Shown one piece after another: positions 1-64,000 of a DNA stretch of 64,000 bases. The stretch comes from Candidatus Fervidifonticultor sextus (GTDB lineage: Bacteria; Sysuimicrobiota; Sysuimicrobiia; Sysuimicrobiales; Humicultoraceae): positions 1 through 64,000 of the forward strand of contig JAVKHQ010000012.1 of the NCBI GenBank assembly GCA_031459875.1, written 5' to 3'. The notes beneath the pieces are model-generated. The model had not been told where the DNA came from and searched no databases. It saw only the letters and a list, made by a program, of their open reading frames with translations. The translations under genes and the position numbers were made by a program. Position 1 is the stretch's first letter; the number at the start of each line of letters is the position of its first letter.

Positions 1-288
1 ATTCCGGACGCGGGGCACCCACACCGGCAGTTTCTGGTCCGCCAAGTAGACCGAGCCCTGTTGCCGGCCCCACCGCACTACCTCCGGCGCCCCATCGCCG
101 CGCGCATACCGTGGGCCGGCCAGGGCCACTACTTCCTGCTGGAGCACGTCCTCCACTGCCTGCAGCCCCACAGGAATCAAGGCCTGGATGAGGGCGATGC
201 GGGCATCCAGGGTCTCGAGGCCCGGCAGCCCTGCGGCGCTACCCGACCCCACCTTGCCATCCTGACCTATCCGCAGTACCTTGGGCAT
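1..288 (-). mobile_element. IS256-family (mutator-type) transposase, 5' part (runs off window)
   Basis: Not in ORF track. Minus-strand ATG at 288 with AAGGAGG RBS; translates MPKVLRIG...ALIPVGLQAVEDVLQQEVVALAGPRYAR...VRWGRQQGSVYLADQKLPVWVPRVRN, resembling IS256-family N-termini. Confidence 0.8.
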
Positions 289-360
289 GGAGCAGCCTCC
301 TTCGTGGTGTATTGGGCTTCCCCCAAGAGATTCCGTTCACCACCCGGGGCGCTGCTCCCT

Positions 361-389
361 CGATTTTCCACTAACCTCGGGACACCTTC
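361..389 (-). repeat. Putative left terminal inverted repeat of the IS256-family element
   Basis: Minus strand GAAGGTGTCCCGAGGTTAGTGGAAAATCG, about 70 nt upstream of the transposase start; partner IR is outside the window. Confidence 0.55.
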
Positions 390-508
390 GGTGGGAAGAT
401 GAGGCAAAAGAATGGGTCCAGACCGAGGGCAAGAAGCCGCCCGACGTGACCATCACGTCGTGGGACGAACTCATGCGGTACAAGGGGAGACGAGGTAAGA
501 CCTCGTGA
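390..508 (+). pseudogene. 3' remnant of a gene probably interrupted by the IS
   Basis: Coding-like frame WEDEAKEWVQTEGKKPPDVTITSWDELMRYKGRRGKTS* starts right at the IS end with no start codon of its own. Confidence 0.5.
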
Positions 509-546
509 AGTCGTTCTTTGCTGCATGTGGACAAAGGGGGTAGATT

Positions 547-963
547 GTGGCTACGTGCGAGTGGGCAATCCTCTGCGACTACGCATTCCAAGACATCGGC
601 CGCAAGTCATGCCTCATCGGGATATTCGACCGGATCTTCGCTGCTCGTGTCCCGGCGACCCATCACCAAGCAGCGGTGGTCATCAAGCTGGTCGGGAATC
701 CGCAGGAGCGCGTCCAGATACGCCTTGCCATCTCTCGACCCACCGGGGAGACCCTCGCTGAGGTTACGGGAACAGCGCAGTTGAGCGATGCAGGCACGCT
801 GGAGCAAGGCCTGAACCTTGGGAATCTTCCGCTGCCAGATTTCGGCATCTACGCCATCAAGATCTTCCTAGGTGATGCGCCCGATCCCGCCAAGATGATC
901 ACCTTCACCGTGACTCGACCACCTCAGCCTCCATCTTCACCTTCATTGCCCCCTCAGGCATGA
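547..963 (+). CDS. DUF6941-like small beta-rich protein (element cargo)
   Basis: AILCDYA...GxxxLIGIFDRI N-terminus and GIYAIKIFL C-terminus; AAGGGGG RBS. Confidence 0.6.
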   Translation: MATCEWAILCDYAFQDIGRKSCLIGIFDRIFAARVPATHHQAAVVIKLVGNPQERVQIRLAISRPTGETLAEVTGTAQLSDAGTLEQGLNLGNLPLPDFGIYAIKIFLGDAPDPAKMITFTVTRPPQPPSSPSLPPQA

Positions 964-1256
964 CCAACGCAGAGATCGCTCGGGTCGCTGGGGAGATCCT
1001 TGCGGCCATCTGGTTGGGTTGGCAGACCTACCTGGCACGGAAGAAGGCGGCGTCAGCCGAGAGGAAAGTCGATCAGGCTTTAAGGATCTTACAGCAAGTA
1101 GTTAACCGCCTGCAGCAGGCTCAGTCGCAGGCGGTTAACGTGAATGTCTACTACGCGGGTGTCAGTGGTACGGCCGATACGAGGGTTAAGCCCCCGCCTG
1201 AGGTTCCTCCACCTCGGGTCGAATCGGAATCCCCGTCGGCGCCGGAAACTGGATAG
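960..1256 (+). CDS. Hypothetical protein with N-terminal hydrophobic helix and coiled-coil
   Basis: ATGA overlap with upstream ORF; 98 aa. Confidence 0.5.
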   Translation: MTNAEIARVAGEILAAIWLGWQTYLARKKAASAERKVDQALRILQQVVNRLQQAQSQAVNVNVYYAGVSGTADTRVKPPPEVPPPRVESESPSAPETG

Positions 1257-1564
1257 AGAACTGCGTGCGGCCGGTTGCACTGCTCGTCACGGTCGCTGAT
1301 GGGGTTGCCTTCGACTTCTTTCCCTCCTCGACAGTAGCATAGAGCGTCCTCTCCTCTGGCATAGTCTTTCCTCTCCTCTCAAGGGAGTCATCCAGGGTGA
1401 TGCCCTAGTCAGGTTCACTAGTAGTCCCCAGGTTCGCCACAGGGGCCGTATCTCCCTCCCACCCCTGGGGTCCCTCCCTACCCCCCTGCGATGTCCCCTC
1501 GCATATCAATATACCCCTGCGGCCCCTGCGTTTGTTCCCGTTCCCTGAGCCTGGAGGAGCGCCC

Positions 1565-1750
1565 ATGACCCCTGACGTTCACGCACTGATGCGCGCCACG
1601 GACCACCTGCTGCCGGTCGCCCATCACGTCCGCCGCACGTGGCAGGACAGCGAGCATCTCGCCGAGGCGATGGGGCTGTTGCTCGATGCGATGGACGTGG
1701 CCGCCGAGGCGCTGCGGTCGGTCAGGCCGCAGACCACGAGGTTGTGTTGA
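1565..1750 (+). CDS. Small hypothetical helical protein
   Basis: GGAGGAG RBS before ATG 1565; MTPDVHALMRATDHLL... Confidence 0.45.
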   Translation: MTPDVHALMRATDHLLPVAHHVRRTWQDSEHLAEAMGLLLDAMDVAAEALRSVRPQTTRLC

Positions 1751-1770
1751 ACGCTGACTTCTTCAGCGAT

Positions 1771-1779
1771 TGCTATACT
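1771..1779 (+). promoter_or_regulatory. Extended -10 promoter element facing attR
   Basis: TGcTATACT preceded by hairpin CGCTGA-cttct-TCAGCG (1752-1768). Confidence 0.4.
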
Positions 1780-1798
1780 GACGGCTCACCGTGACCAT

Positions 1799-2041
1799 GG
1801 TTTGCAGACTGGTTTGCAGTGCTTGAGAAAGCGGGTCCCGCGCGGTGCGCAGGTTTGCGCGCAGGTTTGCACCAGGCCTCGGAACCCCGCGTCCTGTCTA
1901 CACTGCGGGGAGACCTCGAAAAAGACTGCAGGGGTCGGGCGCACGAATCTCCGCGTCTGGCGCGGCGTTCCGCAAGCGCGATCCCCTTGCCGAACCGAGG
2001 GGGTCGGGCCGAAGCCCGATCTGCAAACCAATCTGCAAACC
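1799..2041. repeat. Three pairs of GGTTTGC motifs with 12-bp period; outer pairs form a 21-bp inverted repeat (putative integrase arm sites)
   Basis: 1799-1819 GGTTTGCAGACTGGTTTGCAG vs revcomp of 2021-2041 GGTTTGCAGATTGGTTTGCAG (1 mismatch); 1847-1870 (GCGCAGGTTTGC)x2. Confidence 0.7.
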
Positions 2042-2068
2042 GCCGGCCGAAAATGGCATCAAAAATCA

Positions 2069-2175
2069 GGGACTGACAGGGAGTGACACCGTGAGAAGCG
2101 GAAGCGCCGAAACCCGCGTGGGAAGCGGATTCCGGCGCTTCTCGTTCTCAGTCCTTGCTATTCGCTGTCAGTCCC
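2069..2175. repeat. Long imperfect palindrome next to the att core
   Basis: Nested arms GGGACTGACAG/CTGTCAGTCCC, TGAGAA/TTCTCA and GAAGCGCCG/CGGCGCTTC. Confidence 0.65.
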
Positions 2176-2184
2176 CTCGGCTTC

Positions 2185-2229
2185 TTCGCAACGAGGGGGT
2201 CGGCGGTTCGAGTCCGCTCGTCTCCACCA
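2185..2229 (+). tRNA. tRNA-Ala(CGC) 3' fragment (attR of an integrated element), not a complete tRNA
   Basis: Anticodon loop TTCGCAA, T-arm GGCGG-TTCGAGT-CCGCT, acceptor 3' strand CGTCTCC (U70, Ala identity), A73, CCA; no matching 5' half upstream. Confidence 0.85.
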
Positions 2230-2401
2230 CCCAGAACCCATCGCGGGATCGAATCCACCCGCTCGTGTGGAATTGCGCGCCCCACTTCTGCCCGATACGA
2301 CCTCGCACAGCGGCGTCCCACGCAAGGCCTCCGAGGGCCGCGGTCTCCATCGGGCAAACAAGGCAGGTAGGCGGCATGGGGTGGAGGCCAGCGAACCTCG
2401 A

Positions 2402-3670
2402 CTACTCCCGCACCTGCCCGCTGCCCAGCACCACCCACTTCAACGACGTGAGTTCGGCTACGCCCATCGGACCCCGCGGCCCGATGCGGTCGGTGCTGAT
2501 CCCGATCTCGGCGCCCAGGCCGAACTCGCCGCCGTCCACCAGCCGGGTGGAGGCGTTCACCAGGACCGCGGCCGAATCCACCGCGGCCAGGAAGCGCTGC
2601 GCCTTCTGCTCGTCCTGGGTCACGATGGCGTCCGCCAGGCCGGTGCTGTGGCGCTGGATGTGGGCCAGCGCCTCGTCCAGACCGTCTACGACCCGCACGC
2701 CCAGGATGAGGTCGAGGTACTCGGCGCCCCAGTCTTCCTCGGTAGCGGGGACCACCGCAGCGGACAGATCGGGATCTGCCTGCGCCAGGATTTCCCTTGT
2801 GCGCGCATCCGCCCGCACCTCGACGCCGGCTGCCCGCAGCGCGCGGACCATGGACGGAAGGAAGGCGGCAGCGATCGGGGCATCCACGAGCAGCGTCTCC
2901 AGCGCGTTGCACGTGCTCGGACGGTTGACCTTGGCGTTGAGGGCGATCCGCTCGGCGACAGCCAGGTCGGCGTCGCGGTCCACGAAGAGGTGGCAGGCGC
3001 CTTTGAAGTGCTTGAGGACCGGCATCCGGGCGTGCTCGACGACCGAGCGGATCAGCCGCTCGCTGCCGCGGGGAATGACCAGGTCGATCCCCTCGCAGCG
3101 GAGCAGTTCGGTGACCAGGGCATGGTCGGAGTCGGCGATCACCTGCACCGCGCCGTCGGGGAGCCCGCACCGGGCGAGCAGGCCGCCCAGGAAGGCGTTG
3201 GAGCGGCGCGCCTCCCGTCCGCCCCTCAGGATGGCGGCGTTGCCGGCCTTGACGCACAGCGCCGCCGCGTCGGTTGTCACGTTGGGCCGGGCCTCGTAGA
3301 TCATCAGGATCACGCCGATGGGCGCGCGCATCTGCCCGACCCGCATCCCGTTGGGCCGCCGGCGGACGTGGACGACCTCGCCGACGGGATCGGGGAGCGA
3401 GGCGACGTCGCGCACCCCCCGCGCCATGGCCCGGACGCGCTCCGGGGTCAGCCGCAGCCGGTCCACCAGTGCGGGCCGCTGGCCCGCGGCCGCGGCTTCG
3501 GCGAGGTCCGCCGCATTGGCGGCCAGCAGGCCGTCGGCCTCCGCGTCGATGAGGTCGGCCAGCGCCGCCAGCGCCCGGTTCTTCTCGGCCGCAGGCCACA
3601 CCCGAAGCGCCGCCGCCGCCTGGCGGGCGCGCGCCACCATCGCCTGCGCGGTTTCCACCTGCACGTTCAT
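2402..3670 (-). CDS. proA: Gamma-glutamyl phosphate reductase
   Basis: YEARPNVT, STCNALETLL, VNASTR..DGGEFGLGAEIGIST motifs. Confidence 0.97.
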   Translation of the reverse strand: MNVQVETAQAMVARARQAAAALRVWPAAEKNRALAALADLIDAEADGLLAANAADLAEAAAAGQRPALVDRLRLTPERVRAMARGVRDVASLPDPVGEVVHVRRRPNGMRVGQMRAPIGVILMIYEARPNVTTDAAALCVKAGNAAILRGGREARRSNAFLGGLLARCGLPDGAVQVIADSDHALVTELLRCEGIDLVIPRGSERLIRSVVEHARMPVLKHFKGACHLFVDRDADLAVAERIALNAKVNRPSTCNALETLLVDAPIAAAFLPSMVRALRAAGVEVRADARTREILAQADPDLSAAVVPATEEDWGAEYLDLILGVRVVDGLDEALAHIQRHSTGLADAIVTQDEQKAQRFLAAVDSAAVLVNASTRLVDGGEFGLGAEIGISTDRIGPRGPMGVAELTSLKWVVLGSGQVRE

Positions 3671-3697
3671 GGTGTCATCGGCTTCTCGGTGGGCGGC

Positions 3698-4834
3698 TCA
3701 CGGCGCGAGCACCAGGTTGTCGCGGTGGACCGCCTCAATCCGGCCCCCGGCGATCTCGGCGATCTCGCCGCTGCGGCGGCCTTTCATGGCCTCGAGGGCG
3801 GCCCGGCCGTGGGAGGCGATCCCGCGCGCGACCTCGCGGCCCGACGGGTCGACGATGACGACCAGGTCGCCCGCCTCGAAGGTGCCCTCGACCGCCTTGA
3901 TGCCCGACGGCAGCAGGCTGCGGCCGCGCTCCCGCAGCGCCCGGGCGGCGCCTTCGTCCACGATCAGCCGGCCGCGCACGCGTCCGAGGGCCACCAGCCA
4001 CCGCTTGCGTCCCAGCACCGCGCGCCCCACGGGCAGGAACCAGGTCCCCAGGCGCTCGCCGGCAGCGATCCGCTCCAGGACGCGTGGGGTCATCCCGTGG
4101 GCCACCACGACTGTGCACCCCGCCGCGGTCGCCAGCCGGGCCGCGCCGATCTTCGTCAGCATCCCTCCGGTGCCCAGCGCGGAGCCGCTCCGGCGGGCGG
4201 CACGCTCGAGCTCGGACGGTACGCCGCGTACCTCATGGATCCGGCGGGCGGTGGGGTCCCGGTGGGGATCGCCCGTGTAGAATCCGTCCACGTCCGAGAG
4301 GATGCACAGCAGGTCGGCGCCCACCAGGATGGCGACCTGGGCCGAGAGCGTGTCGTTGTCGCCGATGCGGATCTCGTCGGTGGCCACGGTGTCGTTCTCG
4401 TTCACGATGGGGACGATCCGCCGGCGCAGCAGGGCCGCCATGGTGTTGCGGGCGTTGAGGTAACGGCGGCGCACCGCCAGGTCGTCGGCGACCAGCAGCA
4501 CCTGCGCCACGCGGATGCCGCGGGCCCCGAAGAGGCGGCTGTACTCCCGCATCAGGAGCGGCTGACCGACTGCGGCCAGCGCCTGGCGGTCGGCCATCGT
4601 CTGCGGCCGGTCCGGCCCGCCGACCAGGGCGGCCCCGGTGGCGATGGCCCCGGACGTCACCAGGACCACCGGCCTGCCGGCCCGATGCAGCGCCGCGACC
4701 TGTCCCACGACGGCCGACAGGCGCTCGGGCTGCGGCCGGTCGGCCTCCCCGCACAGCGTCGTGGTCCCGACCTTGACGACCAGCGGGCGGGCGGGAGCCT
4801 TCCCGTCTGGGTGGCCTCTGGAGTCCTTGATCAT
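3698..4834 (-). CDS. proB: Glutamate 5-kinase with PUA domain
   Basis: [38 protein letters not shown]. Confidence 0.97.
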
Positions 4835-4875
4835 GCCCACCGTCGCTCCCCGCAGGTGCTGTGGGGCTTGTGGCG

Positions 4876-4905
4876 ACCGTAGCACGCAGGGCGAGGCCGG
4901 GTCAA
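4876..4905 (-). promoter_or_regulatory. Putative sigma70 promoter for proBA
   Basis: TTGACC-N18-TACGGT with TGn extension. Confidence 0.45.
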
Positions 4906-4982
4906 GGCGGGCGGGAGCAGCGTGGGTCGCGAAGGGCGTGCCGGCCGCCTGACGGACCGCCGGCGGATGCCCGCACGCGGTG

Positions 4983-4991
4983 TGCTACAAT
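4983..4991 (+). promoter_or_regulatory. Extended -10 for the PBP1A-yebC-ruv operon
   Basis: TGcTACAAT about 36 nt upstream of ATG 5028. Confidence 0.5.
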
Positions 4992-5027
4992 AGGGCAGGT
5001 CGGCCCGGACGGCGGGCCCTCGCTGCG

Positions 5028-7388
5028 ATGACACCGCGCCGCCCTCTTACCAACCAGACGGCCGCCCGCCCCCGGCGGTCCCGTGCCCGCCGGCCCCGGT
5101 GGGCCCGCATCCTGCTGGCCACCGTCGTCCTGGCCGGGCTCGTGCTGGTCGGGAGCGGTGTCGCCGTCGGGGTGGCGGTGGCGGTGGGCCAGCAGGTCCG
5201 CGACGTCTCGCAACTCTACAGCCCGCCCAGCCAGGCCACCCGGATCTACGCGGCAGACGGGGAATTGATCGCCTCGCTCTATCGCGAGAACCGACAGATC
5301 GTGCCCCTGACGGCGGTTCCCCCGATCCTCCGACAGGCCGTGATCGCCATCGAGGACGAGCGGTTCTACAGCCACCGCGGCGTGGACCCGCGCGGCATCG
5401 CGCGGGCGCTGTGGCGCAACATCCGCGAGGGCGAACTGGTGGAGGGCGGCAGCACCATCACCCAGCAGCTGGCGCGCAACGTGTTCCTGTCGTCTGAGCG
5501 GGCCATCAGCCGCAAGGTGGCGGAGATGCTCCTGGCCCTGGAGATCGAGCGGCGCCTGACCAAGGATGAGATCCTCGAGCGCTACCTCAACCAGGTCTAC
5601 TTCGGCCAGGGCGCCTACGGCGTCGAGATGGCGGCGCGGGTCTATTTCGGGAAGTCCGTCCGCGAGGTCACGCTGCCCGAGGCAGCGCTCCTGGCCGGCC
5701 TCATCCGGGCGCCGTCGTTGTACTCGCCCTATCGGAACTTCGCCCTGGCCAAGCGGCAGCAGGAGATCGTACTGGGGCGGATGGCCGCGCTGGGCTTCAT
5801 CGGCGCCGGGGAAGCCGCCGCCGCCCGCGCCGCGGACATCCGGCTGGCCCCGGCCACCAACGCCGGATTGGCCGGCATCCGGGCACCGTACTTCGTGTCC
5901 TTCATCCTGCCGAGGCTGCTGGAGACCTACGGCGAGGACGTCGTGTACAATGGCGGGCTGCAGATCTCCACAACGCTGGATGTCCGCCTGCAGGCGGCCG
6001 CGGAGCGGGCCGTGCGGGCCGGCATCGATTCGGCGAAGCGCCGCGGGCTCAAGATCGAACAGGCGGCCCTGGTCGCCATCGACCCGGACACCGGCGCGGT
6101 GCGCGCCATGATCGGCGGGGTGGATTTCGCCGCCAGCCAGTTCAACCGGGCCTGGCAGGCGCGCCGGCAGCCCGGTTCGGCCTTCAAGGTCTTCGTCTAC
6201 GCGGCGGCCATCGCCGCCGGGGTGCCGCCCACGCGGATCCTGAACGATGAGCCGGTGACCTTCAAGATCCGGGGTGCGCGGGACTGGTCGCCGAAGAACT
6301 ACGACGGGACGTTCTCGGGGCCTGTCACCCTGCGCCGGGCGCTGGAGAAATCCATCAACGTCCCCGCCGCGCGCATGATCCACGAACTGGGTCCGCAAAA
6401 AGTGGTGGAGATCGCGAAGGCCATGGGCATCGAGAGCCCGCTGCCTCCCCACCTCTCGCTGGCGCTGGGGTCGGCCGATGTGACGCCCCTGGAGATGGCC
6501 ACGGCGTTCGCGACGCTGGCCAACGGCGGGCTGCGCGTCCAGCCCATGGCGATCACCAGGGTGACCGATGCCAAGGGCAGGGTGCTGGAGGAGTCCCGGC
6601 CGCGCCGGCAGGTCGGCATCCCGGCCGAGGTGGCCTACGTCATGACCGATCTGCTCAAGGGTGTCATCGAGCGCGGGACCGGGACCGCGGCCCAGATCGG
6701 CAGGCCCGCCGCGGGCAAGACCGGGACGACCGATGACTACCGCAACGCCTGGTTCATCGGCTACACGCCGCACCTGGCCACCGCCGTGTGGGTCGGCAAC
6801 GACGACAACAGCCCGATGCGCCGGGTCGTGGGGGGCATGGTCCCGGCCGAGATCTGGGCGGCCTTCATGAAGGTCGCCACCGCCAACGACCCGCCCGACG
6901 ACTGGAGCCCGCCCGACGGCGTCGTGGTCGCGACGGTCTGCGCCGGCTCCTGGCAGCTCGCCACGGTCGACTGCCCGAACCCCCGGCGTGAGGTCTTCAC
7001 CCGGGACTCGGCGCCCACCCGCTACGACGTGGCGCCGTCCGGACCCGAGGCGGCCGGCGGTCCTCCCCCGATCCCGCTGGTCATCACGCGGCCCTCCGAC
7101 GGCGCCGTGGCGGGCCCGCCCTATCTCATCGAGGGGGGAACGGCCCACGGAGCCATGGTCACGATCGTTGTGACGGCGGAGGGGGTGGGGGGTCGGGGCC
7201 GGATGGCCGAGGTGGCGATGCAGACCGACGGCCAGGGGCGGTTCGCCTATGAGTTTCGGCCGACGCCGCGCGTGCCTGGCACCCGGTACATCATCTCCGT
7301 CTCGGCGCTCGGGCTCAACGGGGGCCGGGCGTCGCGGACGGTCACCGTCACCGACGGGCCGCGCCCGATTCCGCCTGAGCCGCGGTAG
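5028..7388 (+). CDS. Class A penicillin-binding protein (PBP1A family) with C-terminal Ig-like extension
   Basis: EDERFYSHRGVD, GGSTITQQLARN, SAFK, SIN, KTGT motifs; N-terminal TM. Confidence 0.95.
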   Translation: MTPRRPLTNQTAARPRRSRARRPRWARILLATVVLAGLVLVGSGVAVGVAVAVGQQVRDVSQLYSPPSQATRIYAADGELIASLYRENRQIVPLTAVPPILRQAVIAIEDERFYSHRGVDPRGIARALWRNIREGELVEGGSTITQQLARNVFLSSERAISRKVAEMLLALEIERRLTKDEILERYLNQVYFGQGAYGVEMAARVYFGKSVREVTLPEAALLAGLIRAPSLYSPYRNFALAKRQQEIVLGRMAALGFIGAGEAAAARAADIRLAPATNAGLAGIRAPYFVSFILPRLLETYGEDVVYNGGLQISTTLDVRLQAAAERAVRAGIDSAKRRGLKIEQAALVAIDPDTGAVRAMIGGVDFAASQFNRAWQARRQPGSAFKVFVYAAAIAAGVPPTRILNDEPVTFKIRGARDWSPKNYDGTFSGPVTLRRALEKSINVPAARMIHELGPQKVVEIAKAMGIESPLPPHLSLALGSADVTPLEMATAFATLANGGLRVQPMAITRVTDAKGRVLEESRPRRQVGIPAEVAYVMTDLLKGVIERGTGTAAQIGRPAAGKTGTTDDYRNAWFIGYTPHLATAVWVGNDDNSPMRRVVGGMVPAEIWAAFMKVATANDPPDDWSPPDGVVVATVCAGSWQLATVDCPNPRREVFTRDSAPTRYDVAPSGPEAAGGPPPIPLVITRPSDGAVAGPPYLIEGGTAHGAMVTIVVTAEGVGGRGRMAEVAMQTDGQGRFAYEFRPTPRVPGTRYIISVSALGLNGGRASRTVTVTDGPRPIPPEPR

Positions 7389-7436
7389 GCGCGCGCCGGT
7401 GAGACGGCACACCGCGTCGGGTCGGGAGGTGTCGTG

Positions 7437-8177
7437 ATGTCAGGGCATTCCAAGTGGCACAACATCAAGATCAAGAAGCAGAAGATGGACCAGGTCCGCG
7501 GGAAGCTCTTCAGCAAGATCGCCCGTGAGATCATGGTCGCCGCCAAGGAAGGCGGGACCAACCCCGATGCCAATCCGCGGCTGCGCACCGCCATCGAACG
7601 CGCGCGCGACGTCGGGATGCCCAACGACAACATCCAGCGGGCCATTCAGCGTGGGGCGGGCGGGCTCGGCGGGGCGACGTACGAGACGGTCATCTACGAG
7701 GGGTTCGCGCCGGGCGGCGTCGCGGTCATGGTCGAGGCCCTCACCGACAACCGCAACCGCACGGCGGGCGAGGTGCGTGCGGTGTTCACCCGACACGGTG
7801 CCAGCCTGGGCGGGTCGGTCGCCTGGATGTTCGAGCGAGAGGGCGTGGTGACCGTGGCCCGCAACGGCCTGTCGGAGGACGACGTGCTGCTGGCGGCCAT
7901 GGAGGCCGGGGGCGAAGACGTCCGGACCACCGAGGACGGGTATGAGGTCATCGCCCGCCCCGAGGAGACCTTCAAGGTCAAGCAGGCCCTGGAGGCGCGC
8001 GGCCTCAAGGTGACCGGGGCGCAGGTCACCATGCGGCCGAAGAACACGGTCCGCGTGGAGGGGAAGGACGCCCAGCAGGTCCTGCGGCTGCTGGATGCGC
8101 TGGAGGATCTCGACGACGTGCAGGCGGTCTTCGCCAACTTCGACATCCCCGACGAGGTCATGCAGCAGGTCGGCTAG
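7437..8177 (+). CDS. yebC: YebC/PmpR family protein
   Basis: MSGHSKWHNIK, YEGFAPGGVA, TDNRNRT. Confidence 0.97.
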   Translation: MSGHSKWHNIKIKKQKMDQVRGKLFSKIAREIMVAAKEGGTNPDANPRLRTAIERARDVGMPNDNIQRAIQRGAGGLGGATYETVIYEGFAPGGVAVMVEALTDNRNRTAGEVRAVFTRHGASLGGSVAWMFEREGVVTVARNGLSEDDVLLAAMEAGGEDVRTTEDGYEVIARPEETFKVKQALEARGLKVTGAQVTMRPKNTVRVEGKDAQQVLRLLDALEDLDDVQAVFANFDIPDEVMQQVG

Positions 8178-8180
8178 GTC

Positions 8181-8783
8181 ATGCCGGCACCGGCGTCTCT
8201 GCGGCCCCGTGCGCATCCAACCATCACCCCGCCCCAGCGACTTGTCTCCCTGCCGCTTGTCCTCGGCATCGACCCTGGCCTGCAGCGCACCGGCTACGGG
8301 GCGGTCGTCCTGGACGGCGGGCGCCCGCGCCTCCGGGAGGCCGGGGTACTGGTGACGCAGGGCTGCGGCGGGCTGGGCGCCCGGCTGCATGACCTCCACC
8401 GGGACGTCACCCGACTGCTGGGGGATCTGCGCCCCGACCTGATCGTGCTGGAAGACCTCTTCGTGCACCGGGCGCACCCCCAGACGGCGCTGGCGCTGGG
8501 GCACGCGCGCGGGATCATCTACCTGGCGGCGGCGGCCGCGGACCTGCCGATCCTCGCGCTGGCGCCCAGCGTGGTGAAGCAGGCGGTGACGGGATCGGGC
8601 CGCGCCAGCAAGACCCAGGTGCAGGCGGCCGTGCGGGCGCTGCTGGGGGCGGGGCGCCTGGCGAATCCCCACGCCGCCGATGCGCTGGCCCTGGCCTATG
8701 CCGGCTGCTCGCGGTTCGGGACGCGCCTGGGGGGCCTGGCCGATCGGAGCGTTGCGCGCCGGCCGAAGGTGGCGGAGGGGTGA
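8181..8783 (+). CDS. ruvC: Holliday junction resolvase
   Basis: LGIDPG, VKQAVTGSGRASK, AADALALA; start uncertain. Confidence 0.95.
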   Translation: MPAPASLRPRAHPTITPPQRLVSLPLVLGIDPGLQRTGYGAVVLDGGRPRLREAGVLVTQGCGGLGARLHDLHRDVTRLLGDLRPDLIVLEDLFVHRAHPQTALALGHARGIIYLAAAAADLPILALAPSVVKQAVTGSGRASKTQVQAAVRALLGAGRLANPHAADALALAYAGCSRFGTRLGGLADRSVARRPKVAEG

Positions 8784-9403
8784 TCGGCTACCTGCGCGGG
8801 CGGATCGTCCGCCGCGGTGACGGCATGGTCGTGGTGGAGGCCAACGGCGTCGGCTACGAGGTGGCGCTGCCGCCCGTGGTGGAGGCGGCCCTGCCCGTGA
8901 ACGCCGGCGAGGGCCCGGTGGAGCTCTTCATCTCGTATCATGCCACGGCCAACCAGCCCAGGCCCCTGTTGATCGGGTTCCTGCACGAGGTGGAGCAGGA
9001 GTTCTTCGAGCGGTTCATCACGGTGGACGGCGTGGGCCCCACCAAGGCGGTGCGGGCGATGGTCCGCCAAGTCCACGAGATCGCCGACGCCATCGAGCGG
9101 CGGGACGTCGACTTCCTCCGCCGCCTGCCCGGCATCGGGAGCCGCACGGCCGAGAAGGTGATCGCGGAACTGCACGGGAAGATGGCCAAGTACGCGCTGC
9201 TGCGGGAAGCCGCAGCCGCGCCGGCGGCGCCGCAACCGGACTTCAAGGACGAGGTCATCGAGGTGCTGATCCGCCAGCTCGGGCACCGCCCCGCCGAAGC
9301 CCGCCGCATGGTGGAGGAGGCCCTGCGCCGCGCGCCGCACCTGGATTCTGCCGAGGCGCTGTTCCAGGAGGTCTACCGCCTCGAACGGGGGACATCCCAA
9401 TGA
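8780..9403 (+). CDS. ruvA: Holliday junction branch migration protein
   Basis: MIGYLRG, GVGYEV, two HhH motifs. Confidence 0.93.
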
Positions 9404-10431
9404 GCCGACAGCGTCTGGACGTGGTGGGCACACCCGAGGACGAGCACCTGTTGCGCAGCCTGCGGCCCCGGACCCTGGACGAGTGCATCGGCCAGACCCG
9501 GGTGATCGAAGGGCTGCGGATCAGCATCGACGCGGCCCGGGGTCGCGGGGAGACGCTGGACCACATCCTGCTCTACGGGCCGCCGGGGCTGGGCAAGACC
9601 ACGCTGGCCACCATCGTGGCCAACGAGATGGGCGTGCAGGTGGTCACGACCAGCGGGCCGGCGCTGGAGCGGGGCGGCGATCTGATGGGCATCCTCACCA
9701 ACCTCAACCCCGGGGATGTGCTGTTCATCGACGAGATCCACCGCCTCTCGCGGGCCATCGAGGAGTTGCTCTACCCGGCCATGGAGGACTTCTGCGTGAA
9801 CTTCGTCATCGACAAGGGGCCGCACGCGCGCACGCTGCGCTACCAGCTGCGGCCGTTCACCCTGGTCGGCGCCACGACCCGGGCGGGCCTGCTCTCCTCG
9901 CCGCTGCGCGAGCGCTTCGGGATCTACCACCACCTGGACTTTTTCACGGTGGACGAACTCACCCAGATCGTCCTCCGCTCGGCGCGGATCCTGGCGGTCG
10001 CCATCGAGACCGCCGGCGCCCAGGAGATCGCGCGCCGCTCCCGCGGCACCCCGCGGATTGCCAACCGGCTGTTGCGCCGCGTGCGGGACTATGCGCAGGT
10101 ACGCGCCGACGGCGCCATCACCCTCGAGGTCGCGCAGGCCGCGCTGGAGTTCGAAGGCGTGGACGTTCTAGGTCTTGACGGCCTCGACCGGGACCTGCTG
10201 CGGACGCTCATCCAGGTCTACGGCGGGGGCCCGGCGGGCGTGGAGGCCCTGGCGGCGTCCCTGCACGAGGACACGGAGACCCTCGAGGAGGTGGTCGAGC
10301 CGTTCCTGCTCAAGGCCGGGCTGATCGCGCGCACGCCCGCCGGCCGGCGGGCGACGGCGCAGGCCTACGCCCACCTGGGACTGGCGCCGCCGGATTCGCC
10401 ACGGACCCAGGGGAGCCTGTGGACGGCCTGA
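9400..10431 (+). CDS. ruvB: Holliday junction branch migration helicase
   Basis: [38 protein letters not shown]. Confidence 0.98.
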
Positions 10432-10445
10432 CGGAGGATGTGACG

Positions 10446-10655
10446 GTGACGGAAACCATGGGACGGTTCATCATCCTGAGCGGTGTCGTCCTCATCATCC
10501 TGGGCCTGGTGCTCGAGTTCGCCGGCCGCCTCCCCCGCCTGCCGGGCGACATCGTCATCCAGCGGCCCAGCGTCACGGTCTTCATCCCGATCGGGACGAT
10601 GATCCTGGTCAGCCTGGTGCTGACCATCCTGCTGAACCTCCTGTTCCGCCGGTAG
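10446..10655 (+). CDS. DUF2905 family small membrane protein
   Basis: RLPGDI..FIPIGTMILVSLVLT; usual position after ruvB. Confidence 0.85.
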   Translation: MTETMGRFIILSGVVLIILGLVLEFAGRLPRLPGDIVIQRPSVTVFIPIGTMILVSLVLTILLNLLFRR

Positions 10656-10660
10656 CCGCC

Positions 10661-11797
10661 GTGGCCGCGTTGCGGGCGGCACTCTGCGCGTTCATTGGCC
10701 TCGGGCTCCTGGCGGCCGGACCCGCCGTGCGCGCGCAGTCCCCGGCGAGTGCAGCGGTGCGCGTCGGCCTGCTGCTCGGACAGGAGGCCGTGACCATCGG
10801 GGCCGACGGCCCGGTCGAGGTGGTCGAGCCGGGCCGACGGGAGACGCGCGAGGGGGGCCGCCTCGTCGCGCGTCCCGGTCCAGAGGGGATCGACCTGGAC
10901 GGCACCGCCTACGGCGCCATCATCCGCCTGGCGCCGCACGTTGGATTCCTGCAGGTCAACGGCCGGCCGTACCGGGGCGTCGTGGAGATCCGGCGGACCC
11001 CCGCCGGCCGGCTCACCGTGATCAACGAACTCGACCTGGAAGAGTACCTCTACGGCGTCGTCCGCATGGAGATGGACCCGCGGTGGCCCCCCGAGGCGCT
11101 GCGGGCCCAGGCGGTGGCGGCGCGCTCGCTGGCGGTGGGCAGCAGCCGACGGTTTGCCGCCGAGGGCTACGATGTCCGCGCCACCACCGACTCCCAGGTC
11201 TACGGCGGGGTGGCGGCGGAGGACCCGCGCACGACGGCCGCGGTGGACGCCACCCGGGGCCTGGTGATCTTCTCCGAGGGCCGGCCGGCGTTCGCCGCCT
11301 ACCACACGGACTCCGGCGGGGCCACCGAGAGCAGCGAGTTCGTGTGGGGCAGCATAGTGCCCTACCTGCGCGGCGTCCCCGATCCGCACTCCAGGGATGC
11401 GCCGACCGCCCAGTGGACACTGCGGTTGGAGTTTGCGACCGTCGAGGCGGCGCTGCAGCGCGCAGGCCGGCCGCTGGTCGGGCTGCAGCGGGTGGAGGTC
11501 GCCAGCACCAGCCCCTCAGGACGCGTGATGACGCTGCGCCTGACCGCCCAGTCCGGCAGCGCGGAGATCCGCGGCACAGACTTCCGGACCGCGGTGGGCG
11601 TCGGGGTCGTGCGCAGCACGCTCTTTGCGGTGCGGCCGCTGCCCGGCGAGGCCGCCGTCGAACTGGTCGGCCGCGGCTCGGGCCACGGGGTCGGCATGAG
11701 TCAGTGGGGGGCCCGCGGCCAGGCGCTGGCCGGCAGGGACTACACGGAGATCCTCCGGTACTACTACACGGGGGTGAGCATCGGCCCCCGGCCGTGA
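10661..11797 (+). CDS. SpoIID/LytB domain protein
   Basis: LEEYLYGVVRME, EALRAQAVAARS, SQVYGG, GHGVGMSQWGA. Confidence 0.93.
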   Translation: MAALRAALCAFIGLGLLAAGPAVRAQSPASAAVRVGLLLGQEAVTIGADGPVEVVEPGRRETREGGRLVARPGPEGIDLDGTAYGAIIRLAPHVGFLQVNGRPYRGVVEIRRTPAGRLTVINELDLEEYLYGVVRMEMDPRWPPEALRAQAVAARSLAVGSSRRFAAEGYDVRATTDSQVYGGVAAEDPRTTAAVDATRGLVIFSEGRPAFAAYHTDSGGATESSEFVWGSIVPYLRGVPDPHSRDAPTAQWTLRLEFATVEAALQRAGRPLVGLQRVEVASTSPSGRVMTLRLTAQSGSAEIRGTDFRTAVGVGVVRSTLFAVRPLPGEAAVELVGRGSGHGVGMSQWGARGQALAGRDYTEILRYYYTGVSIGPRP

Positions 11798-11811
11798 TGT
11801 TCCCGGCCCTC

Positions 11812-12828
11812 ATGTCCCTGGCGGAGTTCGACTACACCCTCCCGCCTGACCTCATCGCGCAGGAACCGGCTTCGCCGCGCGATGCCTCGCGGCTGCTGGT
11901 GGTCGACCGCGCGACCGGCCGTCTGACCCACCGGATCTTCCGGGAGATCGGCGACTACCTGCGCCCGGGCGACGTGCTGGTCCTCAACGACACGCGGGTG
12001 ATGCCCGCGCGGCTGCGCGGCCGCCGCACCCCGAGCGGTGGCGCGGTGGAGCTGTTGATGGTGCGGCCCGCGGCCGCCGGCGCCTGGGAGGCCCTCGTCC
12101 GGCCGGGGCGGAGGCTCCCCCCCGGATCCGTGGTGGAGGTGGGCCCGCATGCCGTGCGCCTGGAGATCGGCGAGCGGCTTCCCGACGGCCGGCGGCTGGT
12201 GCGCCTGCAGGACGGGGGCGAGATTCTGGACCTGCTGCATCGGACCGGGGAGGTGCCGTTGCCGCCGTACATTCGCGCCCCCATCGGGGATCGCGAGCGC
12301 TACCAGACGGTGTATGCGCGTCATGAGGGGGCGGTCGCCGCGCCCACGGCCGGCCTGCACTTCACCCCGGAGTTGCTCGAGCGCCTGCGCGGGCAGGGCG
12401 TGCAGATCGTGACCCTGACACTCCACGTGGGTCCGGGGACCTTCCGGCCGATCGTCGCCGACGACATCGCCGGTCACCGGATGGACCCGGAGCCCTACGC
12501 GATCTCCCCGGAGGCTGCGGGAACCATCGCCCGGAGGCGGGGCCGCCTGGTGGCCGTCGGGACCACGGTGGTCCGCGCGCTGGAGAGCGCGATCGGCCCC
12601 GACGGCCGCGTGCGGTCCGGGCAGGGGTGGACGGACCTGTTCATCGCGCCGGGGTATGCCTTTCGGGGGACGGAGATCCTGGTGACGAACTTTCACCTGC
12701 CGAAGACGACGCTGCTGTTGCTGGTCTGCGCCTTCGCCGGACGCGAGCTGGTCCTGCGCGCCTACCACGAGGCGATCCGCGAGCGCTACCGATTCTACAG
12801 TTTCGGCGACGCGATGCTGATCCTGTAG
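11812..12828 (+). CDS. queA: S-adenosylmethionine:tRNA ribosyltransferase-isomerase
   Basis: FDYTLP..LIAQEP, PLPPYI, AAPTAGLHF, TNFHLP, FYSFGDAM. Confidence 0.97.
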   Translation: MSLAEFDYTLPPDLIAQEPASPRDASRLLVVDRATGRLTHRIFREIGDYLRPGDVLVLNDTRVMPARLRGRRTPSGGAVELLMVRPAAAGAWEALVRPGRRLPPGSVVEVGPHAVRLEIGERLPDGRRLVRLQDGGEILDLLHRTGEVPLPPYIRAPIGDRERYQTVYARHEGAVAAPTAGLHFTPELLERLRGQGVQIVTLTLHVGPGTFRPIVADDIAGHRMDPEPYAISPEAAGTIARRRGRLVAVGTTVVRALESAIGPDGRVRSGQGWTDLFIAPGYAFRGTEILVTNFHLPKTTLLLLVCAFAGRELVLRAYHEAIRERYRFYSFGDAMLIL

Positions 12829-12889
12829 GCCGAACACACGGGAGGACCCGGTAGCGGGGCGCACCGGGGCCTCCAGTCGCCGCCTGGCG

Positions 12890-13486
12890 CTACGCCGCCA
12901 GCGGCAGCATCTCGATCTTCGTCCCCAGCACCTCCAGGAACTTCGCGAGCCACTCGGGGTGGGCCGGCCAGGCGGGCGCGGTGACCAGCCGGCCGTCCGC
13001 GTGCGCCCGATCCACCGGGACCTCGACAAACGTGGCCCCGGCGCGCCGCACCTCCGGCGCCACGGCGGGATATGCCGAGACCGACTTCCCCTCGAGCACG
13101 CCGGCGGCCGCCAGGACCTGCGGACCGTGGCAGATGGCGGCGATGGGCTTGTCCGCCTCGGCGAAGTGCCGGACGATCTTCAGGACGTCCTCGTGCAACC
13201 GGATATACTCCGGGGCGCGCCCGCCCGGGATCACCAGGGCGTCGTAGTCTTCAGCCCTGATCTCGGCGAAGGTGGCGTTCAACGTGAAGGCGTGCCCGGG
13301 TTTCTCGCTGTAGGTCTGATCCCCTTCGAAATCGTGGATGGCCGTGCGCACCTTCTCCCCGGCCTTCTTGCCGGGACAGACCGCATGGACGGTGTGGCCC
13401 ACCATGGTGAGGGCCTGGAAGGGAACCATCACCTCGTAGTCCTCCACGAAGTCCCCCACAAGCATCAAGATCTTCCTGCCGGTCAT
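12890..13486 (-). CDS. DJ-1/PfpI family protein
   Basis: [40 protein letters not shown]. Confidence 0.93.
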
Positions 13487-13615
13487 GGCGACCCTCCTTT
13501 TCGCGGGCAGGTCCGCCGAGGTGTTGTAAGGTGGTGGGTCCTGCACAGTGAGTGTATGCTGGGCTGGGGCGCGCGGCTATCGGGGGCAAACCTGATTTCC
13601 GGGAGGGGTCCGGCC

Positions 13616-14314
13616 TCAGGGCTCCACGCGTGTCCAGCCGCGGGCGACCGGACTCCAGGCGGCGAGCGGACGGCCCAGGTGGTCCTGCTCGGTGACGGTG
13701 TAGCCCGCGGCCTGGAGCCGGCGCCGGGCCTCCGCGTAGTAGCGATAGTCGATCTGCCAGGCGCCGCGCCGCAGCGGGTTCTGGTAGGCTCCCAGCCCGC
13801 CCAACAGTTTCTTGAGGTTCTCGTGCTCGGCCGGATCGCCGCGGATCTCCACGCTCTGGTTGAGGGTGCCGTACGCCTCCAGCACAGGCCTCTGGGGAGG
13901 CGTGGCGGGCCGGCCGCCGGGGTTGATGGACGAGACCGGGACGTCGAAGCCTGCGGCCGCCGGCTTCGCCGGAGCGGGCCTGGTTGGCGCGGCGGCCGGG
14001 GTGGCGCCGCCTGCGCGGGCCGCCCGCAGCGCTTCGGCCCTGGCCCGGATCTGGGCCAGTTTCTCCTCGCGGGACAGCTCTGCGCCTTCCTCCGTCTTGC
14101 CGGCAGATTCGGGTGTGGCCGCCGGGGAGGCGACGACTGTCGCGGCGTCCCCGGGGGAGGCGGCCCGTGCGGCCGTCTCGGCAGGCGCCGAGGGGGCCGC
14201 CGGCGTCGCTGGGGCCGAGGCCGCCGGGCTGCCTTCGGCCCTGGCCTTCCGCAACGCCTCGACCCGGGCGCGGATCTCGGCCAGTTTCTCCTCGCGGGAC
14301 TTCTCCTCGCTCAT
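13616..14314 (-). CDS. Hypothetical protein with duplicated N-terminal helix and unknown C-terminal domain
   Basis: GGAGG RBS and own promoter; two SREEKLAxIRARxEALRxARAxG repeats. Confidence 0.8.
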   Translation of the reverse strand: MSEEKSREEKLAEIRARVEALRKARAEGSPAASAPATPAAPSAPAETAARAASPGDAATVVASPAATPESAGKTEEGAELSREEKLAQIRARAEALRAARAGGATPAAAPTRPAPAKPAAAGFDVPVSSINPGGRPATPPQRPVLEAYGTLNQSVEIRGDPAEHENLKKLLGGLGAYQNPLRRGAWQIDYRYYAEARRRLQAAGYTVTEQDHLGRPLAAWSPVARGWTRVEP

Positions 14315-14343
14315 GCCGTCCTCCAGCCCCGACGTTCGGCGCC

Positions 14344-14372
14344 ATTTTACACGGCGGGCTACCCGCGGGCAA
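14344..14372 (-). promoter_or_regulatory. Putative sigma70 promoter
   Basis: TTGCCC-N17-TAAAAT, 30 nt upstream of ATG 14314. Confidence 0.55.
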
Positions 14373-14442
14373 CCACGGCAGGCGGCGTGGAGGAAATCCC
14401 GCGCGGCGACAGGAACTTGGCTGGCACCGTGGGGAGGGAGGT

Positions 14443-15723
14443 GTGAGGAGTCGGGAGCAGCCGGCGCCGACCGTGGCGCCCCGGGCCGACCCGTGGGAGA
14501 TGGCCCTGCGCCAGTTTTCCCAGGTGGCCCGGCGCCTGGGGTTGTCCGATGGCCTCCAGGCCTACCTCGCAGCGCCCGAGCGCGAACTCACCACGCACTT
14601 CCCGGTCAGGATGGACGACGGCTCGACGCGGCTGTTCACCGGCTACCGCGTCCACCACAGCCTGGTGCTGGGGCCGGCCAAGGGCGGGATCCGCTACCAC
14701 CAGGACGTCACCCTCAACGAGGTGCGGGCCCTGGCCATGTGGATGACCTGGAAGTGCGCGCTGATGGGCCTGCCCTATGGCGGTGGCAAAGGCGGCGTGG
14801 CCCTGGACCCGAAGACCCTCTCGGAGGCGGAACTGGAACGCCTGACGCGGCGCTACGCCTCGGAGATCAGCGTGCTGCTGGGGCCTTACGGCGACATCCC
14901 GGCTCCTGACGTCGGGACGAACGCCCAGGTCATGTCCTGGATCATGGACACCTTCAGCATGCACCGCGGGAAGGCGGTGGCTGCGGTCACCACCGGCAAG
15001 CCGGTGCCGATCGGGGGGTCGGTGGGCCGCCGGGAAGCCACCGGCCGCGGGCTCATGTTCGCCGCTCGAGCCCTGGCGCGGCTGCTGGGGCTGCCGTGGC
15101 GGGGCGCCCGGGTGGCCGTCCAGGGGTTCGGGAACGTGGGATCGGTGGCTGCCCGCCTGATGTGGGACGAAGGCTGCACGGTGGTGGCGGCCAGCGACGT
15201 CTACGGGGGGATCTACCATCCCGCCGGGCTGGACCTCCCGGCGCTGGAGCGGCACGTGGCCGCCACCGGCTCGGTGGGGGGATTCCCGGGCGCGGAGCCG
15301 GTGGCCAACCGCGATCTGCTGGAACTGCCCTGCACCTACCTGGTCCCGGCGGCCCTCGAGGGCCAGATCACGGCGGAGAACGCGTCCCGGATCCAGGCCC
15401 AAGCGATCATCGAGGGTGCCAACGGGCCCACGACGCCCGAGGCCGACGCGATCCTGGAGGCCCGCGGGGTGACAGTGCTGCCCGACATCCTGGCCAACAG
15501 CGGCGGCGTCGTCGTCTCGTACTTCGAGTGGGTCCAGGACCTCCAGATGGTCTTCTGGTCCGAGGAGGAGATCAACCGGCGCCTGGAGCGGATCATGGTG
15601 CGCACCGTGGACGAGGTCGTCGGGCTCGCGCGCGCGGAGGGCATCTCGCTGCGGCTGGCCGCGCTGCAGCGGGCCGTCGGCCGCGTGGCCGGGGCCCTGA
15701 GGGTCCGGGGGCTCTATCCGTAG
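14443..15723 (+). CDS. gdhA: Glu/Leu/Phe/Val dehydrogenase (glutamate dehydrogenase)
   Basis: GPAKGGIRY, GGGKGG, DIPAPDVGT, GFGNVG, EGANGP. Confidence 0.93.
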   Translation: MRSREQPAPTVAPRADPWEMALRQFSQVARRLGLSDGLQAYLAAPERELTTHFPVRMDDGSTRLFTGYRVHHSLVLGPAKGGIRYHQDVTLNEVRALAMWMTWKCALMGLPYGGGKGGVALDPKTLSEAELERLTRRYASEISVLLGPYGDIPAPDVGTNAQVMSWIMDTFSMHRGKAVAAVTTGKPVPIGGSVGRREATGRGLMFAARALARLLGLPWRGARVAVQGFGNVGSVAARLMWDEGCTVVAASDVYGGIYHPAGLDLPALERHVAATGSVGGFPGAEPVANRDLLELPCTYLVPAALEGQITAENASRIQAQAIIEGANGPTTPEADAILEARGVTVLPDILANSGGVVVSYFEWVQDLQMVFWSEEEINRRLERIMVRTVDEVVGLARAEGISLRLAALQRAVGRVAGALRVRGLYP

Positions 15724-15737
15724 CCGTCATCGCGCCC

Positions 15738-16850
15738 ATGCGCTTCGAACTCCTCCACCAGGCCCCGCGCGGCCGCGCGCGCCTGGGCCGACTGCACACC
15801 GCCCGCGGGGTCGTGGACACTCCGGCCTTCATGCCGGTGGGGACCAACGCCACGGTGAAGGCACTGCTCCCCGAAGAGGTGGCGGCCACCGGGGCCCGGA
15901 TGATCCTAGCCAACGCCTTCCACCTGTACCTGCGACCGGGGGTCGAGGTCATCGCCGCGTCGGGGGGGTTGCACGCATTCATGGGCTGGTCCGGGCCGAT
16001 CCTCACCGACAGCGGCGGCTACCAGGTCTTCAGCCTGGCGCCCATGCGGCAGATCGACGAGGACGGCGTCACGTTCCGCTCCCCCTTCGACGGGTCGGTC
16101 CACCGCTTTACTCCTGAGGGTATCATCGAGATCCAGCGCGACCTGGGCGCGGACATCGTGATGCCCCTGGACGTGTGCCTGGGCTACCCCCACGAGCCGG
16201 CGCAGGCCAGGGAGGCGCTCGACCGCACACTGGCCTGGGCCGAGCGCGCCCGTGCCCACCACGCGCGGGTGGGGGGCGGAACGCTCTTCGGGATCATTCA
16301 GGGAGGCGCGGAGGCGGCGCTGCGGGTGGCGGCGGCGAAGCGGATCGCCGCGCTGGGCTTCCCCGGGTTCGCGCTGGGGGGGCTCTCGGTCGGCGAGCCC
16401 CCGGAGGTGAGCCGTGCCCTCATCGAGGTGGTGGTGGACGAACTCCCCCCGGAACGGCCGCGCTATCTGATGGGGGTCGGCGCCCCGCCGGCCGTGCTGG
16501 AGGGCATCGCCCGCGGAATTGACCTCTTCGACTGCGCGCTCCCCACGCGGGTGGCGCGGACCGGGGTGCTCCTGACCCGGGCCGGCCGGCTGAACCTCCG
16601 CAACGCCCGCTACCGCGCCGACCGCTCGCCGCCCGATCCCGCCTGTGGCTGCCGGGTGTGCGCCACGACCACCCGGGCCTACCTGCGGCACCTGTTCCAC
16701 GCCGACGAGATGCTGGGTCCGCGGCTGGCGACCTATCACAACCTCTGGTTCATGGGACGGTTGCTCGAGGAGGCCCGGGCGGCCATCGGCGACGACCGGT
16801 ATGCGGCGTGGATGGCAGAGGTCCTGGGCGCCTATGCGACGCCGTGGTGA
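15738..16850 (+). CDS. tgt: tRNA-guanine transglycosylase
   Basis: TPAFMPVGT, TDSGGYQ, GGLSVGE, YLMGVG, Zn motif CGCRVC. Confidence 0.97.
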   Translation: MRFELLHQAPRGRARLGRLHTARGVVDTPAFMPVGTNATVKALLPEEVAATGARMILANAFHLYLRPGVEVIAASGGLHAFMGWSGPILTDSGGYQVFSLAPMRQIDEDGVTFRSPFDGSVHRFTPEGIIEIQRDLGADIVMPLDVCLGYPHEPAQAREALDRTLAWAERARAHHARVGGGTLFGIIQGGAEAALRVAAAKRIAALGFPGFALGGLSVGEPPEVSRALIEVVVDELPPERPRYLMGVGAPPAVLEGIARGIDLFDCALPTRVARTGVLLTRAGRLNLRNARYRADRSPPDPACGCRVCATTTRAYLRHLFHADEMLGPRLATYHNLWFMGRLLEEARAAIGDDRYAAWMAEVLGAYATPW

Positions 16851-16912
16851 GGAGGAGATGGCCAGCCGCGGTGGAACCTGTTGCGTGGTCGTGGTGAACA
16901 GGGGGACGGGCG

Positions 16913-17197
16913 ATGCCGGCTCAGCAGGCGCAGCAGTATTACGTGGTCTTCTTCTGGATCTTGATCTTCGCCGTCTTCTACTTCCTCATGATCAGGCCAC
17001 AACGGATTCAGCAGCGCAAACGCCGCGAGATGCTGGAGGGTCTGCGGCGGGGGGACCGGGTGGTCACCATCGGCGGGCTGCACGCCACCATCGCCGATAT
17101 CAAGGATGATATCCTGACCCTGGACCTGGCTCCCAACCTCCGCGTGAAGGCGGACCGGGGGGCCGTGAGCTACGTCCGCTCGAAGGGAGAGGAGTGA
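16913..17197 (+). CDS. yajC: Preprotein translocase subunit YajC
   Basis: FYFLMIRPQ, GDRVVTIGG. Confidence 0.93.
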   Translation: MPAQQAQQYYVVFFWILIFAVFYFLMIRPQRIQQRKRREMLEGLRRGDRVVTIGGLHATIADIKDDILTLDLAPNLRVKADRGAVSYVRSKGEE

Positions 17198-17880
17198 CCG
17201 TCAAGGAGGCCGCCGCGCCGATCCCAACCCTGGAGGACGTCAAGCGCGACCCCGAGGTCGAGGCATTCCTCAGCAAGGCCAACGAGTACACGGGCGTCAT
17301 CGGCTACACCGAGCACGGCCACCGGCACGCCAACCTGTGCGCCAGCATCGCCGCCAACGTGGCCCGGCGCCTGGGGTACGACGAGCGCACCGTCCAGCTC
17401 GCCGCCATCGCGGCCTACCTCCACGACATCGGCAACCTGGTCAGCCGCCTCAACCACGAGCACGTGGGCGCCCTGCTGGCGGACGGCATCCTGGCGCGGC
17501 TGGGCATGCCGCCCGATGAGCGCGCCATCGTCATGGGCGCCATTGGCAACCACGAGGAGAAGCACGGGGAGGCGGTTAGCGCCGTGGGCGCCGCGGTCAT
17601 TCTGGCCGACAAGTCCGATGTCCACCGCACCCGCGTGCGCAACCCCGACCGCGCCACCTTCGACATCCACGACCGGGTGAACTATGCGGTCGAGCACTCG
17701 TTCCTCCGCGTGGACGAAAAAAGCAAGACGGTTACCCTGGAGCTCACCATCGACACGGCCATGTCCCAGGTCATGGAGTACTTCGAGATCTTCCTCGACC
17801 GCATGCTCATGTGCCGGCGCGCGGCGGAATTCCTGGGGTGCGGGTTCAAACTGCAGATCAACGGCGTGAAGTTGCTCTAG
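17194..17880 (+). CDS. HD-domain phosphohydrolase
   Basis: HGHRH, YLHDIG, GNHEE, ADKSD. Confidence 0.9.
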   Translation: MTVKEAAAPIPTLEDVKRDPEVEAFLSKANEYTGVIGYTEHGHRHANLCASIAANVARRLGYDERTVQLAAIAAYLHDIGNLVSRLNHEHVGALLADGILARLGMPPDERAIVMGAIGNHEEKHGEAVSAVGAAVILADKSDVHRTRVRNPDRATFDIHDRVNYAVEHSFLRVDEKSKTVTLELTIDTAMSQVMEYFEIFLDRMLMCRRAAEFLGCGFKLQINGVKLL

Positions 17881-17889
17881 TCCTGCCTC

Positions 17890-18600
17890 GTGCGCTCGCT
17901 GGTCCTGCTCCCCCTCTACAACGAGGCGCCGACGGTCGGCCGGGTCCTCGACCAGGTGCGCCGGCATGCGCCCCACTGCGAGATCCTGGTGGTGGACGAC
18001 GGCTCCACCGACGGCTCGCCCGAGGTCCTGCGGGCCTATCCTGAGATCACCGTCGTGACCCATGCCCAGAACGAGGGGTACGGGCAGTCGCTCATCGACG
18101 GGTTCGCCTACGGCCTGGCCCACGGCTACGACGCCGTGGTCACGCTGGACTGTGACGAGCAGCACGAGCCGCGCCAGATCCCGCAGTTCTTGGCCGCGCT
18201 GGAGGGGGCCGACATCGTCTCGGGCAGCCGCTACCTGGACCCCGGCCTGGGGGGCGATCCGCCGCCGCCGGACCGCCGCCGGCTCAACGAGGAGATCACG
18301 GCCAGGCTGAGGGCGCTGGTCGGCTACCCCATCACCGACGCCTTCTGCGGGTTCAAGGCCTACCGCGCCGGCGCGCTGCGGCGGCTCCACCTGACCGAGC
18401 CATCCTACGGGCTGCCGCTCCAGGTCTGGGTGCAGGCCGCGGCGGCGGGGCTGCGGGTCGTCGAGGTGCCGACCCCCCGCATCTACAAGAACCCCCAGCG
18501 CCGCTTCTGGGGCGGGCTGGACGACGTGGAGGTCCGGCGGCGATACTACGAAGAGGTGATGGAGCGAGAGGTGGCCCGGTGGCGTCCATCCTGGCGATAG
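17890..18600 (+). CDS. GT2 family glycosyltransferase (DPM1-like)
   Basis: PLYNE, VDDGSTDG, DCD, GSRY, DAFCGFKAY. Confidence 0.9.
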   Translation: MRSLVLLPLYNEAPTVGRVLDQVRRHAPHCEILVVDDGSTDGSPEVLRAYPEITVVTHAQNEGYGQSLIDGFAYGLAHGYDAVVTLDCDEQHEPRQIPQFLAALEGADIVSGSRYLDPGLGGDPPPPDRRRLNEEITARLRALVGYPITDAFCGFKAYRAGALRRLHLTEPSYGLPLQVWVQAAAAGLRVVEVPTPRIYKNPQRRFWGGLDDVEVRRRYYEEVMEREVARWRPSWR

Positions 18601-19262
18601 GCCCTCACCCCGACGACGTGGAGATCGCCATGGGGGGGACCGTCTGCCTGCTGCTGGCCCAGGGGCACCAGGTGACCGTCTGCGACCTGACCAACGGCGA
18701 GCCCACCCCGATGGGAACCCCGCAGCGCCGCGCGGCCGAGGCCGCGGCGGCCGCGCGGCTCTTGGGCATCTCCCGCCGCATCACCCTGGACCTGCCCAAC
18801 CGCGCGCTGGAACACACCCTGGAAGCCCGGCGCCGGGTCGCCGAGGTGATCCGCGAGGTGCGGCCCGATGCGCTCTTCGTGCCCTACTGGGTGGACGCGC
18901 ATCCCGACCACGTGGCGGCCTGCTCGATCGCCGAGGCCGCCCGGTTCTGGGCCAAGCTGACCAAGACCGACATGCGCGGCGAGCCGCACTACCCCCGGCG
19001 CGTCTACCACTTCTTCAGCACCCACTACGCTCTGCATGTCAGGCCGTCGTTCATCGTAGACATCTCCCCCTACATGGAGACGAAGATGGCGGCGGTGGCG
19101 GCGTACGCGTCTCAGTTCAGTGCCGCCCGGGGCACCGCGTGGATCCTGGACGAGATCCGGGATGTCGGCCGCTACTTCGGGCGGCTCATCGCGCGCGACT
19201 ACGGCGAACCGTTCGTCTGCCGGGAGGAGATCGGCGTGGTGCGGTGGGACGGCCTGATCTGA
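18579..19262 (+). CDS. PIG-L/BshB1-like N-acetylhexosamine deacetylase
   Basis: PHPDDVE, HPDH, AYASQF. Confidence 0.88.
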   Translation: MASILAIGPHPDDVEIAMGGTVCLLLAQGHQVTVCDLTNGEPTPMGTPQRRAAEAAAAARLLGISRRITLDLPNRALEHTLEARRRVAEVIREVRPDALFVPYWVDAHPDHVAACSIAEAARFWAKLTKTDMRGEPHYPRRVYHFFSTHYALHVRPSFIVDISPYMETKMAAVAAYASQFSAARGTAWILDEIRDVGRYFGRLIARDYGEPFVCREEIGVVRWDGLI

Positions 19263-20827
19263 TGGACGAGGCCGCCCCCGGGCCGATCGCGTGGCCCGCG
19301 CTGGACGTGGAGATCCCCCCGACCTCGCCGGAGGCGGTGGCCGTGCCGCCCATGCCGCGGTGGCTGGATCTGGCCCAGAGCAACCGTGCGGGCCTGGACG
19401 CCGAGTCCGCCGACATCGCCGGGATGCCGCTCGCCGACCTGCGGCGTCAGGCCCGCGCCCAGGCCGCTGCCGCCGCGGCCGCCTACACCCGCGGTCTGGG
19501 CCTCGAGGTCGCCGGGGGGCGCCCCGATCTCCTGCTGTGCACCGGGCACCAGCCGACGCTCGTCCATCCGGGCATCTGGATCAAGTACCTGGCCCTCTCC
19601 CGTCTGGTGCCCCCCGGCGGGATCGGCCTCAGTCTCATCGTGGACAGCGACGCCGCCGACGAGATCTCAGCCGAGGTCCCGCGGGCCGACGGGCGGCTGC
19701 GCCGCGAACGGGTCGTCCTGGCCAGGGGCGGGCCGGAGGTGCCTGCCGAGCTCATCCCCGCCCCGACCGATGGAGACTGGCGGGCGTTCGTAGCCGAGGT
19801 CGACGCCCACCTCCAGACGCTCCAGGAGCCTGAGGTGGTCGCGGCTTGGGCGCGGGTGCGGGCGCTGCCACCGCCGCCGCGCGGCGCCGGCCTCTCCGGC
19901 GCGGTCACCTGGCTGCGGCGTACGCTGGAAGGGCGGCGGCCCTACCTCGACCTGCCGGTGTCGCAGGTCGCCGGCCTGCCCGCCTTCAGGCGGTTCGCCC
20001 TGGCGATCCTCGGGGATGCCCGCCGCTTCGCGGACCTCCACAACGTCTGCCTGGCGTCGTACCGGGAGCACTATGGCATCCGCACCGGTGCGCAGCCATT
20101 TCCAGACCTGATCGCAGACGCCGCCCGCGTCGAGGTCCCGTTCTGGTACTTCGCCGACGGCCGCCGGTGGCCGCTCTTCGCCGACGTCCAGCGCGGCCTG
20201 CTCGTCGTCGACGGCCGTCCCGTGGGTGCCCTGCCCGCCGCCGTCGACGACCCGGCCTTCACCGCACTGCCCATCCGGCCGCGGGCGCTGGTGCTCACGG
20301 CGTTCGCCCGCCTTGTGCTGTCCGACCTGTTCATCCACGGCGTGGGCGGCGGCCGATACGACCGAGCGACCGACGCCATCATCCGCGCGTTCTTCGGCGT
20401 CAGGCCGCCGGCCTATGCGGTCGTGACGGCGACGCTGTGGCTGCCGTTCGCCTCCGGCGCGCCGTCTGTCGCGGAACGGGTCCGGCTGCAGCGGCTGCTG
20501 CTGGACCTGCAGCACAATCCCGATCGGTACCTGCCCCAGGATGCGGGGCCGCACCGGGCGCTCGTCGAGGAGAAGTGGGCGCTGATCCGCAAACTGGACC
20601 AGTCCGGCCTGACCCGGCGCGAGCGGCGAGCGGCGACACAGCGCATCCGCGAGATCAACCTGATCCTCCAGGTGGTGGTGGCCGATCAAGTCGCGGAGGT
20701 CCAGGAGGCCCTGCGCGCCCTGGACCGCCGCGATCAGGATGCCGAGGTCACCGGCTACCGCGGCTTTCCGTTCCTGCTCCATCCCGTCGAGTCGGTCGAG
20801 GCGCTGGTCGATGCCCTGGGCCGTTGA
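19262..20827 (+). CDS. Hypothetical protein, possibly distant BshC-like
   Basis: TGATG coupling; TGHQP..HPGIWIK, DSD, IHGVGGGRYD, C-terminal coiled-coil. Confidence 0.7.
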   Translation: MDEAAPGPIAWPALDVEIPPTSPEAVAVPPMPRWLDLAQSNRAGLDAESADIAGMPLADLRRQARAQAAAAAAAYTRGLGLEVAGGRPDLLLCTGHQPTLVHPGIWIKYLALSRLVPPGGIGLSLIVDSDAADEISAEVPRADGRLRRERVVLARGGPEVPAELIPAPTDGDWRAFVAEVDAHLQTLQEPEVVAAWARVRALPPPPRGAGLSGAVTWLRRTLEGRRPYLDLPVSQVAGLPAFRRFALAILGDARRFADLHNVCLASYREHYGIRTGAQPFPDLIADAARVEVPFWYFADGRRWPLFADVQRGLLVVDGRPVGALPAAVDDPAFTALPIRPRALVLTAFARLVLSDLFIHGVGGGRYDRATDAIIRAFFGVRPPAYAVVTATLWLPFASGAPSVAERVRLQRLLLDLQHNPDRYLPQDAGPHRALVEEKWALIRKLDQSGLTRRERRAATQRIREINLILQVVVADQVAEVQEALRALDRRDQDAEVTGYRGFPFLLHPVESVEALVDALGR

Positions 20828-21506
20828 GGTGGACGGGGTCGTCAAGGCCTACGACCACCGGCCGGTGCTCCGCGGGGCCAGTCTCCGCGTGCGGACCGGA
20901 CAGACCGTGGCGGTGCTGGGCGCCAATGGATCCGGCAAGACCACGCTGCTGCGCCTGGTGGCCACGCTCTCTTCGCCGACCCGCGGCACGATCCGGCTCT
21001 TCGGCCGCCCGGCGGCGCCGCTGCCTGAGGTGCGGCGGCGGATCGGGCTGGTGCCGCACGAGTCGCTGCTCTACGACAGCCTGACCGTGGAGGAGAACCT
21101 GCGCTTCTTCGCAGGGCTGTACGGACTCCCCCGCCGACGGGTGGACGACCTGCTGGACCGCACGGCCCTGCGGCCCCTGGCCGGCCGCCGGGCGCGCGTG
21201 CTCTCCCGTGGCCAGCGGCAGCAGGTCAACCTGGCCCGCGCGTTGCTGCACGACCCCGAGTTACTGATCCTCGACGAGCCGTACACCGGGCTGGATCTGG
21301 GGGCCGCCGACCGCCTGACCGCGATGCTGCGGGATGCGGTGGGGCTGGGGCGAACGGTGCTCCTCACGACGCACGACCTGGCCCAGGCGCAGGACCTGAC
21401 AGCTGGCATCGCGGTGCTGCTCGACGGGCGCCTGACCGAGGTCATGCCCGCCGACAGCCTGGACGAGGGTCGCCTGGCGGCCTGGTTCCGCGAAGGCCGA
21501 CGATGA
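20811..21506 (+). CDS. ccmA: Heme exporter ATP-binding protein
   Basis: GANGSGKTT, LSRGQ, ILDEPYTGLD; ccm context. Confidence 0.88.
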   Translation: MPWAVEVDGVVKAYDHRPVLRGASLRVRTGQTVAVLGANGSGKTTLLRLVATLSSPTRGTIRLFGRPAAPLPEVRRRIGLVPHESLLYDSLTVEENLRFFAGLYGLPRRRVDDLLDRTALRPLAGRRARVLSRGQRQQVNLARALLHDPELLILDEPYTGLDLGAADRLTAMLRDAVGLGRTVLLTTHDLAQAQDLTAGIAVLLDGRLTEVMPADSLDEGRLAAWFREGRR

Positions 21507-22150
21507 GGGCCATCTGGCTGCTGGTCAGCAAGGATCTGCGTCTGGAGTGGCGGACGCGCGAGATCGTGACCACGGTGGGCCTGCTGGCGCTGCTGCTGGT
21601 CATCGTGCTCGGGGCCGCCCGGCCCGACCCCGAAGGCGCGCCCGCCGCCATGTGGGTGACCTACGCGTTTGCGGCCACGCTAGGCTTCACGCGGACCTTC
21701 GCCCTGGAGCGCGACCACCTGACCGGGCTGCGGCTGGCGCCGATCGATCGCGGCGCCATCTACGCCGCGAAGGCGCTGGCCAACTGGGTGATGCTCGCCG
21801 TCGTCCAGGCGGTCTCGCTCCCGGTCTTCGGCGCGCTCTTCACCGAGGCGATCTGGGCCCGCGTGCCTGCCCTCGCCCTGCCCATGGTCCTCGGGGGCGT
21901 CGGGCTGGCAGCCATCGGCACGCTCTTCGGCGGGCTGATCGTCCAGACGCGGCTGCGCGAGGCGCTGCTGCCGATCCTGATGCTGCCGGTGGCGCTGCCG
22001 CTGCTCATCGCGGCCACGAGCGCCACGGCCGCGATTCTCGATGGGGAGGCCATCGCGGCCGTCGGCGCGCAATTGCAGTTGCTGGGGGCCTTTGATATAG
22101 TGTTTATCACCACCAGCGTGGTGCTTTTCGACGTGGTCCTGGAGGAGTGA
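21503..22150 (+). CDS. ccmB: Heme exporter permease
   Basis: KDLRLEWR, LLPILMLP, several TM segments. Confidence 0.9.
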   Translation: MRAIWLLVSKDLRLEWRTREIVTTVGLLALLLVIVLGAARPDPEGAPAAMWVTYAFAATLGFTRTFALERDHLTGLRLAPIDRGAIYAAKALANWVMLAVVQAVSLPVFGALFTEAIWARVPALALPMVLGGVGLAAIGTLFGGLIVQTRLREALLPILMLPVALPLLIAATSATAAILDGEAIAAVGAQLQLLGAFDIVFITTSVVLFDVVLEE

Positions 22151-22162
22151 CGCCTGCCCGCC

Positions 22163-22822
22163 GTGATTCGTCCACTCCTGGTCGTCGCCACGGGCCTCAT
22201 GCTGGTCGGCGCGGCGTGGGCGCTGCTGGTGGCACCCGAAGAGGCGTTTCAGGGAGTCCCCCAGCGGATCATGTACATCCATGTGCCCAGCGTCATCACC
22301 GCCTACGCAGCCCTCGCCGTGGTGTTCGTCGGCAGCGTGCTCTTCCTCTGGCGGCGCGATGCCCGCTGGGATCACCTCGCCCACGCCGCGGCCGAGCTGG
22401 CGGTGCTGTTCATCTCGATGACGTTGATCTCGGGTGCCATCTGGGGCAAGCCGGTGTGGGGCACCTGGTGGACCTGGGATGCCCGGCTGACGACCACGCT
22501 GATCCTGTGGTTCATCTACGTGGGCTACCTGATCGTGCGCGCGTGGGCCCCGGGCTCCCGCGGCGCGCGAACCGCGGCGGTCATCGGCATCGTGGGTGTG
22601 CTGGACGTCCCGCTCATCCACTGGTCCGCGATTCTGCTGCGCACCCTGCACCCGCAGCCCACCGTGTTGCGGCCTGAAGGGCCGGCGCTGCCCGCCAGCA
22701 TGCTGGTCCCCCTGGTGGTGAACCTCGCTGCCTACCTCCTGATGTTTGTGGCGCTGCTTGCGATCCGGGTGCGTCAGGAGCGCACGCTGACCGCGCTCGT
22801 CGACGCCCTGGAGGGAGCCTAG
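22163..22822 (+). CDS. ccmC: Heme exporter CcmC
   Basis: YIHVP, WGKPVWGTWWTWDARLT (WWD motif), TLHP. Confidence 0.93.
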   Translation: MIRPLLVVATGLMLVGAAWALLVAPEEAFQGVPQRIMYIHVPSVITAYAALAVVFVGSVLFLWRRDARWDHLAHAAAELAVLFISMTLISGAIWGKPVWGTWWTWDARLTTTLILWFIYVGYLIVRAWAPGSRGARTAAVIGIVGVLDVPLIHWSAILLRTLHPQPTVLRPEGPALPASMLVPLVVNLAAYLLMFVALLAIRVRQERTLTALVDALEGA

Positions 22823-22826
22823 CCCG

Positions 22827-22958
22827 GTGGGCTTCGTCGCTGCCGCCTATCTGATCGTCACCGCCCTCTTCGCGGGTTATGCCCTGACGCTGGCTGGCCG
22901 GCAGCGGCTCATCGCGGACCTGGCCGAGGCGGCCGGCCTGGAGGAGGCGCGGCGATGA
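22827..22958 (+). CDS. ccmD: CcmD-like small membrane protein (43 aa)
   Basis: Not in ORF track. MGFVAAAYLIVTALFAGYALTLAGRQR... between ccmC and ccmE. Confidence 0.75.
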   Translation: MGFVAAAYLIVTALFAGYALTLAGRQRLIADLAEAAGLEEARR

Positions 22959-23353
22959 GCGCCACGAAGCGCAAACTGCTGGTCGGCTCGCTGGTCATCG
23001 TCGCGGCACTGGGCTTCGTGGCCTATCAGGGCGTGCGTTCGTCGATGGTCTACTACCTGACCCCGACCGAGTTCAAGAACCGACCGGATCTTGCTCACCA
23101 GAAGGTCCGCATGGCCGGGGAAGTTGTCCCGGGATCGGTGCAGCGGTCGGGAGGGACGGTTCGTTTCACCATTACCGACGGCACCACGCTCTACGCCGTG
23201 TCCTACGGGGGGCCGCTTCCGGACCTCTTCGCCGAAGGCCGACAGGTGCTGGTCGAGGGGCGCCTGGACCGGCAGGGGATGCTGGTGGCCTCGCAGGTGA
23301 TCTCGACGCACCCATCGGAATACCAGGAGAAGCACCCGGACCGGCAACCGTGA
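22955..23353 (+). CDS. ccmE: Heme chaperone CcmE
   Basis: YYLTP, LPDLFAEG, heme motif H-PSE-Y. Confidence 0.92.
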   Translation: MSATKRKLLVGSLVIVAALGFVAYQGVRSSMVYYLTPTEFKNRPDLAHQKVRMAGEVVPGSVQRSGGTVRFTITDGTTLYAVSYGGPLPDLFAEGRQVLVEGRLDRQGMLVASQVISTHPSEYQEKHPDRQP

Positions 23354-23517
23354 CGCCGGGCGTCCTGCTGATCATGGTCGCGATGGTCTGGGCGGTCGTG
23401 CTGGTCGGTCTGCTCAGGCTGCTGGCGGTGATGGAGCGCGTCGAGCGCCTGGCCCCCGACCAGGGGGGGAGGGTGCCCGCCCGCTCGCCGACCGTCGGGG
23501 GGATGCGCCGTGGGTGA
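23350..23517 (+). CDS. Second small single-TM protein (55 aa), CcmD-like
   Basis: Not in ORF track. GTGA overlap with ccmE and overlaps ccmF start; MTPGVLLIMVAMVWAVVLVGLLRLLAVMERVERL... Confidence 0.6.
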   Translation: MTPGVLLIMVAMVWAVVLVGLLRLLAVMERVERLAPDQGGRVPARSPTVGGMRRG

Positions 23518-25516
23518 GATCGGTCGCTTCGCCCTCCAGGCCGGGGTCGTCGTCGCCCTCTACGGCTTGGTCGTGACGGTGCTGGGCATCCGGTGGCATC
23601 ACGGCGGGTTCCTGGAGGCGGGCCGGCGGGCTGCGGTCGTCTGGGCGCTGCTGATGGCGCTGGCCAGTGCCGCGCTGTTCGCCGCCTTCCTGTCCAGGGA
23701 TTTCTCCGTGCGCTTCGTCGCTGCGGCCAGCGAGTCGACCCAGTCGCTGTTCTACACCGTGACGGCGTTCTGGGGCGGGCACGACGGGGCCCTGCTCCTG
23801 TGGGCGCTGATCCTGGCGGGGTACCTGGTGGCCGGGATCCGGAGCCTGCGGCACCATCCCGACTTCCAGGCGCCGGCAGCGGCGACGCTGTTGCTGATCG
23901 CGGCGTTCTTCTCGCTCCTGCTGGCTGCGGCCAGCAACCCCTTTGCGCCCATGATCCCGCCGCCGCCGGACGGACAGGGTCTCAACCCGCTGCTGCGCAA
24001 CCCCTGGATGGCTGCCCACCCGCCGACGCTGTACCTGGGCTTTGTGGGGATGAGCATGCCGTTTGCGGTGGCGGTCGCCGCCCTGGTCACCGGTCGGCTC
24101 GACGACACCTGGATCGTACTGGCGCGACGGTGGGTCGTGGTCGCCTGGATGTTCCTCACGCTGGGCCTGCTCTTTGGGGCGAAGTGGTCGTACGTGGTGC
24201 TGGGGTGGGGAGGGTACTGGGCCTGGGACCCGGTGGAGAACGCGGCCTTCATGCCCTGGCTGACCGCCACGGCGTTCCTGCACTCGATCCAGATTCAGGA
24301 GCGCCGCGGCATGCTGGCCACCTGGAACGTGGCCCTGGTCCTGATCACCTTCGGCCTGACGATCTTCGGGACGTTCCTGGTCCGCAGCGGGGTGCTGTCC
24401 TCGATCCACGCGTTCGCCCAGTCGCCGATCGGTTACCTTTTCCTGGGCTTCCTGGCGGTGCTGCTGGTGGGGTCCTTTGCGCTCCTGGCCTGGCGGTGGG
24501 ACGCCCTCCACAGCCGCGGGACCGTGGAGTCCGTGGTCAGCCGGGAGACCGCGTTCCTCGCCAACAACCTGCTGTTCGTCGTCGCCGCCGTGGTCGTGTT
24601 CCTCGGGACGATTTTCCCGGCCCTCACCGAGGCCTTCCGCGGGGTCAAGATCAACGTGGGGCCCACCTACTTCAATATGGTGATGATCCCCATCGCCGTG
24701 GGCATCCTGCTGCTCATGGGGGTGGGGCCGCTGCTGCCGTGGCGGCGGGCGACCCCCGAGCAGCTCTCCCGCAACTTCATGCTCCCCGGGGCTGGCGCCC
24801 TCCTGGTCGCCCTGGTGCTGGCACTGCTCGGCGTCCGCTCCAGCGGCGCGCTGCTGGTCTTCGCGCTGGCGGCCTTCGTTTTCGGCACCATCGTCCTGGA
24901 GGCGGCCAGGGGGACGGCGGTGCGGATGCGGCGGGGCGAGGGACCGGCTGTGGCCCTGGTCCGTCTGGTGGTCCGCAACCGCCGCCGGTACGGCGGCTAC
25001 ACGGTGCACCTCGGCATCCTGCTCATGCTGGTGGGGATTGCGGGCAGCAGCGCCTTTGCCACGCAGGGGCAGGCCATGGTGCGGCCCGGTGAGCGGTTTT
25101 CCGTGGCCGGCTATACCCTGGAGTACGGCGGCCTCAGCCACTTCGAGCAGCCGGGGATCGACATCACCGAGGCGTCGGTAAGGGTCTGGGCCGGATCGAA
25201 GCCGCTGGGGGTCCTGCGGCCGCAGCGGTTGTTCTACCGCACCGCCGAGCAGCCGATGCACCACGTGGCGATCCGCTCCTCGGTGCGCGAGGACCTTTAC
25301 GTCATCCTCTCGGAGTGGACGCCGGACGGTCGGGCGCTGATCCGCGTGCTCGTCCACCCGCTGGTCTCCTGGTTGTGGGCCGGGGGCGCAGTCGTCGCCC
25401 TGGGCGTGATCCTGGCGGTCCTGCCCGAGACGTGGCGGCGCCTCCACCCCGCCGCCGCCCCGGTGCGTCGGCGTCCGCTGCCGGTCCCCGTCGGCGACTC
25501 CCCCGGGGCGTCGTGA
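23510..25516 (+). CDS. ccmF: Cytochrome c heme lyase CcmF
   Basis: GLNPLL..HPP, WGGYWAWDPVENA, RSG..SIHAF. Confidence 0.96.
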   Translation: MGEIGRFALQAGVVVALYGLVVTVLGIRWHHGGFLEAGRRAAVVWALLMALASAALFAAFLSRDFSVRFVAAASESTQSLFYTVTAFWGGHDGALLLWALILAGYLVAGIRSLRHHPDFQAPAAATLLLIAAFFSLLLAAASNPFAPMIPPPPDGQGLNPLLRNPWMAAHPPTLYLGFVGMSMPFAVAVAALVTGRLDDTWIVLARRWVVVAWMFLTLGLLFGAKWSYVVLGWGGYWAWDPVENAAFMPWLTATAFLHSIQIQERRGMLATWNVALVLITFGLTIFGTFLVRSGVLSSIHAFAQSPIGYLFLGFLAVLLVGSFALLAWRWDALHSRGTVESVVSRETAFLANNLLFVVAAVVVFLGTIFPALTEAFRGVKINVGPTYFNMVMIPIAVGILLLMGVGPLLPWRRATPEQLSRNFMLPGAGALLVALVLALLGVRSSGALLVFALAAFVFGTIVLEAARGTAVRMRRGEGPAVALVRLVVRNRRRYGGYTVHLGILLMLVGIAGSSAFATQGQAMVRPGERFSVAGYTLEYGGLSHFEQPGIDITEASVRVWAGSKPLGVLRPQRLFYRTAEQPMHHVAIRSSVREDLYVILSEWTPDGRALIRVLVHPLVSWLWAGGAVVALGVILAVLPETWRRLHPAAAPVRRRPLPVPVGDSPGAS

Positions 25517-25797
25517 TCGAGGCCGCCTTCTTCGTCGTCGCGGTGCTGGCTGCCCTCTATCTGCTGGCGCCGGCCCTCCGTCCGGGCGAGGTGCCGGCGC
25601 CAGACCCCCGTGCAGCGCTGGAGGCCGCGCGCGACGCCGCGCTGCGTTCGCTCAAGGACCTCGACCTCGACTGGGCCACCGGCAAGCTCTCCGACGAGGA
25701 CTACCGAACCCAGCGTGCGGCGCTGGAGGCCGAGACGGCGGCCATCGTGCGACAGCTGGCGGCGCTGGAGCCCCAGACGCCGGAGGCGGGCGAGTGA
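25513..25797 (+). CDS. CcmI-like small membrane protein
   Basis: N-terminal TM plus LKDLDLDWATGKLSDEDY. Confidence 0.7.
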   Translation: MIEAAFFVVAVLAALYLLAPALRPGEVPAPDPRAALEAARDAALRSLKDLDLDWATGKLSDEDYRTQRAALEAETAAIVRQLAALEPQTPEAGE

Positions 25798-26771
25798 TCC
25801 CCCGCCGGGCACTGGCGCTGGCCGCCTTCCTCGGGGCGCTCCTGGCGGGGGAGATGGGTTCCGCAGACGGCGCCACCCCGGGGCTGCCCCTCGTATCCCC
25901 GGCGCCGGCCGGGCCTGCAGGCGGCGGCATCACCGGCCTGGTGCGCAACGGGACCACCGGGCAGCCGACGCCGGGCGTCCTGATCCAGCTGGTGCTCATC
26001 GGTCCACAGGGGCCCCAGGTCGCCGCCGAGACCCGCAGCGATGCGCGGGGGCAGTTCGCCTTCCGCGGCCTGGTCGACGGCCGGTACCTGCTCCAGGCCC
26101 GCTATCAGGGCGTCTCGTATGCCACACACGCCGTGCTGAGCGGCGGTGCGGCCGCAGATGTCGTCGTGCAGGTCTTCGACGCGTCGCCGAGCGTGCCGTT
26201 GCGCCTCGGGCTGCTGGGCGTGGCCGTCGACGTGCGCGCAGGGTACGTGCGCGTCTCAGAGGTGGCGCACCTGCAGAATCCCACAACCCGGACGCTGCTC
26301 GGCGAGGTCGTCATCCCGCTCCCCCGCGGTGGCCGCTACGTCACCTTCCTGGAGGGGTTCCACCAGCCGCGGGCACGGGACGCGCAGATCGCCGACCGCC
26401 TGATCGTCCGGCCCGGCGGCCACCAGCTGGCCTACGCCTACAGCCTGCCCGGCAGCGGCGAGGTCTCCCTCGACCGCCGGCTGGTGTGGCCGACCGACCG
26501 CGTCGAAGTCTTCGTGACGGCGCCGGCCGAAGCGCGCTCGCCCCGGCTGCAGCCGATGCCGGCGGTGACCAACGAGGAAGGGCGGACCTTTACCCGCGCC
26601 TCCGGCCGCGCGGTGCCCCCGGGCGACCTCCCGATCTCCGTCATCGGTGTCCCGGACGCGCGGCTCTGGACGGCCCCGGCGGCCGCCGGGACGCTGGCGG
26701 TGGTGCTCACCGTGGGGTTGATGTGGGCCATCCGCAGGGCAGGAGTTGTCACCGGCGCGCAGAACCCGTAA
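25794..26771 (+). CDS. Exported protein with carboxypeptidase-regulatory-like domain and C-terminal TM anchor
   Basis: Signal peptide, ITGLVRNGTTG..SDARGQFAF. Confidence 0.75.
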   Translation: MIPRRALALAAFLGALLAGEMGSADGATPGLPLVSPAPAGPAGGGITGLVRNGTTGQPTPGVLIQLVLIGPQGPQVAAETRSDARGQFAFRGLVDGRYLLQARYQGVSYATHAVLSGGAAADVVVQVFDASPSVPLRLGLLGVAVDVRAGYVRVSEVAHLQNPTTRTLLGEVVIPLPRGGRYVTFLEGFHQPRARDAQIADRLIVRPGGHQLAYAYSLPGSGEVSLDRRLVWPTDRVEVFVTAPAEARSPRLQPMPAVTNEEGRTFTRASGRAVPPGDLPISVIGVPDARLWTAPAAAGTLAVVLTVGLMWAIRRAGVVTGAQNP

Positions 26772-26778
26772 TCACGTC

Positions 26779-27684
26779 GTGAGGCTGTGCGGGCCGTCTG
26801 GCACTCTCCGGTCCTTCCTGGTGCTCGTGGCGTTCGCAATGGTGGCAGCCGGCTGTCAGCCGACCCTCAGGGTCCGGGGCCAGGCGGCGACCGTGGGCGC
26901 CGGGCTGCCTCAGGCGCCCGCCGCGAAGGCGCTGGCGCCGACCAACCCGCGGCCGTCGGCCGAGCGCGGACGGGCCGTCTACGAGCGGGCCTGCTGGCCC
27001 TGTCACGGCAACACCGGGTTGGGCGACGGGCCGGCGGCCGCCGGCCTGGTCGCCCCGCACAAGAACCCGATGACCGACTTCTTCGGCATGTTCGGCATCA
27101 AGATCAAGGGCGAAGACCTGCCGTCGCGGCCGGCCAACTTCCACAATCAGGTGGCCATGCGGCTGAATGCGCCGTTCTCGCTGTTCGAGGTGATCAAGCT
27201 GGGGCGTCCCCACACCGCCATGCCGGCCTTCAGTCCCAAGGCGGCCTACGGTGCCAACCGGGGGTTCCCGACGCTGACCGACGCGCAGATCTGGGACGTG
27301 CTCTTCTACGAGTGGACCTTCGCCACGGCCCCGGCCGCCGTGGAGCGGGGCCGGCGGATCGACCAGGAGCAGGCCATCGAGATCGGTGGGCAGTCGACGA
27401 CGTGCGCGGCCTGCCACGGGCCCGCCGGCGACGGCCGGGGCGGCGCCCGCAGCGCCGAGATGGCGGCGCGGGTCTGGGGGTGGGACAAGGGCGTCGGTCC
27501 AGGCATCTTCACCGACGTCAACCGCATGCTGCAGCAAAAGCCCGCAGAACTCTTCCAGCGCATCATCCGCGGCCACGGGCTGATGCCCGCGTACCGCGAT
27601 CTTTTGAGTGAAGACGACGTGTGGGCTCTGGTAGACTATCTGTGGACGTTCGTCTACGACTACCGGCCGGCGCGGGGGCAGTAG
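26779..27684 (+). CDS. Diheme cytochrome c, probable lipoprotein
   Basis: CWPCH, CAACH with distal MP motifs; lipobox-like AAGC; start uncertain. Confidence 0.88.
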   Translation: MRLCGPSGTLRSFLVLVAFAMVAAGCQPTLRVRGQAATVGAGLPQAPAAKALAPTNPRPSAERGRAVYERACWPCHGNTGLGDGPAAAGLVAPHKNPMTDFFGMFGIKIKGEDLPSRPANFHNQVAMRLNAPFSLFEVIKLGRPHTAMPAFSPKAAYGANRGFPTLTDAQIWDVLFYEWTFATAPAAVERGRRIDQEQAIEIGGQSTTCAACHGPAGDGRGGARSAEMAARVWGWDKGVGPGIFTDVNRMLQQKPAELFQRIIRGHGLMPAYRDLLSEDDVWALVDYLWTFVYDYRPARGQ

Positions 27685-27688
27685 GGAG

Positions 27689-28351
27689 ATGGCGCAGGAC
27701 CCAGGGGTGGACCGCAGGCGGTTCTTGAAGATGGCCGCGAGCCTGCCCATCGCCGGAGGCCTGATCGCTTTTGCCTCGCCCCTGCTGCGCTTCCTCAAGC
27801 CCAACGTGGACCCCTTCGCCGTGCTCACCCCCACGGCCGAAGACGTCCCGACGGGGGAGCCGGTGGTGGCGGCCGCGCTGTCCGAGATCCCCAGGCCGTG
27901 GGACTTCAAGTACTTCGTCTTCACCCAGAAATACCCGCAGTACACGCCCGAGGGCTTCAAGACGCAAGCGGTGCCCGGCGTCGTCATCCGGCTGCCGCGG
28001 AAGATCCGCCTCCCGTGGGCGTGGGTGCGCCAGACGGGCGAGACCCCGCAGTTCGAGGAGAGCGAGATCATCGCGTTTTCGCGGATCTGCCCGCACCTCG
28101 GTTGCATCTACAACTACGTGCCGGAGTGGCGGGAAATCACCTCCGGGTACGGCGGCTACGTTCCCGAGCCGAGCCGCCGGCATGCCCTGATGGGCTGCCC
28201 GTGCCACCTGAGCATCTACGACCCGGCGGACCCGGAGCAGCCGGGCCGGGTGCTCTCGGGTCCGGCGCCGCGGCCGCCGCGCACGTTCTTCTACGAGATC
28301 CAGCAGGAGCGGATCCTGGTCAAGCGCGTGGAACCCGGCGGGATCGCCTGA
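27689..28351 (+). CDS. Rieske iron-sulfur protein of Rieske/cyt b complex 1
   Basis: Tat motif DRRRFLK, CPHLGC...CPCHLSIY, GPAPRP. Confidence 0.93.
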   Translation: MAQDPGVDRRRFLKMAASLPIAGGLIAFASPLLRFLKPNVDPFAVLTPTAEDVPTGEPVVAAALSEIPRPWDFKYFVFTQKYPQYTPEGFKTQAVPGVVIRLPRKIRLPWAWVRQTGETPQFEESEIIAFSRICPHLGCIYNYVPEWREITSGYGGYVPEPSRRHALMGCPCHLSIYDPADPEQPGRVLSGPAPRPPRTFFYEIQQERILVKRVEPGGIA

Positions 28352-28378
28352 TGAGGGAGTGGTCGGTCCGGTGATGCG

Positions 28379-29533
28379 ATGACCGCGATGCTGGCCAATC
28401 TCCAGGAGTGGTACCGCGACCGGCGGGCGAAGCTCGACCTGTTCGACGAGACCCTGGTCGCCCAGCAGGCGAATCCCCTCTACCTGCTGGGGCCGATGCT
28501 CTACTACTTCTGGATCGTCACCGTTGCCAGCGGCGTGATCCTCATGTTCTGGTACGAGCCGACGCCCACCGGCGCCTACAACTCGATCCTCCACATCCAG
28601 CACGAGGTGCCGCTGGGCTGGCTGTGGCGCGGGGTCCACAAGTACGCTGCCGACGGCGTGATCATCACCATCATCCTGCGGATCTACCGGATGTACTTCC
28701 TGGGCGAGTACAAGAAGCCCGGGGAACTTTCCTGGATCTGGGCGTTCGCCGGCCTGATCCTGGGCATGATCTCGGGCATTACCGGCTACCTCCTGATCTG
28801 GAACCAGCGGGCATTCTGGGCGGCGAAGACCGTGCTGACCGTCCCGGTCTACTTCGACGAGTTGACCGCGAAGATTCCGGTGATCGGCGAACGGTTCCAG
28901 CTGGGCTCCATGATCGCATACCTGTTCCTGGGCGGCCCGGCCGTCGGCGCGGCCACGTTGACCCGCTTCTACGCCCTGCACTTCGGCATCTCGCTGGTCC
29001 TGCTGATTGTGGCCGAGGTCTTCTACTACCGCACCCGCCGCCGGCGCCTCAACATGTCGCTGTTTCCCGTCCTGCTGTTCTCGGCGATGCTGGTTTTCAT
29101 CAGCTGGGCGCTGCCGGCCGAACTGGGCCGGCGGGCTGACCCCAACCGGACCCCGCTGCCGATCCTCTCGGACTGGTACTTCCTGGCCCTCTACCAGTAC
29201 GTGAAATACACGCCCCCGCTGTGGGCCGGGCTGGGCCCGGGCCTGTTGATCGGGTTCGGGATGCTGGTGCCCTTCCTGGATCGCAGCAAGGGTCGGCGGC
29301 CGCTGGAGCGCCCGTTCTTCTTCGTCGTCGGGCTGCTGGCGCTGGCGTACTTCCTGATCTTCACGACCCTCATCATGTTCAACATCGCGGTCATCGAGCG
29401 CGAGCCGCCCATCGTCCTGCTGGTCACCACGGTGGTCCTGCTGGCGGCGTTCATCTGGGAGGTGCGGTACCGCCGCCGTCAGGCTCAGGCAGCGGCGCCG
29501 CCGCCACATCCGGCGCGGGCCCCTGCCCACTGA
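28379..29533 (+). CDS. Cytochrome b subunit 1 (lacks both heme bH His ligands)
   Basis: RGVHKY, TGYLLIW, RFYALH, SDWYF. Confidence 0.92.
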   Translation: MTAMLANLQEWYRDRRAKLDLFDETLVAQQANPLYLLGPMLYYFWIVTVASGVILMFWYEPTPTGAYNSILHIQHEVPLGWLWRGVHKYAADGVIITIILRIYRMYFLGEYKKPGELSWIWAFAGLILGMISGITGYLLIWNQRAFWAAKTVLTVPVYFDELTAKIPVIGERFQLGSMIAYLFLGGPAVGAATLTRFYALHFGISLVLLIVAEVFYYRTRRRRLNMSLFPVLLFSAMLVFISWALPAELGRRADPNRTPLPILSDWYFLALYQYVKYTPPLWAGLGPGLLIGFGMLVPFLDRSKGRRPLERPFFFVVGLLALAYFLIFTTLIMFNIAVIEREPPIVLLVTTVVLLAAFIWEVRYRRRQAQAAAPPPHPARAPAH

Positions 29534-29539
29534 GGCGCC

Positions 29540-29818
29540 ATGCGGACGCTGCGCTCCTGGGCGGTGTTTGTGGCGGCGGTCGTCTCGTTCTCGCGGCTGT
29601 GGCAGGGGGTCCGCGCGGCGCTGGAGGGCGGGCGCCTCTATGGCCCGCTCGAGGCCCTGTTCTGGATGGGCCTGTTCCTGGGGAGCATGGGGTACCTGGC
29701 CTTTCTGATCTACGCAGCGGACCGGGCCGCCGGCCGCACGCGCCGGCCGATGCCGCTGTTCGACCGCCTGCTGGACCGCCGCACGGGAACCGGTGAGGTG
29801 GGGGCCCGTGGGCGCTGA
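29540..29818 (+). CDS. Small 2-TM membrane protein
   Basis: Inside the operon; two hydrophobic segments. Confidence 0.7.
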   Translation: MRTLRSWAVFVAAVVSFSRLWQGVRAALEGGRLYGPLEALFWMGLFLGSMGYLAFLIYAADRAAGRTRRPMPLFDRLLDRRTGTGEVGARGR

Positions 29819-30035
29819 ACGGGCGCGCTATGCCGCCGCCGTCTTTGTCCTGGCGGGCATCGGGGCGGCCTGCGCGGTGGTCATCGTCCTCGGCGAGATC
29901 CTGGGGGGCCCGCAGCGGCCCTGGTTCTGGCAGGCCGGCGGCGCGGCGCTGGGCCTGATCTTCGTGGTCTACGGCCTGATCCTGCTGTTGCTGCGGAAGA
30001 TGGGGCTGGTCGGCCCGCGGCGGGCCGAGCGCTAG
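29808..30035 (+). CDS. Small 2-TM membrane protein
   Basis: Overlaps previous ORF; two hydrophobic segments. Confidence 0.65.
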   Translation: MGAERARYAAAVFVLAGIGAACAVVIVLGEILGGPQRPWFWQAGGAALGLIFVVYGLILLLLRKMGLVGPRRAER

Positions 30036-30046
30036 GGGGGGGCGGC

Positions 30047-31204
30047 GTGTACCGGCGGACGCTTTCGGCCCTGCTGCGCTGGACCCTGCGGTTGGACGTG
30101 TTCGTCAACCGCGTCTGGCCGTCCGACCTGAACCCGCTGTACTACACTGGCGGACTCGCCAACCTGTTCCTGTTCATCCTGGTGCTCTCAGGCCTCTTCA
30201 TCTTCTTCTACTACGTGCCGAGCCTGGGAGGGGCGCACGCGTCGGTGGCCTACCTCACGGAGCAGGTGCCCTACGGCGGGTTGATCCGGGGTATCCACCG
30301 GTATGCGGCCGACGCGTTCATCGTGGCGGCGCTGCTGCACCTGTTCCGCAACTGGTTCACCGACCGCTACCTGTTCGCGCGGGACTCCCCGTGGATCTCC
30401 GGCATGTTCATGCTGCTGCTGGGCGGGTTCGTCGGCGCAACCGGCTACATCCTGGTGTGGGACGAGCGGGGGCTGGTCGTCCTCTCGGTCTTCGTCGACA
30501 TGCTGAAGTCCATCCCCGGTGCCGGCGACTTCCTGGCCGCCCTGCTGGTGGGCGGGTCGGGCCTCTCGGAGGGCACGTTGCCCCGCGTGCTGCTGCTGCA
30601 CGTGGGGCCGGCCTCGGCACTCTACCTCCTCCTCTGGTGGCACTACGTGCGGCTGCGCCACCCCAAGGTCTGGCCGCCCGCCACCTGGGTGCTGATCTCG
30701 CTGGGGGTCGTCACGCTGCTGGCCGCGCTGGTGCCCGCTGTCAGCGGCACGCCCGCCGTCCCGGGCGCTGCGCCCCGCGCCATGGCCGTCGATGTCTTCT
30801 TCCTGCTGCCGTTCTGGCTGGCCGGCTACCTGCCGTCCATCGTGATCGTCGGGGCGGTCGCCCTGCTGTTCGCGGGCGGTTTCGTGATCCCCTACGTCAG
30901 CCGCGAGTCCCCCCGGCAGATGGGCGTGCGGCACGCCGGGGTGGCCCAGGTGATCGACGGGAACTGCACCGGGTGCGAACTGTGCTACTACGACTGCCCG
31001 TACAACGCCATTGTCATGGTGCCCTCGCCCTACCCTGGGCTGACGCGGGCCGCGGCGAACCGGAAGCTGCTGGCTGTCGTGGTCGACTCCCGGTGCGTGG
31101 AGTGCGGCATCTGCATCGGCGCCTGCCCCTTCGAGGCGCTGGAACTGCCGGGGTTGCTGGAGGCCGACGTGCGGCGGCGGATTGCCGAGGCGGTGCGCGC
31201 ATGA
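30047..31204 (+). CDS. Cytochrome b subunit 2 fused to 2x[4Fe-4S] ferredoxin
   Basis: RGIHRYAAD..LLH, LLH..WWH; CTGCELCYYDCP and CVECGICIGACP. Confidence 0.92.
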   Translation: MYRRTLSALLRWTLRLDVFVNRVWPSDLNPLYYTGGLANLFLFILVLSGLFIFFYYVPSLGGAHASVAYLTEQVPYGGLIRGIHRYAADAFIVAALLHLFRNWFTDRYLFARDSPWISGMFMLLLGGFVGATGYILVWDERGLVVLSVFVDMLKSIPGAGDFLAALLVGGSGLSEGTLPRVLLLHVGPASALYLLLWWHYVRLRHPKVWPPATWVLISLGVVTLLAALVPAVSGTPAVPGAAPRAMAVDVFFLLPFWLAGYLPSIVIVGAVALLFAGGFVIPYVSRESPRQMGVRHAGVAQVIDGNCTGCELCYYDCPYNAIVMVPSPYPGLTRAAANRKLLAVVVDSRCVECGICIGACPFEALELPGLLEADVRRRIAEAVRA

Positions 31205-31683
31205 CGGACCCTGCCCCCCCACCCGGCGGGGGAGCGCCGCGCGTGGTGGGCTTCGTGTGCGACTGGGCGGTCTCCACGGCAGGCCTCACCGATGCCGCCG
31301 GCCGTCTGCTCGCCCATCCGTCGGTGGTGCTGATCCGCGTCCCCTGCTCGGGATTCATCCGGCCCTCGTGGCTGGAGGAGACGCTGCGGGATGGGGCGGA
31401 TGGAGTCTTCGTCGTGGGGTGTCCGTACGGCGACTGCCTCAACCGCGAGGGAAACTACCTCATGCGGGAGCGCATCGAGCAACTGCAGCGGCGGCTGCAG
31501 CGCCGGAAGGTCGAGCCGGAACGGCTGTCCATGCTGGCCCACGGCCTCCACGACCGAGAGGCGTTCCTGGCCGACGTCGGGGCGCTGGTGGAGGCGCTGG
31601 AGCGGCTGGGGCCCGCGGCCAGGCCCGTCCCGCTGCGGGCCGCGGTCCCGGCAGCGGCCCCCGCTGAGGAGGGGAAACCGTGA
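31201..31683 (+). CDS. MvhD/FlpD-like [2Fe-2S] subunit
   Basis: VGFVCDW, IRVPCSG, ADGVFVVGC..GDC..EGN. Confidence 0.88.
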   Translation: MTDPAPPPGGGAPRVVGFVCDWAVSTAGLTDAAGRLLAHPSVVLIRVPCSGFIRPSWLEETLRDGADGVFVVGCPYGDCLNREGNYLMRERIEQLQRRLQRRKVEPERLSMLAHGLHDREAFLADVGALVEALERLGPAARPVPLRAAVPAAAPAEEGKP

Positions 31684-31784
31684 AGCGCCCGCTGCGTGTA
31701 TGGGTCTCCTACATCCTCTTCTACCTGTTCTTCTTCATCCTGCTGCTGTTCGTGGCATCGTTCGGGCTCATCGCCGAAGCCTGA
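31680..31784 (+). CDS. 34-aa single-TM peptide
   Basis: Not in ORF track. GAGGAGG RBS, GTGA overlap; MKRPLRVWVSYILFYLFFFILLLFVASFGLIAEA. Confidence 0.65.
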   Translation: MKRPLRVWVSYILFYLFFFILLLFVASFGLIAEA

Positions 31785-31788
31785 CCCG

Positions 31789-32766
31789 GTGAGCACCGAC
31801 CTCGACCGGATCTACGCGCCCATCGCCGAGGATCTGCGTGCCCTGGGCGAGTTGCTGCGCCGCGAACTCGCCACCGACGACCCCTTCATCGGCGAACTGA
31901 TCGGTCACGTGCTGGGCAGCCGGGGCAAACTGGTCCGGCCGGCGCTGGCGCTGCTGTCGGCGGCGGCAGCCGGCGGTGCCGATGAACAGCGGCTGCACCT
32001 GGCCGGGACGGTCGAACTCATCCACATCGCGTCGCTCATCCACGACGACATCATTGACGCCGCGGACCTGCGGCGCGGGATGTCCACGGTCAACATGCTC
32101 TGGGGCAATCAGGTGGCCGTGCTGCTGGGCGACTACCTGTTTGCCACCGCCTTCGACCTGGTGAGCCGGATCCGTCATCCGGACGTGGCGCCGGCGATCG
32201 CCACGGCGGCGGTCGCCATGAGTCAGGCCGAGATCCAGGCCGTCCGCATCGGGGGCGAGCCTTACGAGGACGAGGCCACCTACTACAGCATCATCGAGGG
32301 GAAGACCGCGCGGCTCTTCGCGGCGGCGTGCCGGGCGGGGGCGCTGATCGCCGGCGCGCCGCCGGCGATCGCCGACGCCCTGGAGGCCTTCGGGCTGCAG
32401 TGGGGGATGTCGTTCCAGATCACCGACGACGCCCTGGACCTGACCGGCAACCGCCAGGAACTCGGCAAGCCCATCGGCAGCGACATCGACACCGGCCGGG
32501 TGACCCTGCCGGTCATCGTGGCCCTCCGTCAGGCCTCCGAGGCCGACCGGCAGCGCCTGTCGGCCCTGGTCCGCCACCCCTCCGGCGATGGGGCCCAGGA
32601 CGAACTGCGCGCGCTGGTGGACCGCTACGGCGGGCTCCGCGCGGCCCTGGAGTCGGCGCGCAGGTTCGCAGACCAAGCCCGCGTGGCGCTGACAGACCTG
32701 CCCCCGAGCCGGGCCAAGGACAGCCTCCAGGACCTGGCGGACTTCGTCCTGGTGCGGGCGCGTTAG
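31789..32766 (+). CDS. Long-chain polyprenyl diphosphate synthase
   Basis: GKLVRP, ASLIHDDIID, GKTA, FQITDDALD. Confidence 0.93.
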   Translation: MSTDLDRIYAPIAEDLRALGELLRRELATDDPFIGELIGHVLGSRGKLVRPALALLSAAAAGGADEQRLHLAGTVELIHIASLIHDDIIDAADLRRGMSTVNMLWGNQVAVLLGDYLFATAFDLVSRIRHPDVAPAIATAAVAMSQAEIQAVRIGGEPYEDEATYYSIIEGKTARLFAAACRAGALIAGAPPAIADALEAFGLQWGMSFQITDDALDLTGNRQELGKPIGSDIDTGRVTLPVIVALRQASEADRQRLSALVRHPSGDGAQDELRALVDRYGGLRAALESARRFADQARVALTDLPPSRAKDSLQDLADFVLVRAR

Positions 32767-32770
32767 GAGC

Positions 32771-34540
32771 GTGAGCCTCCTCTCAGAACGGACCTGGCTG
32801 CTCAACGTTGTCGCGCTGGGCGTCGGCGCGCACCTGGCGGTCACTCTTTTCCTCCTGCTGCGCTACCTGGACACCCGCGTGCCGATGGCGGCGTGGTGGG
32901 CTGCCGCCTACGGCCTGCTCACGGCCCACGAGGTGGTGGAGGTCGCCCTGGCGGGTCCGGCCACGCCAGGCTGGATGATCGCCCGCCACCTGTTGATCCT
33001 GGGGGCCGCGCTCCTGCTGTTTGGCGCCTTTCCCGACCACCGGCGATGGCTCCCCGTCGCCGCGCTGGCCGCGGCGCTGGCCGCCGGATCGGCCTGGCCG
33101 CTGGTGACCGCTGGCCTGGCATGGCCGTGGGCGGCGCTTGGGGCCTCGGTGCTGACCGGCGCGTTGTTCCTGGCCGCGGCCCGAGCCTACCACCGGCAGG
33201 TCGCCGACCGCCTCGATCCGGCAACCTGGCTGGTGACCTCTGCCCTGGCACTGACCGGGCTGCTCGCCCTCGGGTACCCGTTCCTGCGCCCCCAGCAGTG
33301 GGGGAGCTTTATCGGCGCCCTGTTCTCGGGCGGGTTCACGCTGATGCTCGGCGTCGGCCTGATCCTCCGTACCTGGCATGACACCCGCGAGGCGGAACTG
33401 CTGAACGCCATCGCCGTCGTCCTGAACAAGACCATGAACGTGCGCGATGCCCTGGGGGAGGCGCTGCGCCTGGTGGCCTCATTGCTGGGGATCGAGAGCG
33501 GATGGGTTTTCCTCCGCCGAGGCGGCCAATACGCGCTGGCGGCGTCCCACGGACTGCCGGTCCCGCTGGCCGCCGACGGCGGCGCCCGCATGGAGGGAGA
33601 CTGCCGGTGCCTGCGATTGCTGGCCGGGGGCGAACTGCCCCTGGCCGTCAACATCCTGGATTGCCAGCGCATGGCCGACGCTGGCCTGCTGCACGCCCGT
33701 CACGCCAGCGTGCCGCTGCGGGCCAGCACCTCCACCGTCGGGCTGATGAACCTGGTCCTGCCCGGGGGGCGGCCCGTGGAGGAGCGCCGGCTGCAGATGC
33801 TGTCCGCGGTGGGCCACCAGATCGGACTGGCGATCGAGCGCGGGCTGCTGTTCGAGGAGGTGGTGGCCAAGGAGCGGACGCGAGGCCAGCTCATCGAGAA
33901 ACTCCTCACCGCCCACGAGGACGAACGGCGCCGCATCGCCCGCGAGCTCCACGACGAGGCCGGCCAGGCCCTGACCGCTCTGATCGTGAACCTGGAACTG
34001 GCCGCCCAGGAGACCGACCCGCACCGCCTCCGGGCGCAACTGGGGCAACTGCGGGAACTGGCCGAACGGACCCTGGGCGAGATCCGGCGCCTCATCTATG
34101 ACCTGCGCCCGTCCATCCTGGACGACCTGGGCCTGGTCGCCGCCCTGCGCTGGTACGCCAAGAACCTCCTCGATCCGCGGGGGATCGCCTGGTCTCTCTC
34201 GGTCAACGGAATGAGCGGCCGGCTGCCGGTGGGGCTGGAAACCGTGGTCTTCCGCGTGGTCCAGGAGGCGCTGACGAACGTGGTCCGGCACGCCGAGGCT
34301 TCCCAGGTCACGGTGGACCTGACGGTGGCCGGGAGGGAGCTGCGCGTCCGCATTGAAGACAACGGCCGGGGTTTCGATCCCGGCAGGCCCCGCCCGGCCG
34401 GCCGCGGCGGAGGGTACGGCCTGCTGGGGATGCAGGAACGGGTAGAATTAGTAGGGGGCCGATGGGAGGTCCAGTCCACGCCCGGCGTCGGAACCGTCGT
34501 CGCCGCGACCCTGCCGATTCGCGACGAGGGGGCGGCATGA
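32771..34540 (+). CDS. Membrane sensor histidine kinase (GAF + HisKA_3)
   Basis: Multi-TM N-terminus; GAF with CRC..C; ERRRIARELHDE, QEALTN, DNGRGF. Confidence 0.93.
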   Translation: MSLLSERTWLLNVVALGVGAHLAVTLFLLLRYLDTRVPMAAWWAAAYGLLTAHEVVEVALAGPATPGWMIARHLLILGAALLLFGAFPDHRRWLPVAALAAALAAGSAWPLVTAGLAWPWAALGASVLTGALFLAAARAYHRQVADRLDPATWLVTSALALTGLLALGYPFLRPQQWGSFIGALFSGGFTLMLGVGLILRTWHDTREAELLNAIAVVLNKTMNVRDALGEALRLVASLLGIESGWVFLRRGGQYALAASHGLPVPLAADGGARMEGDCRCLRLLAGGELPLAVNILDCQRMADAGLLHARHASVPLRASTSTVGLMNLVLPGGRPVEERRLQMLSAVGHQIGLAIERGLLFEEVVAKERTRGQLIEKLLTAHEDERRRIARELHDEAGQALTALIVNLELAAQETDPHRLRAQLGQLRELAERTLGEIRRLIYDLRPSILDDLGLVAALRWYAKNLLDPRGIAWSLSVNGMSGRLPVGLETVVFRVVQEALTNVVRHAEASQVTVDLTVAGRELRVRIEDNGRGFDPGRPRPAGRGGGYGLLGMQERVELVGGRWEVQSTPGVGTVVAATLPIRDEGAA

Positions 34541-35193
34541 AGAAGATCCGCGTGCTCATCGTCGACGACCACGCCATCGTCCGCGAGGGCGTGCGCATGA
34601 TCCTCTCCGCCCACCCGGAGATCCAGGTAGTCGGCGAGGCCGGGACCGGTGAGCAGGCCGTGGCGATGGCCCAGACGCTGCGCCCCGACGTGGTCATCAT
34701 GGACATCAGCATGCCCGGGATGAACGGGATCGAGGCCACGCAGCAGATCCGCGCCAGGGTCCCGGAGACCAGTGTGCTGGCGCTGACGATGCACGAGGAT
34801 GACCACTATGTGTTCCAGCTGCTGCGGGCTGGCGCCTCGGGCTACGTGCTCAAGCGCGCGGCGGCCACCGATCTGGTCGACGCCGTGCGGGCGGCCAGCC
34901 GGGGCGAGGCGTTCCTCTACCCGTCGGTGGCCAAGAGCGTGGTCCAGGACTACCTCCGGCGGCTCGAGCGGGGCGAGGCCGAGCGCAAGCCCTACGACGG
35001 GCTCACCGAGCGGGAGCGGGAGGTCCTCACCCTCATCGCCGACGGGCACACCAACCAGGAAATCGCCAACCGCCTCTTCATCAGCATCAAAACCGTCCAG
35101 ACCCACCGGGCGCACATCTTCGAGAAACTCGGCCTGCACGACCGGACCGAACTGGTGCGCTACGCCATCCGGGTGGGGTTGATCGAGCCGTAG
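34537..35193 (+). CDS. NarL/LuxR-family response regulator
   Basis: VDDH, MDISMP, LTEREREVL HTH. Confidence 0.95.
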   Translation: MKKIRVLIVDDHAIVREGVRMILSAHPEIQVVGEAGTGEQAVAMAQTLRPDVVIMDISMPGMNGIEATQQIRARVPETSVLALTMHEDDHYVFQLLRAGASGYVLKRAAATDLVDAVRAASRGEAFLYPSVAKSVVQDYLRRLERGEAERKPYDGLTEREREVLTLIADGHTNQEIANRLFISIKTVQTHRAHIFEKLGLHDRTELVRYAIRVGLIEP

Positions 35194-35201
35194 GGGGGCG
35201 T

Positions 35202-36278
35202 ATGACCTTCGCCTGTTCCGGACATCCGCGCAGCGCCCGGCAGCGCTGGTTCATCGAGGGGCTCCGGCGGGTGTTGCGCGCCCACGATCTGGAAGAGACC
35301 GGTCCCGACCGCGCGCCCAGGATCGTCCTCCACCTGGCCGACCGCATGGCGCCCCGGCCGTTCCGCCGCCGGGCGCAGGCGACCTTTGTCGTGGGCATCG
35401 TCGAGGGCCCGATCCCCGAGGGTCCCGTGCTCGCGGCCCTCTACCCGCTGCTGGTGCGCACCCTGGCCAACATGCTGCTCTACCTGACCGACGGCAGTGG
35501 GAGCCCGCTGGCCTACGTGGTGACCCTGGAGCAGGGCTACTTCACGATTCAGGAGCGCGAGGACGGCGTCTTCTTCGAGCAGGTCTTCGAGCGGCTCTAC
35601 CCGCTGGCCTCGGCGCAACTGGTCATCAACAATGAGTTCCACGCCGACCTGGAACCCGAGCTGTGGGGAGGCGACCGCCTGACCGAGGCGCTGGCCGCCG
35701 CCGGCCGGCGGCTGGACGAGCTGCACCTGCTGCCGACCCCGTTTCCCATCGAGGAGCTGTTGGGCCCGCGGGAACTGGCGCACGTGCGGCGCCTGTTCGG
35801 GATCGGGGGCCTGTCCTACGGGAACCTGAGCGTCCGCAAGGACCCCCGCCGGTTCTGGATGAGCGCCAGCGGGGTCAACAAGGGCGCCATGAAGACCGTA
35901 GGGCGGGACATCCTCATGGTGAAGGGCTACGACCCCGGCCGCAACGTCATCCTGCTGTCGGTCCCGCCGAACCTCGAGCCGCGCCGGGTGTCGGTGGACG
36001 CCATCGAGCACTGGATGATCTACACCGAGCACCCCGGGGTCGGCGCCATCATCCACGTCCATGCGTGGATGGACGGTATTCCTTCGACCCAGATCCAGTA
36101 CCCGTGCGGCACGCTGCAACTCGCGCAGGCCGTCGCCGATCTCGTGCGGGCGGCGCCGGATCCCACCCGGGCGGTCATCGGCCAGCGCAACCACGGGCTG
36201 ACGATCACCGGCCCCACCCTCGAGGACATCCTGGAGCGGATCGACGGACGGCTGCTGCCCCGCGTGCCGATGGTGTAG
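35202..36278 (+). CDS. Class II aldolase/adducin family protein with N-terminal extension
   Basis: YGNLSVR, SASG, SVDAIEH, IHVH, NHG. Confidence 0.85.
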   Translation: MTFACSGHPRSARQRWFIEGLRRVLRAHDLEETGPDRAPRIVLHLADRMAPRPFRRRAQATFVVGIVEGPIPEGPVLAALYPLLVRTLANMLLYLTDGSGSPLAYVVTLEQGYFTIQEREDGVFFEQVFERLYPLASAQLVINNEFHADLEPELWGGDRLTEALAAAGRRLDELHLLPTPFPIEELLGPRELAHVRRLFGIGGLSYGNLSVRKDPRRFWMSASGVNKGAMKTVGRDILMVKGYDPGRNVILLSVPPNLEPRRVSVDAIEHWMIYTEHPGVGAIIHVHAWMDGIPSTQIQYPCGTLQLAQAVADLVRAAPDPTRAVIGQRNHGLTITGPTLEDILERIDGRLLPRVPMV

Positions 36279-36305
36279 GCCGATCGGCCAGGAGGCCCGA
36301 GAGGA

Positions 36306-37115
36306 CTACTGGCCCGCGCGCCAGCGGTGGGGGCGGTGGCAGACGGTGCACGGCGTGGTCTTCAGCACCTCCGCCGGGTGGATCTGCGGCTTCGGGCGCT
36401 CGTGGCACGTCGTGCACACCACGACGGGTCGGGCCTGTTCGTGCGGCCGGTGACACTGGCTGCAGGCGAACTGCATCGGGGCATCGGGAGGCCACGACCC
36501 GACCTCGCGCGGGATGAGCCGGTGACACTCGAGGCAGGTCTGTCGGCCCGGACGCAGCGGCGTCTCGGCCCGCAGGAACTCATGGCAGTCCACGCAGTGC
36601 TGGTCGGCCATGGCCCGAATCTTGATGGCCCGTTCACCGCGGGTCTGGGCCACGTGGCAGGTCCCGCAGATCTCGGTGGGCGGGGTGAAGCGGTGGATGC
36701 TGGGCGCATGGCAGACCACGCACTGGATCTGGCGCTGCTGCGCGTGGATCCGGTGCCCGGCGGTGGCCGCCACCTGCCGCCACCGGGGATCGCCGCTCTC
36801 ATGGCAGCGGGCGCAGACTTCCTTGGGGACCACGGCGTGCCGGCCGACCCGCTGCGGCTGACGGACCACAAACGTGATGACCTGCCGGGCGCTCTCGACG
36901 ATGCTCGCCTCGTGACAGGCGTGGCAGTCCACCGTCCGGTGCTCGCTGGTCCGCCAGCGGTCCCAGGCCGGTTCCATGATGTGGCAGGACCGACAGAAGG
37001 CGGGGTCGTTCATGGTGTAATCCACCCCGCGCGCGACCCCGTAGACGGCGGCCGCCAGCAGGCCCAGACCCAACACCACGGCTCCGGCGGCCACCGGGCG
37101 CGGCCAGGCCCGCAT
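36306..37115 (-). CDS. Membrane-anchored decaheme cytochrome c (NapC/NirT-like N-terminus)
   Basis: 10 CxxCH; TM followed by PAFCRSCHIM; start 37115 or 37148. Confidence 0.9.
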   Translation of the reverse strand: MRAWPRPVAAGAVVLGLGLLAAAVYGVARGVDYTMNDPAFCRSCHIMEPAWDRWRTSEHRTVDCHACHEASIVESARQVITFVVRQPQRVGRHAVVPKEVCARCHESGDPRWRQVAATAGHRIHAQQRQIQCVVCHAPSIHRFTPPTEICGTCHVAQTRGERAIKIRAMADQHCVDCHEFLRAETPLRPGRQTCLECHRLIPREVGSWPPDAPMQFACSQCHRPHEQARPVVVCTTCHERPKPQIHPAEVLKTTPCTVCHRPHRWRAGQ

Positions 37116-37311
37116 GCGCTGGGACAGCGCGCGCAGCCACGTGCGCACCCGCCTCAGGGTTGCACCTCGGGAGCGATGGATCGGAGCATCAGGTCAACCG
37201 GACGCAGGATGCCGGATGGGGGATTTCCCTGCCTCCAGGCCAAACCCTGCCGGCCTGCCCGCACCCCGGGCGCCCGACGCTGCGCGGTGCCGCCTGGGAT
37301 CGCCTAGGGTC

Positions 37312-39867
37312 ATGGAGCGCCTCGTCCCCGTCTTCTTTGTCTACGGGCTCGCCTTCTTCGCCATGGGGCTGGCCATCGCGCTGGAAGCCCGCCGCGCCAG
37401 CGCGTTGGTGCTCTCCCGCCCGCTCCGCTACCTGGCAGTGTTCGGCCTGCTGCACGCCGCGGTGGAGTGGATCGACATGTGGATGATCGGGCCGGCTGTC
37501 GGGGCCGCCTCGCCGGCGCTTCGCATCCTCCGCCTGGCCCTGTTTGCCGGCTCCACGGTGGCGCTGGCCCAGTTCGGGGCCGACGTGATCGCCTCGACCG
37601 GGCGCCATCTCGCGGCGATCCGCTGGCTGCCGCTGCTGCTGGCCGTGTTCTGGACGCTGAACTGGGCGGTGATCCCGCACCTGGCGCCGGTGCCGGCCGG
37701 GGAGGTCCCCCGGACTCCGTCCTGCCTGCAGTGCCACGCCGCCGCGCTGCCTCCCGGGTCGGGTGCCTCCACTGCCCCGCTGGCGCCGGCCACCGTGCTG
37801 GCGGACGTCTGGTTGCGCTACCTGATCTACCTGCCGGGCTCGCTGCTGGCGGCGGCTGCCTTCTGGATGGTGGGACGCCGCCTGGCCGGGGAGGACTACC
37901 CCCAGATCGCGCAGGACTGCCGGTGGACGGCGATGGCCTTTGCGGCCAACGCCATGATGGCCGGCCTCGTCGTGCCGCCCGCGGCCTTTTTCCCGGCCTC
38001 GGTGTTGAACTACGACCGGTTCTTCGCCGCAGTCGGCGTGCCGCCGCAACTCTTCCGCGCGGGCATTGCGGTGCTCATCGCCGCGCTGGTGTTGCGGGTC
38101 CTGCGGGTCTTCGAACAGGAGGCCTCCCGGCGCCTGGCCGCCGCCACCGAGGCGAGGCTTGCCGCGCAGCAGCAGGCGCTGGAGGCGGTCGAGGCGGCGC
38201 GGGAGGCCGCAGAGCACTGGAACCGGACCCTGGAAGAGCGCGTGGCTGCCCGGACGCAGGAACTGGAGCGCCGCACGCGGGAGCTGGCCGCCCTCAACGC
38301 CATCGCGTCCACCGTGACGGGGTCGCTCGACCTGCAGGCCATCCTCGAAGCCACCGTGGACCGCCTGCTCGACCTCGTGGGCGCCGACGGAGGCGGGATC
38401 GTGCTCCGCCCGTCTTCGCCCGGCGGGCAGGCCTACCGGGTGTTCAGGGGGCCGGCCGCCGTCGAAGCCGAGCGCCTTGGCGGGTTCGAGCCCGGCGCCG
38501 TGGCCTCGGGCGTGATCGTCTTCCCGGAAGGGGGGGCGGGCCGGCCCTTCCTGCGGGTGCCGCTGCGCGCCAAGGACCGGCTGCTCGGCGAACTCGTGAT
38601 CCTGGGACCGCCCGGCACCCAGTACGGCGATGGGGAGGTCGCCCTGCTGACCACGGTGGCCCAGCAGGTGGGTGTCGCGGTGGAGAACGCCCGGCTCTTC
38701 CACGAGACGGCGGCGCGCCGCCGCGAAGCCGAAACCCTCTACCGCCTGGGGGTTGAGATTACCGCGCTCTCGGACGTGAACCGCGTCCTGGACCTGGTGA
38801 CCTCCAGCGCCCGCGACCTGCTGGCCGCAGACGTGGCCATGCTCAGCCTGGTGGATGCCGCCGGCCGGGTGGTGGTCCTCCGCGCGGCCAGCGGGCTGCG
38901 TGCCGACGCGCTCGCAGGCGTCGAACTGGCGCTCGGCCAGGGGCTGGCCGGTCAGGTCGTCCTCACCGGCCAGCCCCTTGTCGTGGCTGACTACCTGACC
39001 GAGGCCCGGATCTCCCGTGAGGACCCCATGGTGCGGCAGGAGGGCCTGCGGACCCACGTGGGCGTCCCGATCTCCGCCCGCGGGCGCGCGATCGGCTGCC
39101 TGGCGGTGGCGTACCGCCGCCGGCAGCCCGTGACCGACGACGACGTGCACCTGCTGAGCCGGATGGCCAATCAGGCGGCCATCGCCATCGAGAATGCCCG
39201 CCTCTATGAGCAGGTGCAGAGCCTCGCCATCCTGGAAGAGCGGGACCGCCTGGGCCGCGAAATGCACGACAGCCTCGGACAGAGCCTGGGGTTGTTGAAC
39301 CTCAAGGTCAAGCTCGTCGAGGACCTGGTGAGCGCCGGTCGGACGCACGAGGCCCAGGAGGAACTGGCCCAGATCCGTCAGACGATCCGCGAGGCCTATG
39401 ACGAAGTCCGGCACGCCATCATGGGCCTGCGGACCTCCGGGGCCCGCGAGGACCTGGAAGTCGCCCTCCGCGTGCAGGTGGCGCGGTTCCGCGAGCAGGC
39501 CAGACTCCCCGTCGTCTACGAGGTGGCCGGTCCCATCCCCACGGTACCAGCCCTGGCCGCGGTGCAGATCACGCGCATCGTGCAGGAGGCGCTGACCAAC
39601 GTCCGGAAGCACGCAGAGGCGAAGGCCGTGCGGGTCACGCTGGGCGTGGAGGACAGCCGTCTGGCGGTGCGCATCGTCGACGACGGCCGCGGGTTCGACG
39701 TCGAGGCCACCCAGCAGGCCCCTGGCGCCCGGTTCGGCCTGGAGACCATGCGGGAGCGCGCCGAGAGCATCGGGGGCACGCTGACCGTCACGTCCGCACC
39801 CGGGGCCGGGACGACGGTGGCGCTCTCGGTGCCGGTGCCGGAGCCGGCATCGCCCCCCCGCTCCTAG
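37312..39867 (+). CDS. 7-TM sensor histidine kinase with loop CxxCH, two GAF domains and HisKA_3
   Basis: VYGLAFF N-terminus, CLQCH, ERDRLGREMHDSLGQ, DDGRGF. Confidence 0.92.
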   Translation: MERLVPVFFVYGLAFFAMGLAIALEARRASALVLSRPLRYLAVFGLLHAAVEWIDMWMIGPAVGAASPALRILRLALFAGSTVALAQFGADVIASTGRHLAAIRWLPLLLAVFWTLNWAVIPHLAPVPAGEVPRTPSCLQCHAAALPPGSGASTAPLAPATVLADVWLRYLIYLPGSLLAAAAFWMVGRRLAGEDYPQIAQDCRWTAMAFAANAMMAGLVVPPAAFFPASVLNYDRFFAAVGVPPQLFRAGIAVLIAALVLRVLRVFEQEASRRLAAATEARLAAQQQALEAVEAAREAAEHWNRTLEERVAARTQELERRTRELAALNAIASTVTGSLDLQAILEATVDRLLDLVGADGGGIVLRPSSPGGQAYRVFRGPAAVEAERLGGFEPGAVASGVIVFPEGGAGRPFLRVPLRAKDRLLGELVILGPPGTQYGDGEVALLTTVAQQVGVAVENARLFHETAARRREAETLYRLGVEITALSDVNRVLDLVTSSARDLLAADVAMLSLVDAAGRVVVLRAASGLRADALAGVELALGQGLAGQVVLTGQPLVVADYLTEARISREDPMVRQEGLRTHVGVPISARGRAIGCLAVAYRRRQPVTDDDVHLLSRMANQAAIAIENARLYEQVQSLAILEERDRLGREMHDSLGQSLGLLNLKVKLVEDLVSAGRTHEAQEELAQIRQTIREAYDEVRHAIMGLRTSGAREDLEVALRVQVARFREQARLPVVYEVAGPIPTVPALAAVQITRIVQEALTNVRKHAEAKAVRVTLGVEDSRLAVRIVDDGRGFDVEATQQAPGARFGLETMRERAESIGGTLTVTSAPGAGTTVALSVPVPEPASPPRS

Positions 39868-39881
39868 CGGGAGTTCGGAAG

Positions 39882-40592
39882 ATGGAGAAGATCCGGGTCC
39901 TGCTCGCCGACGACCATGCGCTGTTCCGGCGCGGGCTGGCCAGCCTGCTGGCGAACCGCGACGACCTCGAGGTGGTGGGGGAGGCCTCAAGCGGTGAGGA
40001 AGCCATCGACCGTGCCCGGGAACTGATGCCCGACGTCATCCTGATGGACGTCCGGATGCCGGGGGAGGGCGGCCTGGAGGCCACGCGCCGCATCAAGGAG
40101 GAGATGCCCTACGTCAGGATCGTCATCCTGACGGTCTCCGAGGATGAGGAAGACCTCTTCGCCGCCATCAAACACGGAGCGCAGGGCTACCTGCTCAAGA
40201 ACATCGACCCCGACGACCTGATCGCCTGCATCCACCAGGTCCAGCGCGGGGAGGCGCCGCTGGCCCCGGCCATGGCGACCAAGATCCTCCGCGAGTTCAG
40301 CGCGGCCGCCCCCCGCCCCGGGCCGACCCTGACCCCCAGGGAGCGCCAGGTGCTCGAGCTCGTCGCCAGGGGCGATGCCAACAAGGAGATCGCCCGGGCC
40401 CTCCAGATCTCCGAGAACACGGTCAAGAACCACCTGCGCAACATCCTCGAGAAACTCCACCTCCAGAACCGGGTGCAGGCGGTCATGTACGCGCTGCGGG
40501 AAGGCCTGATCTCCCCGCCGGGCGGCGGCCGGCACGAGGGCCGCGACCCCGAAGATCCCCCATCTAGTCAGGACGGACGAGGCAGGACCTAG
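39882..40592 (+). CDS. NarL-family response regulator
   Basis: ADDH, MDVRMP, LTPRERQVL..TVKNHL. Confidence 0.95.
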   Translation: MEKIRVLLADDHALFRRGLASLLANRDDLEVVGEASSGEEAIDRARELMPDVILMDVRMPGEGGLEATRRIKEEMPYVRIVILTVSEDEEDLFAAIKHGAQGYLLKNIDPDDLIACIHQVQRGEAPLAPAMATKILREFSAAAPRPGPTLTPRERQVLELVARGDANKEIARALQISENTVKNHLRNILEKLHLQNRVQAVMYALREGLISPPGGGRHEGRDPEDPPSSQDGRGRT

Positions 40593-40734
40593 CCGCCCCG
40601 GACCACGGCGGCCGCTCCGGCACCACCCGGAGGGGGCATCCGGGGATGCCTCGATGTTCCTCTGCCCGATCGCCCCAACCAGCGATTGGCCCGGCGCGGG
40701 CCCACCCCTACCCTGAAGTCAGGAGAGATCGGCG

Positions 40735-41085
40735 ATGCGCTGCCGGGTCCTGATCTGGTCTGCACGGTCCGTCTTCGTGAAGGCGATGCGCAGCCTGGCG
40801 GCCCGCGAAGGGCTGGAGGTCCTCGCCGTCGCCAGGACGCCCGAAGCGGCGCTGGCATGCGCGCGGATGCACCGGCCGGATGCGGTGCTGGTGGATCGGG
40901 AGACCGAGGAACGCCATCCGGACGGGGTGGTGCACCTGATGACCGAGGGCGCCCCGACCAAGGTCGTGGCGGTGGACCTGCTGGGCGAGTCGGCCATCGT
41001 GCTCGAGGGCCGGTGGGCTCCGGCGGTGACGGTTCGAGACCTGCTCCAGGTGATCGAGGGGGGCCTGGCATCCCAGGCCGCATGA
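40735..41085 (+). CDS. Degenerate stand-alone receiver-domain protein
   Basis: RVLIW..EVLAVA..EAAL..RPDAVLVD pattern; AGGAG RBS. Confidence 0.65.
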   Translation: MRCRVLIWSARSVFVKAMRSLAAREGLEVLAVARTPEAALACARMHRPDAVLVDRETEERHPDGVVHLMTEGAPTKVVAVDLLGESAIVLEGRWAPAVTVRDLLQVIEGGLASQAA

Positions 41086-41099
41086 AGGGAGGGACCACC

Positions 41100-41306
41100 A
41101 TGCACCCGATCGGCATCGCGCTGGCGTTCCTGGTGTTCTGGTCGTTTGCGGCTGTCGGCGTGTTCCTGCTGGCATCCGGCGGCCGGCGACTCCGCCAGGC
41201 CCGCAACGCGTTCTGGGCGCTGGTCAGCGGCGCCGTCATGCTGCTGGGGGTGGCGCTCACGGGCGCGGGTGTCTACGCGACGTTTGTCGTCCTCTACGGT
41301 CGGTAG
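41100..41306 (+). CDS. Small 2-TM membrane protein
   Basis: GGGAGGG RBS; two hydrophobic helices. Confidence 0.7.
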   Translation: MHPIGIALAFLVFWSFAAVGVFLLASGGRRLRQARNAFWALVSGAVMLLGVALTGAGVYATFVVLYGR

Positions 41307-41406
41307 CATCCCGGCGCGTCTGCGGCCGCAGCATCCGGCCTGCGCGTGACGGAGCCACGGGAGCACCGGACAGGCGTGCGCCTGCCGCCCCGTGGCTTTC
41401 GTGTTG

Positions 41407-41415
41407 TGCTATCCT
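41407..41415 (+). promoter_or_regulatory. Extended -10 element
   Basis: TGcTATCCT about 31 nt upstream of the heptaheme gene. Confidence 0.4.
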
Positions 41416-41446
41416 AGGGGCAATGCCGGTCGTCGAGGGGGCCTGA

Positions 41447-42337
41447 GTGCACTGGCTCATCCTGATCGTTGCCGCGGCATGGCTCTTCGCATCACCGATA
41501 CCCGCTCTGGCCCAGGACAACGCAGCCTGCCTTGCCTGCCATCAGGTTGAGGGGACGAAGGTCACGTTCCCCGGGGGCGGCGAACTCGACGTCACCATCA
41601 ACCCCGACAAGTTCGCGGCATCGGTCCACGCCTCGTTCACCTGCACCACCTGCCACACCCGGCACGCGGACTACCCCCATCCGCCCAGGACCGCCAACAC
41701 CGCGCGGGCGTACCGCGTGACGGCCCAGGAGATCTGCGCGGGCTGTCACGCCGATCAGCAGCGGGACTTCGACGGGGGCGTCCACGGCGGGGGCGTGCGG
41801 ATGGGCCTGGGTGATGTCCCCCTGTGCACGACCTGCCACACCGCGCATGCGGTGATCAAGCCCAAGAGCGCCGCCTTCCGCAACAGCATCCCCGAAGTGT
41901 GCGGCAACTGCCATGCCGACGAGGCCGTCATGCGGCGCTACGGGCTGCGCCCGGTCTACCAGGCGTACCTGGAGGAGTTCCACGGGGTCACGACCCGGCT
42001 CTACCGCATTGTGACCCCGCTGAGCCCGTCGCCGGCCGCAGTCTGTTACGACTGTCACACGGCGCACCGCGTCCTGCGCGTGGCCAACCCCCTGTCCCCG
42101 GTGGCCCCGGGGAACCTCCTGGCCACCTGCCGCCAGTGCCATACCACGGCCGGTCGCTTCTTCGCCACCGCCTGGACCGAGCATCGTGCGCCCAGCCTCC
42201 AGTATGCTCCGCTGGTCTACCTGGTGCAGGTCTTCTACCTGATCCTGATCCCCGCCGTGGTGGGCGTGCTGGCGCTGCTGACGGTGCTGGACCTGTGGCA
42301 CTGGGCCGTGACCAGGTGGGGAGGGGGCGGCGCGTGA
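41447..42337 (+). CDS. Heptaheme cytochrome c with C-terminal TM
   Basis: Signal peptide, 7 CxxCH. Confidence 0.92.
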   Translation: MHWLILIVAAAWLFASPIPALAQDNAACLACHQVEGTKVTFPGGGELDVTINPDKFAASVHASFTCTTCHTRHADYPHPPRTANTARAYRVTAQEICAGCHADQQRDFDGGVHGGGVRMGLGDVPLCTTCHTAHAVIKPKSAAFRNSIPEVCGNCHADEAVMRRYGLRPVYQAYLEEFHGVTTRLYRIVTPLSPSPAAVCYDCHTAHRVLRVANPLSPVAPGNLLATCRQCHTTAGRFFATAWTEHRAPSLQYAPLVYLVQVFYLILIPAVVGVLALLTVLDLWHWAVTRWGGGGA

Positions 42338-43083
42338 GGCGCTACCGCGGCCCCTACGTGGAGCGGTTCTCGCTGGCGCAGCGCATCGAGCACTTCGTCC
42401 TCCTGCTGACCTTCAACGTGCTGGCCCTCACCGGCCTGCCCCAAAAGTACGCCACCACAGGGTGGGGGGAGCGCCTGATCGCCGCCATGGGCGGCATCGA
42501 CCAGACCCGGTTCATCCACCGGACCACTGCCGTCATCCTGATGGCCCTCGGAGTCTGGCACCTGGCCAGCGTCCTCGTGACCCGGAAGCGGCGCCTCCGC
42601 GCGCACGATATGAACCTGACCCTCAAGGACCTCCGGGACCTGCTGGCCGACATCCGGTACCTGGCCGGCCTCTCCCGCCAGCGCCCCGCCTTCGGTCGGT
42701 TCGACTACCGCCAGAAGTTCGAGTACTGGGCGGTCCTGTGGGGGACGATCATCATGGCCGCCACCGGTCTGGTCATGTGGTTCCCGGCCCTGGTCTCGCG
42801 CTGGCTGCCCGGCGTGGTCATCCCGGCGTCCCGGGTCGCCCACGGCGGGGAGGCGCTGCTGGCGCTGTTTGCCGTGATCATCTGGCACTTCTACAACGCT
42901 CACTTCCGGCCGGACATCTTCCCCATGGACCCGGCGATGTTCACCGGGAAGATCCCGCTGGAGCGGGCCGAGCGCGAACACCCGCGGGAAGTGGAGGAAC
43001 TGCGGCATCTGGGCGTCCTCCCGCCGGCGTCGGAGCCTGCGACGCCGTCTGGAGGCGATACCACGCCCTCCTCATCCAACTAG
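42334..43083 (+). CDS. Di-heme cytochrome b (FdnI/CbcL-type)
   Basis: RFSLAQRIEH, IHR, FDYRQKFEYW, AH..IIWHFY. Confidence 0.9.
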   Translation: MRRYRGPYVERFSLAQRIEHFVLLLTFNVLALTGLPQKYATTGWGERLIAAMGGIDQTRFIHRTTAVILMALGVWHLASVLVTRKRRLRAHDMNLTLKDLRDLLADIRYLAGLSRQRPAFGRFDYRQKFEYWAVLWGTIIMAATGLVMWFPALVSRWLPGVVIPASRVAHGGEALLALFAVIIWHFYNAHFRPDIFPMDPAMFTGKIPLERAEREHPREVEELRHLGVLPPASEPATPSGGDTTPSSSN

Positions 43084-43245
43084 CCTGCATCGCACCGCGG
43101 CCGGTCAGGTCTTCGCCCGATGCCTCCGCTGGGTAAATACCGCATCCGCCGTATGGTCGCAGACTGCGGCGCTCCCTAGGATGGTCCTGACTTTGGCATG
43201 TCGGGGATGTGCGCGGGCTTAAGCCAGCGCACCGGGAGGATGAGC

Positions 43246-44208
43246 ATGGGAAGCAGATCCGCACCGGGACTCCCGGCGAAGCCAGCGATACGGCGCCGGG
43301 AGCTGTTGCGGCGCGGGGCGGCGGTTGCGGCCGCGGTGGGCGGCGGCGGGGCCCTCGCGGAGGTCCTGACGCGGCGGCGCACCGAGGCCCACCCGGCGGT
43401 GCCGGCGGCGATCCGCGACCCCAGGCCCGGTGAGCACCCGCTCGTCCGCATGCAGCGGGAGCTGCACCGGGCTCTGGCCAAGCCGATTGAGCGGCGCCAG
43501 TGGGTGATGGTGGTCGACACCAGGCGCTGTATCGGCTGTGACGCCTGCACGGTGGCCTGTATCGCCGAACACGGACTGCCGCCGGGCGTCTCCTACCGGA
43601 CGGTCGTGAAGGTGGAGGCCGGCGCGTTCCCCCACGTCGAGGCCTTCTTCAAACCGACCAACTGCATGCAGTGCGACAAGCCGCCCTGCCTGCCGGCGGC
43701 CAACGCCGTCAGCCCCGGTGCCATGGCCAAACGGCCGGACGGGATCGTCACGGTGGACTACGCGAAGTTCCACCGAAAGGCCTACGAGGCCGCCCGCAAG
43801 GCCTGCCCCTACAACGCGCTCTCCTTTGACGAGGGTCGCTACTGGACCCAGGGCACCCCAGCGCTGCAGGCCTACGAGACGCGCCCGAAAGTCGAGTACG
43901 GAAGGGTCTGGACCCGCTTGAACGGTGCCTTGCCCATTGGCGCGGGCCGGAAGTGCCACTTCTGCCTGCAGCGGATCGAGGCCGGGTTGCTGCCGGCGTG
44001 TGTGGCGACGTGTATCGGCGGCGCCCTGTACTTCGGCGACGCCGGCGACCCCGACAGCCTGGTCTCCGAACTGCGGCGCCAGGAGAAGGCCTGGCGCGTC
44101 AACGAGAGCCTGGGCACCGAGCCGCGCATGTACTACCTCGGCGCGGCCTCGCGCAAGACGATGCCGGCTACCACGCCCGAGTCGTGCCAGGCCTGTCACG
44201 GACGGTAG
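43246..44208 (+). CDS. TtrB/DmsB-like Fe-S subunit (3 predicted clusters, C-terminal CxxCH)
   Basis: Tat RRRELL; CIGCDACTVAC, CMQCDKPPC, ACPY, KCHFC..PACVATC; CQACH. Confidence 0.9.
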   Translation: MGSRSAPGLPAKPAIRRRELLRRGAAVAAAVGGGGALAEVLTRRRTEAHPAVPAAIRDPRPGEHPLVRMQRELHRALAKPIERRQWVMVVDTRRCIGCDACTVACIAEHGLPPGVSYRTVVKVEAGAFPHVEAFFKPTNCMQCDKPPCLPAANAVSPGAMAKRPDGIVTVDYAKFHRKAYEAARKACPYNALSFDEGRYWTQGTPALQAYETRPKVEYGRVWTRLNGALPIGAGRKCHFCLQRIEAGLLPACVATCIGGALYFGDAGDPDSLVSELRRQEKAWRVNESLGTEPRMYYLGAASRKTMPATTPESCQACHGR

Positions 44209-44220
44209 AGGAGGAGCGCC

Positions 44221-47200
44221 ATGGCCAGGAAGATGCCCGCGCACACCACCCGTCGCAGGCTGCTGGCCTCCGCCGCCCTCCTGGGCGGGGCGGCGGCCTA
44301 CGGCCAGATCGCAAAGGTGCTGAGCACGCCGGCCCTGGCGGAAGCGGCCGAGGCCGGGGCGCCCTACCCGTATGGGAAGCCCGAGAACACACTCTACACG
44401 GTCTGCCTCCAGTGCAACACCGGCTGCGGCATCAAGGTGTACCTGGAGCGCGGCGTGGCCGTCAAGATCGAGGGCAACCCCCTCAGCCCCTGGACGATGG
44501 CCCCGCACCTGCCGTACCGGACGCCGGTCGCCGACCTCGCGGCGGTGAATGGCGCGATCTGTCCGAAAGGGCAGGCCGGCCTCCAGACCGTCTACGATCC
44601 CTACCGGATCCGCACGGTGCTCAAGCGGGCGGGTCCGCGTGGGTCGAACAAGTGGAAGAGCATCCCGTTCGAGCAGGCCATCAGCGAGATCGTCAACGGC
44701 GGCCGGCTCTTCGCAGAGATCCCCGGCGAGGAGCACCGCGTCGTGGAAGGGTTCAAGGATGTCTACGCCCTGCGCGATCCCGCGCTAGCCCGCGCCATGG
44801 CCACCGACGTCGCCCTGGTGAAGAGCAAGCGGATGACGGTCGAGCAGTTCAAGGCGAAGTACCGGGCCCATCTGCACGTCCTCATCGACCCCGATCACCC
44901 CGACCTGGGTCCCAAGAACAACCAGTTCGTCTACTGGAAGGGCCGCGAGAAGGGCGGCCGGGGGGACTTCGTTACCCGCTTTGCCGGCGACGCCTTCGGC
45001 ACCGTCAACCGCCACGGCCACACCACCGTCTGCCAGGGCTCCCTGTACTTCACCGGCAAGGCCATGAGCGACCAGTACGTGGGCGGCACGTGGACCGGCG
45101 GCCGGAAGTTCTACTGGCAGGCGGATACCGAGCATGCCGAGTTCATCATCTTCGTCGGCGCCAACCCCCTGGAAGCCAACTACGGGCCGCCGCTGCGCGC
45201 CGGGAAACTGACCGGGGGGATCGTCAGCGGGCGCCTCAAGATCGCGGTGGTGGATCCGCGATTCTCGCGGTCAGCCAGCAAGGCCTGGAAGTGGATCCCC
45301 AACAAGCCGGGGACCGAGGCCGCCGTCGCCATGGCCATGATCCGGTGGATCGTCGAGCACCAGCGGTTCGACGCCAGGTATCTGGCCAACGCCAACCGGG
45401 CTGCGGCGGCCGCCGACGGCGAGCCGACCTGGAGCAACGCCTCCTGGCTGGTGAAGATCGAAGACCACCAGCCCGGGAAGTTCCTGCGAGCGGCGGAGAT
45501 CGGCCTCTCCGACCGCGACCTGTTCGTGGTCCTCAAGGACGGCACACCCGTCGCCGTGGACCCCTACGATACCCGGACGCCGGTCGAGGGCGACCTCCTC
45601 GTGGACACCGTGGTGGGCGGGTTCCGGGTGAAGAGCGCGCTGCAGGTGCTCTACGACGAGGCGCGCAAGCGCTCCATCGCCGGGTGGGCGGCGCTGGCAG
45701 GGGTGTCGGCCGACGACCTAATTGAGGTGGCCAGGGAGTTCACCAGTCACGGCAAACGGGCCGCGGTGGACCTCCACCGGGGGTGCAGCCAGCACACGAA
45801 CGGCTTCTACAACTGCTTCACCTGGTACGCCTTGAACACGCTGATCGGCAACTACGACTGGAAGGGCGGCTCGGCCTGGGCGAGCGCCTACGACCAGGCT
45901 GGCGGTCGGCCCGGCGCACCGTTCAACGTGCGGGCGATGCACCCCGGGCGCACGACCGCCTTTGGGACCCCCTTGATCCGCAACGAGGAGAAGTACGAGG
46001 ACTCCACGCTGTTCTCGGGTTACCCGGCCCGGCGCCAGTGGTATCCCATGGCCAGCGACATCTACCAGGAACTGCTGCCGTCGGCCGCCGAAGGGTACCC
46101 CTACCCGATCAAGATCCTGCTGCTCTACATGGGCTCCCCTGCCTACGCGCTCCCGGCCGGGCACACCAACATCGAGCTGCTGGCCGATCCCACCAAGATC
46201 CCCCTGGTGATCGCCTGCGACATCCTGATCGGCACCACCTCCATGTACGCCGACTACATCTTCCCCGACCTCACCTACCTGGAGCGGTGGGAGTTCCACG
46301 GGACCCACCCCAGCGTGCTGCCCAAGGTCCAGCCAATCTACAGCCCGGTGATCGCGCCGCTGACCACGTCGGTGCGGGTGTACGGGGAGGAGGTGCCCGC
46401 TTCGTTCGAGGCCCTGATGCTGGCCATCGCCGAGAGACTGGGACTGCCGGGGTTTGGGCCCGACGGGTTCGGCCCGGGGCAGCCATTGACCCGTCCCGAC
46501 GACTTCTACATCCGCCTGGTCGCCAACGTGGCGTTTGGCGACCGCGCCGGCGACGAGGTCCCCGACGCCTCCCCCGAGGAGGAACGCCTGTTCCTGGCCG
46601 CCCGGGCCCATCTGCCCAAGTCGGTCTTCGACCCCGAGCGGTGGCGGGCAATCCTGGGCGAGCGGTGGTGGAAGAAGCTCGTCTTCGTGCTCAACCGCGG
46701 AGGACGGTTCGCGGACTACGACTCGGCCTTCGACGGCGAGAGGCTCCGCGGACACTACGGGAACCTGGTGAACCTCTACCTGGAGAAACTGGCGACCACG
46801 AAGCACGCGCTGACCGGTCGATCCTTCTCGGGCGCTCCGGGCTACCACCCGGTCGCGGACAGCCTGGGCCGGCCGATTCGGGACGAGGCCGCGGGCTACG
46901 ACCTGCACCTCATCACCAACCGGATCATCCTCCACACCAAGAGCCGGACGATCACGAACTACTGGCTCACCGGCATCCTGCCGGAGAACGACATCGTGAT
47001 GCACCCGAGGGACGCCCGGGCCCGCAACCTGAAGGACGGGGATCGGGTGCGCATCGTTTCGGCGACCAACCCCCGAGGCGAGTGGGACCTGAAGAACGGC
47101 CAGCGCATTCCCATGGTCGGCCGTCTGAAGGTCTCAGAGGGCATCAGGCCGGGCGTCATCGCCTTCCCCCTGGGATACGGGCACTGGGCCACGGGCGCCG

Positions 47201-47373
47201 TCGATGTCATGGTCGACGGCCGCCGCATCCGGGGCGATCCGCGGCGCCGAACCGGCATCCACGCCAACGCGGCCTTCCGGACCGACCCCCAGTTCCCCAA
47301 CACCTGTCTGACCGACATGGTCGGCGCGAGCGCCGTCTTCTACGACACGAAGGTCAAGGTGGTCCCGGCATGA
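44221..47373 (+). CDS. Mo/W-bis-PGD oxidoreductase catalytic subunit, TtrA/SrdA-like
   Basis: Tat TRRRLL; CLQCNTGC..CPKG; GHTTVCQG; ADYIFPD..YLERW; GYGHW. Confidence 0.9.
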   Translation: MARKMPAHTTRRRLLASAALLGGAAAYGQIAKVLSTPALAEAAEAGAPYPYGKPENTLYTVCLQCNTGCGIKVYLERGVAVKIEGNPLSPWTMAPHLPYRTPVADLAAVNGAICPKGQAGLQTVYDPYRIRTVLKRAGPRGSNKWKSIPFEQAISEIVNGGRLFAEIPGEEHRVVEGFKDVYALRDPALARAMATDVALVKSKRMTVEQFKAKYRAHLHVLIDPDHPDLGPKNNQFVYWKGREKGGRGDFVTRFAGDAFGTVNRHGHTTVCQGSLYFTGKAMSDQYVGGTWTGGRKFYWQADTEHAEFIIFVGANPLEANYGPPLRAGKLTGGIVSGRLKIAVVDPRFSRSASKAWKWIPNKPGTEAAVAMAMIRWIVEHQRFDARYLANANRAAAAADGEPTWSNASWLVKIEDHQPGKFLRAAEIGLSDRDLFVVLKDGTPVAVDPYDTRTPVEGDLLVDTVVGGFRVKSALQVLYDEARKRSIAGWAALAGVSADDLIEVAREFTSHGKRAAVDLHRGCSQHTNGFYNCFTWYALNTLIGNYDWKGGSAWASAYDQAGGRPGAPFNVRAMHPGRTTAFGTPLIRNEEKYEDSTLFSGYPARRQWYPMASDIYQELLPSAAEGYPYPIKILLLYMGSPAYALPAGHTNIELLADPTKIPLVIACDILIGTTSMYADYIFPDLTYLERWEFHGTHPSVLPKVQPIYSPVIAPLTTSVRVYGEEVPASFEALMLAIAERLGLPGFGPDGFGPGQPLTRPDDFYIRLVANVAFGDRAGDEVPDASPEEERLFLAARAHLPKSVFDPERWRAILGERWWKKLVFVLNRGGRFADYDSAFDGERLRGHYGNLVNLYLEKLATTKHALTGRSFSGAPGYHPVADSLGRPIRDEAAGYDLHLITNRIILHTKSRTITNYWLTGILPENDIVMHPRDARARNLKDGDRVRIVSATNPRGEWDLKNGQRIPMVGRLKVSEGIRPGVIAFPLGYGHWATGAVDVMVDGRRIRGDPRRRTGIHANAAFRTDPQFPNTCLTDMVGASAVFYDTKVKVVPA

Positions 47374-47450
47374 CAGGCAGGTAACCCGGGGGTCGGTGCG
47401 GTAGACATTACACATATTAAGGACCAGTTCGCACCTCCCAGGACAGCAGC

Positions 47451-47897
47451 GTGGCGAGACCGCCCCTGCGGGTCACCCGACGATCACTGGCCGACTACCT
47501 AATTGGCACCGGCCTGGCGGGCCTGGCCGGAACGATCCTCTACCCGCTCGTCCGCTACCTGATCCCGCCCAAGGTCAGGGAGGTCTCGGCAGGTAGCATC
47601 GTGGCCGCCAAGGTCGCCGAGGTCGCGCCCAATTCCGGCAAGGTGTTCCTGTTCGGGGGCAAGCCCGCCATCCTGGTGCGGACGCCGGAGGGGACCTTCA
47701 AGGCCTTCAGCGCCGTCTGCACGCACCTGGCCTGCACGGTCCAGTACCGGCCGGAGATCGGGCACATCTGGTGCGCCTGCCACGACGGCCACTACGACCT
47801 CAACGGGCAGGTGCTGGCCGGACCGCCGCCGCGTCCGCTGCCCGAGTTCAGCGTGACGGTCAGGGGGGATGACGTGATCGTGACCCGGCCGGCGTGA
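47451..47897 (+). CDS. Rieske protein of Rieske/cyt b complex 2
   Basis: TRR Tat motif; CTHLAC...CACHDGHY; GPPPRPL. Confidence 0.93.
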   Translation: MARPPLRVTRRSLADYLIGTGLAGLAGTILYPLVRYLIPPKVREVSAGSIVAAKVAEVAPNSGKVFLFGGKPAILVRTPEGTFKAFSAVCTHLACTVQYRPEIGHIWCACHDGHYDLNGQVLAGPPPRPLPEFSVTVRGDDVIVTRPA

Positions 47898-48955
47898 GGC
47901 CCATGGGATTGGGCGCCTGGCTCGAAGACCGCCTCCGCTGGCGCGCCGCCGACCAGTTCCTCCGCCACAAGCGCGTGCCCCTGGTCCGGCACGGATACGT
48001 CTACTACTTCGGCGGGATTACCCTCTTCCTGTTCCTCATCCAGGTCGTCACCGGCCTCCTGCTGTTGATGTACTACCGGCCCACGGCAGACGCCGCCTAC
48101 GAGAGCGTCCGCTTCATCATGGCCAGGGTCCAGTTCGGGTGGCTGGTGCGCTCGGTCCATTCCTGGGCGGCCAACCTCATGGTGTTCTGGGTCTTCGCCC
48201 ACCTGTTCGGAGCCTTTTTCCTGCGGGCGTATCGCCGTCCCCGGGAACTCACCTGGATCTCGGGCGGCCTGTTGCTGTTCGTCACGCTGGCCTTCGGGTT
48301 CACCGGCTACCTGCTGCCCTGGAACATGCTGGCCTACTTCGCCACCAAGGTCGGGACCGAGATCGTCGGGGCCGTGCCCCTGGTCGGCGGCCCGCTGCTG
48401 GTGCTGCTGCGCGGCGGCGAGGACGTTACCGAGGCGACGCTCAGCCGCTTCTTCGGCATCCACGTGGCCATCCTGCCGGCGCTGACCACGCTGCTGCTCG
48501 GCCTCCACCTGTTCCTGGTGCAGTTGCACGGGATGAGCCACCCCGGGGCCCGGCCGCCGGGCCGCGCGCTGCCGTTCATCCCGCACGTCGTCCTGCGGGA
48601 GGCAATGATCTGGCTGGGGATGACGGCCCTCCTGGCCGTGCTGGCGGTGCTGCTCCCCTGGCCGGCGGGCGAGAAGGCCGATCCGCTGGCGCCGGCGCCC
48701 GCCGGCATCAAGCCCGAGTGGTACTTCGTGTTCATGTTCCAGACGCTCAAGCTGATCCCGTCCCACGTGCTGGGGCTGGAAGGTGAGCAGGCGGGCATCG
48801 TGGCCTTCGTGCTGGGCGCGGCGGTGCTGCTGGCCGTGCCGTTCCTCGATCGCGGAGAGGAGCCCACCCGGGCGACGCGGATCGTGCGGGCGGCGGGCGT
48901 GGCGGCCGTGCTCTACATCGTCGGGATGACCGCATACGGCTACCTGGCACCGTAG
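47894..48955 (+). CDS. Cytochrome b (canonical, 4 His, PEWY)
   Basis: RSVH..AH, GIH..LH, KPEWYF. Confidence 0.94.
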   Translation: MRPMGLGAWLEDRLRWRAADQFLRHKRVPLVRHGYVYYFGGITLFLFLIQVVTGLLLLMYYRPTADAAYESVRFIMARVQFGWLVRSVHSWAANLMVFWVFAHLFGAFFLRAYRRPRELTWISGGLLLFVTLAFGFTGYLLPWNMLAYFATKVGTEIVGAVPLVGGPLLVLLRGGEDVTEATLSRFFGIHVAILPALTTLLLGLHLFLVQLHGMSHPGARPPGRALPFIPHVVLREAMIWLGMTALLAVLAVLLPWPAGEKADPLAPAPAGIKPEWYFVFMFQTLKLIPSHVLGLEGEQAGIVAFVLGAAVLLAVPFLDRGEEPTRATRIVRAAGVAAVLYIVGMTAYGYLAP

Positions 48956-48962
48956 GTGACCG

Positions 48963-50252
48963 ATGGTCGGTCGGGTGCGGTGGGCAGTCCTGATCGGCGC
49001 GGCGGCGTGGCTGTGGCTGGCACCGCCCGGGCGCACCGCCGCGGCACCGGCTCCCCCGCCGCCGCCAGCCGCCCCTGCCGACAGTTGCACCGGCTGCCAC
49101 CGCACCCTCGGAGGCCGCCTGGCTGCCCCGACGCAGGCCATCGCCGATGACATCCACGTGCGGCGGGGCTTCTCGTGTGCCGCCTGCCACGGAGGCGATC
49201 CGCAGGCGCCGGGCATGGAGGCCATGGATCCCAGGAAGGGCTTCGTGGGCAAGCCCGGGCGCCAGCGGCTCCCGGCGCTGTGCGGGCGCTGCCATGCCGA
49301 TCCGGCCTTCATGCGCCGGTACAATCCCGCCACCCCCACCGACGAGGTCGCCCGCTTCCTCACCAGCGTCCACGGCCAGAGGCTGGTGAAGGGCGACGTG
49401 AAGGTCGCCACCTGTACGAGCTGTCACGGCGTGCATCCCATCCTGGCCGTCGCCGACAGCCGATCCCCGGTCTTCCCGTCCAATGTGCCCGGCACGTGCG
49501 CGCGCTGCCACGCCGACGCGCGGTACATGCAGCCCTACGGGATTCCCATCACGCAGTATGCGGAGTATCAGGCCAGCGTGCACGGCGAGGCGCTGCTGCA
49601 GCGCGGGAGCAAACAGGCGCCGGCCTGCAACGACTGCCACGGCAATCACGGCGCGGTGCCACCCGGGGTCGAGTCGGTGGCCAACGTGTGCGCCCAGTGC
49701 CACGCCTCCCAGCGCGACCTGTTCGTCCGCAGCCCGCACCGGGTGCCCTTCGAGGGTATGGGACTGGCTCAGTGCACGGCCTGCCACGGTACCCACAAGA
49801 TCCTCCGGCCCACCGACGAGATGGTCGGGGCCGCCCCTCCGGCAGTGTGCGCCCAGTGTCACGCCCCCGGCAGCAAGGGCGCCGCCGCCGCCACCGCCAT
49901 CCGGTCGGCGCTGGAGGACCTGAAGCAGGCCCTGCAGGCCGCCACCCAGGTGGTGGCCCTCGCCGAGCACGCGGGCATGGACATGACCGACGCCAAACTC
50001 CCGCTCAATGACGCCCAGACGCAGCTCATCCTGGCGCGCAACCTGGTGCACAGCCTCTCCCTGCGCGAGGTGCAGTCGGCCGCCACCGAGGGCGTGGGGC
50101 TCGCGCGCCGCGCTGCCGACCTGGGCCTGGCCGCCCTGGATGAGATCGCGTTCCGGCGGCGGGGCCTCGTGGTGGCGCTCGTGGTGATCGCGGTGCTCGT
50201 GCTGGGGCTCTACCTCAAGAGCAGGACGCTGGGAGTCCCGGGCAATTCGTAG
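48963..50252 (+). CDS. Nonaheme cytochrome c with coiled-coil and C-terminal TM
   Basis: Signal peptide, 9 CxxCH. Confidence 0.92.
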   Translation: MVGRVRWAVLIGAAAWLWLAPPGRTAAAPAPPPPPAAPADSCTGCHRTLGGRLAAPTQAIADDIHVRRGFSCAACHGGDPQAPGMEAMDPRKGFVGKPGRQRLPALCGRCHADPAFMRRYNPATPTDEVARFLTSVHGQRLVKGDVKVATCTSCHGVHPILAVADSRSPVFPSNVPGTCARCHADARYMQPYGIPITQYAEYQASVHGEALLQRGSKQAPACNDCHGNHGAVPPGVESVANVCAQCHASQRDLFVRSPHRVPFEGMGLAQCTACHGTHKILRPTDEMVGAAPPAVCAQCHAPGSKGAAAATAIRSALEDLKQALQAATQVVALAEHAGMDMTDAKLPLNDAQTQLILARNLVHSLSLREVQSAATEGVGLARRAADLGLAALDEIAFRRRGLVVALVVIAVLVLGLYLKSRTLGVPGNS

Positions 50253-50323
50253 CGCGGCCCCCGCTGACAGCGTTCGGGCGCCTACCGCGGAGGCGGCCCG
50301 AAGACCGCCCGACCGCGCACCGT

Positions 50324-51463
50324 CTACTTCAGCGCGTCCAGCGTCGTGAGGATCACCTGGCGGACGAACCGGGGGTTGTGGACCCCGAAACTGCCGTCGC
50401 CCTCCACCAGCCAGTAGTTCCACCCCGCGCGCACGATCGGATCGCTGGTGGCAAACGTTGGCCGACCGGCGGCGTCCCGGAGTTCCCCGAGCTGGGTTGT
50501 GATCCTCCGCCCGGTGGACAGATGCAACACCACGCCCTGTTGGCCGGCGACCTCGGTCAACTCGATCCGGGCGATGGTGACCGGGTCAATCGTCACAGTT
50601 TCGGTAAACGCGTACACCTTGGCATCCCACGCCCGCGCCGCCCGGATCCGGTCCCGGCTGGCGAGAATCTTGCCCGTGATGACCTCCTCCAATTCATGGA
50701 TCAGCGTCTTGGTCGGGCCCTGGACGCGGGCCGTCGTCATCTCACGGCCGTGGCAGCGGCTGCAGACCATCGGGTCCGCCTTGAAGGTGTGGGGCTCCTT
50801 GCTCATGCGCACGTGGCACGTCACGCAGGAATCCCCGATGAACGACGCATGGGGCGAGATGAAGTTGTTGCCGTAGTCGAGGAAGTAGACGTTCTTGCCC
50901 ATGATGACGTCGCCCTGGGAGGATGTGTGGGGGGCGGTGTACCGGCGTGGATCCTCCTGGTTCCAGACGATGGCGCCGTTGCGCGAGTTGTGGCAGAGCA
51001 TGCACTGAGCGCCCAGGCCCACCCCGATGGCGCGGAAGCCGGCCGGGAGCAGCGGGGTGCTGCCCGCCTGACGGAGGGTGAAGTCGGCCTGGTGGCAGGT
51101 CGTGCAGGTGATGGGCCGCACGCTGAACCGGCTCAGCCCGATCCCGACCAGATAGGGCACGTCGGCGGCGGACCCATCGGGTTTGGCGATCAGGCCGGGG
51201 TTCCCCCGCTGCATCTGCGGCAGCCAGGCCAGGAAGCCCTGCTCGGCATGGCACCGGCCGCAGTGGGCGGCGACCGGCCCGCGGCGGCCGTCGGCCGTCG
51301 CTTCCAGGGTGGGGCGGAGGCGGTTCGCGTGCTTTGACTTCGCCCACTGGGCGCGCTGGTCGGCCTGGGCCCGGACCGCCGCCACGCCCACGCCGAAGAG
51401 GACAACAGCGGCAAGTGCGACCACCCAGAAGGAGGTAAGTGCACGGCCCCAGCGCACGAGCAT
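50324..51463 (-). CDS. Pentaheme cytochrome c
   Basis: 5 CxxCH; C-terminal DGSFGVHNP motif; start uncertain. Confidence 0.88.
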   Translation of the reverse strand: MLVRWGRALTSFWVVALAAVVLFGVGVAAVRAQADQRAQWAKSKHANRLRPTLEATADGRRGPVAAHCGRCHAEQGFLAWLPQMQRGNPGLIAKPDGSAADVPYLVGIGLSRFSVRPITCTTCHQADFTLRQAGSTPLLPAGFRAIGVGLGAQCMLCHNSRNGAIVWNQEDPRRYTAPHTSSQGDVIMGKNVYFLDYGNNFISPHASFIGDSCVTCHVRMSKEPHTFKADPMVCSRCHGREMTTARVQGPTKTLIHELEEVITGKILASRDRIRAARAWDAKVYAFTETVTIDPVTIARIELTEVAGQQGVVLHLSTGRRITTQLGELRDAAGRPTFATSDPIVRAGWNYWLVEGDGSFGVHNPRFVRQVILTTLDALK

Positions 51464-51641
51464 CACCCTCGGGTCCCGTCGCTCCCCTGTCGGCGGGCGA
51501 TTTTTGATGAGTATGTTTCGTGGAACCAGGGGCACTTCCTGCTGGCGCGCTCCCTGGTTACGCGTCGGCTCACGAGCACGTCGGCGGCCGACGGGCCAAG
51601 CGCCCGCGGCCGCCGTGGGGCGCGCCGTGCTGTGCGGCCCC

Positions 51642-52760
51642 CTACTTGCCCAGACTGTGGATCCCTCTGACGTTGGCCGCCGCCCAGGCCTTGGTCCGAT
51701 CTGAGTGACAGCGCAGGCAGACGAACTCCAGCGTGTTCGCGGGGCTGCCCACCGCGCGCCCGTCGGGCGTGAACAGGCTGGCGTCGGGGTCAGTGTTGAT
51801 CTTGAACAGGTGGCTGGGGTCGTCGGCCTCCCACCGGCTCCTCGCCACCGCGTTGGGCCCCGTGTTCGGCATGTGGCAGCTCGTGCACGCTAGGCGTGCG
51901 AGTTGATGCTTGCTGCCCCGGAAGGCCGCCGCGTTGCCGGTGTGGCAGTTCTCGCACGTGCCGGTGGCCTTGACCTGGCGGGCGCGTCGGTGCGGGTCGT
52001 GGCAGGTCACGCAGGAGAGCCCCGCCCGGTTGTGCGGGCTGGCGAGGAATTCCTGATACTGCTCCCGGTGTTGGACCCAACCGCCGGCTGCGGGGATCAC
52101 GCTCATGTCGGTGCCGCGCCGGTGGCACTGGCCGCACAGCGACGCGCTGCGCTCGAGGCGGATGTTGGCCTTCGACGGATTCGACGCGTGCACCTGACCC
52201 CGCCCGTGACACGCCTCGCACTGGACGCCGTTGAGCGCCCAGGTGCCGATCAGCCCTGGCCTGCGGAGCTGGTTGCCGATGGGCACATACCCGGTGGTGT
52301 GGCATTCCCCGCAGTCGTAGGGCAGCCTGCGGCCGGGTTCATAGTTGACCCACTGGGCGGTCTCGAGGTTGAACTGGTTGCGACCCGAAATCTTCCCGTC
52401 CGGACTGCCGGTCAGGATGAAGCCGTCCTGCCCCACGTAGCGGGCCTTCCAGCGGAAGCCGCCGATCACGAAGAGGACGTCGTCCCAGGAGACGTAGTCG
52501 GGCTTGGGTAATCCGGCCGCCCGTGCCTCGGCAGCGGTCCGCAGCTTGGCCGGGTGGCCCGTGGTGCGGAAGGTGTCGTAGATCGGCCGGTGGCAGGTGG
52601 CGCAGGTTTCGGAGCCCACGTACCCGGCCCCGAAGAATCCGGTCGGGCGGGGCGCCGCAGACGGCCCCCGCGGGCCTGCCACGAGCAGCACCCCGAAGGC
52701 GAGGGTGCCGAACACGAGGGCGGTCAGGATGCAGACCACGCATGAACCGACCCTCCCCAT
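51642..52760 (-). CDS. Octaheme cytochrome c
   Basis: 8 CxxCH starting YVGSETCATCH; N-terminal hydrophobic segment. Confidence 0.9.
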   Translation of the reverse strand: MGRVGSCVVCILTALVFGTLAFGVLLVAGPRGPSAAPRPTGFFGAGYVGSETCATCHRPIYDTFRTTGHPAKLRTAAEARAAGLPKPDYVSWDDVLFVIGGFRWKARYVGQDGFILTGSPDGKISGRNQFNLETAQWVNYEPGRRLPYDCGECHTTGYVPIGNQLRRPGLIGTWALNGVQCEACHGRGQVHASNPSKANIRLERSASLCGQCHRRGTDMSVIPAAGGWVQHREQYQEFLASPHNRAGLSCVTCHDPHRRARQVKATGTCENCHTGNAAAFRGSKHQLARLACTSCHMPNTGPNAVARSRWEADDPSHLFKINTDPDASLFTPDGRAVGSPANTLEFVCLRCHSDRTKAWAAANVRGIHSLGK

Positions 52761-52806
52761 CGAGTGGGTCTGGCCCCCTCACCCCCGGAGGCCGTGCGTC
52801 CGGCTT

Positions 52807-53178
52807 CTACTTCCTGGGCTTCGAGGCCGGATTGCCAGGGTGCGTTCCGGCTTTGATTTCGTCCAGGTTGCTGAACCCGTCCTTGTCGGAGTCGAGCTTC
52901 TCGATAGACTGCAGGATCTTGGCGTCCACGGCCTTGCCCGCCGCAGCCTTGCCCACGTCCGCCCCGTAGGGGTTGAGGTTCGTTTTCGCCGGCGGCATGG
53001 CCGTGTGGCACACGGTACACGGCATCGCCTTGGCCAGGTCGGTCCCGTCCTTGATGTAGGCCCCGTAGGTCTGCCTGAAGACCGCGGCGTCGGGCGCCTT
53101 GGCGGCAGCCCAGGTCACCGCGGCGACCACCGTGAGGGCGGCCAACCCCACCCAGACGGACCTGCGCAACTTCGGCAC
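52807..53178 (-). CDS. Small monoheme cytochrome c with acidic Ca-binding-type motif
   Basis: Signal peptide, CTVCH, LNPYG, DSDKDGFSNLDEI..GTHPG. Confidence 0.85.
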   Translation of the reverse strand: MPKLRRSVWVGLAALTVVAAVTWAAAKAPDAAVFRQTYGAYIKDGTDLAKAMPCTVCHTAMPPAKTNLNPYGADVGKAAAGKAVDAKILQSIEKLDSDKDGFSNLDEIKAGTHPGNPASKPRK

Positions 53179-53287
53179 GGAGATCCCTCCCTGCGTGTTC
53201 ACCGGTCGGCCTCGGGCGGCCACCAGGCATCCTCAACAGGATGCCCCAAGCATCCATGCTACCCGGCCTGGCGCGCTCTTGCGACAC

Positions 53288-53317
53288 AGTCTAGCCCCAG
53301 TCGTCCTCCGGTGACAA
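53288..53317 (-). promoter_or_regulatory. Putative sigma70 promoter for the minus-strand cytochrome genes
   Basis: TTGTCA-N18-TAGACT. Confidence 0.5.
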
Positions 53318-53495
53318 TACGGTCTGCCCCCGATGCAGCCCGCCCGGCTGAGAGCCGAGGGATCTGCCATCGCATGACGGCCGCCCGCCAGCGGCCGACC
53401 GCGTCAGGTGTCCGGCGGAAGCGCAGGAATCGAGCGGTCACCTGATATTCCCGCATCGAGGCAACCCGGATAATGCAGGCAGGAAGCGCCGTGCC

Positions 53496-54266
53496 ATGAA
53501 GGTGGCGATTTCCGGGAAGGGCGGCGTGGGCAAGACCACGGTCGCGGCCCTGCTGGCTGCCGAGCTGGTCCGCCGGGGGTACCGCGTCACCGCCGTCGAC
53601 GCCGATCCGAACCCTACCCTGGCGGCCGCCCTCGGCTTTCCGCCCGTGCCCGTGATTCCCCTGCTCGAGATGAAAGACGAGATCGAGCAGCGCGTCGGCG
53701 GTGCCGACGGCTTCATCCGGCTCAACCCCCAGGTGGACGACCTGGTCACCCGCGCGGCGGTGACCCACGGCGGGATCCAGCTGATCGTCGCCGGCGCCAT
53801 CACCCGCGGCGGCGGGGGGTGCGCGTGTCCCCAGAGCGTGCTGCTGCGCCGGCTCCTGGAGCACCTCGTGCTGGAGCGCGACGAGGCGGTGGTGATCGAC
53901 CTGGAGGCGGGCCTGGAGCACCTCGGCCGGCGCAGCGCACAGGCTTCCGATGCGCTCCTGGTCGTGGTGGATCCCAGCCGCGCGAGCCTGGAGACCGCCG
54001 GGCGCATCCGCCGCCTGGCGTCGGAGATCGGCATCACGCAGGTGCTGGCGGTCGCCAACCGGGTCAGGGGAGCCGGCGATGCGCTGTACGTCGCCGCCCA
54101 CCTCGACGGCCTCGACCTGATCGCCTCGATTCCCTACAGCGAAGGCCTCGCGGACGCCGAGCGGCAGGGCGGGGAGGCTGCCGGCGTCGATCCGGCGGTG
54201 GCGGAGGCGGTCAGGCGGCTGGCCGATGCACTGACAACGCGGACGAGAGGGAGGGTCAGGCCATGA
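53496..54266 (+). CDS. cooC: CODH nickel-insertion ATPase
   Basis: GKGGVGKT, GCAC, DLEAGLEHLGR. Confidence 0.92.
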   Translation: MKVAISGKGGVGKTTVAALLAAELVRRGYRVTAVDADPNPTLAAALGFPPVPVIPLLEMKDEIEQRVGGADGFIRLNPQVDDLVTRAAVTHGGIQLIVAGAITRGGGGCACPQSVLLRRLLEHLVLERDEAVVIDLEAGLEHLGRRSAQASDALLVVVDPSRASLETAGRIRRLASEIGITQVLAVANRVRGAGDALYVAAHLDGLDLIASIPYSEGLADAERQGGEAAGVDPAVAEAVRRLADALTTRTRGRVRP

Positions 54267-56233
54267 GCGAGTCGGTGCCGGCCCAGGTTCGGACCGATCC
54301 CGCCAGCCTGCAGATGCGGGAGCGGGCGAAGGCCCAGGGCATCGGGACCATCTGGGACCGCTACAGCGCCCTGGGCTCCCAATGCCGCGTGGGGGAACTG
54401 GGGATCTGCTGCACGATCTGCCATCTGGGGCCGTGTAATCTGGGCCTGCCAGGGAGCCGGCGGCCGCAGGTGGGGGTGTGCGGGGCCACCCTCGATACCG
54501 TGGCGGCCCGCCGCCTGGCCCGCGACATGGCCGCCGGGTCAGCCGCCCACTCCGACCACGGCCGGTCGGTGGCGCACCTCCTCCTGATGGCGGCCCGGGG
54601 CCAGGCCCCGGGGTATGGCATCAAGGATGAGCGCAAGCTGCGGACGCTGGCGGCCGAACTGGGCGTGGCCGCCGACGGCCGCACGGCGGCCGAGGTCGCC
54701 GAGGGCGTCGCGCAAGCCTGCCTTGAGCAGTTCGGCCAGCAGGACGGCGAGTTGCCCTTCACCCGCCGCGCCCCCGCCAGGCAGCAGGAGACCTGGCGCC
54801 GACTCGGGATCGCCCCGCGCGGCATCGACCGCGAGATCGTGGACGTGATGCACCGCACCAACATGGGCGTGGACAACGACTACCGGAGCATCATCCTGGC
54901 CGGTATCCGCAGCGCGCTGGCCGACGGGTGGGGCGGTTCGATGATCGCCACCGACCTGCAAGACGTTCTCTTCGGGACGCCCCGGCCGATCCGGGCGCGG
55001 ATGAACCTGGGCGTGCTGGCCGCCGACCAGGTGAACATTCTGGTGCACGGGCACGAGCCGATGCTGGCCGAGGCCATCGTGGACGCGGCGGCCGATCCCG
55101 CGCTGCTGGCCCAGGCGAAGGCAGTGGGCGCCTCCGGCATCAACGTCGCCGGCATCTGCTGCACCGCCAACGAGGTGCTGATGCGCCGCGGCATCCCCAT
55201 CGCCGGCAACTTCCTCCAGCAGGAACTGGCGATGATCACCGGGGCCGTGGACGCGTTCCTGGTGGACGTCCAGTGCATCATGCCGGGGCTGGTGGAGGTC
55301 GCCTCCTGCTTCCACACCGAGATCATCGCCACGTCCGCCAAGGCGCGGATCCCCGGCACCGTCCAGATCGAATTCTCCGAGGACCGCGCACCGGAGGCCG
55401 CCCGCGAGATCGTGGCCCGGGCGGTGGCCAATTTCACGCGGCGGGACCCCACCCGCGTGGTCATCCCCGACCACCGGATGGATGTGGTGGCCGGGTTCTC
55501 CACCGAATCGATCGCTCCGATCCTGGGCGGCACCTTCCGCGGCGGCTGGCGGCCGCTCAACGACGGCATCATGGCCGGCCGCATCCGGGGCGTGGTCGGC
55601 GTGGTCGGGTGTGATTCTCCCAAGCAGGTCCAGGATCAGGGCCATCTGGACCTGGTCTACGAGTTGCTGCGCCACGACGTCCTGGTGGTGCAGACCGGCT
55701 GCTCGGCCATCGCCTGCGGCAAGGCCGGATTGCTGCAGCCGGAGGCCGCCTTCCGGCACGCGGGGCGGGGCCTGCAGGAGATCTGCGAGGCGGTCGGCAT
55801 CCCGCCGGTGCTGCACACGGGCTCGTGCGTGGACAACAGCCGGATCCTGACCGCCTGCATCGAGATGGTGAAGGAAGGCGGGGTGGGCCGCTCCTTCGAC
55901 GAACTGCCGGTGGCGGCCGCGGCGCCCGGGTGGTGGTCGGAGAAGGCCATCGCCATCGGCTTCTACGCCGTGGCCTCGGGGATCCTGACGGTACTGGGGT
56001 CGCCGCTCAACATCCTGGGCAGCGAGGCCGTCACCCGCTACGTCACCGAGGAACTGGAGGGCGCGACCGGCGGCCGGTTCGCCTTCGAGTCCGATCCCGT
56101 CAAGGCAGCGGCGCTCATCGTCGCGCACCTGGACCGCAAGCGCGAGGCCCTCAAGCTGCGCCCGATGCTGTACGCGGTCATGCCGGCCCGCGAGCCCGTG
56201 GGGGTCGGTCCCGCAGGCGCGCGGGCGCCGTAA
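54263..56233 (+). CDS. cooS: Anaerobic Ni-Fe carbon monoxide dehydrogenase catalytic subunit (AcsA)
   Basis: CCTICHLGPC, HSDH, HGHEP, GICCTANE, DVQC, TGC, GSCVDNSR, SEKA. Confidence 0.96.
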   Translation: MSESVPAQVRTDPASLQMRERAKAQGIGTIWDRYSALGSQCRVGELGICCTICHLGPCNLGLPGSRRPQVGVCGATLDTVAARRLARDMAAGSAAHSDHGRSVAHLLLMAARGQAPGYGIKDERKLRTLAAELGVAADGRTAAEVAEGVAQACLEQFGQQDGELPFTRRAPARQQETWRRLGIAPRGIDREIVDVMHRTNMGVDNDYRSIILAGIRSALADGWGGSMIATDLQDVLFGTPRPIRARMNLGVLAADQVNILVHGHEPMLAEAIVDAAADPALLAQAKAVGASGINVAGICCTANEVLMRRGIPIAGNFLQQELAMITGAVDAFLVDVQCIMPGLVEVASCFHTEIIATSAKARIPGTVQIEFSEDRAPEAAREIVARAVANFTRRDPTRVVIPDHRMDVVAGFSTESIAPILGGTFRGGWRPLNDGIMAGRIRGVVGVVGCDSPKQVQDQGHLDLVYELLRHDVLVVQTGCSAIACGKAGLLQPEAAFRHAGRGLQEICEAVGIPPVLHTGSCVDNSRILTACIEMVKEGGVGRSFDELPVAAAAPGWWSEKAIAIGFYAVASGILTVLGSPLNILGSEAVTRYVTEELEGATGGRFAFESDPVKAAALIVAHLDRKREALKLRPMLYAVMPAREPVGVGPAGARAP

Positions 56234-56254
56234 GGACGGCAGGAGGTATCGGCC

Positions 56255-58441
56255 ATGTCGCGCATCATCGCCACCGCCGCGATCCGAGGGGCGCACAAGT
56301 ACGTGGCGGAGGCGGAGGCCGCGCTTGCCCGGGCCATAGACGCCAGAGGCGGGGCGGCGAAGCTGGAATTCCCCAACACCGCCTTCTACCTGCCGCTGAT
56401 CTACGCGCTCACCGGCGTCAAGGTGAAGACGCTGCAGGACGCCTGGGAGCCGCTGCGGATCGCGCGCAACCTGCTGCCGCCGGTGCCTACCGACCGGTTG
56501 TGGCTGCCCTACCTGGGCGACGCGCTGGACGCGGGGGTCGCGACCCTGATCGCCGAGGAGATCATCGAGGCCATCAGGTACGCCACCGACGGGCCGCCCG
56601 GCGGCATCTGGCTGGGGTTCACCGACGACGCCATCCTCCGCACCCAGGGGATCAAGCTGGTGGACGGCCGGATGCCGGGGTTCGCCGCGTGCGTGGGCGC
56701 CATGCCCACGGTGGACGCCGCCGTGCGCCTGGCGCGGGAACTGCAGGAGCGGAACGTCCTGGTGTTCCTGTCCAGCCACACCAACGGCACCAGCATGGCC
56801 GAGCAACTGGCCGACGCCGGGGTCGAGATGAGCTGGGACACCTACCTGGTCCCCTACGGCAAGGACACCAGCGCGACCGTGCACGCCCTCAACTTCGCGG
56901 CCCGCGCCGCCATGACGTTCGGCGGGCTCGTCCCGGGGGATCTGGCCCGGGCGCGGGAGATCCTGCTGTACAACAAGGCCCGGGTCCATGCCTTCGTCCT
57001 GGCCCTGGGGGAGGTGGACGACGAGAAGTACGCCACGGCCGCCGGCGCCATTAACTTCGGCTTCCCGGTCATCGCCGACACCGACATCCCGCAGATCCTG
57101 CCCACCGGGATCTGCACCTACGAGCACGTGGTCAGCCGGGTGCCCCACGACCAACTGGTCGCCAAGGCCATCGAGGTCCGGGGCCTGCGGCTTAGGATCA
57201 CCAAGATCCCCATCCCGGTCTCCTACAGCGCCGCCTTCGAGGGCGAGCGCGTCCGCAAGGAGCAGCTCCACGTCGAGTTCGGCCGGCAACTGGCGCCGGC
57301 CTTTGAGTACCTGCGCGGCCGGGACATGCACGAGGTCGAGGACGGCAAGATCGAGGTCATCGGGCCCGACCTCGACACCGCCGAGGTCGGGGGGCACATG
57401 CCGCTGGGCATCCTCGTCGAGGTGGCCGGCCGAAAGCTCCAGAAGGACTTCGAGCCCATCCTGGAGCGCCAGGTCCACCGCTTCCTCAACGGGGCCATGG
57501 GGGTCATGCACATCGGCCAGCGCGACATCCCCTGGATCCGGATCAGCCGGGAGGCCGTGGCTGCCGGATTCCGGTTGCGGCACTTCGGGGATATCCTCCA
57601 CGCCAAGTACCACGAGGAGTACCCGGCGCTGGTGGACAAGGTGCAGGTCACGATCTACACCGAGGCCGAGAGGATCCTGGAGATCCTGGAGGAGGCCCGC
57701 AAGGTCTGGGACGAGCGCGACGCGCGGGTCGCCGGGATGACCGACGAGACGGTGGATGTCTACTACTCGTGCACGCTGTGCCAGTCCTACGCGCCCAACC
57801 ACGTCTGCATCATCACCCCCGAGCGGCTCGGCCTCTGCGGCGCCTACAACTGGCTGGACGGCAAGGCCTCCTACGAGATCAATCCGGCCGGCCCCAACCA
57901 GCCGGTGGAGAAGGGCGCCTGCCTGGACGCCACCCTGGGGATGTACGAGGGGATCAACAGGTTCGTCTACGCCAAGTCCAACAAGACGGTGGAGCAGGTC
58001 AGCCTCTACTCCATGATCCAGCACCCGATGACCTCGTGCGGGTGCTTCGAGTGCATCATGGCCCTGGTCCCTGAGGCCAACGGCGTCATGGTGGTCAACC
58101 GCGAGTACACCGGGATGACCCCGGTGGGCATGACCTTCAGCACCCTGGCCGGGATGGTCGGCGGGGGGATCCAGACGCCGGGCTTCCTGGGCGTGGGACG
58201 CCTCTACCTGACGAGCCGGAAGTTCATCCCGGCCGAAGGCGGCCTGCCCCGGCTGGTGTGGATGCCCAGGGAATTGAAAGAGGCCCTGGCCGATCGCCTG
58301 CGCGCCCGCGCCAGAGAACTGGGGGACGAGACGCTGGTGGACAAGATCGCCGACGAGACGGTGGCGACCACCGCCGAGGAGCTCGTGGCCTTCCTGGAGC
58401 GCGTGGGGCACCCGGCGCTGCGGATGCCGGCCCTCATCTGA
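56255..58441 (+). CDS. acsB: Acetyl-CoA synthase (bacterial long form)
   Basis: FPNTAFYLP; SCTLCQSYAPNHVC..LGLCG; TSCGCFEC. Confidence 0.97.
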   Translation: MSRIIATAAIRGAHKYVAEAEAALARAIDARGGAAKLEFPNTAFYLPLIYALTGVKVKTLQDAWEPLRIARNLLPPVPTDRLWLPYLGDALDAGVATLIAEEIIEAIRYATDGPPGGIWLGFTDDAILRTQGIKLVDGRMPGFAACVGAMPTVDAAVRLARELQERNVLVFLSSHTNGTSMAEQLADAGVEMSWDTYLVPYGKDTSATVHALNFAARAAMTFGGLVPGDLARAREILLYNKARVHAFVLALGEVDDEKYATAAGAINFGFPVIADTDIPQILPTGICTYEHVVSRVPHDQLVAKAIEVRGLRLRITKIPIPVSYSAAFEGERVRKEQLHVEFGRQLAPAFEYLRGRDMHEVEDGKIEVIGPDLDTAEVGGHMPLGILVEVAGRKLQKDFEPILERQVHRFLNGAMGVMHIGQRDIPWIRISREAVAAGFRLRHFGDILHAKYHEEYPALVDKVQVTIYTEAERILEILEEARKVWDERDARVAGMTDETVDVYYSCTLCQSYAPNHVCIITPERLGLCGAYNWLDGKASYEINPAGPNQPVEKGACLDATLGMYEGINRFVYAKSNKTVEQVSLYSMIQHPMTSCGCFECIMALVPEANGVMVVNREYTGMTPVGMTFSTLAGMVGGGIQTPGFLGVGRLYLTSRKFIPAEGGLPRLVWMPRELKEALADRLRARARELGDETLVDKIADETVATTAEELVAFLERVGHPALRMPALI

Positions 58442-58457
58442 AGACGGGAGGCGCCCG

Positions 58458-59813
58458 ATGCCGCTGACCGCCCTGGACATCTACAAGCTCCTGCCTAAGA
58501 CCAACTGCGGGGAGTGTGGTTTCCCCACCTGCCTGGCCTTTGCCATGCAGCTCGCCACTAAGAAGGCCAGCCTGGAGGCCTGCCCGTATGCCAGCGACGA
58601 CGCCAAGGCGACGCTGGCCGGGGCCGCCATGCCGCCCATCCGCTTGGTCACCATCGGCCCTGAGGAGCAGTGCATCGTGATGGGCAAGGAGACCGTGCTC
58701 TTCCGCCACGAGGAGACCTTCTACCATCCAACCCCGATCGCGGTGCGCGTCCCCTCCGATCGCTCCCGGGAAGACCTGCGGGGCGCCTTCGAGCGGATTC
58801 GCGCCCTGCAGTTCGAGCGCGTGGGTCAGATGCTGCGGGTGGAGCTGGTGGCCCTCCACGACCGGACCCGGGACGTCGGGCATTTTGTCGCCGCCGCACG
58901 CGAGGCGGACGAGATGGGGCTGGCTCTGGTGCTGATGAGCGAGGACCCCTCTGTGCTGCAGACCGCCGCGGAGGCGCTGGGTGGGCGCCGCCCCCTGCTC
59001 TACGCGGCCACCGCCGACACCTGGGAGGCCATGGCGCAGGTGGCCAGGGCCCACCGGTGCCCGCTGGCGGTTAGGGGCCACAACCTGGACGAGCTGGCGG
59101 ATCTTGCGGCCCGCATTGCCGCCTTGGGGGTGACCGATCTGGTGATCGACAGCGGCGCGCGCAGCCACGCCCGGGCGCTCCAGGACCTGACCCAGATCCG
59201 CCGGCTGGCGCTGCGCAAGACCTTCCGGCCGCTGGGCTACCCGGCGATGGCCTTCGTGACCGCGTCCGACCCCCTGGACGTGGTCATGGAGGGGACGGCG
59301 TACATCGCCAAGTACGCGGCGCTGCTGGTGACGGACGAGCTGGAACCCTGGCAGGCGCTGGCGCTGCTCACCGCGCGCCAGAACATCTACACCGATCCGC
59401 AGAAGCCGATCCAGGTCGAGCCCGGCATTCACACGGTGGGTGCGCCCGACGAGACCTCCCCGGTCCTGGTGACCACCAACTTCTCGCTGACCTACTTCAC
59501 GGTGGAGGCCGACACGGAGGCCAGCCGGACCCCGGCCTGGATCGTCGTGGTGAATACGGAAGGTCAGTCGGTCATGACCGCGTGGGCCGCCGACAAGTTC
59601 AACGCCGAGACGATCGCCAGGGCGATCGCCGAGTCCGGGATCGCCGAGCGGGTCAGACACCGCTGTGCGGTCATCCCGGGCGGCGTGGCCGCCATCAGCG
59701 GCAAACTCGAAGAACTCAGCGGCTGGCAGATCATGGTGGGCCCGCGGGAGTCGGCGGGCATTCCCGCCTTCATGCGGACCCGGTGGAAACAGGTCGCCTC
59801 GGCGACCGTCTGA
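58458..59813 (+). CDS. acsC: Corrinoid Fe-S protein large subunit
   Basis: LPKTNCGECGFPTCLAFA..CP; FRHE; IYTDPQKP; TTNFSLT. Confidence 0.97.
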   Translation: MPLTALDIYKLLPKTNCGECGFPTCLAFAMQLATKKASLEACPYASDDAKATLAGAAMPPIRLVTIGPEEQCIVMGKETVLFRHEETFYHPTPIAVRVPSDRSREDLRGAFERIRALQFERVGQMLRVELVALHDRTRDVGHFVAAAREADEMGLALVLMSEDPSVLQTAAEALGGRRPLLYAATADTWEAMAQVARAHRCPLAVRGHNLDELADLAARIAALGVTDLVIDSGARSHARALQDLTQIRRLALRKTFRPLGYPAMAFVTASDPLDVVMEGTAYIAKYAALLVTDELEPWQALALLTARQNIYTDPQKPIQVEPGIHTVGAPDETSPVLVTTNFSLTYFTVEADTEASRTPAWIVVVNTEGQSVMTAWAADKFNAETIARAIAESGIAERVRHRCAVIPGGVAAISGKLEELSGWQIMVGPRESAGIPAFMRTRWKQVASATV

Positions 59814-59826
59814 GGGGGGAGGGGTG

Positions 59827-61746
59827 GTGACCGCCAGGGTCACGTTCCAGCCGGACGGCCGCACGGTCGCCGTGGAGGTCGGCCAGACGCTGCTGGATGC
59901 GGCGCTGGCTGCCGGCGTGCCCCTCAACAGCGTCTGCGGGGGCCGCGGCATCTGCCAGCGGTGCCGGGTCGTGGTGCGCGACGACGGCGTGGAGGTCGAC
60001 GAGTCGGGGCGGCTGCCGGGCGGGGAGGAGGTCCTGGCGTGCCTGAGCCGCGTCGTGGGGGATCTGGCCGTGGAGGTTCCGGTCACCTCCCGCGTCGAGG
60101 GGGACCAGATCCTGCTGGGCACCGAACGGTGGGCCGGCCCGTTCCTGCCGATGCCGGAAGAGGCCGTCGCCACGCTGCCGCGTGCGGCGGGCCTGTTCGT
60201 CCCCAGCCCGCTGGCGTTTGCCCTCCCTCTGGAACTCCCGCCCCCGACCCTCCACGACTGCGCCAGCGACCTGCAGCGCCTGCTGCGGGAACTCCGCCGG
60301 CAGCGCAACATCCAGGAGGTTCGCATCCCCCAGGAGGTCCTGCGGCGTCTTCCCAGGATCCTGCGGGAGGCCGGGTGGGCGGTGACCGCGATCCTGACCC
60401 GGGTGAACATGGGGTACGAACTGGCCGACCTCCTGCCCGGGGCGCGCGGCGCCCGGGCCTTCGGGGTGGCCGTGGATGTCGGCACCACCACCGTCGTCGT
60501 GCACCTGGTGGACCTCGAGCGCGGAGCCACCCTCGGTGCGGCGGCCGCCCTCAACCGACAGATCGCGTGGGGGGACGATGTCATCTCCCGCATCATCCAC
60601 GCCGGCGAACCCGGGGGGCTGGAGCGGCTGCACACCGCGGCGCTGGAGACGGTCAACCTCCTGATCGGCGGGCTGGCGCGCACCCACCGGGTGGCCCGCG
60701 ACGAGATCATCGGCGCGGTCTGTGCCGGCAACACCACGATGCTCCACCTGTTCCTGGGACTGCCGCCCGACGAGATCCGCCGGGAGCCCTACATCCCGGT
60801 GGCGACGGCCCCTCCCAGCGCCCACGCGGGCGAGGTGGGCCTGCGCATCCACCCACGGGCCCTGGTGGCTGTCATGCCGGGCGTCAGCAGTTACGTGGGC
60901 GGCGACATCACCGCCGATGTGCTGGCCGCCGGCATGGACCGCACCGACGAACTGTCCATGCTCATCGACGTCGGGACCAACGGCGAGACCGTCATCGGCA
61001 ACCGGGAGTTCCTGGTCTGCTGCGCCTGCTCGGCCGGGCCGGCGTTCGAAGGGGGCGGCATCACCTGGGGGATGCGTGCGGCCAAAGGCGCCATCCAGCG
61101 GGTCGAGGTCACGCCGGAGGGGACCTTCAGGTGGACGACCATCGGCGGGACCAGGCCCCGGGGGATCTGCGGATCGGGCCTGGTGGACCTGCTGGCCGAG
61201 TTGCTGCGGGCGGGCTTCATGGATCGGGCGGGGCGGCTGCGGCCGGACGCGCCGGCAGTCCGCCAGGGGCCCGACGGGTTGGAGGTTGTCGTCGTGCCTG
61301 CGTCTGAGTCGGGCGCCGCGCGGGACATCGTGCTGACCGCCGCCGACATCGAGAACCTGCTCCGTGCCAAAGCGGCCGTCTACGCCGGGGCCTCGGTGCT
61401 GGCCAGACGCCTGGGGATCGAGATCCAACAGATCCAGCGCATCTACGTGGCGGGCGGCTTCGGGACCTTCCTGGACATCCGCAAGGCCATCCTGATCGGC
61501 CTGCTGCCCGATGTCCCGCCCGAGCGGGTGATCTTCATCGGCAACGGTTCCGTGGTCGGCGCCAAGATGGCGCTGCTCTCCTACGAGGTCTGGCGCCGGG
61601 CGGCCGAGGTGGCCCAGACGATGACCTACCGCGAGCTCAGCACGGATGCCGCCTTCATGGAGGAGTACGTGTCGGCCACGTTTCTGCCACACACGGACTG
61701 TGCCCGGTTCCCGCGGGTCTGCGCGGAACTGGGGATGCAGGCCTGA
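59827..61746 (+). CDS. Reductive activator of corrinoid proteins (RACo/AcsV, ASKHA ATPase with 2Fe-2S)
   Basis: CGGRGICQRC..C; DVGTTT; GNTTM; DVGTNGE; AGPAFEG; GICGSG. Confidence 0.93.
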   Translation: MTARVTFQPDGRTVAVEVGQTLLDAALAAGVPLNSVCGGRGICQRCRVVVRDDGVEVDESGRLPGGEEVLACLSRVVGDLAVEVPVTSRVEGDQILLGTERWAGPFLPMPEEAVATLPRAAGLFVPSPLAFALPLELPPPTLHDCASDLQRLLRELRRQRNIQEVRIPQEVLRRLPRILREAGWAVTAILTRVNMGYELADLLPGARGARAFGVAVDVGTTTVVVHLVDLERGATLGAAAALNRQIAWGDDVISRIIHAGEPGGLERLHTAALETVNLLIGGLARTHRVARDEIIGAVCAGNTTMLHLFLGLPPDEIRREPYIPVATAPPSAHAGEVGLRIHPRALVAVMPGVSSYVGGDITADVLAAGMDRTDELSMLIDVGTNGETVIGNREFLVCCACSAGPAFEGGGITWGMRAAKGAIQRVEVTPEGTFRWTTIGGTRPRGICGSGLVDLLAELLRAGFMDRAGRLRPDAPAVRQGPDGLEVVVVPASESGAARDIVLTAADIENLLRAKAAVYAGASVLARRLGIEIQQIQRIYVAGGFGTFLDIRKAILIGLLPDVPPERVIFIGNGSVVGAKMALLSYEVWRRAAEVAQTMTYRELSTDAAFMEEYVSATFLPHTDCARFPRVCAELGMQA

Positions 61747-61761
61747 GGGGGACCGATCGGC

Positions 61762-62526
61762 ATGCCATACGTGCTGGCGGTGGCCGGCAAGGGCGGGACG
61801 GGGAAGACGACCCTGGCGGGCCTGATCGTGCGATCGTGGCTGCGGACCGGCCGCACTCCCGTCCTGGCCGTGGACGCGGACCCCAACACCAACCTCGATG
61901 TCGTCCTGGGCCTGCATCCCTCCAGGACGATCTCGGACGTCCTCGACGCCACCAAGGGGATGCGGGATGTGCCGTCCGCCATGCCCCGGACGACCTACCT
62001 CCAGTACCATCTCGAGGAGTGTCTGTGTGAAGGGCGCGGTGTGGACCTGATCGTCATGGGCCGGCCCGAGGGCCCCGGGTGCTACTGTGCGGCCAACCAC
62101 CTGCTCCGCGGGCACCTCGACCGGCTGATGGGCAGCTACCCCTACGTGGTGATGGACAACGAGGCCGGGATGGAGCACCTCTCCCGCCGGACCACCCGGG
62201 ACGTGGACCTGCTGCTCATCGTCAGCGACCCCACCCTGGCCGGACTGAAGGCGGCCAGGCGGATCCAGGGGCTGGTGGGCGAGCTCAAGCTGGCGGTCCG
62301 GGAGATCGGTCTGGTCATCAACCGGGCCGACGGGCTGCCACCCGCCGTGGAGCACAGCCTCGGGGAGGACGGCCTCCGCGTGGTGGGGACCGTGCCCGAA
62401 GACCCTCTGGTGGTGGCCTACGAACTGGAAGGCCGGCCACTGCTCGACCTTCCCGACGAGGCGCCATCCGCCCGCGCGGTCAGCGCGATCCTCTCCTCGA
62501 CACAGCCGGCGGCGGTGGGTCCATGA
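61762..62526 (+). CDS. Second CooC/AcsF Ni-insertion ATPase
   Basis: GKGGTGKT, MGRPEGPGCYC, DNEAGMEHLSR. Confidence 0.92.
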   Translation: MPYVLAVAGKGGTGKTTLAGLIVRSWLRTGRTPVLAVDADPNTNLDVVLGLHPSRTISDVLDATKGMRDVPSAMPRTTYLQYHLEECLCEGRGVDLIVMGRPEGPGCYCAANHLLRGHLDRLMGSYPYVVMDNEAGMEHLSRRTTRDVDLLLIVSDPTLAGLKAARRIQGLVGELKLAVREIGLVINRADGLPPAVEHSLGEDGLRVVGTVPEDPLVVAYELEGRPLLDLPDEAPSARAVSAILSSTQPAAVGP

Positions 62527-63128
62527 GCGTCTACCTGAGCACCTACGACGGCCTGCGCGCGCGGCTCGGCTCGCAGGACCTGGACCGCCTGGCGGCGCGC
62601 AGCGGCGCCAGGCGGCTGAGCGAGGACCGGCTCGGGCTTCGGTGTGCCGGACGCGAGTACGTCGTCCATCTCCCCGACGGCACGGTGCTCCAGGCCGACG
62701 GTGGCGCGGCCGAGGTGGAGGTGGCCATCCTCCTGCTCCTGTATCTGCTGGAGGCGACCGGCCGGGCCCTGGAGGGTCGGTGGATCTCGTTCGAGCAGCT
62801 CCCCGGGGGCCCGGGCTACCTGGCGTCGTTCCGCGGCCGGGTCGTGGCCCCCATTCTGCAGGCGTTCGGGCAGCATCCCGAGCGGCTGCTGGAAGCGGCC
62901 CGGAGCCTGGACGGCGAGCCGATGTCGCTGGGAGACGTGGCGGTGCGCATCCCCGCGCTGCCCTGCGTCCCCATCGTCTATGTGCTCTGGCGGGGCGACG
63001 AGGAGTTTCCGCCCGGCGTCTCGGTCGTCTTCGACGCCTCGGTGGAAGGCTACCTGGACGCCGAGGTCCTGACCGCGCTGGCCGAACTGGTGACCAGGCG
63101 GCTGGTCGCCGCCACCAAGGAGGTGTAG
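62523..63128 (+). CDS. DUF3786 family protein
   Basis: WISFEQLPGG..F, LPCVPI..LWRGDEEF..FD; common in acs clusters. Confidence 0.8.
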   Translation: MSVYLSTYDGLRARLGSQDLDRLAARSGARRLSEDRLGLRCAGREYVVHLPDGTVLQADGGAAEVEVAILLLLYLLEATGRALEGRWISFEQLPGGPGYLASFRGRVVAPILQAFGQHPERLLEAARSLDGEPMSLGDVAVRIPALPCVPIVYVLWRGDEEFPPGVSVVFDASVEGYLDAEVLTALAELVTRRLVAATKEV

Positions 63129-63132
63129 GGGC

Positions 63133-64000
63133 GTGCCCGTGGAGTTGGTTCGCGAGACCTGGCCCGGCAGGATCTTCACCGTCACCATCGGGGCCACCGC
63201 CGCCGAGGGCGGCACGCGAGCCAGCACGGTCACCATCGGCGGCCATGCCGCCCTCCCGTTCCTCCCGGGGGATGCTCCTAGTCCCCACCCACCGGTGGTC
63301 GCCATGGAGGTCATGGACGCGGTGCCCCCGGACTGGCCGGAGACCCTGCGCCGGCCGCTGGCGGATGTCCTGGACTCACCGGCCGACTGGGCCCGCAAGT
63401 GCGTCGAGGAGTACGGCGCCGAGCTCATCACCCTGCGCCTGTGGAGCCCGCACCCCGACTGGAAGGACGCCTCACCGGATGCCGCAGCGGCCACGGTCCG
63501 GGCGGTCCTGGACGCCGTGTCCGTGCCGCTAGTCATCCTGGGCTGCGACCATGCCGACAAGGACAACGAGGTCTGGCCGCGCGTCACCGAGGTGGCCAGG
63601 GGCGAGCGGTGCCTGGTGGGTGTGGCGGTCCCCGAGAACTACAAGACGCTCGTCGTCGCCGCTCTGGCCGACGGGCACGCCGTCCTGGCCCAGGCGCCCA
63701 TCGACATCAACATCCAGAAGCAGCTCACCATCCTCATCACCGAGATGGGGCTCCCCCCGGATCGCATCGTCCTGCACCCCGGGACCGCGTCGCTGGGCTA
63801 CGGGCTGGAGTACGAGTACTCGATCATGGAGCGCATTCGCCTGGCCGGCCTGCAGGGCGACAGGATGCTGGCGCAGCCCATGGCGGCCATCATCGGCGAG
63901 GAGGCGTGGAAGGCCAAGGAAGCGCGGCTGACCGAGGCCGAGATGCCCGCGTGGGGGTCAGCCGAGCGCCGCGGCCCGGCGTGGGAAGCCGCGACCGCGG
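63133..64000 (+). CDS. acsD: Corrinoid Fe-S protein small subunit, partial (runs off window)
   Basis: Full frame not in ORF track. VTIGATAAEGGTR..GG..LPF; PIDINIQKQL; LGYGLEYEYSIMERIRLAGLQGD. Confidence 0.93.
   Translation, partial: MPVELVRETWPGRIFTVTIGATAAEGGTRASTVTIGGHAALPFLPGDAPSPHPPVVAMEVMDAVPPDWPETLRRPLADVLDSPADWARKCVEEYGAELITLRLWSPHPDWKDASPDAAAATVRAVLDAVSVPLVILGCDHADKDNEVWPRVTEVARGERCLVGVAVPENYKTLVVAALADGHAVLAQAPIDINIQKQLTILITEMGLPPDRIVLHPGTASLGYGLEYEYSIMERIRLAGLQGDRMLAQPMAAIIGEEAWKAKEARLTEAEMPAWGSAERRGPAWEAATA

Follow-up and report, generated by a model that had tools for sequence, protein, structure and literature searches.

An operon of Sysuimicrobiota encoding two unlike cytochromes b, a Rieske protein and an MvhD-family protein: a candidate heterodimeric complex III

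Introduction

The window, i.e., the whole stretch of 64,000 nucleotides that was analysed here, comes from Candidatus Sysuimicrobiota (CSP1-3) and contains an operon in which a dihaem cytochrome c and a Rieske protein are encoded together with two dissimilar cytochromes b, the second of which is fused to a ferredoxin and followed by an MvhD/FlpD-family protein. This raises the question whether the two cytochromes b work together in one complex and, if so, where the low-potential electron of quinol oxidation goes. A preliminary description of the locus proposed an obligate heterodimer that replaces the Q cycle by an electron path to the cytoplasm, possibly to the Wood-Ljungdahl methyl branch via an HdrA-type protein. 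In the literature no published description of this design with two unlike cytochromes b was found, and we know of no bench study.

Organisation of the operon

The gene order and the coordinates given in the preliminary description were confirmed at every position by Pfam searches and codon inspection (Table 1). The intergenic gaps within the eight-gene operon range from -26 to +27 nt and the start of mvhD overlaps the stop of the b2 gene (ATGA). The arrangement is beyond chance because the whole set is repeated in 53 related genome loci; mvhD adjoins the b2 gene in all 53 of these, and b1 and b2 are direct neighbours in 48 of the 48 loci where the contig reaches.

Table 1. Genes of the operon and its immediate context (positions in the window).
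Feature	Position	Strand	Evidence and remarks
ccmB, ccmC, ccmE, ccmF (cytochrome c maturation)	21503..25797	+	Pfam CcmB, Cytochrom_C_asm, CcmE, CcmF_C; context, outside the complex
Dihaem cytochrome c, 312 aa	26746..27684	+	Pfam Cytochrome_CBB3 and Cytochrom_C, two stretches
Rieske [2Fe-2S] protein, divergent, 220 aa	27689..28351	+	Pfam Rieske, 19.7 bits (cut-off 20.3)
Cytochrome b1, 384 aa, full-length eight-helix type	28379..29533	+	Pfam Cytochrome_B and Cytochrom_B_C
sm1, small membrane protein, 92 aa	29540..29818	+	GC3 0.91; one strong hydrophobic span
sm2, small membrane protein, 80 aa	29793..30035	+	GC3 0.95; two hydrophobic spans
Cytochrome b2 fused to C-terminal 2x[4Fe-4S] ferredoxin	30047..31204	+	Pfam Cytochrome_B and Fer4 families
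MvhD/FlpD-family protein, 160 aa	31201..31683	+	Pfam FlpD, 101 bits (cut-off 22.3)
Single-span membrane peptide, 34 aa	31680..31784	+	GC3 0.86; one hydrophobic span; translationally coupled to mvhD
Polyprenyl diphosphate synthase, quinone side-chain type	31801..32766	+	Pfam polyprenyl_synt, 214 bits; context, directly downstream

The dihaem cytochrome c, for which an alternative start exists at 26779, begins with a hydrophobic signal that may include a lipobox (AAGC). Its CxxCH motifs, at residue 83 and at residue 220, are both kept in 40/40 orthologues. The single Rieske gene of the operon encodes a twin-arginine signal (DRRRFLK) and the two boxes typical of an exported Rieske protein of the bc1/b6f type, CxHxGC (CPHLGC at residue 134) and CxCH (CPCHLSIY at residue 170), with a marginal Pfam score. 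All 42 orthologues have the Ser and the cluster ligands, 41/42 have the Tyr and 41/42 the twin arginines, and the closest solved structure is that of SoxF (1jm1, E 3e-5). For sm1 no family was matched in the Pfam search; homologous ORFs are found at the equivalent place in most related loci. Positional homologues are present in related loci for sm2 as well, and for the 34-aa peptide they were detected by tblastn in 36/53 loci, with 53-94% identity.

The ccm genes lie directly 5' of the operon, a linkage repeated in three further loci (L045, L057, L058), and the polyprenyl synthase gene follows the operon in 42/53 loci. Two-component systems also flank the operon.

Cytochromes b1 and b2

In cytochrome b1 the ligands of haem bL, His87 (CAC, 28637) and His201 (CAC, 28979), are present, while the bH side carries Arg101 (CGG, 28679) and Glu213 (GAG, 29015). 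When b1 was aligned with cytochrome b6 (1vf5_A), Arg101 fell on the position of the helix-B bH histidine, and no His was found at the helix-D bH position. This defect is not a private mutation, as Arg101 is conserved in 44/44 b1 orthologues; Glu213 and the SDWY motif of the intact Qo-type loop (residues 264-267, nt 29168-29179) are each present in 48/48, and the helix-D bH histidine is absent from all 48. Of the four haem histidines that characterise cytochromes b of bc1 and b6f complexes, b1 possesses only the two for bL and b2 all four, and the Qo motif expected on the Rieske-facing cytochrome b is found as SDWY in b1, the corresponding residues of b2 being VDVF.

Cytochrome b2 comprises six helices with the haem ligands His84, His98, His185 and His199 and with VDVF at residues 248-251, and its residues 300-370 match Fer4 families and include two CxxCxxCxxxCP motifs (Cys307-317 and Cys350-360). 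In 14/14 relatives the four His and the eight Cys are unchanged, and at least 147/151 family representatives retain them. Since two hydrophobic spans follow helix D, the ferredoxin domain is placed on the side of the N-terminus, which is cytoplasmic by homology and agrees with the earlier assignment. In fused relatives that end in a cytochrome c, a membrane span lies between MvhD and the cytochrome c, which also puts the ferredoxin and MvhD in the cytoplasm; by topology, both are predicted to be cytoplasmic here. The PEWY equivalent of b2 had been called degenerate, which is correct for its Trp and Pro but not for the acidic residue: in the wider b2 family, which retains D-W-F/Y, 147/151 sequences have the Asp of VDVF. 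Sequence comparison of b2 revealed no clear Qi signature. A histidine near bH is found at +6 in the window and at +5 in P0124 and is replaced by Arg in P0123 and P0133, and b2 may have a Qi-type site.

The operon MvhD matches the profile PF02662, and Cys 20, 49, 74 and 79, sufficient for one cluster and presumed to bind a [2Fe-2S] centre, recur in 51-52 of 52 orthologues. It shares FlpD-family membership and four conserved cysteines with the MvhD of Mvh-Hdr complexes (5odc and others; solved relative 5odc_D, E 1.5e-22) and differs from it at one position of the canonical CC..C motif, where Ala or Ser replaces the Cys.

The conservation of the loops of b1 and b2 was compared over 44 genomes. 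The ef (Qo) loop is invariant at 32/45 positions in b1 vs. 2/35 in b2 and the cd loop at 19/40 vs. 8/39, whereas for the n-side D-E loop the values are 4/15 in b1 and 8/15 in b2, and the ferredoxin domain of b2 is invariant at 36/65 positions. Selection is complementary in that the outer quinol site is retained in b1 and the inner face, together with the ferredoxin, in b2, and the complementary losses pointed out in the preliminary description are thus ancient and conserved. This pattern suggests that b1 and b2 may form a physical heterodimer.

Cytochrome b2 and the PDWF-FeS clade

By sequence, b2 is a member of the "PDWF-FeS" clade of cytochromes b, which has been catalogued (Kao and Hunte, 2014, Genome Biol Evol, PMC4122944) and which the preliminary description overlooked. 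In the part of this survey considered here, no Rieske protein accompanies the clade, such fusions are named for Magnetospirillum and Turneriella and a ferredoxin/flavin fusion for Alicycliphilus, and all four His are held to be invariable, sequences without one of them having been discarded (PMC4122944). A profile of b2 (E<=1e-30) retrieved 322 representative clusters, which have the layout cytochrome b plus 2x[4Fe-4S] and are mostly fused to FlpD/MvhD, and in most of the best 150 family representatives MvhD is fused C-terminally to the ferredoxin. This supports the proposal that b2, its ferredoxin and MvhD would form a continuous electron wire. The unfused b2 forms constitute one clade of 13 representatives (support 0.999) in a tree of 147 tips. 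As in the PDWF-FeS clade, cytochrome b2 is fused to a non-Rieske 4Fe-4S domain. In contrast to the clade, MvhD is encoded by a separate overlapping gene and not on the b2 polypeptide, the cluster is not free of Rieske genes but has one upstream in the operon, a second, bH-less cytochrome b is added, and VDVF takes the place of PDWF.

No Rieske motif was detected in the 79 fused-form loci of the b2 family that were scanned, and COX1 lies beside the b2-family genes in 37 of the 39 loci with at least 3.5 kb of upstream sequence. In L064-L066 a NuoF-like flavoprotein is the neighbour, in L108 and L141 a cytochrome b-[2Fe-2S]-FAD-NAD fusion, and in some loci cytochrome b-FAD/NAD fusions replace the b2-type protein. 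Judged from these gene neighbourhoods, electrons may run from the cytoplasm outwards in the relatives of b2. In groups f1, f3, f4 and f6, no oxidase-like neighbour of the b2-type genes was found with the query used.

Distribution in the phylum

The complex is encoded in 81 of 94 species genomes of Sysuimicrobiota, in a single copy in each. A haem-copper oxidase is found in 78 of these 81 genomes. In 34 of the 81, PF00033 matches no gene other than b1 and b2, and in 56 of the 81 the operon MvhD is the sole FlpD-family gene. Acetyl-CoA synthase (ACS) is absent from 74/81 (present in 7/81) and an HdrA homologue (E<=1e-20) from 62/81 (present in 19/81), where the HdrA query was a single C-terminal fragment that very distant forms could escape. 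Genus g12 possesses neither the complex nor a haem-copper oxidase (0/8 each), and ACS and HdrA are found in 7/8 and 8/8 of its genomes, respectively. The complex tracks haem-copper oxidases and not HdrA or the Wood-Ljungdahl pathway.

The window itself contains CODH/ACS (53819-58441), and a cluster located 36-47 kb downstream of the operon on the same contig encodes Fhs, MetF, a 1738-aa HdrA-like fusion, MvhD, HdrBC-like proteins and FolD. This MetF-HdrA-HdrBC cluster has its own MvhD, which scores 161 bits compared to 101 bits for the operon MvhD.

Comparison with known systems

As in cytochrome bc1 and b6f complexes, a Rieske protein that has both boxes and is exported via TAT occurs together with a Qo-loop cytochrome b (b1), a cytochrome of the c type and small subunits with a single span, and the best solved relatives of both b1 (E 1e-33) and b2 (E 4e-29) are cytochromes b6. 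The operon differs in that the two cytochromes b are dissimilar and would not form a homodimer, that b1 has no bH ligands, and that b2, whose Qo region is weakly conserved, bears iron-sulfur clusters on the cytoplasmic side. The cysteine for haem ci is absent from b1 and b2 in the alignment to cytochrome b6.

The Rieske/cytochrome b operons of anammox bacteria encode an NAD(P)-binding flavoprotein and multihaem cytochromes. Among the eight operon products analysed here, Pfam matched no flavin or NAD(P) family. For the anammox complexes, formation of NAD(P)H was proposed in the part of PMC12954380 considered here, and the shared idea is that the low-potential electron of the quinol is passed to a cytoplasmic acceptor instead of a Qi site; no bH-less cytochrome b is reported in that part of the article (PMC12954380). 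A mechanistic analogy is found in engineered cross-inactivated bc1 complexes (b-b fusions), in which one Qo site and the opposite bH were knocked out and in which electron transfer from bL to bL was described to proceed at catalytic rates (PMC7908018, section 3.3; PMC4330944). The logic would be the same, the electron going from Qo of one monomer via bL and bL to bH of the other. As described in these sources, that enzyme is a laboratory construct with a Qi exit, whereas the candidate complex would be natural, fixed across a phylum and equipped with an iron-sulfur exit.

Possible functions of the complex

The eight genes may encode the housekeeping quinol:cytochrome c oxidoreductase of Sysuimicrobiota, with a b1/b2 heterodimer as core and the low-potential electron leaving via iron-sulfur clusters, a tentative reading, the likeliest of those compared here, to which we assign a probability of about 0.4. 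A role as complex III is supported by the ccm and polyprenyl synthase genes that flank the operon. Quinol would be oxidised at the Qo site of b1, the high-potential electron would pass via the Rieske cluster and the dihaem cytochrome c to a terminal oxidase, and the second electron would be taken up by haem bL of b1. As b1 has no bH ligands, this electron would have to cross from bL of b1 to bL of b2, from where it would proceed via bH and both [4Fe-4S] clusters of the ferredoxin domain to the MvhD cluster and leave the membrane. The net electron flow would then be directed from the outside inwards, b2 would operate without a Qi site, and the acceptor would be a soluble cytoplasmic carrier other than HdrA, at a guess one at the level of NAD(P) or ferredoxin. 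The strictest form of this scheme, i.e., an obligate heterodimer without any Q cycle that performs quinol-based bifurcation through bL-bL crossing and an iron-sulfur wire to a low-potential carrier at the NAD(P)H or ferredoxin level, is rather unlikely.

Several points count against the export of electrons through this arm. No cytoplasmic acceptor was found, with 62/81 genomes devoid of HdrA and no NAD(P) or flavin gene in the operon. If this is the sole complex III, half of the respiratory electrons would run via the iron-sulfur arm and a high-flux acceptor would be needed. By textbook potentials, the step from bH to [4Fe-4S] is uphill and directed against the membrane potential. The outer site of b2 may be alive, given the invariant Asp and the D-W-F/Y of the wider family, and the b2 family usually occurs Rieske-less beside haem-copper oxidase genes.

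These difficulties of flux and potential would vanish if the same heterodimer used the arm as an input or side port, so that electrons derived from NAD(P)H or ferredoxin would enter via MvhD and the ferredoxin to bH of b2 and would reduce quinone at a Qi-type site or run outwards via the b haems, while most of the flux would still pass through an ordinary half-of-sites Q cycle. Such a complex would be the hard-wired counterpart of ferredoxin-driven cyclic flow at cytochrome b6f. The oxidase, NuoF-like and FAD-NAD neighbours of the Rieske-less b2 family resemble such an entry from the cytoplasm into the membrane, and b2 shows strong conservation in its n-side D-E loop. However, the loss of bH from b1 in every genome would be left without a reason, the histidine near bH shifts among relatives, which argues against a conserved Qi histidine of the bc1 type, and a donor enzyme is not among the operon genes. 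We consider an input port unlikely.

Another possibility is that two separate complexes are merely co-transcribed, a b1 homodimer with Rieske protein and cytochrome c that has no working low-potential chain, and a b2 homodimer with MvhD as in the Rieske-less relatives. Cytochromes b are usually homodimeric, which counts for this arrangement. Elsewhere b2-type proteins work without b1 or a Rieske protein, consistent with the absence of a Rieske motif from the scanned loci and with the part of the clade survey considered here (PMC4122944). However, by the mechanism of the Q cycle the second electron would be trapped on bL in a b1 homodimer, the oxidase-like neighbour is missing, with the query used, in the four groups mentioned above, and reciprocal constraint and strict adjacency of b1 and b2 are what a shared complex predicts, making separate complexes improbable.

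Still less probable is a role of the arm as relief valve or redox sensor of the b haems, e.g., limiting superoxide formation at Qo, and not as main energy-conserving route. The small size of the arm, the two-component systems beside the operon and the fact that no dedicated partner gene was found would fit, but with bH absent from b1 everywhere, the arm or b2 is the sole low-potential exit and hence not optional, and few parts are more conserved than the ferredoxin domain.

That the arm feeds an HdrA-type flavoprotein of the MetF-HdrA-MvhD-HdrBC module and couples bifurcation to the Wood-Ljungdahl methyl branch, as suggested in the preliminary description, is very improbable despite CODH/ACS in the window and the downstream cluster, because that cluster owns an MvhD, few genomes with the complex possess ACS or HdrA, and g12 possesses both without the complex. 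As a general function it is contradicted by the distribution; at most it could be a lineage-specific add-on.

If the low-potential electron does leave a b1/b2 heterodimer through the iron-sulfur arm, Sysuimicrobiota would make reductant, or recycle it through complex I, by quinol-based electron bifurcation, and at least 34 genomes of the phylum would have no other complex III. An asymmetric complex III with two cytochromes b would then be encoded in nearly a whole bacterial phylum.

Gene organization and genomic surroundings

The proposed Rieske/cytochrome b complex is encoded by eight genes that follow each other in series on the forward strand with intergenic gaps of -26 to +27 nt, in a window with a G+C content of approximately 71%. 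Cytochrome c maturation genes are located directly upstream and a polyprenyl diphosphate synthase gene directly downstream. All coordinates of the preliminary description hold on re-reading the sequence. The closest named relative of the window is a Candidatus Fervidifonticultor octavus MAG of the phylum Candidatus Sysuimicrobiota (CSP1-3), whose locus L008 shows 94-96% identity to the window across most operon proteins. Between the ccm genes and the operon, an exported CarboxypepD_reg-like protein of 325 aa with a C-terminal membrane anchor is encoded, with counterparts of 28-88% identity in the corresponding position across part of the phylum. The window furthermore encodes a second Rieske/cytochrome b cluster, which is canonical.

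Coordinates of the genes and clusters discussed (window positions unless a locus, L, is given)
Feature	Position	Strand	Remarks
CarboxypepD_reg-like protein	25794-26771	+	
Dihaem cytochrome c	26746-27684	+	CxxCH at residues 83 and 220
Divergent Rieske protein	27689-28351	+	twin-arginine signal
Cytochrome b1	28379-29533	+	
Two small membrane proteins	29540-29818 and 29793-30035	+	
Cytochrome b2 with fused 2x[4Fe-4S] domain	30047-31204	+	
FlpD/MvhD-family protein	31201-31683	+	
Hydrophobic peptide	31680-31784	+	34 residues
Canonical Rieske/cytochrome b cluster	43198-50252	+	includes Fer4_11 protein and molybdopterin oxidoreductase (1050 aa)
Rieske protein of canonical cluster	47451-47897	+	
Cytochrome b of canonical cluster	47894-48955	+	four His and PEWY
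Multihaem cytochrome c of canonical cluster	48963-50252	+	
Further multihaem cytochromes	50324-52760	-	
CODH and acetyl-CoA synthase beta subunit	53819-58441	+	Prismane family, 804 aa; 728 aa
Methyl-branch cluster	L061:3420-14722 (contig C4 67420-78722, just past the window)		Fhs, MetF, 1738-aa fusion, MvhD, HdrBC-like, FchA, FolD
Polyferredoxin	L063:7296-10813 (contig C15)	-	541 aa
Loci with flavin-type neighbours	L108:5004-6950; L141:9799-12387; L065:8042-9370		
Divergent COX1 paralogue	L068:10772-12250	-	
COX1-like protein behind mvhD	L045:7747-9141; L057:7577-8989		

Cytochrome b1 lacks the ligands of haem bH

Alignment to cytochrome b6 of known structure bears out the earlier reading of cytochrome b1: the bL ligands His87 and His201 are present, Arg101 falls on the position of the helix-B bH histidine, the helix-D bH position is without histidine, with Glu213 lying 12 residues past His201, and the Qo loop is complete with its SDWY motif kept. 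Arg101 is found in 44/44 orthologues covering the position and Glu213 in 48/48, which rules out a private mutation or a sequencing error; SDWY is likewise kept in 48/48, and no helix-D histidine at +11 to +16 was found in these 48 orthologues. The invariant Arg101 and Glu213 could form a pair inside the vacant bH pocket. A haem ci is rejected for both cytochromes, as the Cys that ligates it in b6 is absent, b1 having Leu and b2 Tyr in its place.

The best 120 of 794 matches in a b1 homologue search were all at least 72% identical and all from the same phylum, and a protein atlas search with b1 returned generic cytochrome b clusters and nothing else. For 6 of 26 aligned orthologues the aligned stretch extends to the b1 C-terminus (window 29504-29533), and in these the last residues read ...PAH or ...AH, a conserved terminal His on a variable tail.

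Cytochrome b2 belongs to the PDWF-FeS family

As described earlier, b2 keeps all four His, carries VDVF in place of PEWY and has eight Cys in two CxxCxxCxxxCP motifs. Two more hydrophobic spans follow helix D, which places the ferredoxin domain on the N-terminal side of the membrane, i.e., in the cytoplasm by homology. This location, already assumed in the preliminary description, is independently supported by fused relatives whose chain continues past ferredoxin and MvhD into a single membrane span and on to a c-type cytochrome, necessarily outside the cell. A periplasmic ferredoxin is rejected on both grounds, and a further contrary sign is that more Lys/Arg residues can be read in the predicted inner than in the outer loops of b2.

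The b2 profile retrieved 322 representative clusters (50% identity, E<=1e-30), of which the best 150 were aligned with b2 of the window. In these 151 sequences the four His are kept in 150-151 and the eight Cys in at least 147; most of the best 150 representatives are 500-790 residues long. Of 14 long forms scanned, 13 carry FlpD/MvhD on the same polypeptide, C-terminal to the ferredoxin; the exception is the protein P0230. Some long forms are extended further by a membrane span and either an outer domain or a cytochrome c. This gene fusion in relatives gives good reason to regard b2, its ferredoxin and MvhD as a single electron wire. In a 147-tip tree, the unfused forms closest to the window group in a single clade (13 representatives, support 0.999), members of which bear the source labels Obscuribacterales, Deinococcales, Chloroflexi and Holophagaceae.

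The b2 family is the "PDWF-FeS" clade catalogued by Kao and Hunte (2014). That survey describes the clade as being without a Rieske partner and states that cytochromes b short of any of the four His were dropped (Kao and Hunte, 2014; PMC4122944). A fused form is already in print as an uncommented table row, the Chloroflexi protein RME88945.1 with cytochrome b6, DMSOR_beta-like and FlpD domains, which is listed among the neighbours of denitrification genes (PMC8756737, Appendix 2).

The Rieske-less cytochrome b-FeS-MvhD family accompanies haem-copper oxidase or NO-reductase genes. Among 79 fused-form metagenome loci, none of which shows a Rieske motif, 39 have at least 3.5 kb of upstream sequence; haem-copper oxidase subunit I is present in 37 and Sco1 in 33 of these. 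Some fused-form loci have a flavin-type neighbour, either NuoF-like or a cytochrome b-[2Fe-2S]-FAD-NAD fusion. In the oxidase-linked loci L108, L141 and L065, these neighbours are cytochrome b-[2Fe-2S]-FAD-NAD(P) fusions, which sometimes form a tandem with the gene for cytochrome b-FeS-MvhD; an alternative neighbour is a NuoF-like flavoprotein between two cytochrome b-FeS-MvhD genes. A second, divergent COX1 paralogue, in which the helix-X His pair is kept and the HH copper ligands of helix VII are missing, is encoded in L068 and at similar positions in many oxidase-linked loci.

Conservation across the phylum

A genome scan yielded 53 loci, every one from Sysuimicrobiota, with the gene order of the operon unchanged as far as each contig extends. 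The expected co-occurrence of both cytochromes was confirmed, b1 lying upstream of b2 in 48/48 loci having upstream sequence (the other five are cut), and MvhD is found downstream of b2 in 53/53. The Rieske cluster boxes (42/42), both haem c motifs of the dihaem cytochrome c (40/40) and the MvhD Cys (51-52 of 52) are conserved. In the 44 genomes with b1 and b2 both complete, invariant positions amount to 32/45 in b1 versus 2/35 in b2 for the Qo/ef loop, 19/40 versus 8/39 for the cd loop and 4/15 versus 8/15 for the cytoplasmic D-E loop, and to 36/65 in the b2 ferredoxin. By these counts, conservation in b1 centres on the outer, quinol-oxidising face, and in b2 on the inner face and the iron-sulfur domain.

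The proposed cytoplasmic partner

The preliminary description considered the Wood-Ljungdahl methyl branch as possible acceptor and named MvhD as the connector to HdrA-type proteins. The source genome indeed holds a Wood-Ljungdahl set, with the carbonyl branch (CODH/ACS) 22 kb downstream of the operon and Fhs, MetF, an HdrA-like fusion, MvhD, an HdrBC-like protein and FolD farther along the contig. The methyl-branch cluster is Moorella-like, but with a giant fused HdrA of 1738 aa comprising cNMP-binding, GltD-like and HdrA-like domains plus ferredoxin. The search for hdrA/metFV was thus successful as to MetF and an HdrA-like fusion, yet their cluster carries its own MvhD, separate from that of the operon. 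A third MvhD is encoded beside an HdrA fragment and a NiFe hydrogenase. Another pairing of a quinone module with an MvhD-like protein in the same genome is a polyferredoxin with an internal FlpD-like segment (L063), whose neighbours are an NrfD-type membrane protein and molybdopterin oxidoreductases.

In a survey of 94 species genomes of the phylum, b2-ferredoxin was found as single copy in 81, distributed over all seven families; these tallies take in two unpublished, complex-positive genomes (G016 and G024), without which the count is 79/92 and on which no conclusion depends by itself. Acetyl-CoA synthase is encoded in 16/94 genomes and 7/81 of those with b2-ferredoxin, an HdrA-like homologue (E<=1e-20) in 30/94 and 19/81, and haem-copper oxidase subunit I in 82/94 and 78/81. 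The operon MvhD is the only FlpD-family match in 56 of the 81, and 34 have no PF00033 match besides b1 and b2. All eight genomes of the genus g12 have HdrA and seven have ACS; complex and oxidase are each found in 0/8, a pattern that, the genomes being kin, counts as roughly one evolutionary event and carries no statistic. Such a distribution makes neither HdrA nor the methyl branch a likely general partner and favours a housekeeping role in the cytochrome c/oxidase chain.

In families f5 (12/12), f7 and f2, mvhD is followed by a COX1-like gene without any haem or copper ligands, an arrangement reminiscent of the oxidase genes found beside the fused family. The encoded protein (L045, L057) has 12 helices, scores 88-93 bits against Pfam COX1 and has lost every haem and copper His.

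Proposed mechanism

From the sequence evidence, a b1/b2 heterodimer is the most likely reading. Structure prediction of b1 (26 aligned rows) together with b2 (14 aligned rows) and three haems scored 0.25 and 0.20, the mark being 0.32; run without controls, it is counted neither for nor against this pairing. Quinol would be oxidised at Qo of b1, with one electron passing via Rieske and dihaem c to the oxidase. Box II of the operon's Rieske protein holds Ser and Tyr (CPCHLSIY), residues which raise the cluster potential in bc1 and are also present in SoxF; a high-potential cluster would give more driving force to the low-potential branch. The other electron would reach bL of b1 and, with no bH behind it, cross to bL of b2. 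In engineered cross-inactivated bc1 this bL-to-bL step was shown to be fast (PMC7908018; PMC4330944). Next in line after bH of b2 would be the two [4Fe-4S] clusters, then MvhD and finally a carrier in the cytoplasm.

Weak points of this route are that the cytoplasmic acceptor would have to take half of the respiratory flux, that the step from bH to [4Fe-4S] is probably uphill and that the Asp at the Qo-equivalent site is still kept in b2. The main rival, less likely but plausible, assumes the same b1/b2 heterodimer, with the iron-sulfur arm acting as side port or as input to a Qi-type site.

Novelty and significance

Rieske/cytochrome b complexes, the PDWF-FeS clade and MvhD are known; what appears new against the literature searched is their combination in one operon, where a Rieske-facing cytochrome b without bH is joined by a cytochrome b wired to iron-sulfur clusters. 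A "complex III-IV operon" of Melainabacteria was reportedly described by Soo et al. in 2017. In the literature searched, no Rieske complex was found to be described that combines a cytochrome b lacking bH with MvhD and a cytochrome b-ferredoxin, and the terms "Rieske", "complex III" and "MvhD" are absent from the main texts of two CSP1-3 papers.

In textbooks, complex III is a symmetric homodimer, and both b haems are treated as indispensable. Here, a cytochrome b devoid of bH ligands has become fixed phylum-wide, and many genomes have it as one half of their sole complex III. Should the b1/b2 model be true, it would be a natural proof of inter-monomer electron transfer as an obligatory route and not a bypass. 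For anammox bacteria, Rieske/cytochrome b complexes have been proposed to pass low-potential electrons to the cytoplasm (PMC12954380); the model, if true, would add a second, independent case for this idea and would offer a handle on the function of the large Rieske-less cytochrome b-FeS-MvhD family. The complex also bears on how the Sysuimicrobiota, widespread chemoautotrophs of soils, aquifers and hot springs, balance respiration against the supply of reductant.

Follow-up and report, generated by a model that had tools for sequence, protein, structure and literature searches.

Complex iron-sulfur molybdoenzymes are usually seen as a fixed trio of a catalytic A subunit, a four-cluster B subunit and a membrane C subunit. 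NapAB, Shewanella DmsEFAB, haloarchaeal pNar with NarB/NarC (Rieske/cytochrome b) and Thauera SerABC are periplasmic molybdenum enzymes wired to cytochromes or bc-type complexes. Pyrogallol-phloroglucinol transhydroxylase and the formate dehydrogenase FdhAB have no membrane subunit; FdhAB passes electrons to periplasmic cytochromes c, and the transhydroxylase is cytoplasmic, with clusters that are thought not to turn over. Split-Soret cytochrome c also holds an Fe-S centre. For tetrathionate reductase, the part of PMC2500031 that deals with the Ttr clade describes a BCA gene order and a Tat signal on B, and PMC7331816 gives Cys as the Mo ligand.

The enzyme described here comes from the hot-spring bacterium Candidatus Fervidifonticultor sextus and is encoded in the 64,000-nt stretch of DNA that was analysed as a whole (the window; features lie on the forward strand unless stated). 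The FeS (B) gene (43246-44208) precedes the A gene, with 13 bases between them. GGGAGG lies upstream of its start at 43234-43239, and the start at 43246 matches the 318-aa closest homologue better than the alternative ATG at 43198 (P0001). In P0001 numbering, the twin-arginine motif (RRR in AIRRRELL, 43291-43299) is residues 32-34. The subunit is of Fer4_11 type (Pfam) and has the PsrB/ArrB fold; Foldseek matched its model to PsrB (2vpw_B) with an E value of 1.7e-17 and a TM score of 0.87 on the target.

Translation shows that Cys groups I (CIGCDACTVAC) and IV (CHFCLQRIEAGLLPACVATC) are complete. Group II (CMQCDKPPCLPAAN, 43663-43701) retains C156, C159 and C164, with Ala168 replacing the fourth Cys, and group III is reduced to a remnant (YAKFHRKAYEAARKACPY, 43774-43806) in which R193, Y196 and A199 replace Cys and only C203 is kept. 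This is the pattern that the initial annotation had read, and alignment to the solved structures of PsrB (2vpw_B) and ArrB (6cz7_B) confirmed both the missing residues and its claim that all four ligands of a single cluster are gone together. In the same alignments B has a 3-residue insertion on the C-terminal side of group II. The subunit has 12 cluster Cys, compared with 16 for four clusters, and it is the FS4 ligands that are missing; structural knowledge of NarH, DmsB and PsrB identifies the lost cluster as FS4, the one that faces the anchor. In the AF2 model the FeS core has pLDDT >90 throughout, including the rebuilt FS4 region, where two short, well-predicted Ala-rich helices occupy the cluster site. 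In the pyrogallol transhydroxylase beta subunit (4v4c_B) precisely these four Cys are absent (group II C4 and group III C1-3), and this subunit shares its fold with the present B and with FdhB of the Desulfovibrio periplasmic formate dehydrogenase (1h0h_B, 6sdr_B). The present protein ends in PESCQACHGR, as had been reported at the same coordinates, and CQACH (C330-H334, 44185-44199), two residues ahead of the stop, is a predicted haem c-binding motif. We know of no C-terminal CxxCH tail in pyrogallol transhydroxylase beta or FdhB.

The A gene (44221-47373) encodes a Tat-signalled Mo/W-bisPGD catalytic subunit of the TtrA/SrdA lineage (Pfam, NCBIfam, alignment), with Molybdopterin, Molydop_binding and Fe4S4 (FS0) domains in Pfam. 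Its FS0 motif, CLQCNTGC, is at residue 62, and the Mo-ligand Cys271 is conserved in all 93 aligned A subunits. RRR motifs for Tat export are present on both A and B, and A is 47% identical to its counterpart in the B-C-A locus of Mesobacillus selenatarsenatis SF-1. Of the NCBIfam models, TtrA (479.7 bits, cut-off 1750) and TtrB (123.6 bits, cut-off 416) match best, but both scores fall far short of the equivalog cut-offs; the earlier description of B as TtrB-like holds only loosely. The enzyme resembles TtrBCA in having a Tat signal on A and B and a Cys ligand to Mo. It differs in having no NrfD-type C, in the three clusters and CxxCH tail of B, and in an operon flanked by cytochrome and Rieske/cytochrome b genes. 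Assignment as an equivalog-level TtrBCA was rejected on the low scores, the absence of an NrfD-type TtrC between B and A, and three rather than four clusters. ArrAB was also rejected on the NCBIfam equivalog cut-offs (ArrA 116.9 against 1600, ArrB 106.7 against 450), and there was no Arx model among the NCBIfam matches of the A and B subunits. The lineage, together with ars genes near some relatives, suggests an arsenic oxyanion, selenate or tetrathionate as candidate substrates.

A profile built from 62 Pfam-confirmed NrfD sequences gave 0 matches at E<=10 in the whole window, which extends the initial observation that no TtrC/NrfD gene adjoins. A cognate NrfD elsewhere had been named as a finding that would count against an anchorless enzyme; the whole genome has two NrfD genes, each adjoining its own 16-Cys FeS gene. 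Among relatives, NrfD is found in 1 of 28 three-cluster loci, where it lies downstream of a separate 18-Cys FeS gene, and anywhere in the locus in 106 of 131 four-cluster loci. Of the 99 four-cluster loci that extend 1500 nt or more downstream, 86 have the NrfD gene beginning immediately behind the FeS stop; the other 13 also have no adjacent NrfD, so a missing NrfD is not a mark of the three-cluster type alone.

The absence of NrfD thus stands, but the view of the enzyme as having no anchor overlooked candidate membrane partners on both sides. Directly upstream lie MHC1, a heptahaem c-type cytochrome (41447-42337; 7 CxxCH, Paired_CXXCH_1) with a hydrophobic C-terminal stretch (VYLVQVFYLILIPAVVGVLALLTVL), and an FdnI-like di-haem cytochrome b (42334-43083; PF01292, E 1.6e-11), a candidate quinone-reactive membrane subunit that scores 61.6 bits with the NCBIfam formate dehydrogenase gamma model, under the cut-off of 115.85. 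Directly downstream follow a Rieske [2Fe-2S] protein (47451-47897) and a b6-like cytochrome b with a subunit IV-like C-terminal part (47894-48955), both from Pfam and NCBIfam, and the nonahaem c-type cytochrome MHC2 (48963-50252; 9 CxxCH, Pfam). Two further multihaem cytochromes, with 5 and 8 CxxCH (Pfam, motif count), are encoded on the reverse strand at 50324-51535 and 51642-52760. The Ccm system on which the suggested haem attachment would depend is present, as ccmA, ccmB, ccmC, ccmE and ccmF (System I, Pfam) are encoded at 20739-25516; the haem itself is a prediction. Relatives' loci contain CcmH (L009) and Cytochrom_C_asm (L121). Neither PF01578 nor CcmF was matched in the genome of L006, the closest named relative; because multihaem cytochromes are encoded there, an assembly gap is likely.

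We consider it probable that this is a soluble, periplasmic, Tat-exported molybdenum enzyme of the TtrA/SrdA lineage, uncoupled from NrfD, in which a haem c tail on B replaces FS4. It is apparently wired to cytochromes and not directly to the quinone pool. The attachment of haem, the sequence of maturation steps, the choice of partners and the way electrons flow are all inferred, and the scheme would run as follows. B would keep three [4Fe-4S] clusters (FS1-FS3), with the CxxCH ending a flexible linker. The Fe-S clusters would be inserted in the cytoplasm, the folded protein exported by Tat, and a covalent haem then attached by the periplasmic Ccm system to the exposed, unstructured tail. This haem would take the place of FS4 as the outermost redox centre, trading electrons with c-type cytochromes. 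The likely partners encoded in the window would be, on the upstream side, the membrane-anchored heptahaem cytochrome paired with the FdnI-like cytochrome b and, on the downstream side, the Rieske protein, cytochrome b and nonahaem cytochrome; both sets would link the enzyme indirectly to the quinone pool.

Such an arrangement would be like NapAB, DmsEFAB, pNar and SerABC, in which a Tat-exported catalytic unit is coupled to haem proteins with no NrfD/DmsC anchor, and like pNar in having Rieske and cytochrome b genes in the same cluster. It is unlike all four in that their haem is on a separate Sec-exported subunit, whereas here the motif is on the Tat-exported FeS subunit. A Tat substrate carrying a Ccm-attached haem is indeed unusual, as first remarked, but it has a predicted precedent: split-Soret cytochromes c appear in a section of PMC4429474 as predicted Tat substrates with CxxCH haem sites. 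The split-Soret fold is unrelated, and that protein is not a subunit of a molybdoenzyme. Our literature search found no description of such an anchorless molybdoenzyme with a haem-tailed FeS subunit.

The upstream genes could also be read as an anchor after all, with MHC1 and the FdnI-like cytochrome b replacing NrfD and AB permanently docked through the tail (with or without haem) in a four-subunit, quinol-linked complex. The cytochrome b gene, which begins with GTG, shares 4 bases with the end of the MHC1 gene, the pair lies ~160 bases 5' of the FeS gene, the five-gene order is identical in two relatives' loci (L085, L086) where MHC1 is conserved at 71-76% identity, and the C-terminal end of MHC1 is hydrophobic, like that of FdnH in formate dehydrogenase-N. 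However, besides the window, only these 2 of the 28 three-cluster loci have the pair, and the L006 locus has MobA and MoeA/MobB genes in its place. Partners vary widely among relatives, as would be predicted for a soluble enzyme with interchangeable cytochromes. We therefore regard permanent docking as unlikely.

The cluster loss and the tail are not peculiar to this protein but are shared by a family spread over several phyla. In homologues at 47-93% identity, the missing FS4 ligands and His334 are common to all 121 sequences and CxxCH to 87. The FS4-loss pattern (group II Cys4 and group III Cys1-3 lost, group III Cys4 kept) occurs in 149 of 149 three-cluster sequences, 120 of which have an RRx-hydrophobic-hydrophobic motif. 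Among complete three-cluster proteins in the fetched loci, 25 of 25 have the tail (22 CxxCH, 3 His-only), and none of the 131 four-cluster TtrB/SrdB-like relatives does; the covariation with FS4 loss that had been proposed as a check is perfect. When the homologue and locus sets, which possibly overlap, are pooled, CxxCH is found in 109 of 146 complete three-cluster proteins, a Cys-poor xxxxH in 37 and a tail without His in none; the CxxCH tail, whose lack of conservation had been named as a refutation, is conserved. By the residue counts in the 121 homologues, the pattern is not chance. In the present protein CQACH (330-334) is a CxxCH in a polypeptide with a Tat motif, as expected of an exported c-type cytochrome.

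Covalent haem c is not a universal role of the tail, because the 37 members without one or both Cys keep the His; in these members the His might serve to hold haem b or have a different use. In a second alternative, the tail has no haem of its own and the His, aided by neighbouring residues, works as a docking peptide or as an axial ligand to the haem of a partner protein, or else the whole family binds haem b non-covalently and the Cys were later and dispensable. It would account for an invariant His beside a Cys pair that is not invariant, and for Cys-less tails that are themselves well conserved (DDPxFxAxFH-type) and take a basal position in the three-cluster clade. Against it, three quarters of the family keep CxxCH right before the C-terminus despite linkers of 1 to 191 residues (median 13), an exact Cys spacing that neither chance nor tolerance explains, in an organism with a full set of Ccm genes and many c-type cytochromes. 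We think this alternative quite unlikely.

AF2 gives the tail a pLDDT of ~50, with a short helix over the CxxCH after a flexible linker of ~15 residues, and does not place it. A third possibility, for which the unplaced tail leaves room, is that Cys330, Cys333 and His334 ligate a non-haem centre (a small Fe-S cluster, Zn, Cu or Ni) that makes up for the lost fourth redox or structural centre, or that the CxxC forms a redox-active disulfide. CxxC with an adjacent His is capable of binding metal, and with four cluster ligands lost some compensation is plausible. But the tail offers only three potential ligands, a quarter of the family has the His without the Cys, and the helices fill the FS4 site. 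The residues specific to three-cluster B are only A167, A168, G174, A198, A199 and H334, and 0 columns are specific to their A partners, leaving no further family-specific Cys or His in either subunit. We judge such a centre improbable. By the same comparison no other His or Met is conserved specifically in three-cluster B, so there is no candidate for a sixth haem ligand in B, nor is there one in A. A tail without function, whether a neutral remnant or a product of faulty annotation, is scarcely credible, since nothing except its low AF2 confidence points that way and its His is invariant down to ~47% identity and across several phyla, with perfect covariation with FS4 loss.

The haem-tailed, NrfD-uncoupled enzyme that we favour would not be confined to one catalytic lineage. 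With the trait columns removed, a single branch still sets all three-cluster B subunits apart (SH-aLRT 100, 153 rows) in a tree built on only 183 columns; separate halves of the protein require 2 changes and 1 change. On the A tree, by contrast, the partners of three-cluster B take 7 changes, and monophyly of these partners is rejected by the AU test (dlnL 781.6, p 4.6e-153). As the A partners are not monophyletic, the association with missing NrfD recurs across A lineages. That the B and A trees disagree suggests module exchange, with redox modules swapped among catalytic subunits. A wider proposal, possible but somewhat short of probable, is that a portable module (a three-cluster ferredoxin with a haem c tail) replaced FS4 and NrfD in several TtrA/SrdA-type lineages, rewiring them from the quinone pool to cytochrome networks and requiring two-compartment maturation. 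Those networks would comprise heptahaem/cytochrome b pairs, Rieske/cytochrome b complexes, NrfCD-like pairs and MtrA-like decahaem conduits; two relatives' loci (L111, L129) have decahaem cytochromes and a large protein without a Pfam match adjoining. Maturation of this single polypeptide would be divided between two compartments, with cytoplasmic Fe-S insertion and Tat export followed by Ccm action on the dangling C-terminus in the periplasm.

These data point to a clean, conserved alternative to the usual trio, with a haem motif on the FeS subunit itself in exchange for both the anchor and the outermost cluster. If the haem is real, nature would here offer an example of a Tat-exported Fe-S protein finished by periplasmic cytochrome c maturation, and the action of Ccm on folded Tat substrates would become directly testable. 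It would also account for the way in which uncultured thermophiles and soil bacteria connect enzymes of this kind to their multihaem cytochrome networks. In one passage of a preprint (10.1101/2020.10.01.322446), a missing ttrC is assumed to be possibly an assembly gap; a real haem would caution annotators that a metagenome bin with ttrAB but no ttrC may be complete at that point.

The window also encodes a sensor histidine kinase (GAF, HisKA_3 and HATPase_c in Pfam; 37114-39867) and a NarL/LuxR-type response regulator (Pfam Response_reg and GerE; 39882-40592), and the same sensor kinase lies upstream of the operon in L085 and L086.

The iron–sulfur (FeS) subunit is encoded at 43246–44208 (+). 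Its ATG lies six bases 3' of GGGAGG and agrees with the 318-residue closest homologue; residue numbers used here follow an alternative start at 43198. Translation bears out the initial annotation of its motifs. Cys groups I and IV are complete, group II lacks its fourth Cys (it reads CMQCDKPPCLPAAN, with Ala168 in its place), group III lacks its first three (it reads YAKFHRKAYEAARKACPY, Cys203 being the sole survivor) and the protein ends in PESCQACHGR, with CQACH at 44185–44199. In HMMER alignments the missing residues fall opposite group II Cys4 and group III Cys1–3 of PsrB (2vpw_B) and ArrB (6cz7_B), and relative to both, group II is followed by three inserted residues. We take the four lost Cys, on the strength of the NarH, DmsB and PsrB structures, to be the ligands of the cluster beside the membrane subunit (FS4). 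Twin-arginine motifs are present on both the FeS and the molybdopterin (Mo) subunits. The observation is confirmed; the interpretation placed on it is supported in part.

An AlphaFold2 model built with a 121-sequence alignment has pLDDT >90 throughout the core (residues 70–310), and its best structural matches are PsrB (TM 0.87 on the target) and ArrB. In the rebuilt FS4 region two helices, 164–171 and 193–202, are predicted with confidence. Conservation peculiar to the three-cluster family (FS4 ligands lost), as against the four-cluster family (TtrB/SrdB-like relatives with all ligands), is confined to the tail His, Gly174, Ala167, Ala168, Ala198 and Ala199. The four family-specific alanines fit a tight packing of the helices into the former cluster site. 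The viability of such a fold was already known, since precisely these four Cys are missing from pyrogallol transhydroxylase beta (4v4c_B).

In every one of the best 120 homologues (47–93% identity, mostly metagenomic) these four Cys are missing and the C-terminal His is kept; together with the window protein, 87 of the 121 sequences possess CxxCH. Pooling the homologues with proteins from 164 fetched loci of relatives (L-numbers) yielded 149 three-cluster sequences and 131 of the four-cluster type. Contig ends truncate three of the 149, which were excluded. The remaining 146 have 109 CxxCH tails, 37 Cys-poor xxxxH tails and none without the His, numbers that count sequences and not independent events, since the homologue and locus sets may share proteins. 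A median of one residue follows the His. The commonest Cys-poor tails are IxxFH, VxxYH and SxxVH, and the first Cys alone is retained in four. Neither type of tail occurs in any of the 131 four-cluster relatives, whose C-termini end at a conserved ...GTxPxVYYL. The tail is thus both conserved and covariant with the loss of FS4, as would be expected from the initial annotation, and it is the His that is invariant. Full-text literature searches turned up no account of a three-cluster TtrB-like subunit with a haem tail. Three four-cluster relatives are unusually long, with the ferredoxin part C-terminal (P0130, 840 aa; P0126, 423 aa; L048 295–2382, 695 aa); they may be fusions or have mis-called starts.

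The second covarying feature is the absence of NrfD, the C-type (TtrC-like) quinol-reactive membrane subunit. Among four-cluster loci having a membrane-protein candidate, Pfam identified NrfD in 69 of 78 (107 candidates beside FeS genes). A profile built from 62 of these Pfam-found sequences located it in 106 of 131 four-cluster loci. Where at least 1500 nt is available downstream, NrfD is present in 86 of 99, always directly after the FeS stop in the order B-C-A (B, FeS subunit; A, Mo/W-bisPGD catalytic subunit), and the profile did not find it in the fetched DNA of the other 13. Duval et al. 2008 (PMC2500031) give BCA as the uniform gene order of the Ttr clade, and ttrAB without ttrC is met in one preprint, which suspects an assembly gap (10.1101/2020.10.01.322446). 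In one four-cluster subgroup, made up of Geobacteraceae, Desulfobulbaceae and Myxococcota MAGs (L042, L047, L054, L071, L074), the C-terminus reads ...VYYVxNxKLEVLY and the fetched DNA shows no NrfD, so the subgroup may couple by yet another route.

Around the 28 three-cluster loci, Pfam found no NrfD among 138 neighbouring proteins. The profile identified one, at L009, where an 18-Cys FeS gene distinct from the three-cluster one directly precedes it. This NrfCD-like quinol module (L009 7289–9421) lies immediately 5' of the CxxCH-tailed three-cluster FeS/Mo genes, which also have a CcmH gene nearby. In the window itself the profile detects no NrfD at E ≤ 10, in agreement with the claim that none adjoins the FeS gene. 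The genome's two NrfD genes (contigs C15 and C49) each have an adjacent 16-Cys FeS gene; the one on C15 also adjoins the only other related Mo subunit of the genome. As both have FeS partners of their own, there is no orphan NrfD available to serve this enzyme.

The B tree (153 rows, 26 of them three-cluster; 183 columns) was calculated with the trait columns (residues 160–204 and the tail) removed. It places the three-cluster B subunits on one side of a branch with SH-aLRT 100, and with the two halves of B treated separately the counts are 2 changes for one and 1 for the other. L090 and L093, both Cys-less, sit at the base of the three-cluster clade. The A subunits give a different topology. 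In both a FastTree analysis (94 rows) and an IQ-TREE analysis (58 rows, all 15 three-cluster partners and 43 four-cluster partners representing clades), A partners of three-cluster B are scattered among those of four-cluster B. The A tree needs 7 changes, at least 6 of them forced by well-supported branches, and the AU test rejects grouping the A partners of three-cluster B (dlnL 781.6, p 4.6e-153). Local groups common to both trees are window/L085/L006/L086, L116/L111/L129, L096/L097 and L098/L099. A convergent origin of three-cluster B is rejected by the B trees, full and halved. Read most simply, the trees have the tailed three-cluster B arise once and later pair with several A lineages, always without NrfD. 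There is a small chance that this picture stems from the shortness of the B alignment.

The key claim, that the C-terminal CxxCH binds haem c and that a Tat-exported Fe-S subunit would therefore carry covalent haem, is one we infer from sequence. Fe-S clusters would be inserted in the cytoplasm, the folded protein would be exported via Tat, and Ccm would then ligate haem to the tail in the periplasm. The same window contains ccmA, B, C, E and F (20739–25516), and multihaem cytochrome genes are numerous in the organism. Residues 317–336 are modelled at pLDDT ~50 with a short helix across the CxxCH, which suggests a flexible tail within reach of a periplasmic haem lyase. A Tat substrate with haem c had been flagged as unusual. 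The combination is indeed rare but not unheard of, as Tat signals are predicted on split-Soret cytochromes c (PMC4429474).

Evidence against haem binding can be summarised as (i) the Cys pair is missing from a quarter of the family; (ii) no candidate distal ligand was found, there being no three-cluster-specific His or Met in B apart from the tail His and no residue specific to the A partners of three-cluster B; (iii) the tail is unplaced in the AlphaFold2 model. As regards cytochrome c maturation, the genome of L019, whose tail has a single Cys, has PF01578; the CxxCH-bearing L006, from the closest named relative (Candidatus Fervidifonticultor quintus), has no PF01578 or CcmF match in its genome. 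That genome encodes multihaem cytochromes, so an assembly gap is likely behind the missing match.

The window (G+C 71%) is contig C4 of a 3.05 Mb genome that is 96% complete; Armatimonadota is the label on the closest protein matches. The sequencing runs listed for the region are four DNA runs, all hot-spring metagenomes from a single study; no RNA run is among them. On the forward strand a GAF/HisKA_3 sensor kinase (37114–39867) and a NarL-type response regulator (39882–40592) precede a heptahaem cytochrome with a hydrophobic C-terminus (41447–42337) and an FdnI-like cytochrome b (42334–43083), whose start overlaps the heptahaem stop by 4 bases. The FeS gene and the 1050-residue Mo subunit (44221–47373) are followed by a Rieske protein (47451–47897), a cytochrome b (47894–48955) and a nonahaem cytochrome (48963–50252). 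Two multihaem cytochromes (50324–51535 and 51642–52760) lie on the reverse strand. A divergent decahaem cytochrome with 10 CxxCH (36306–37148, −) sits just 5' of the sensor kinase. The 850-base gap between response regulator and heptahaem cytochrome (40593–41446) holds only ORFs without Pfam match, on either strand (40686–41306, +; 40589–41260, −; 40719–41366, −). A second bc-like locus (28379–31204) has two differing cytochrome b genes, one fused to a 4Fe-4S dicluster domain. A CODH/acetyl-CoA synthase cluster (53819–63999) encodes Prismane/CODH, ACS beta, CdhD (x2), a RACo activator and a CooC-like ATPase; this organism probably combines a Wood-Ljungdahl pathway with a respiratory chain rich in cytochromes.

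Two putative quinone-reactive modules flank the enzyme in this window, and the annotated lack of an anchor holds only as a lack of NrfD. The heptahaem/FdnI-like pair recurs at L085 and L086 and Rieske/cytochrome b at L086 and L098. Elsewhere the neighbours are the NrfCD-like pair (L009), a fusion of cytochrome c with an EB_dh haem domain (L008), an MtrA-like decahaem cytochrome, a ~700-residue protein without Pfam match and a pentahaem cytochrome (L111, L129), or cofactor-synthesis genes only (L006). This variety fits a soluble enzyme docking on any available cytochrome. At L111 (11931–16405) and L129 (8598–12561) the MtrA/DmsE-like set is directly 3' of the Mo gene; as an arrangement reminiscent of porin-cytochrome conduits, it would position the enzyme towards the cell exterior or wire it in that direction. 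EB_dh proteins, whose haem-binding domain is of the ethylbenzene dehydrogenase gamma-subunit type, occur near three-cluster operons at L008 (402–2045) and L086 (15052–16515), one of them fused to a dihaem cytochrome c.

The Mo subunit scores 480 bits against TtrA (cut-off 1750), and much lower against ArrA and PhsA. It is 82% identical to that of L006, 59% to the nearest four-cluster-partnered A subunits and 47% to A of a Mesobacillus selenatarsenatis B-C-A locus. Supply of electrons through Rieske/cytochrome b would suit a high-potential acceptor. Genes of ars type (ArsR, ArsP, Acr3-type SBF, low-molecular-weight phosphatase, ArsD-like) are near 5 of 28 three-cluster loci (L006, L097, L099, L100, L124); ArsP or Acr3-type SBF is near at least seven four-cluster loci (L040, L059, L061, L062, L145, L161, L164). 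An AioX-like binding protein/kinase/sigma-54 regulator trio was considered as an arsenite marker and rejected. By profile the trio is near 5 of 28 three-cluster and also 51 of 131 four-cluster loci, so it does not identify the substrate, and such domains occur in TtrS too. A phosphonate-binding-type periplasmic protein accompanies much of the TtrB/SrdB-like clade, at 51 of 131 four-cluster and 5 of 28 three-cluster loci (e.g. L099 10717–11631, L111 3292–4281); a sigma-54 response regulator and a histidine kinase are often encoded with it.
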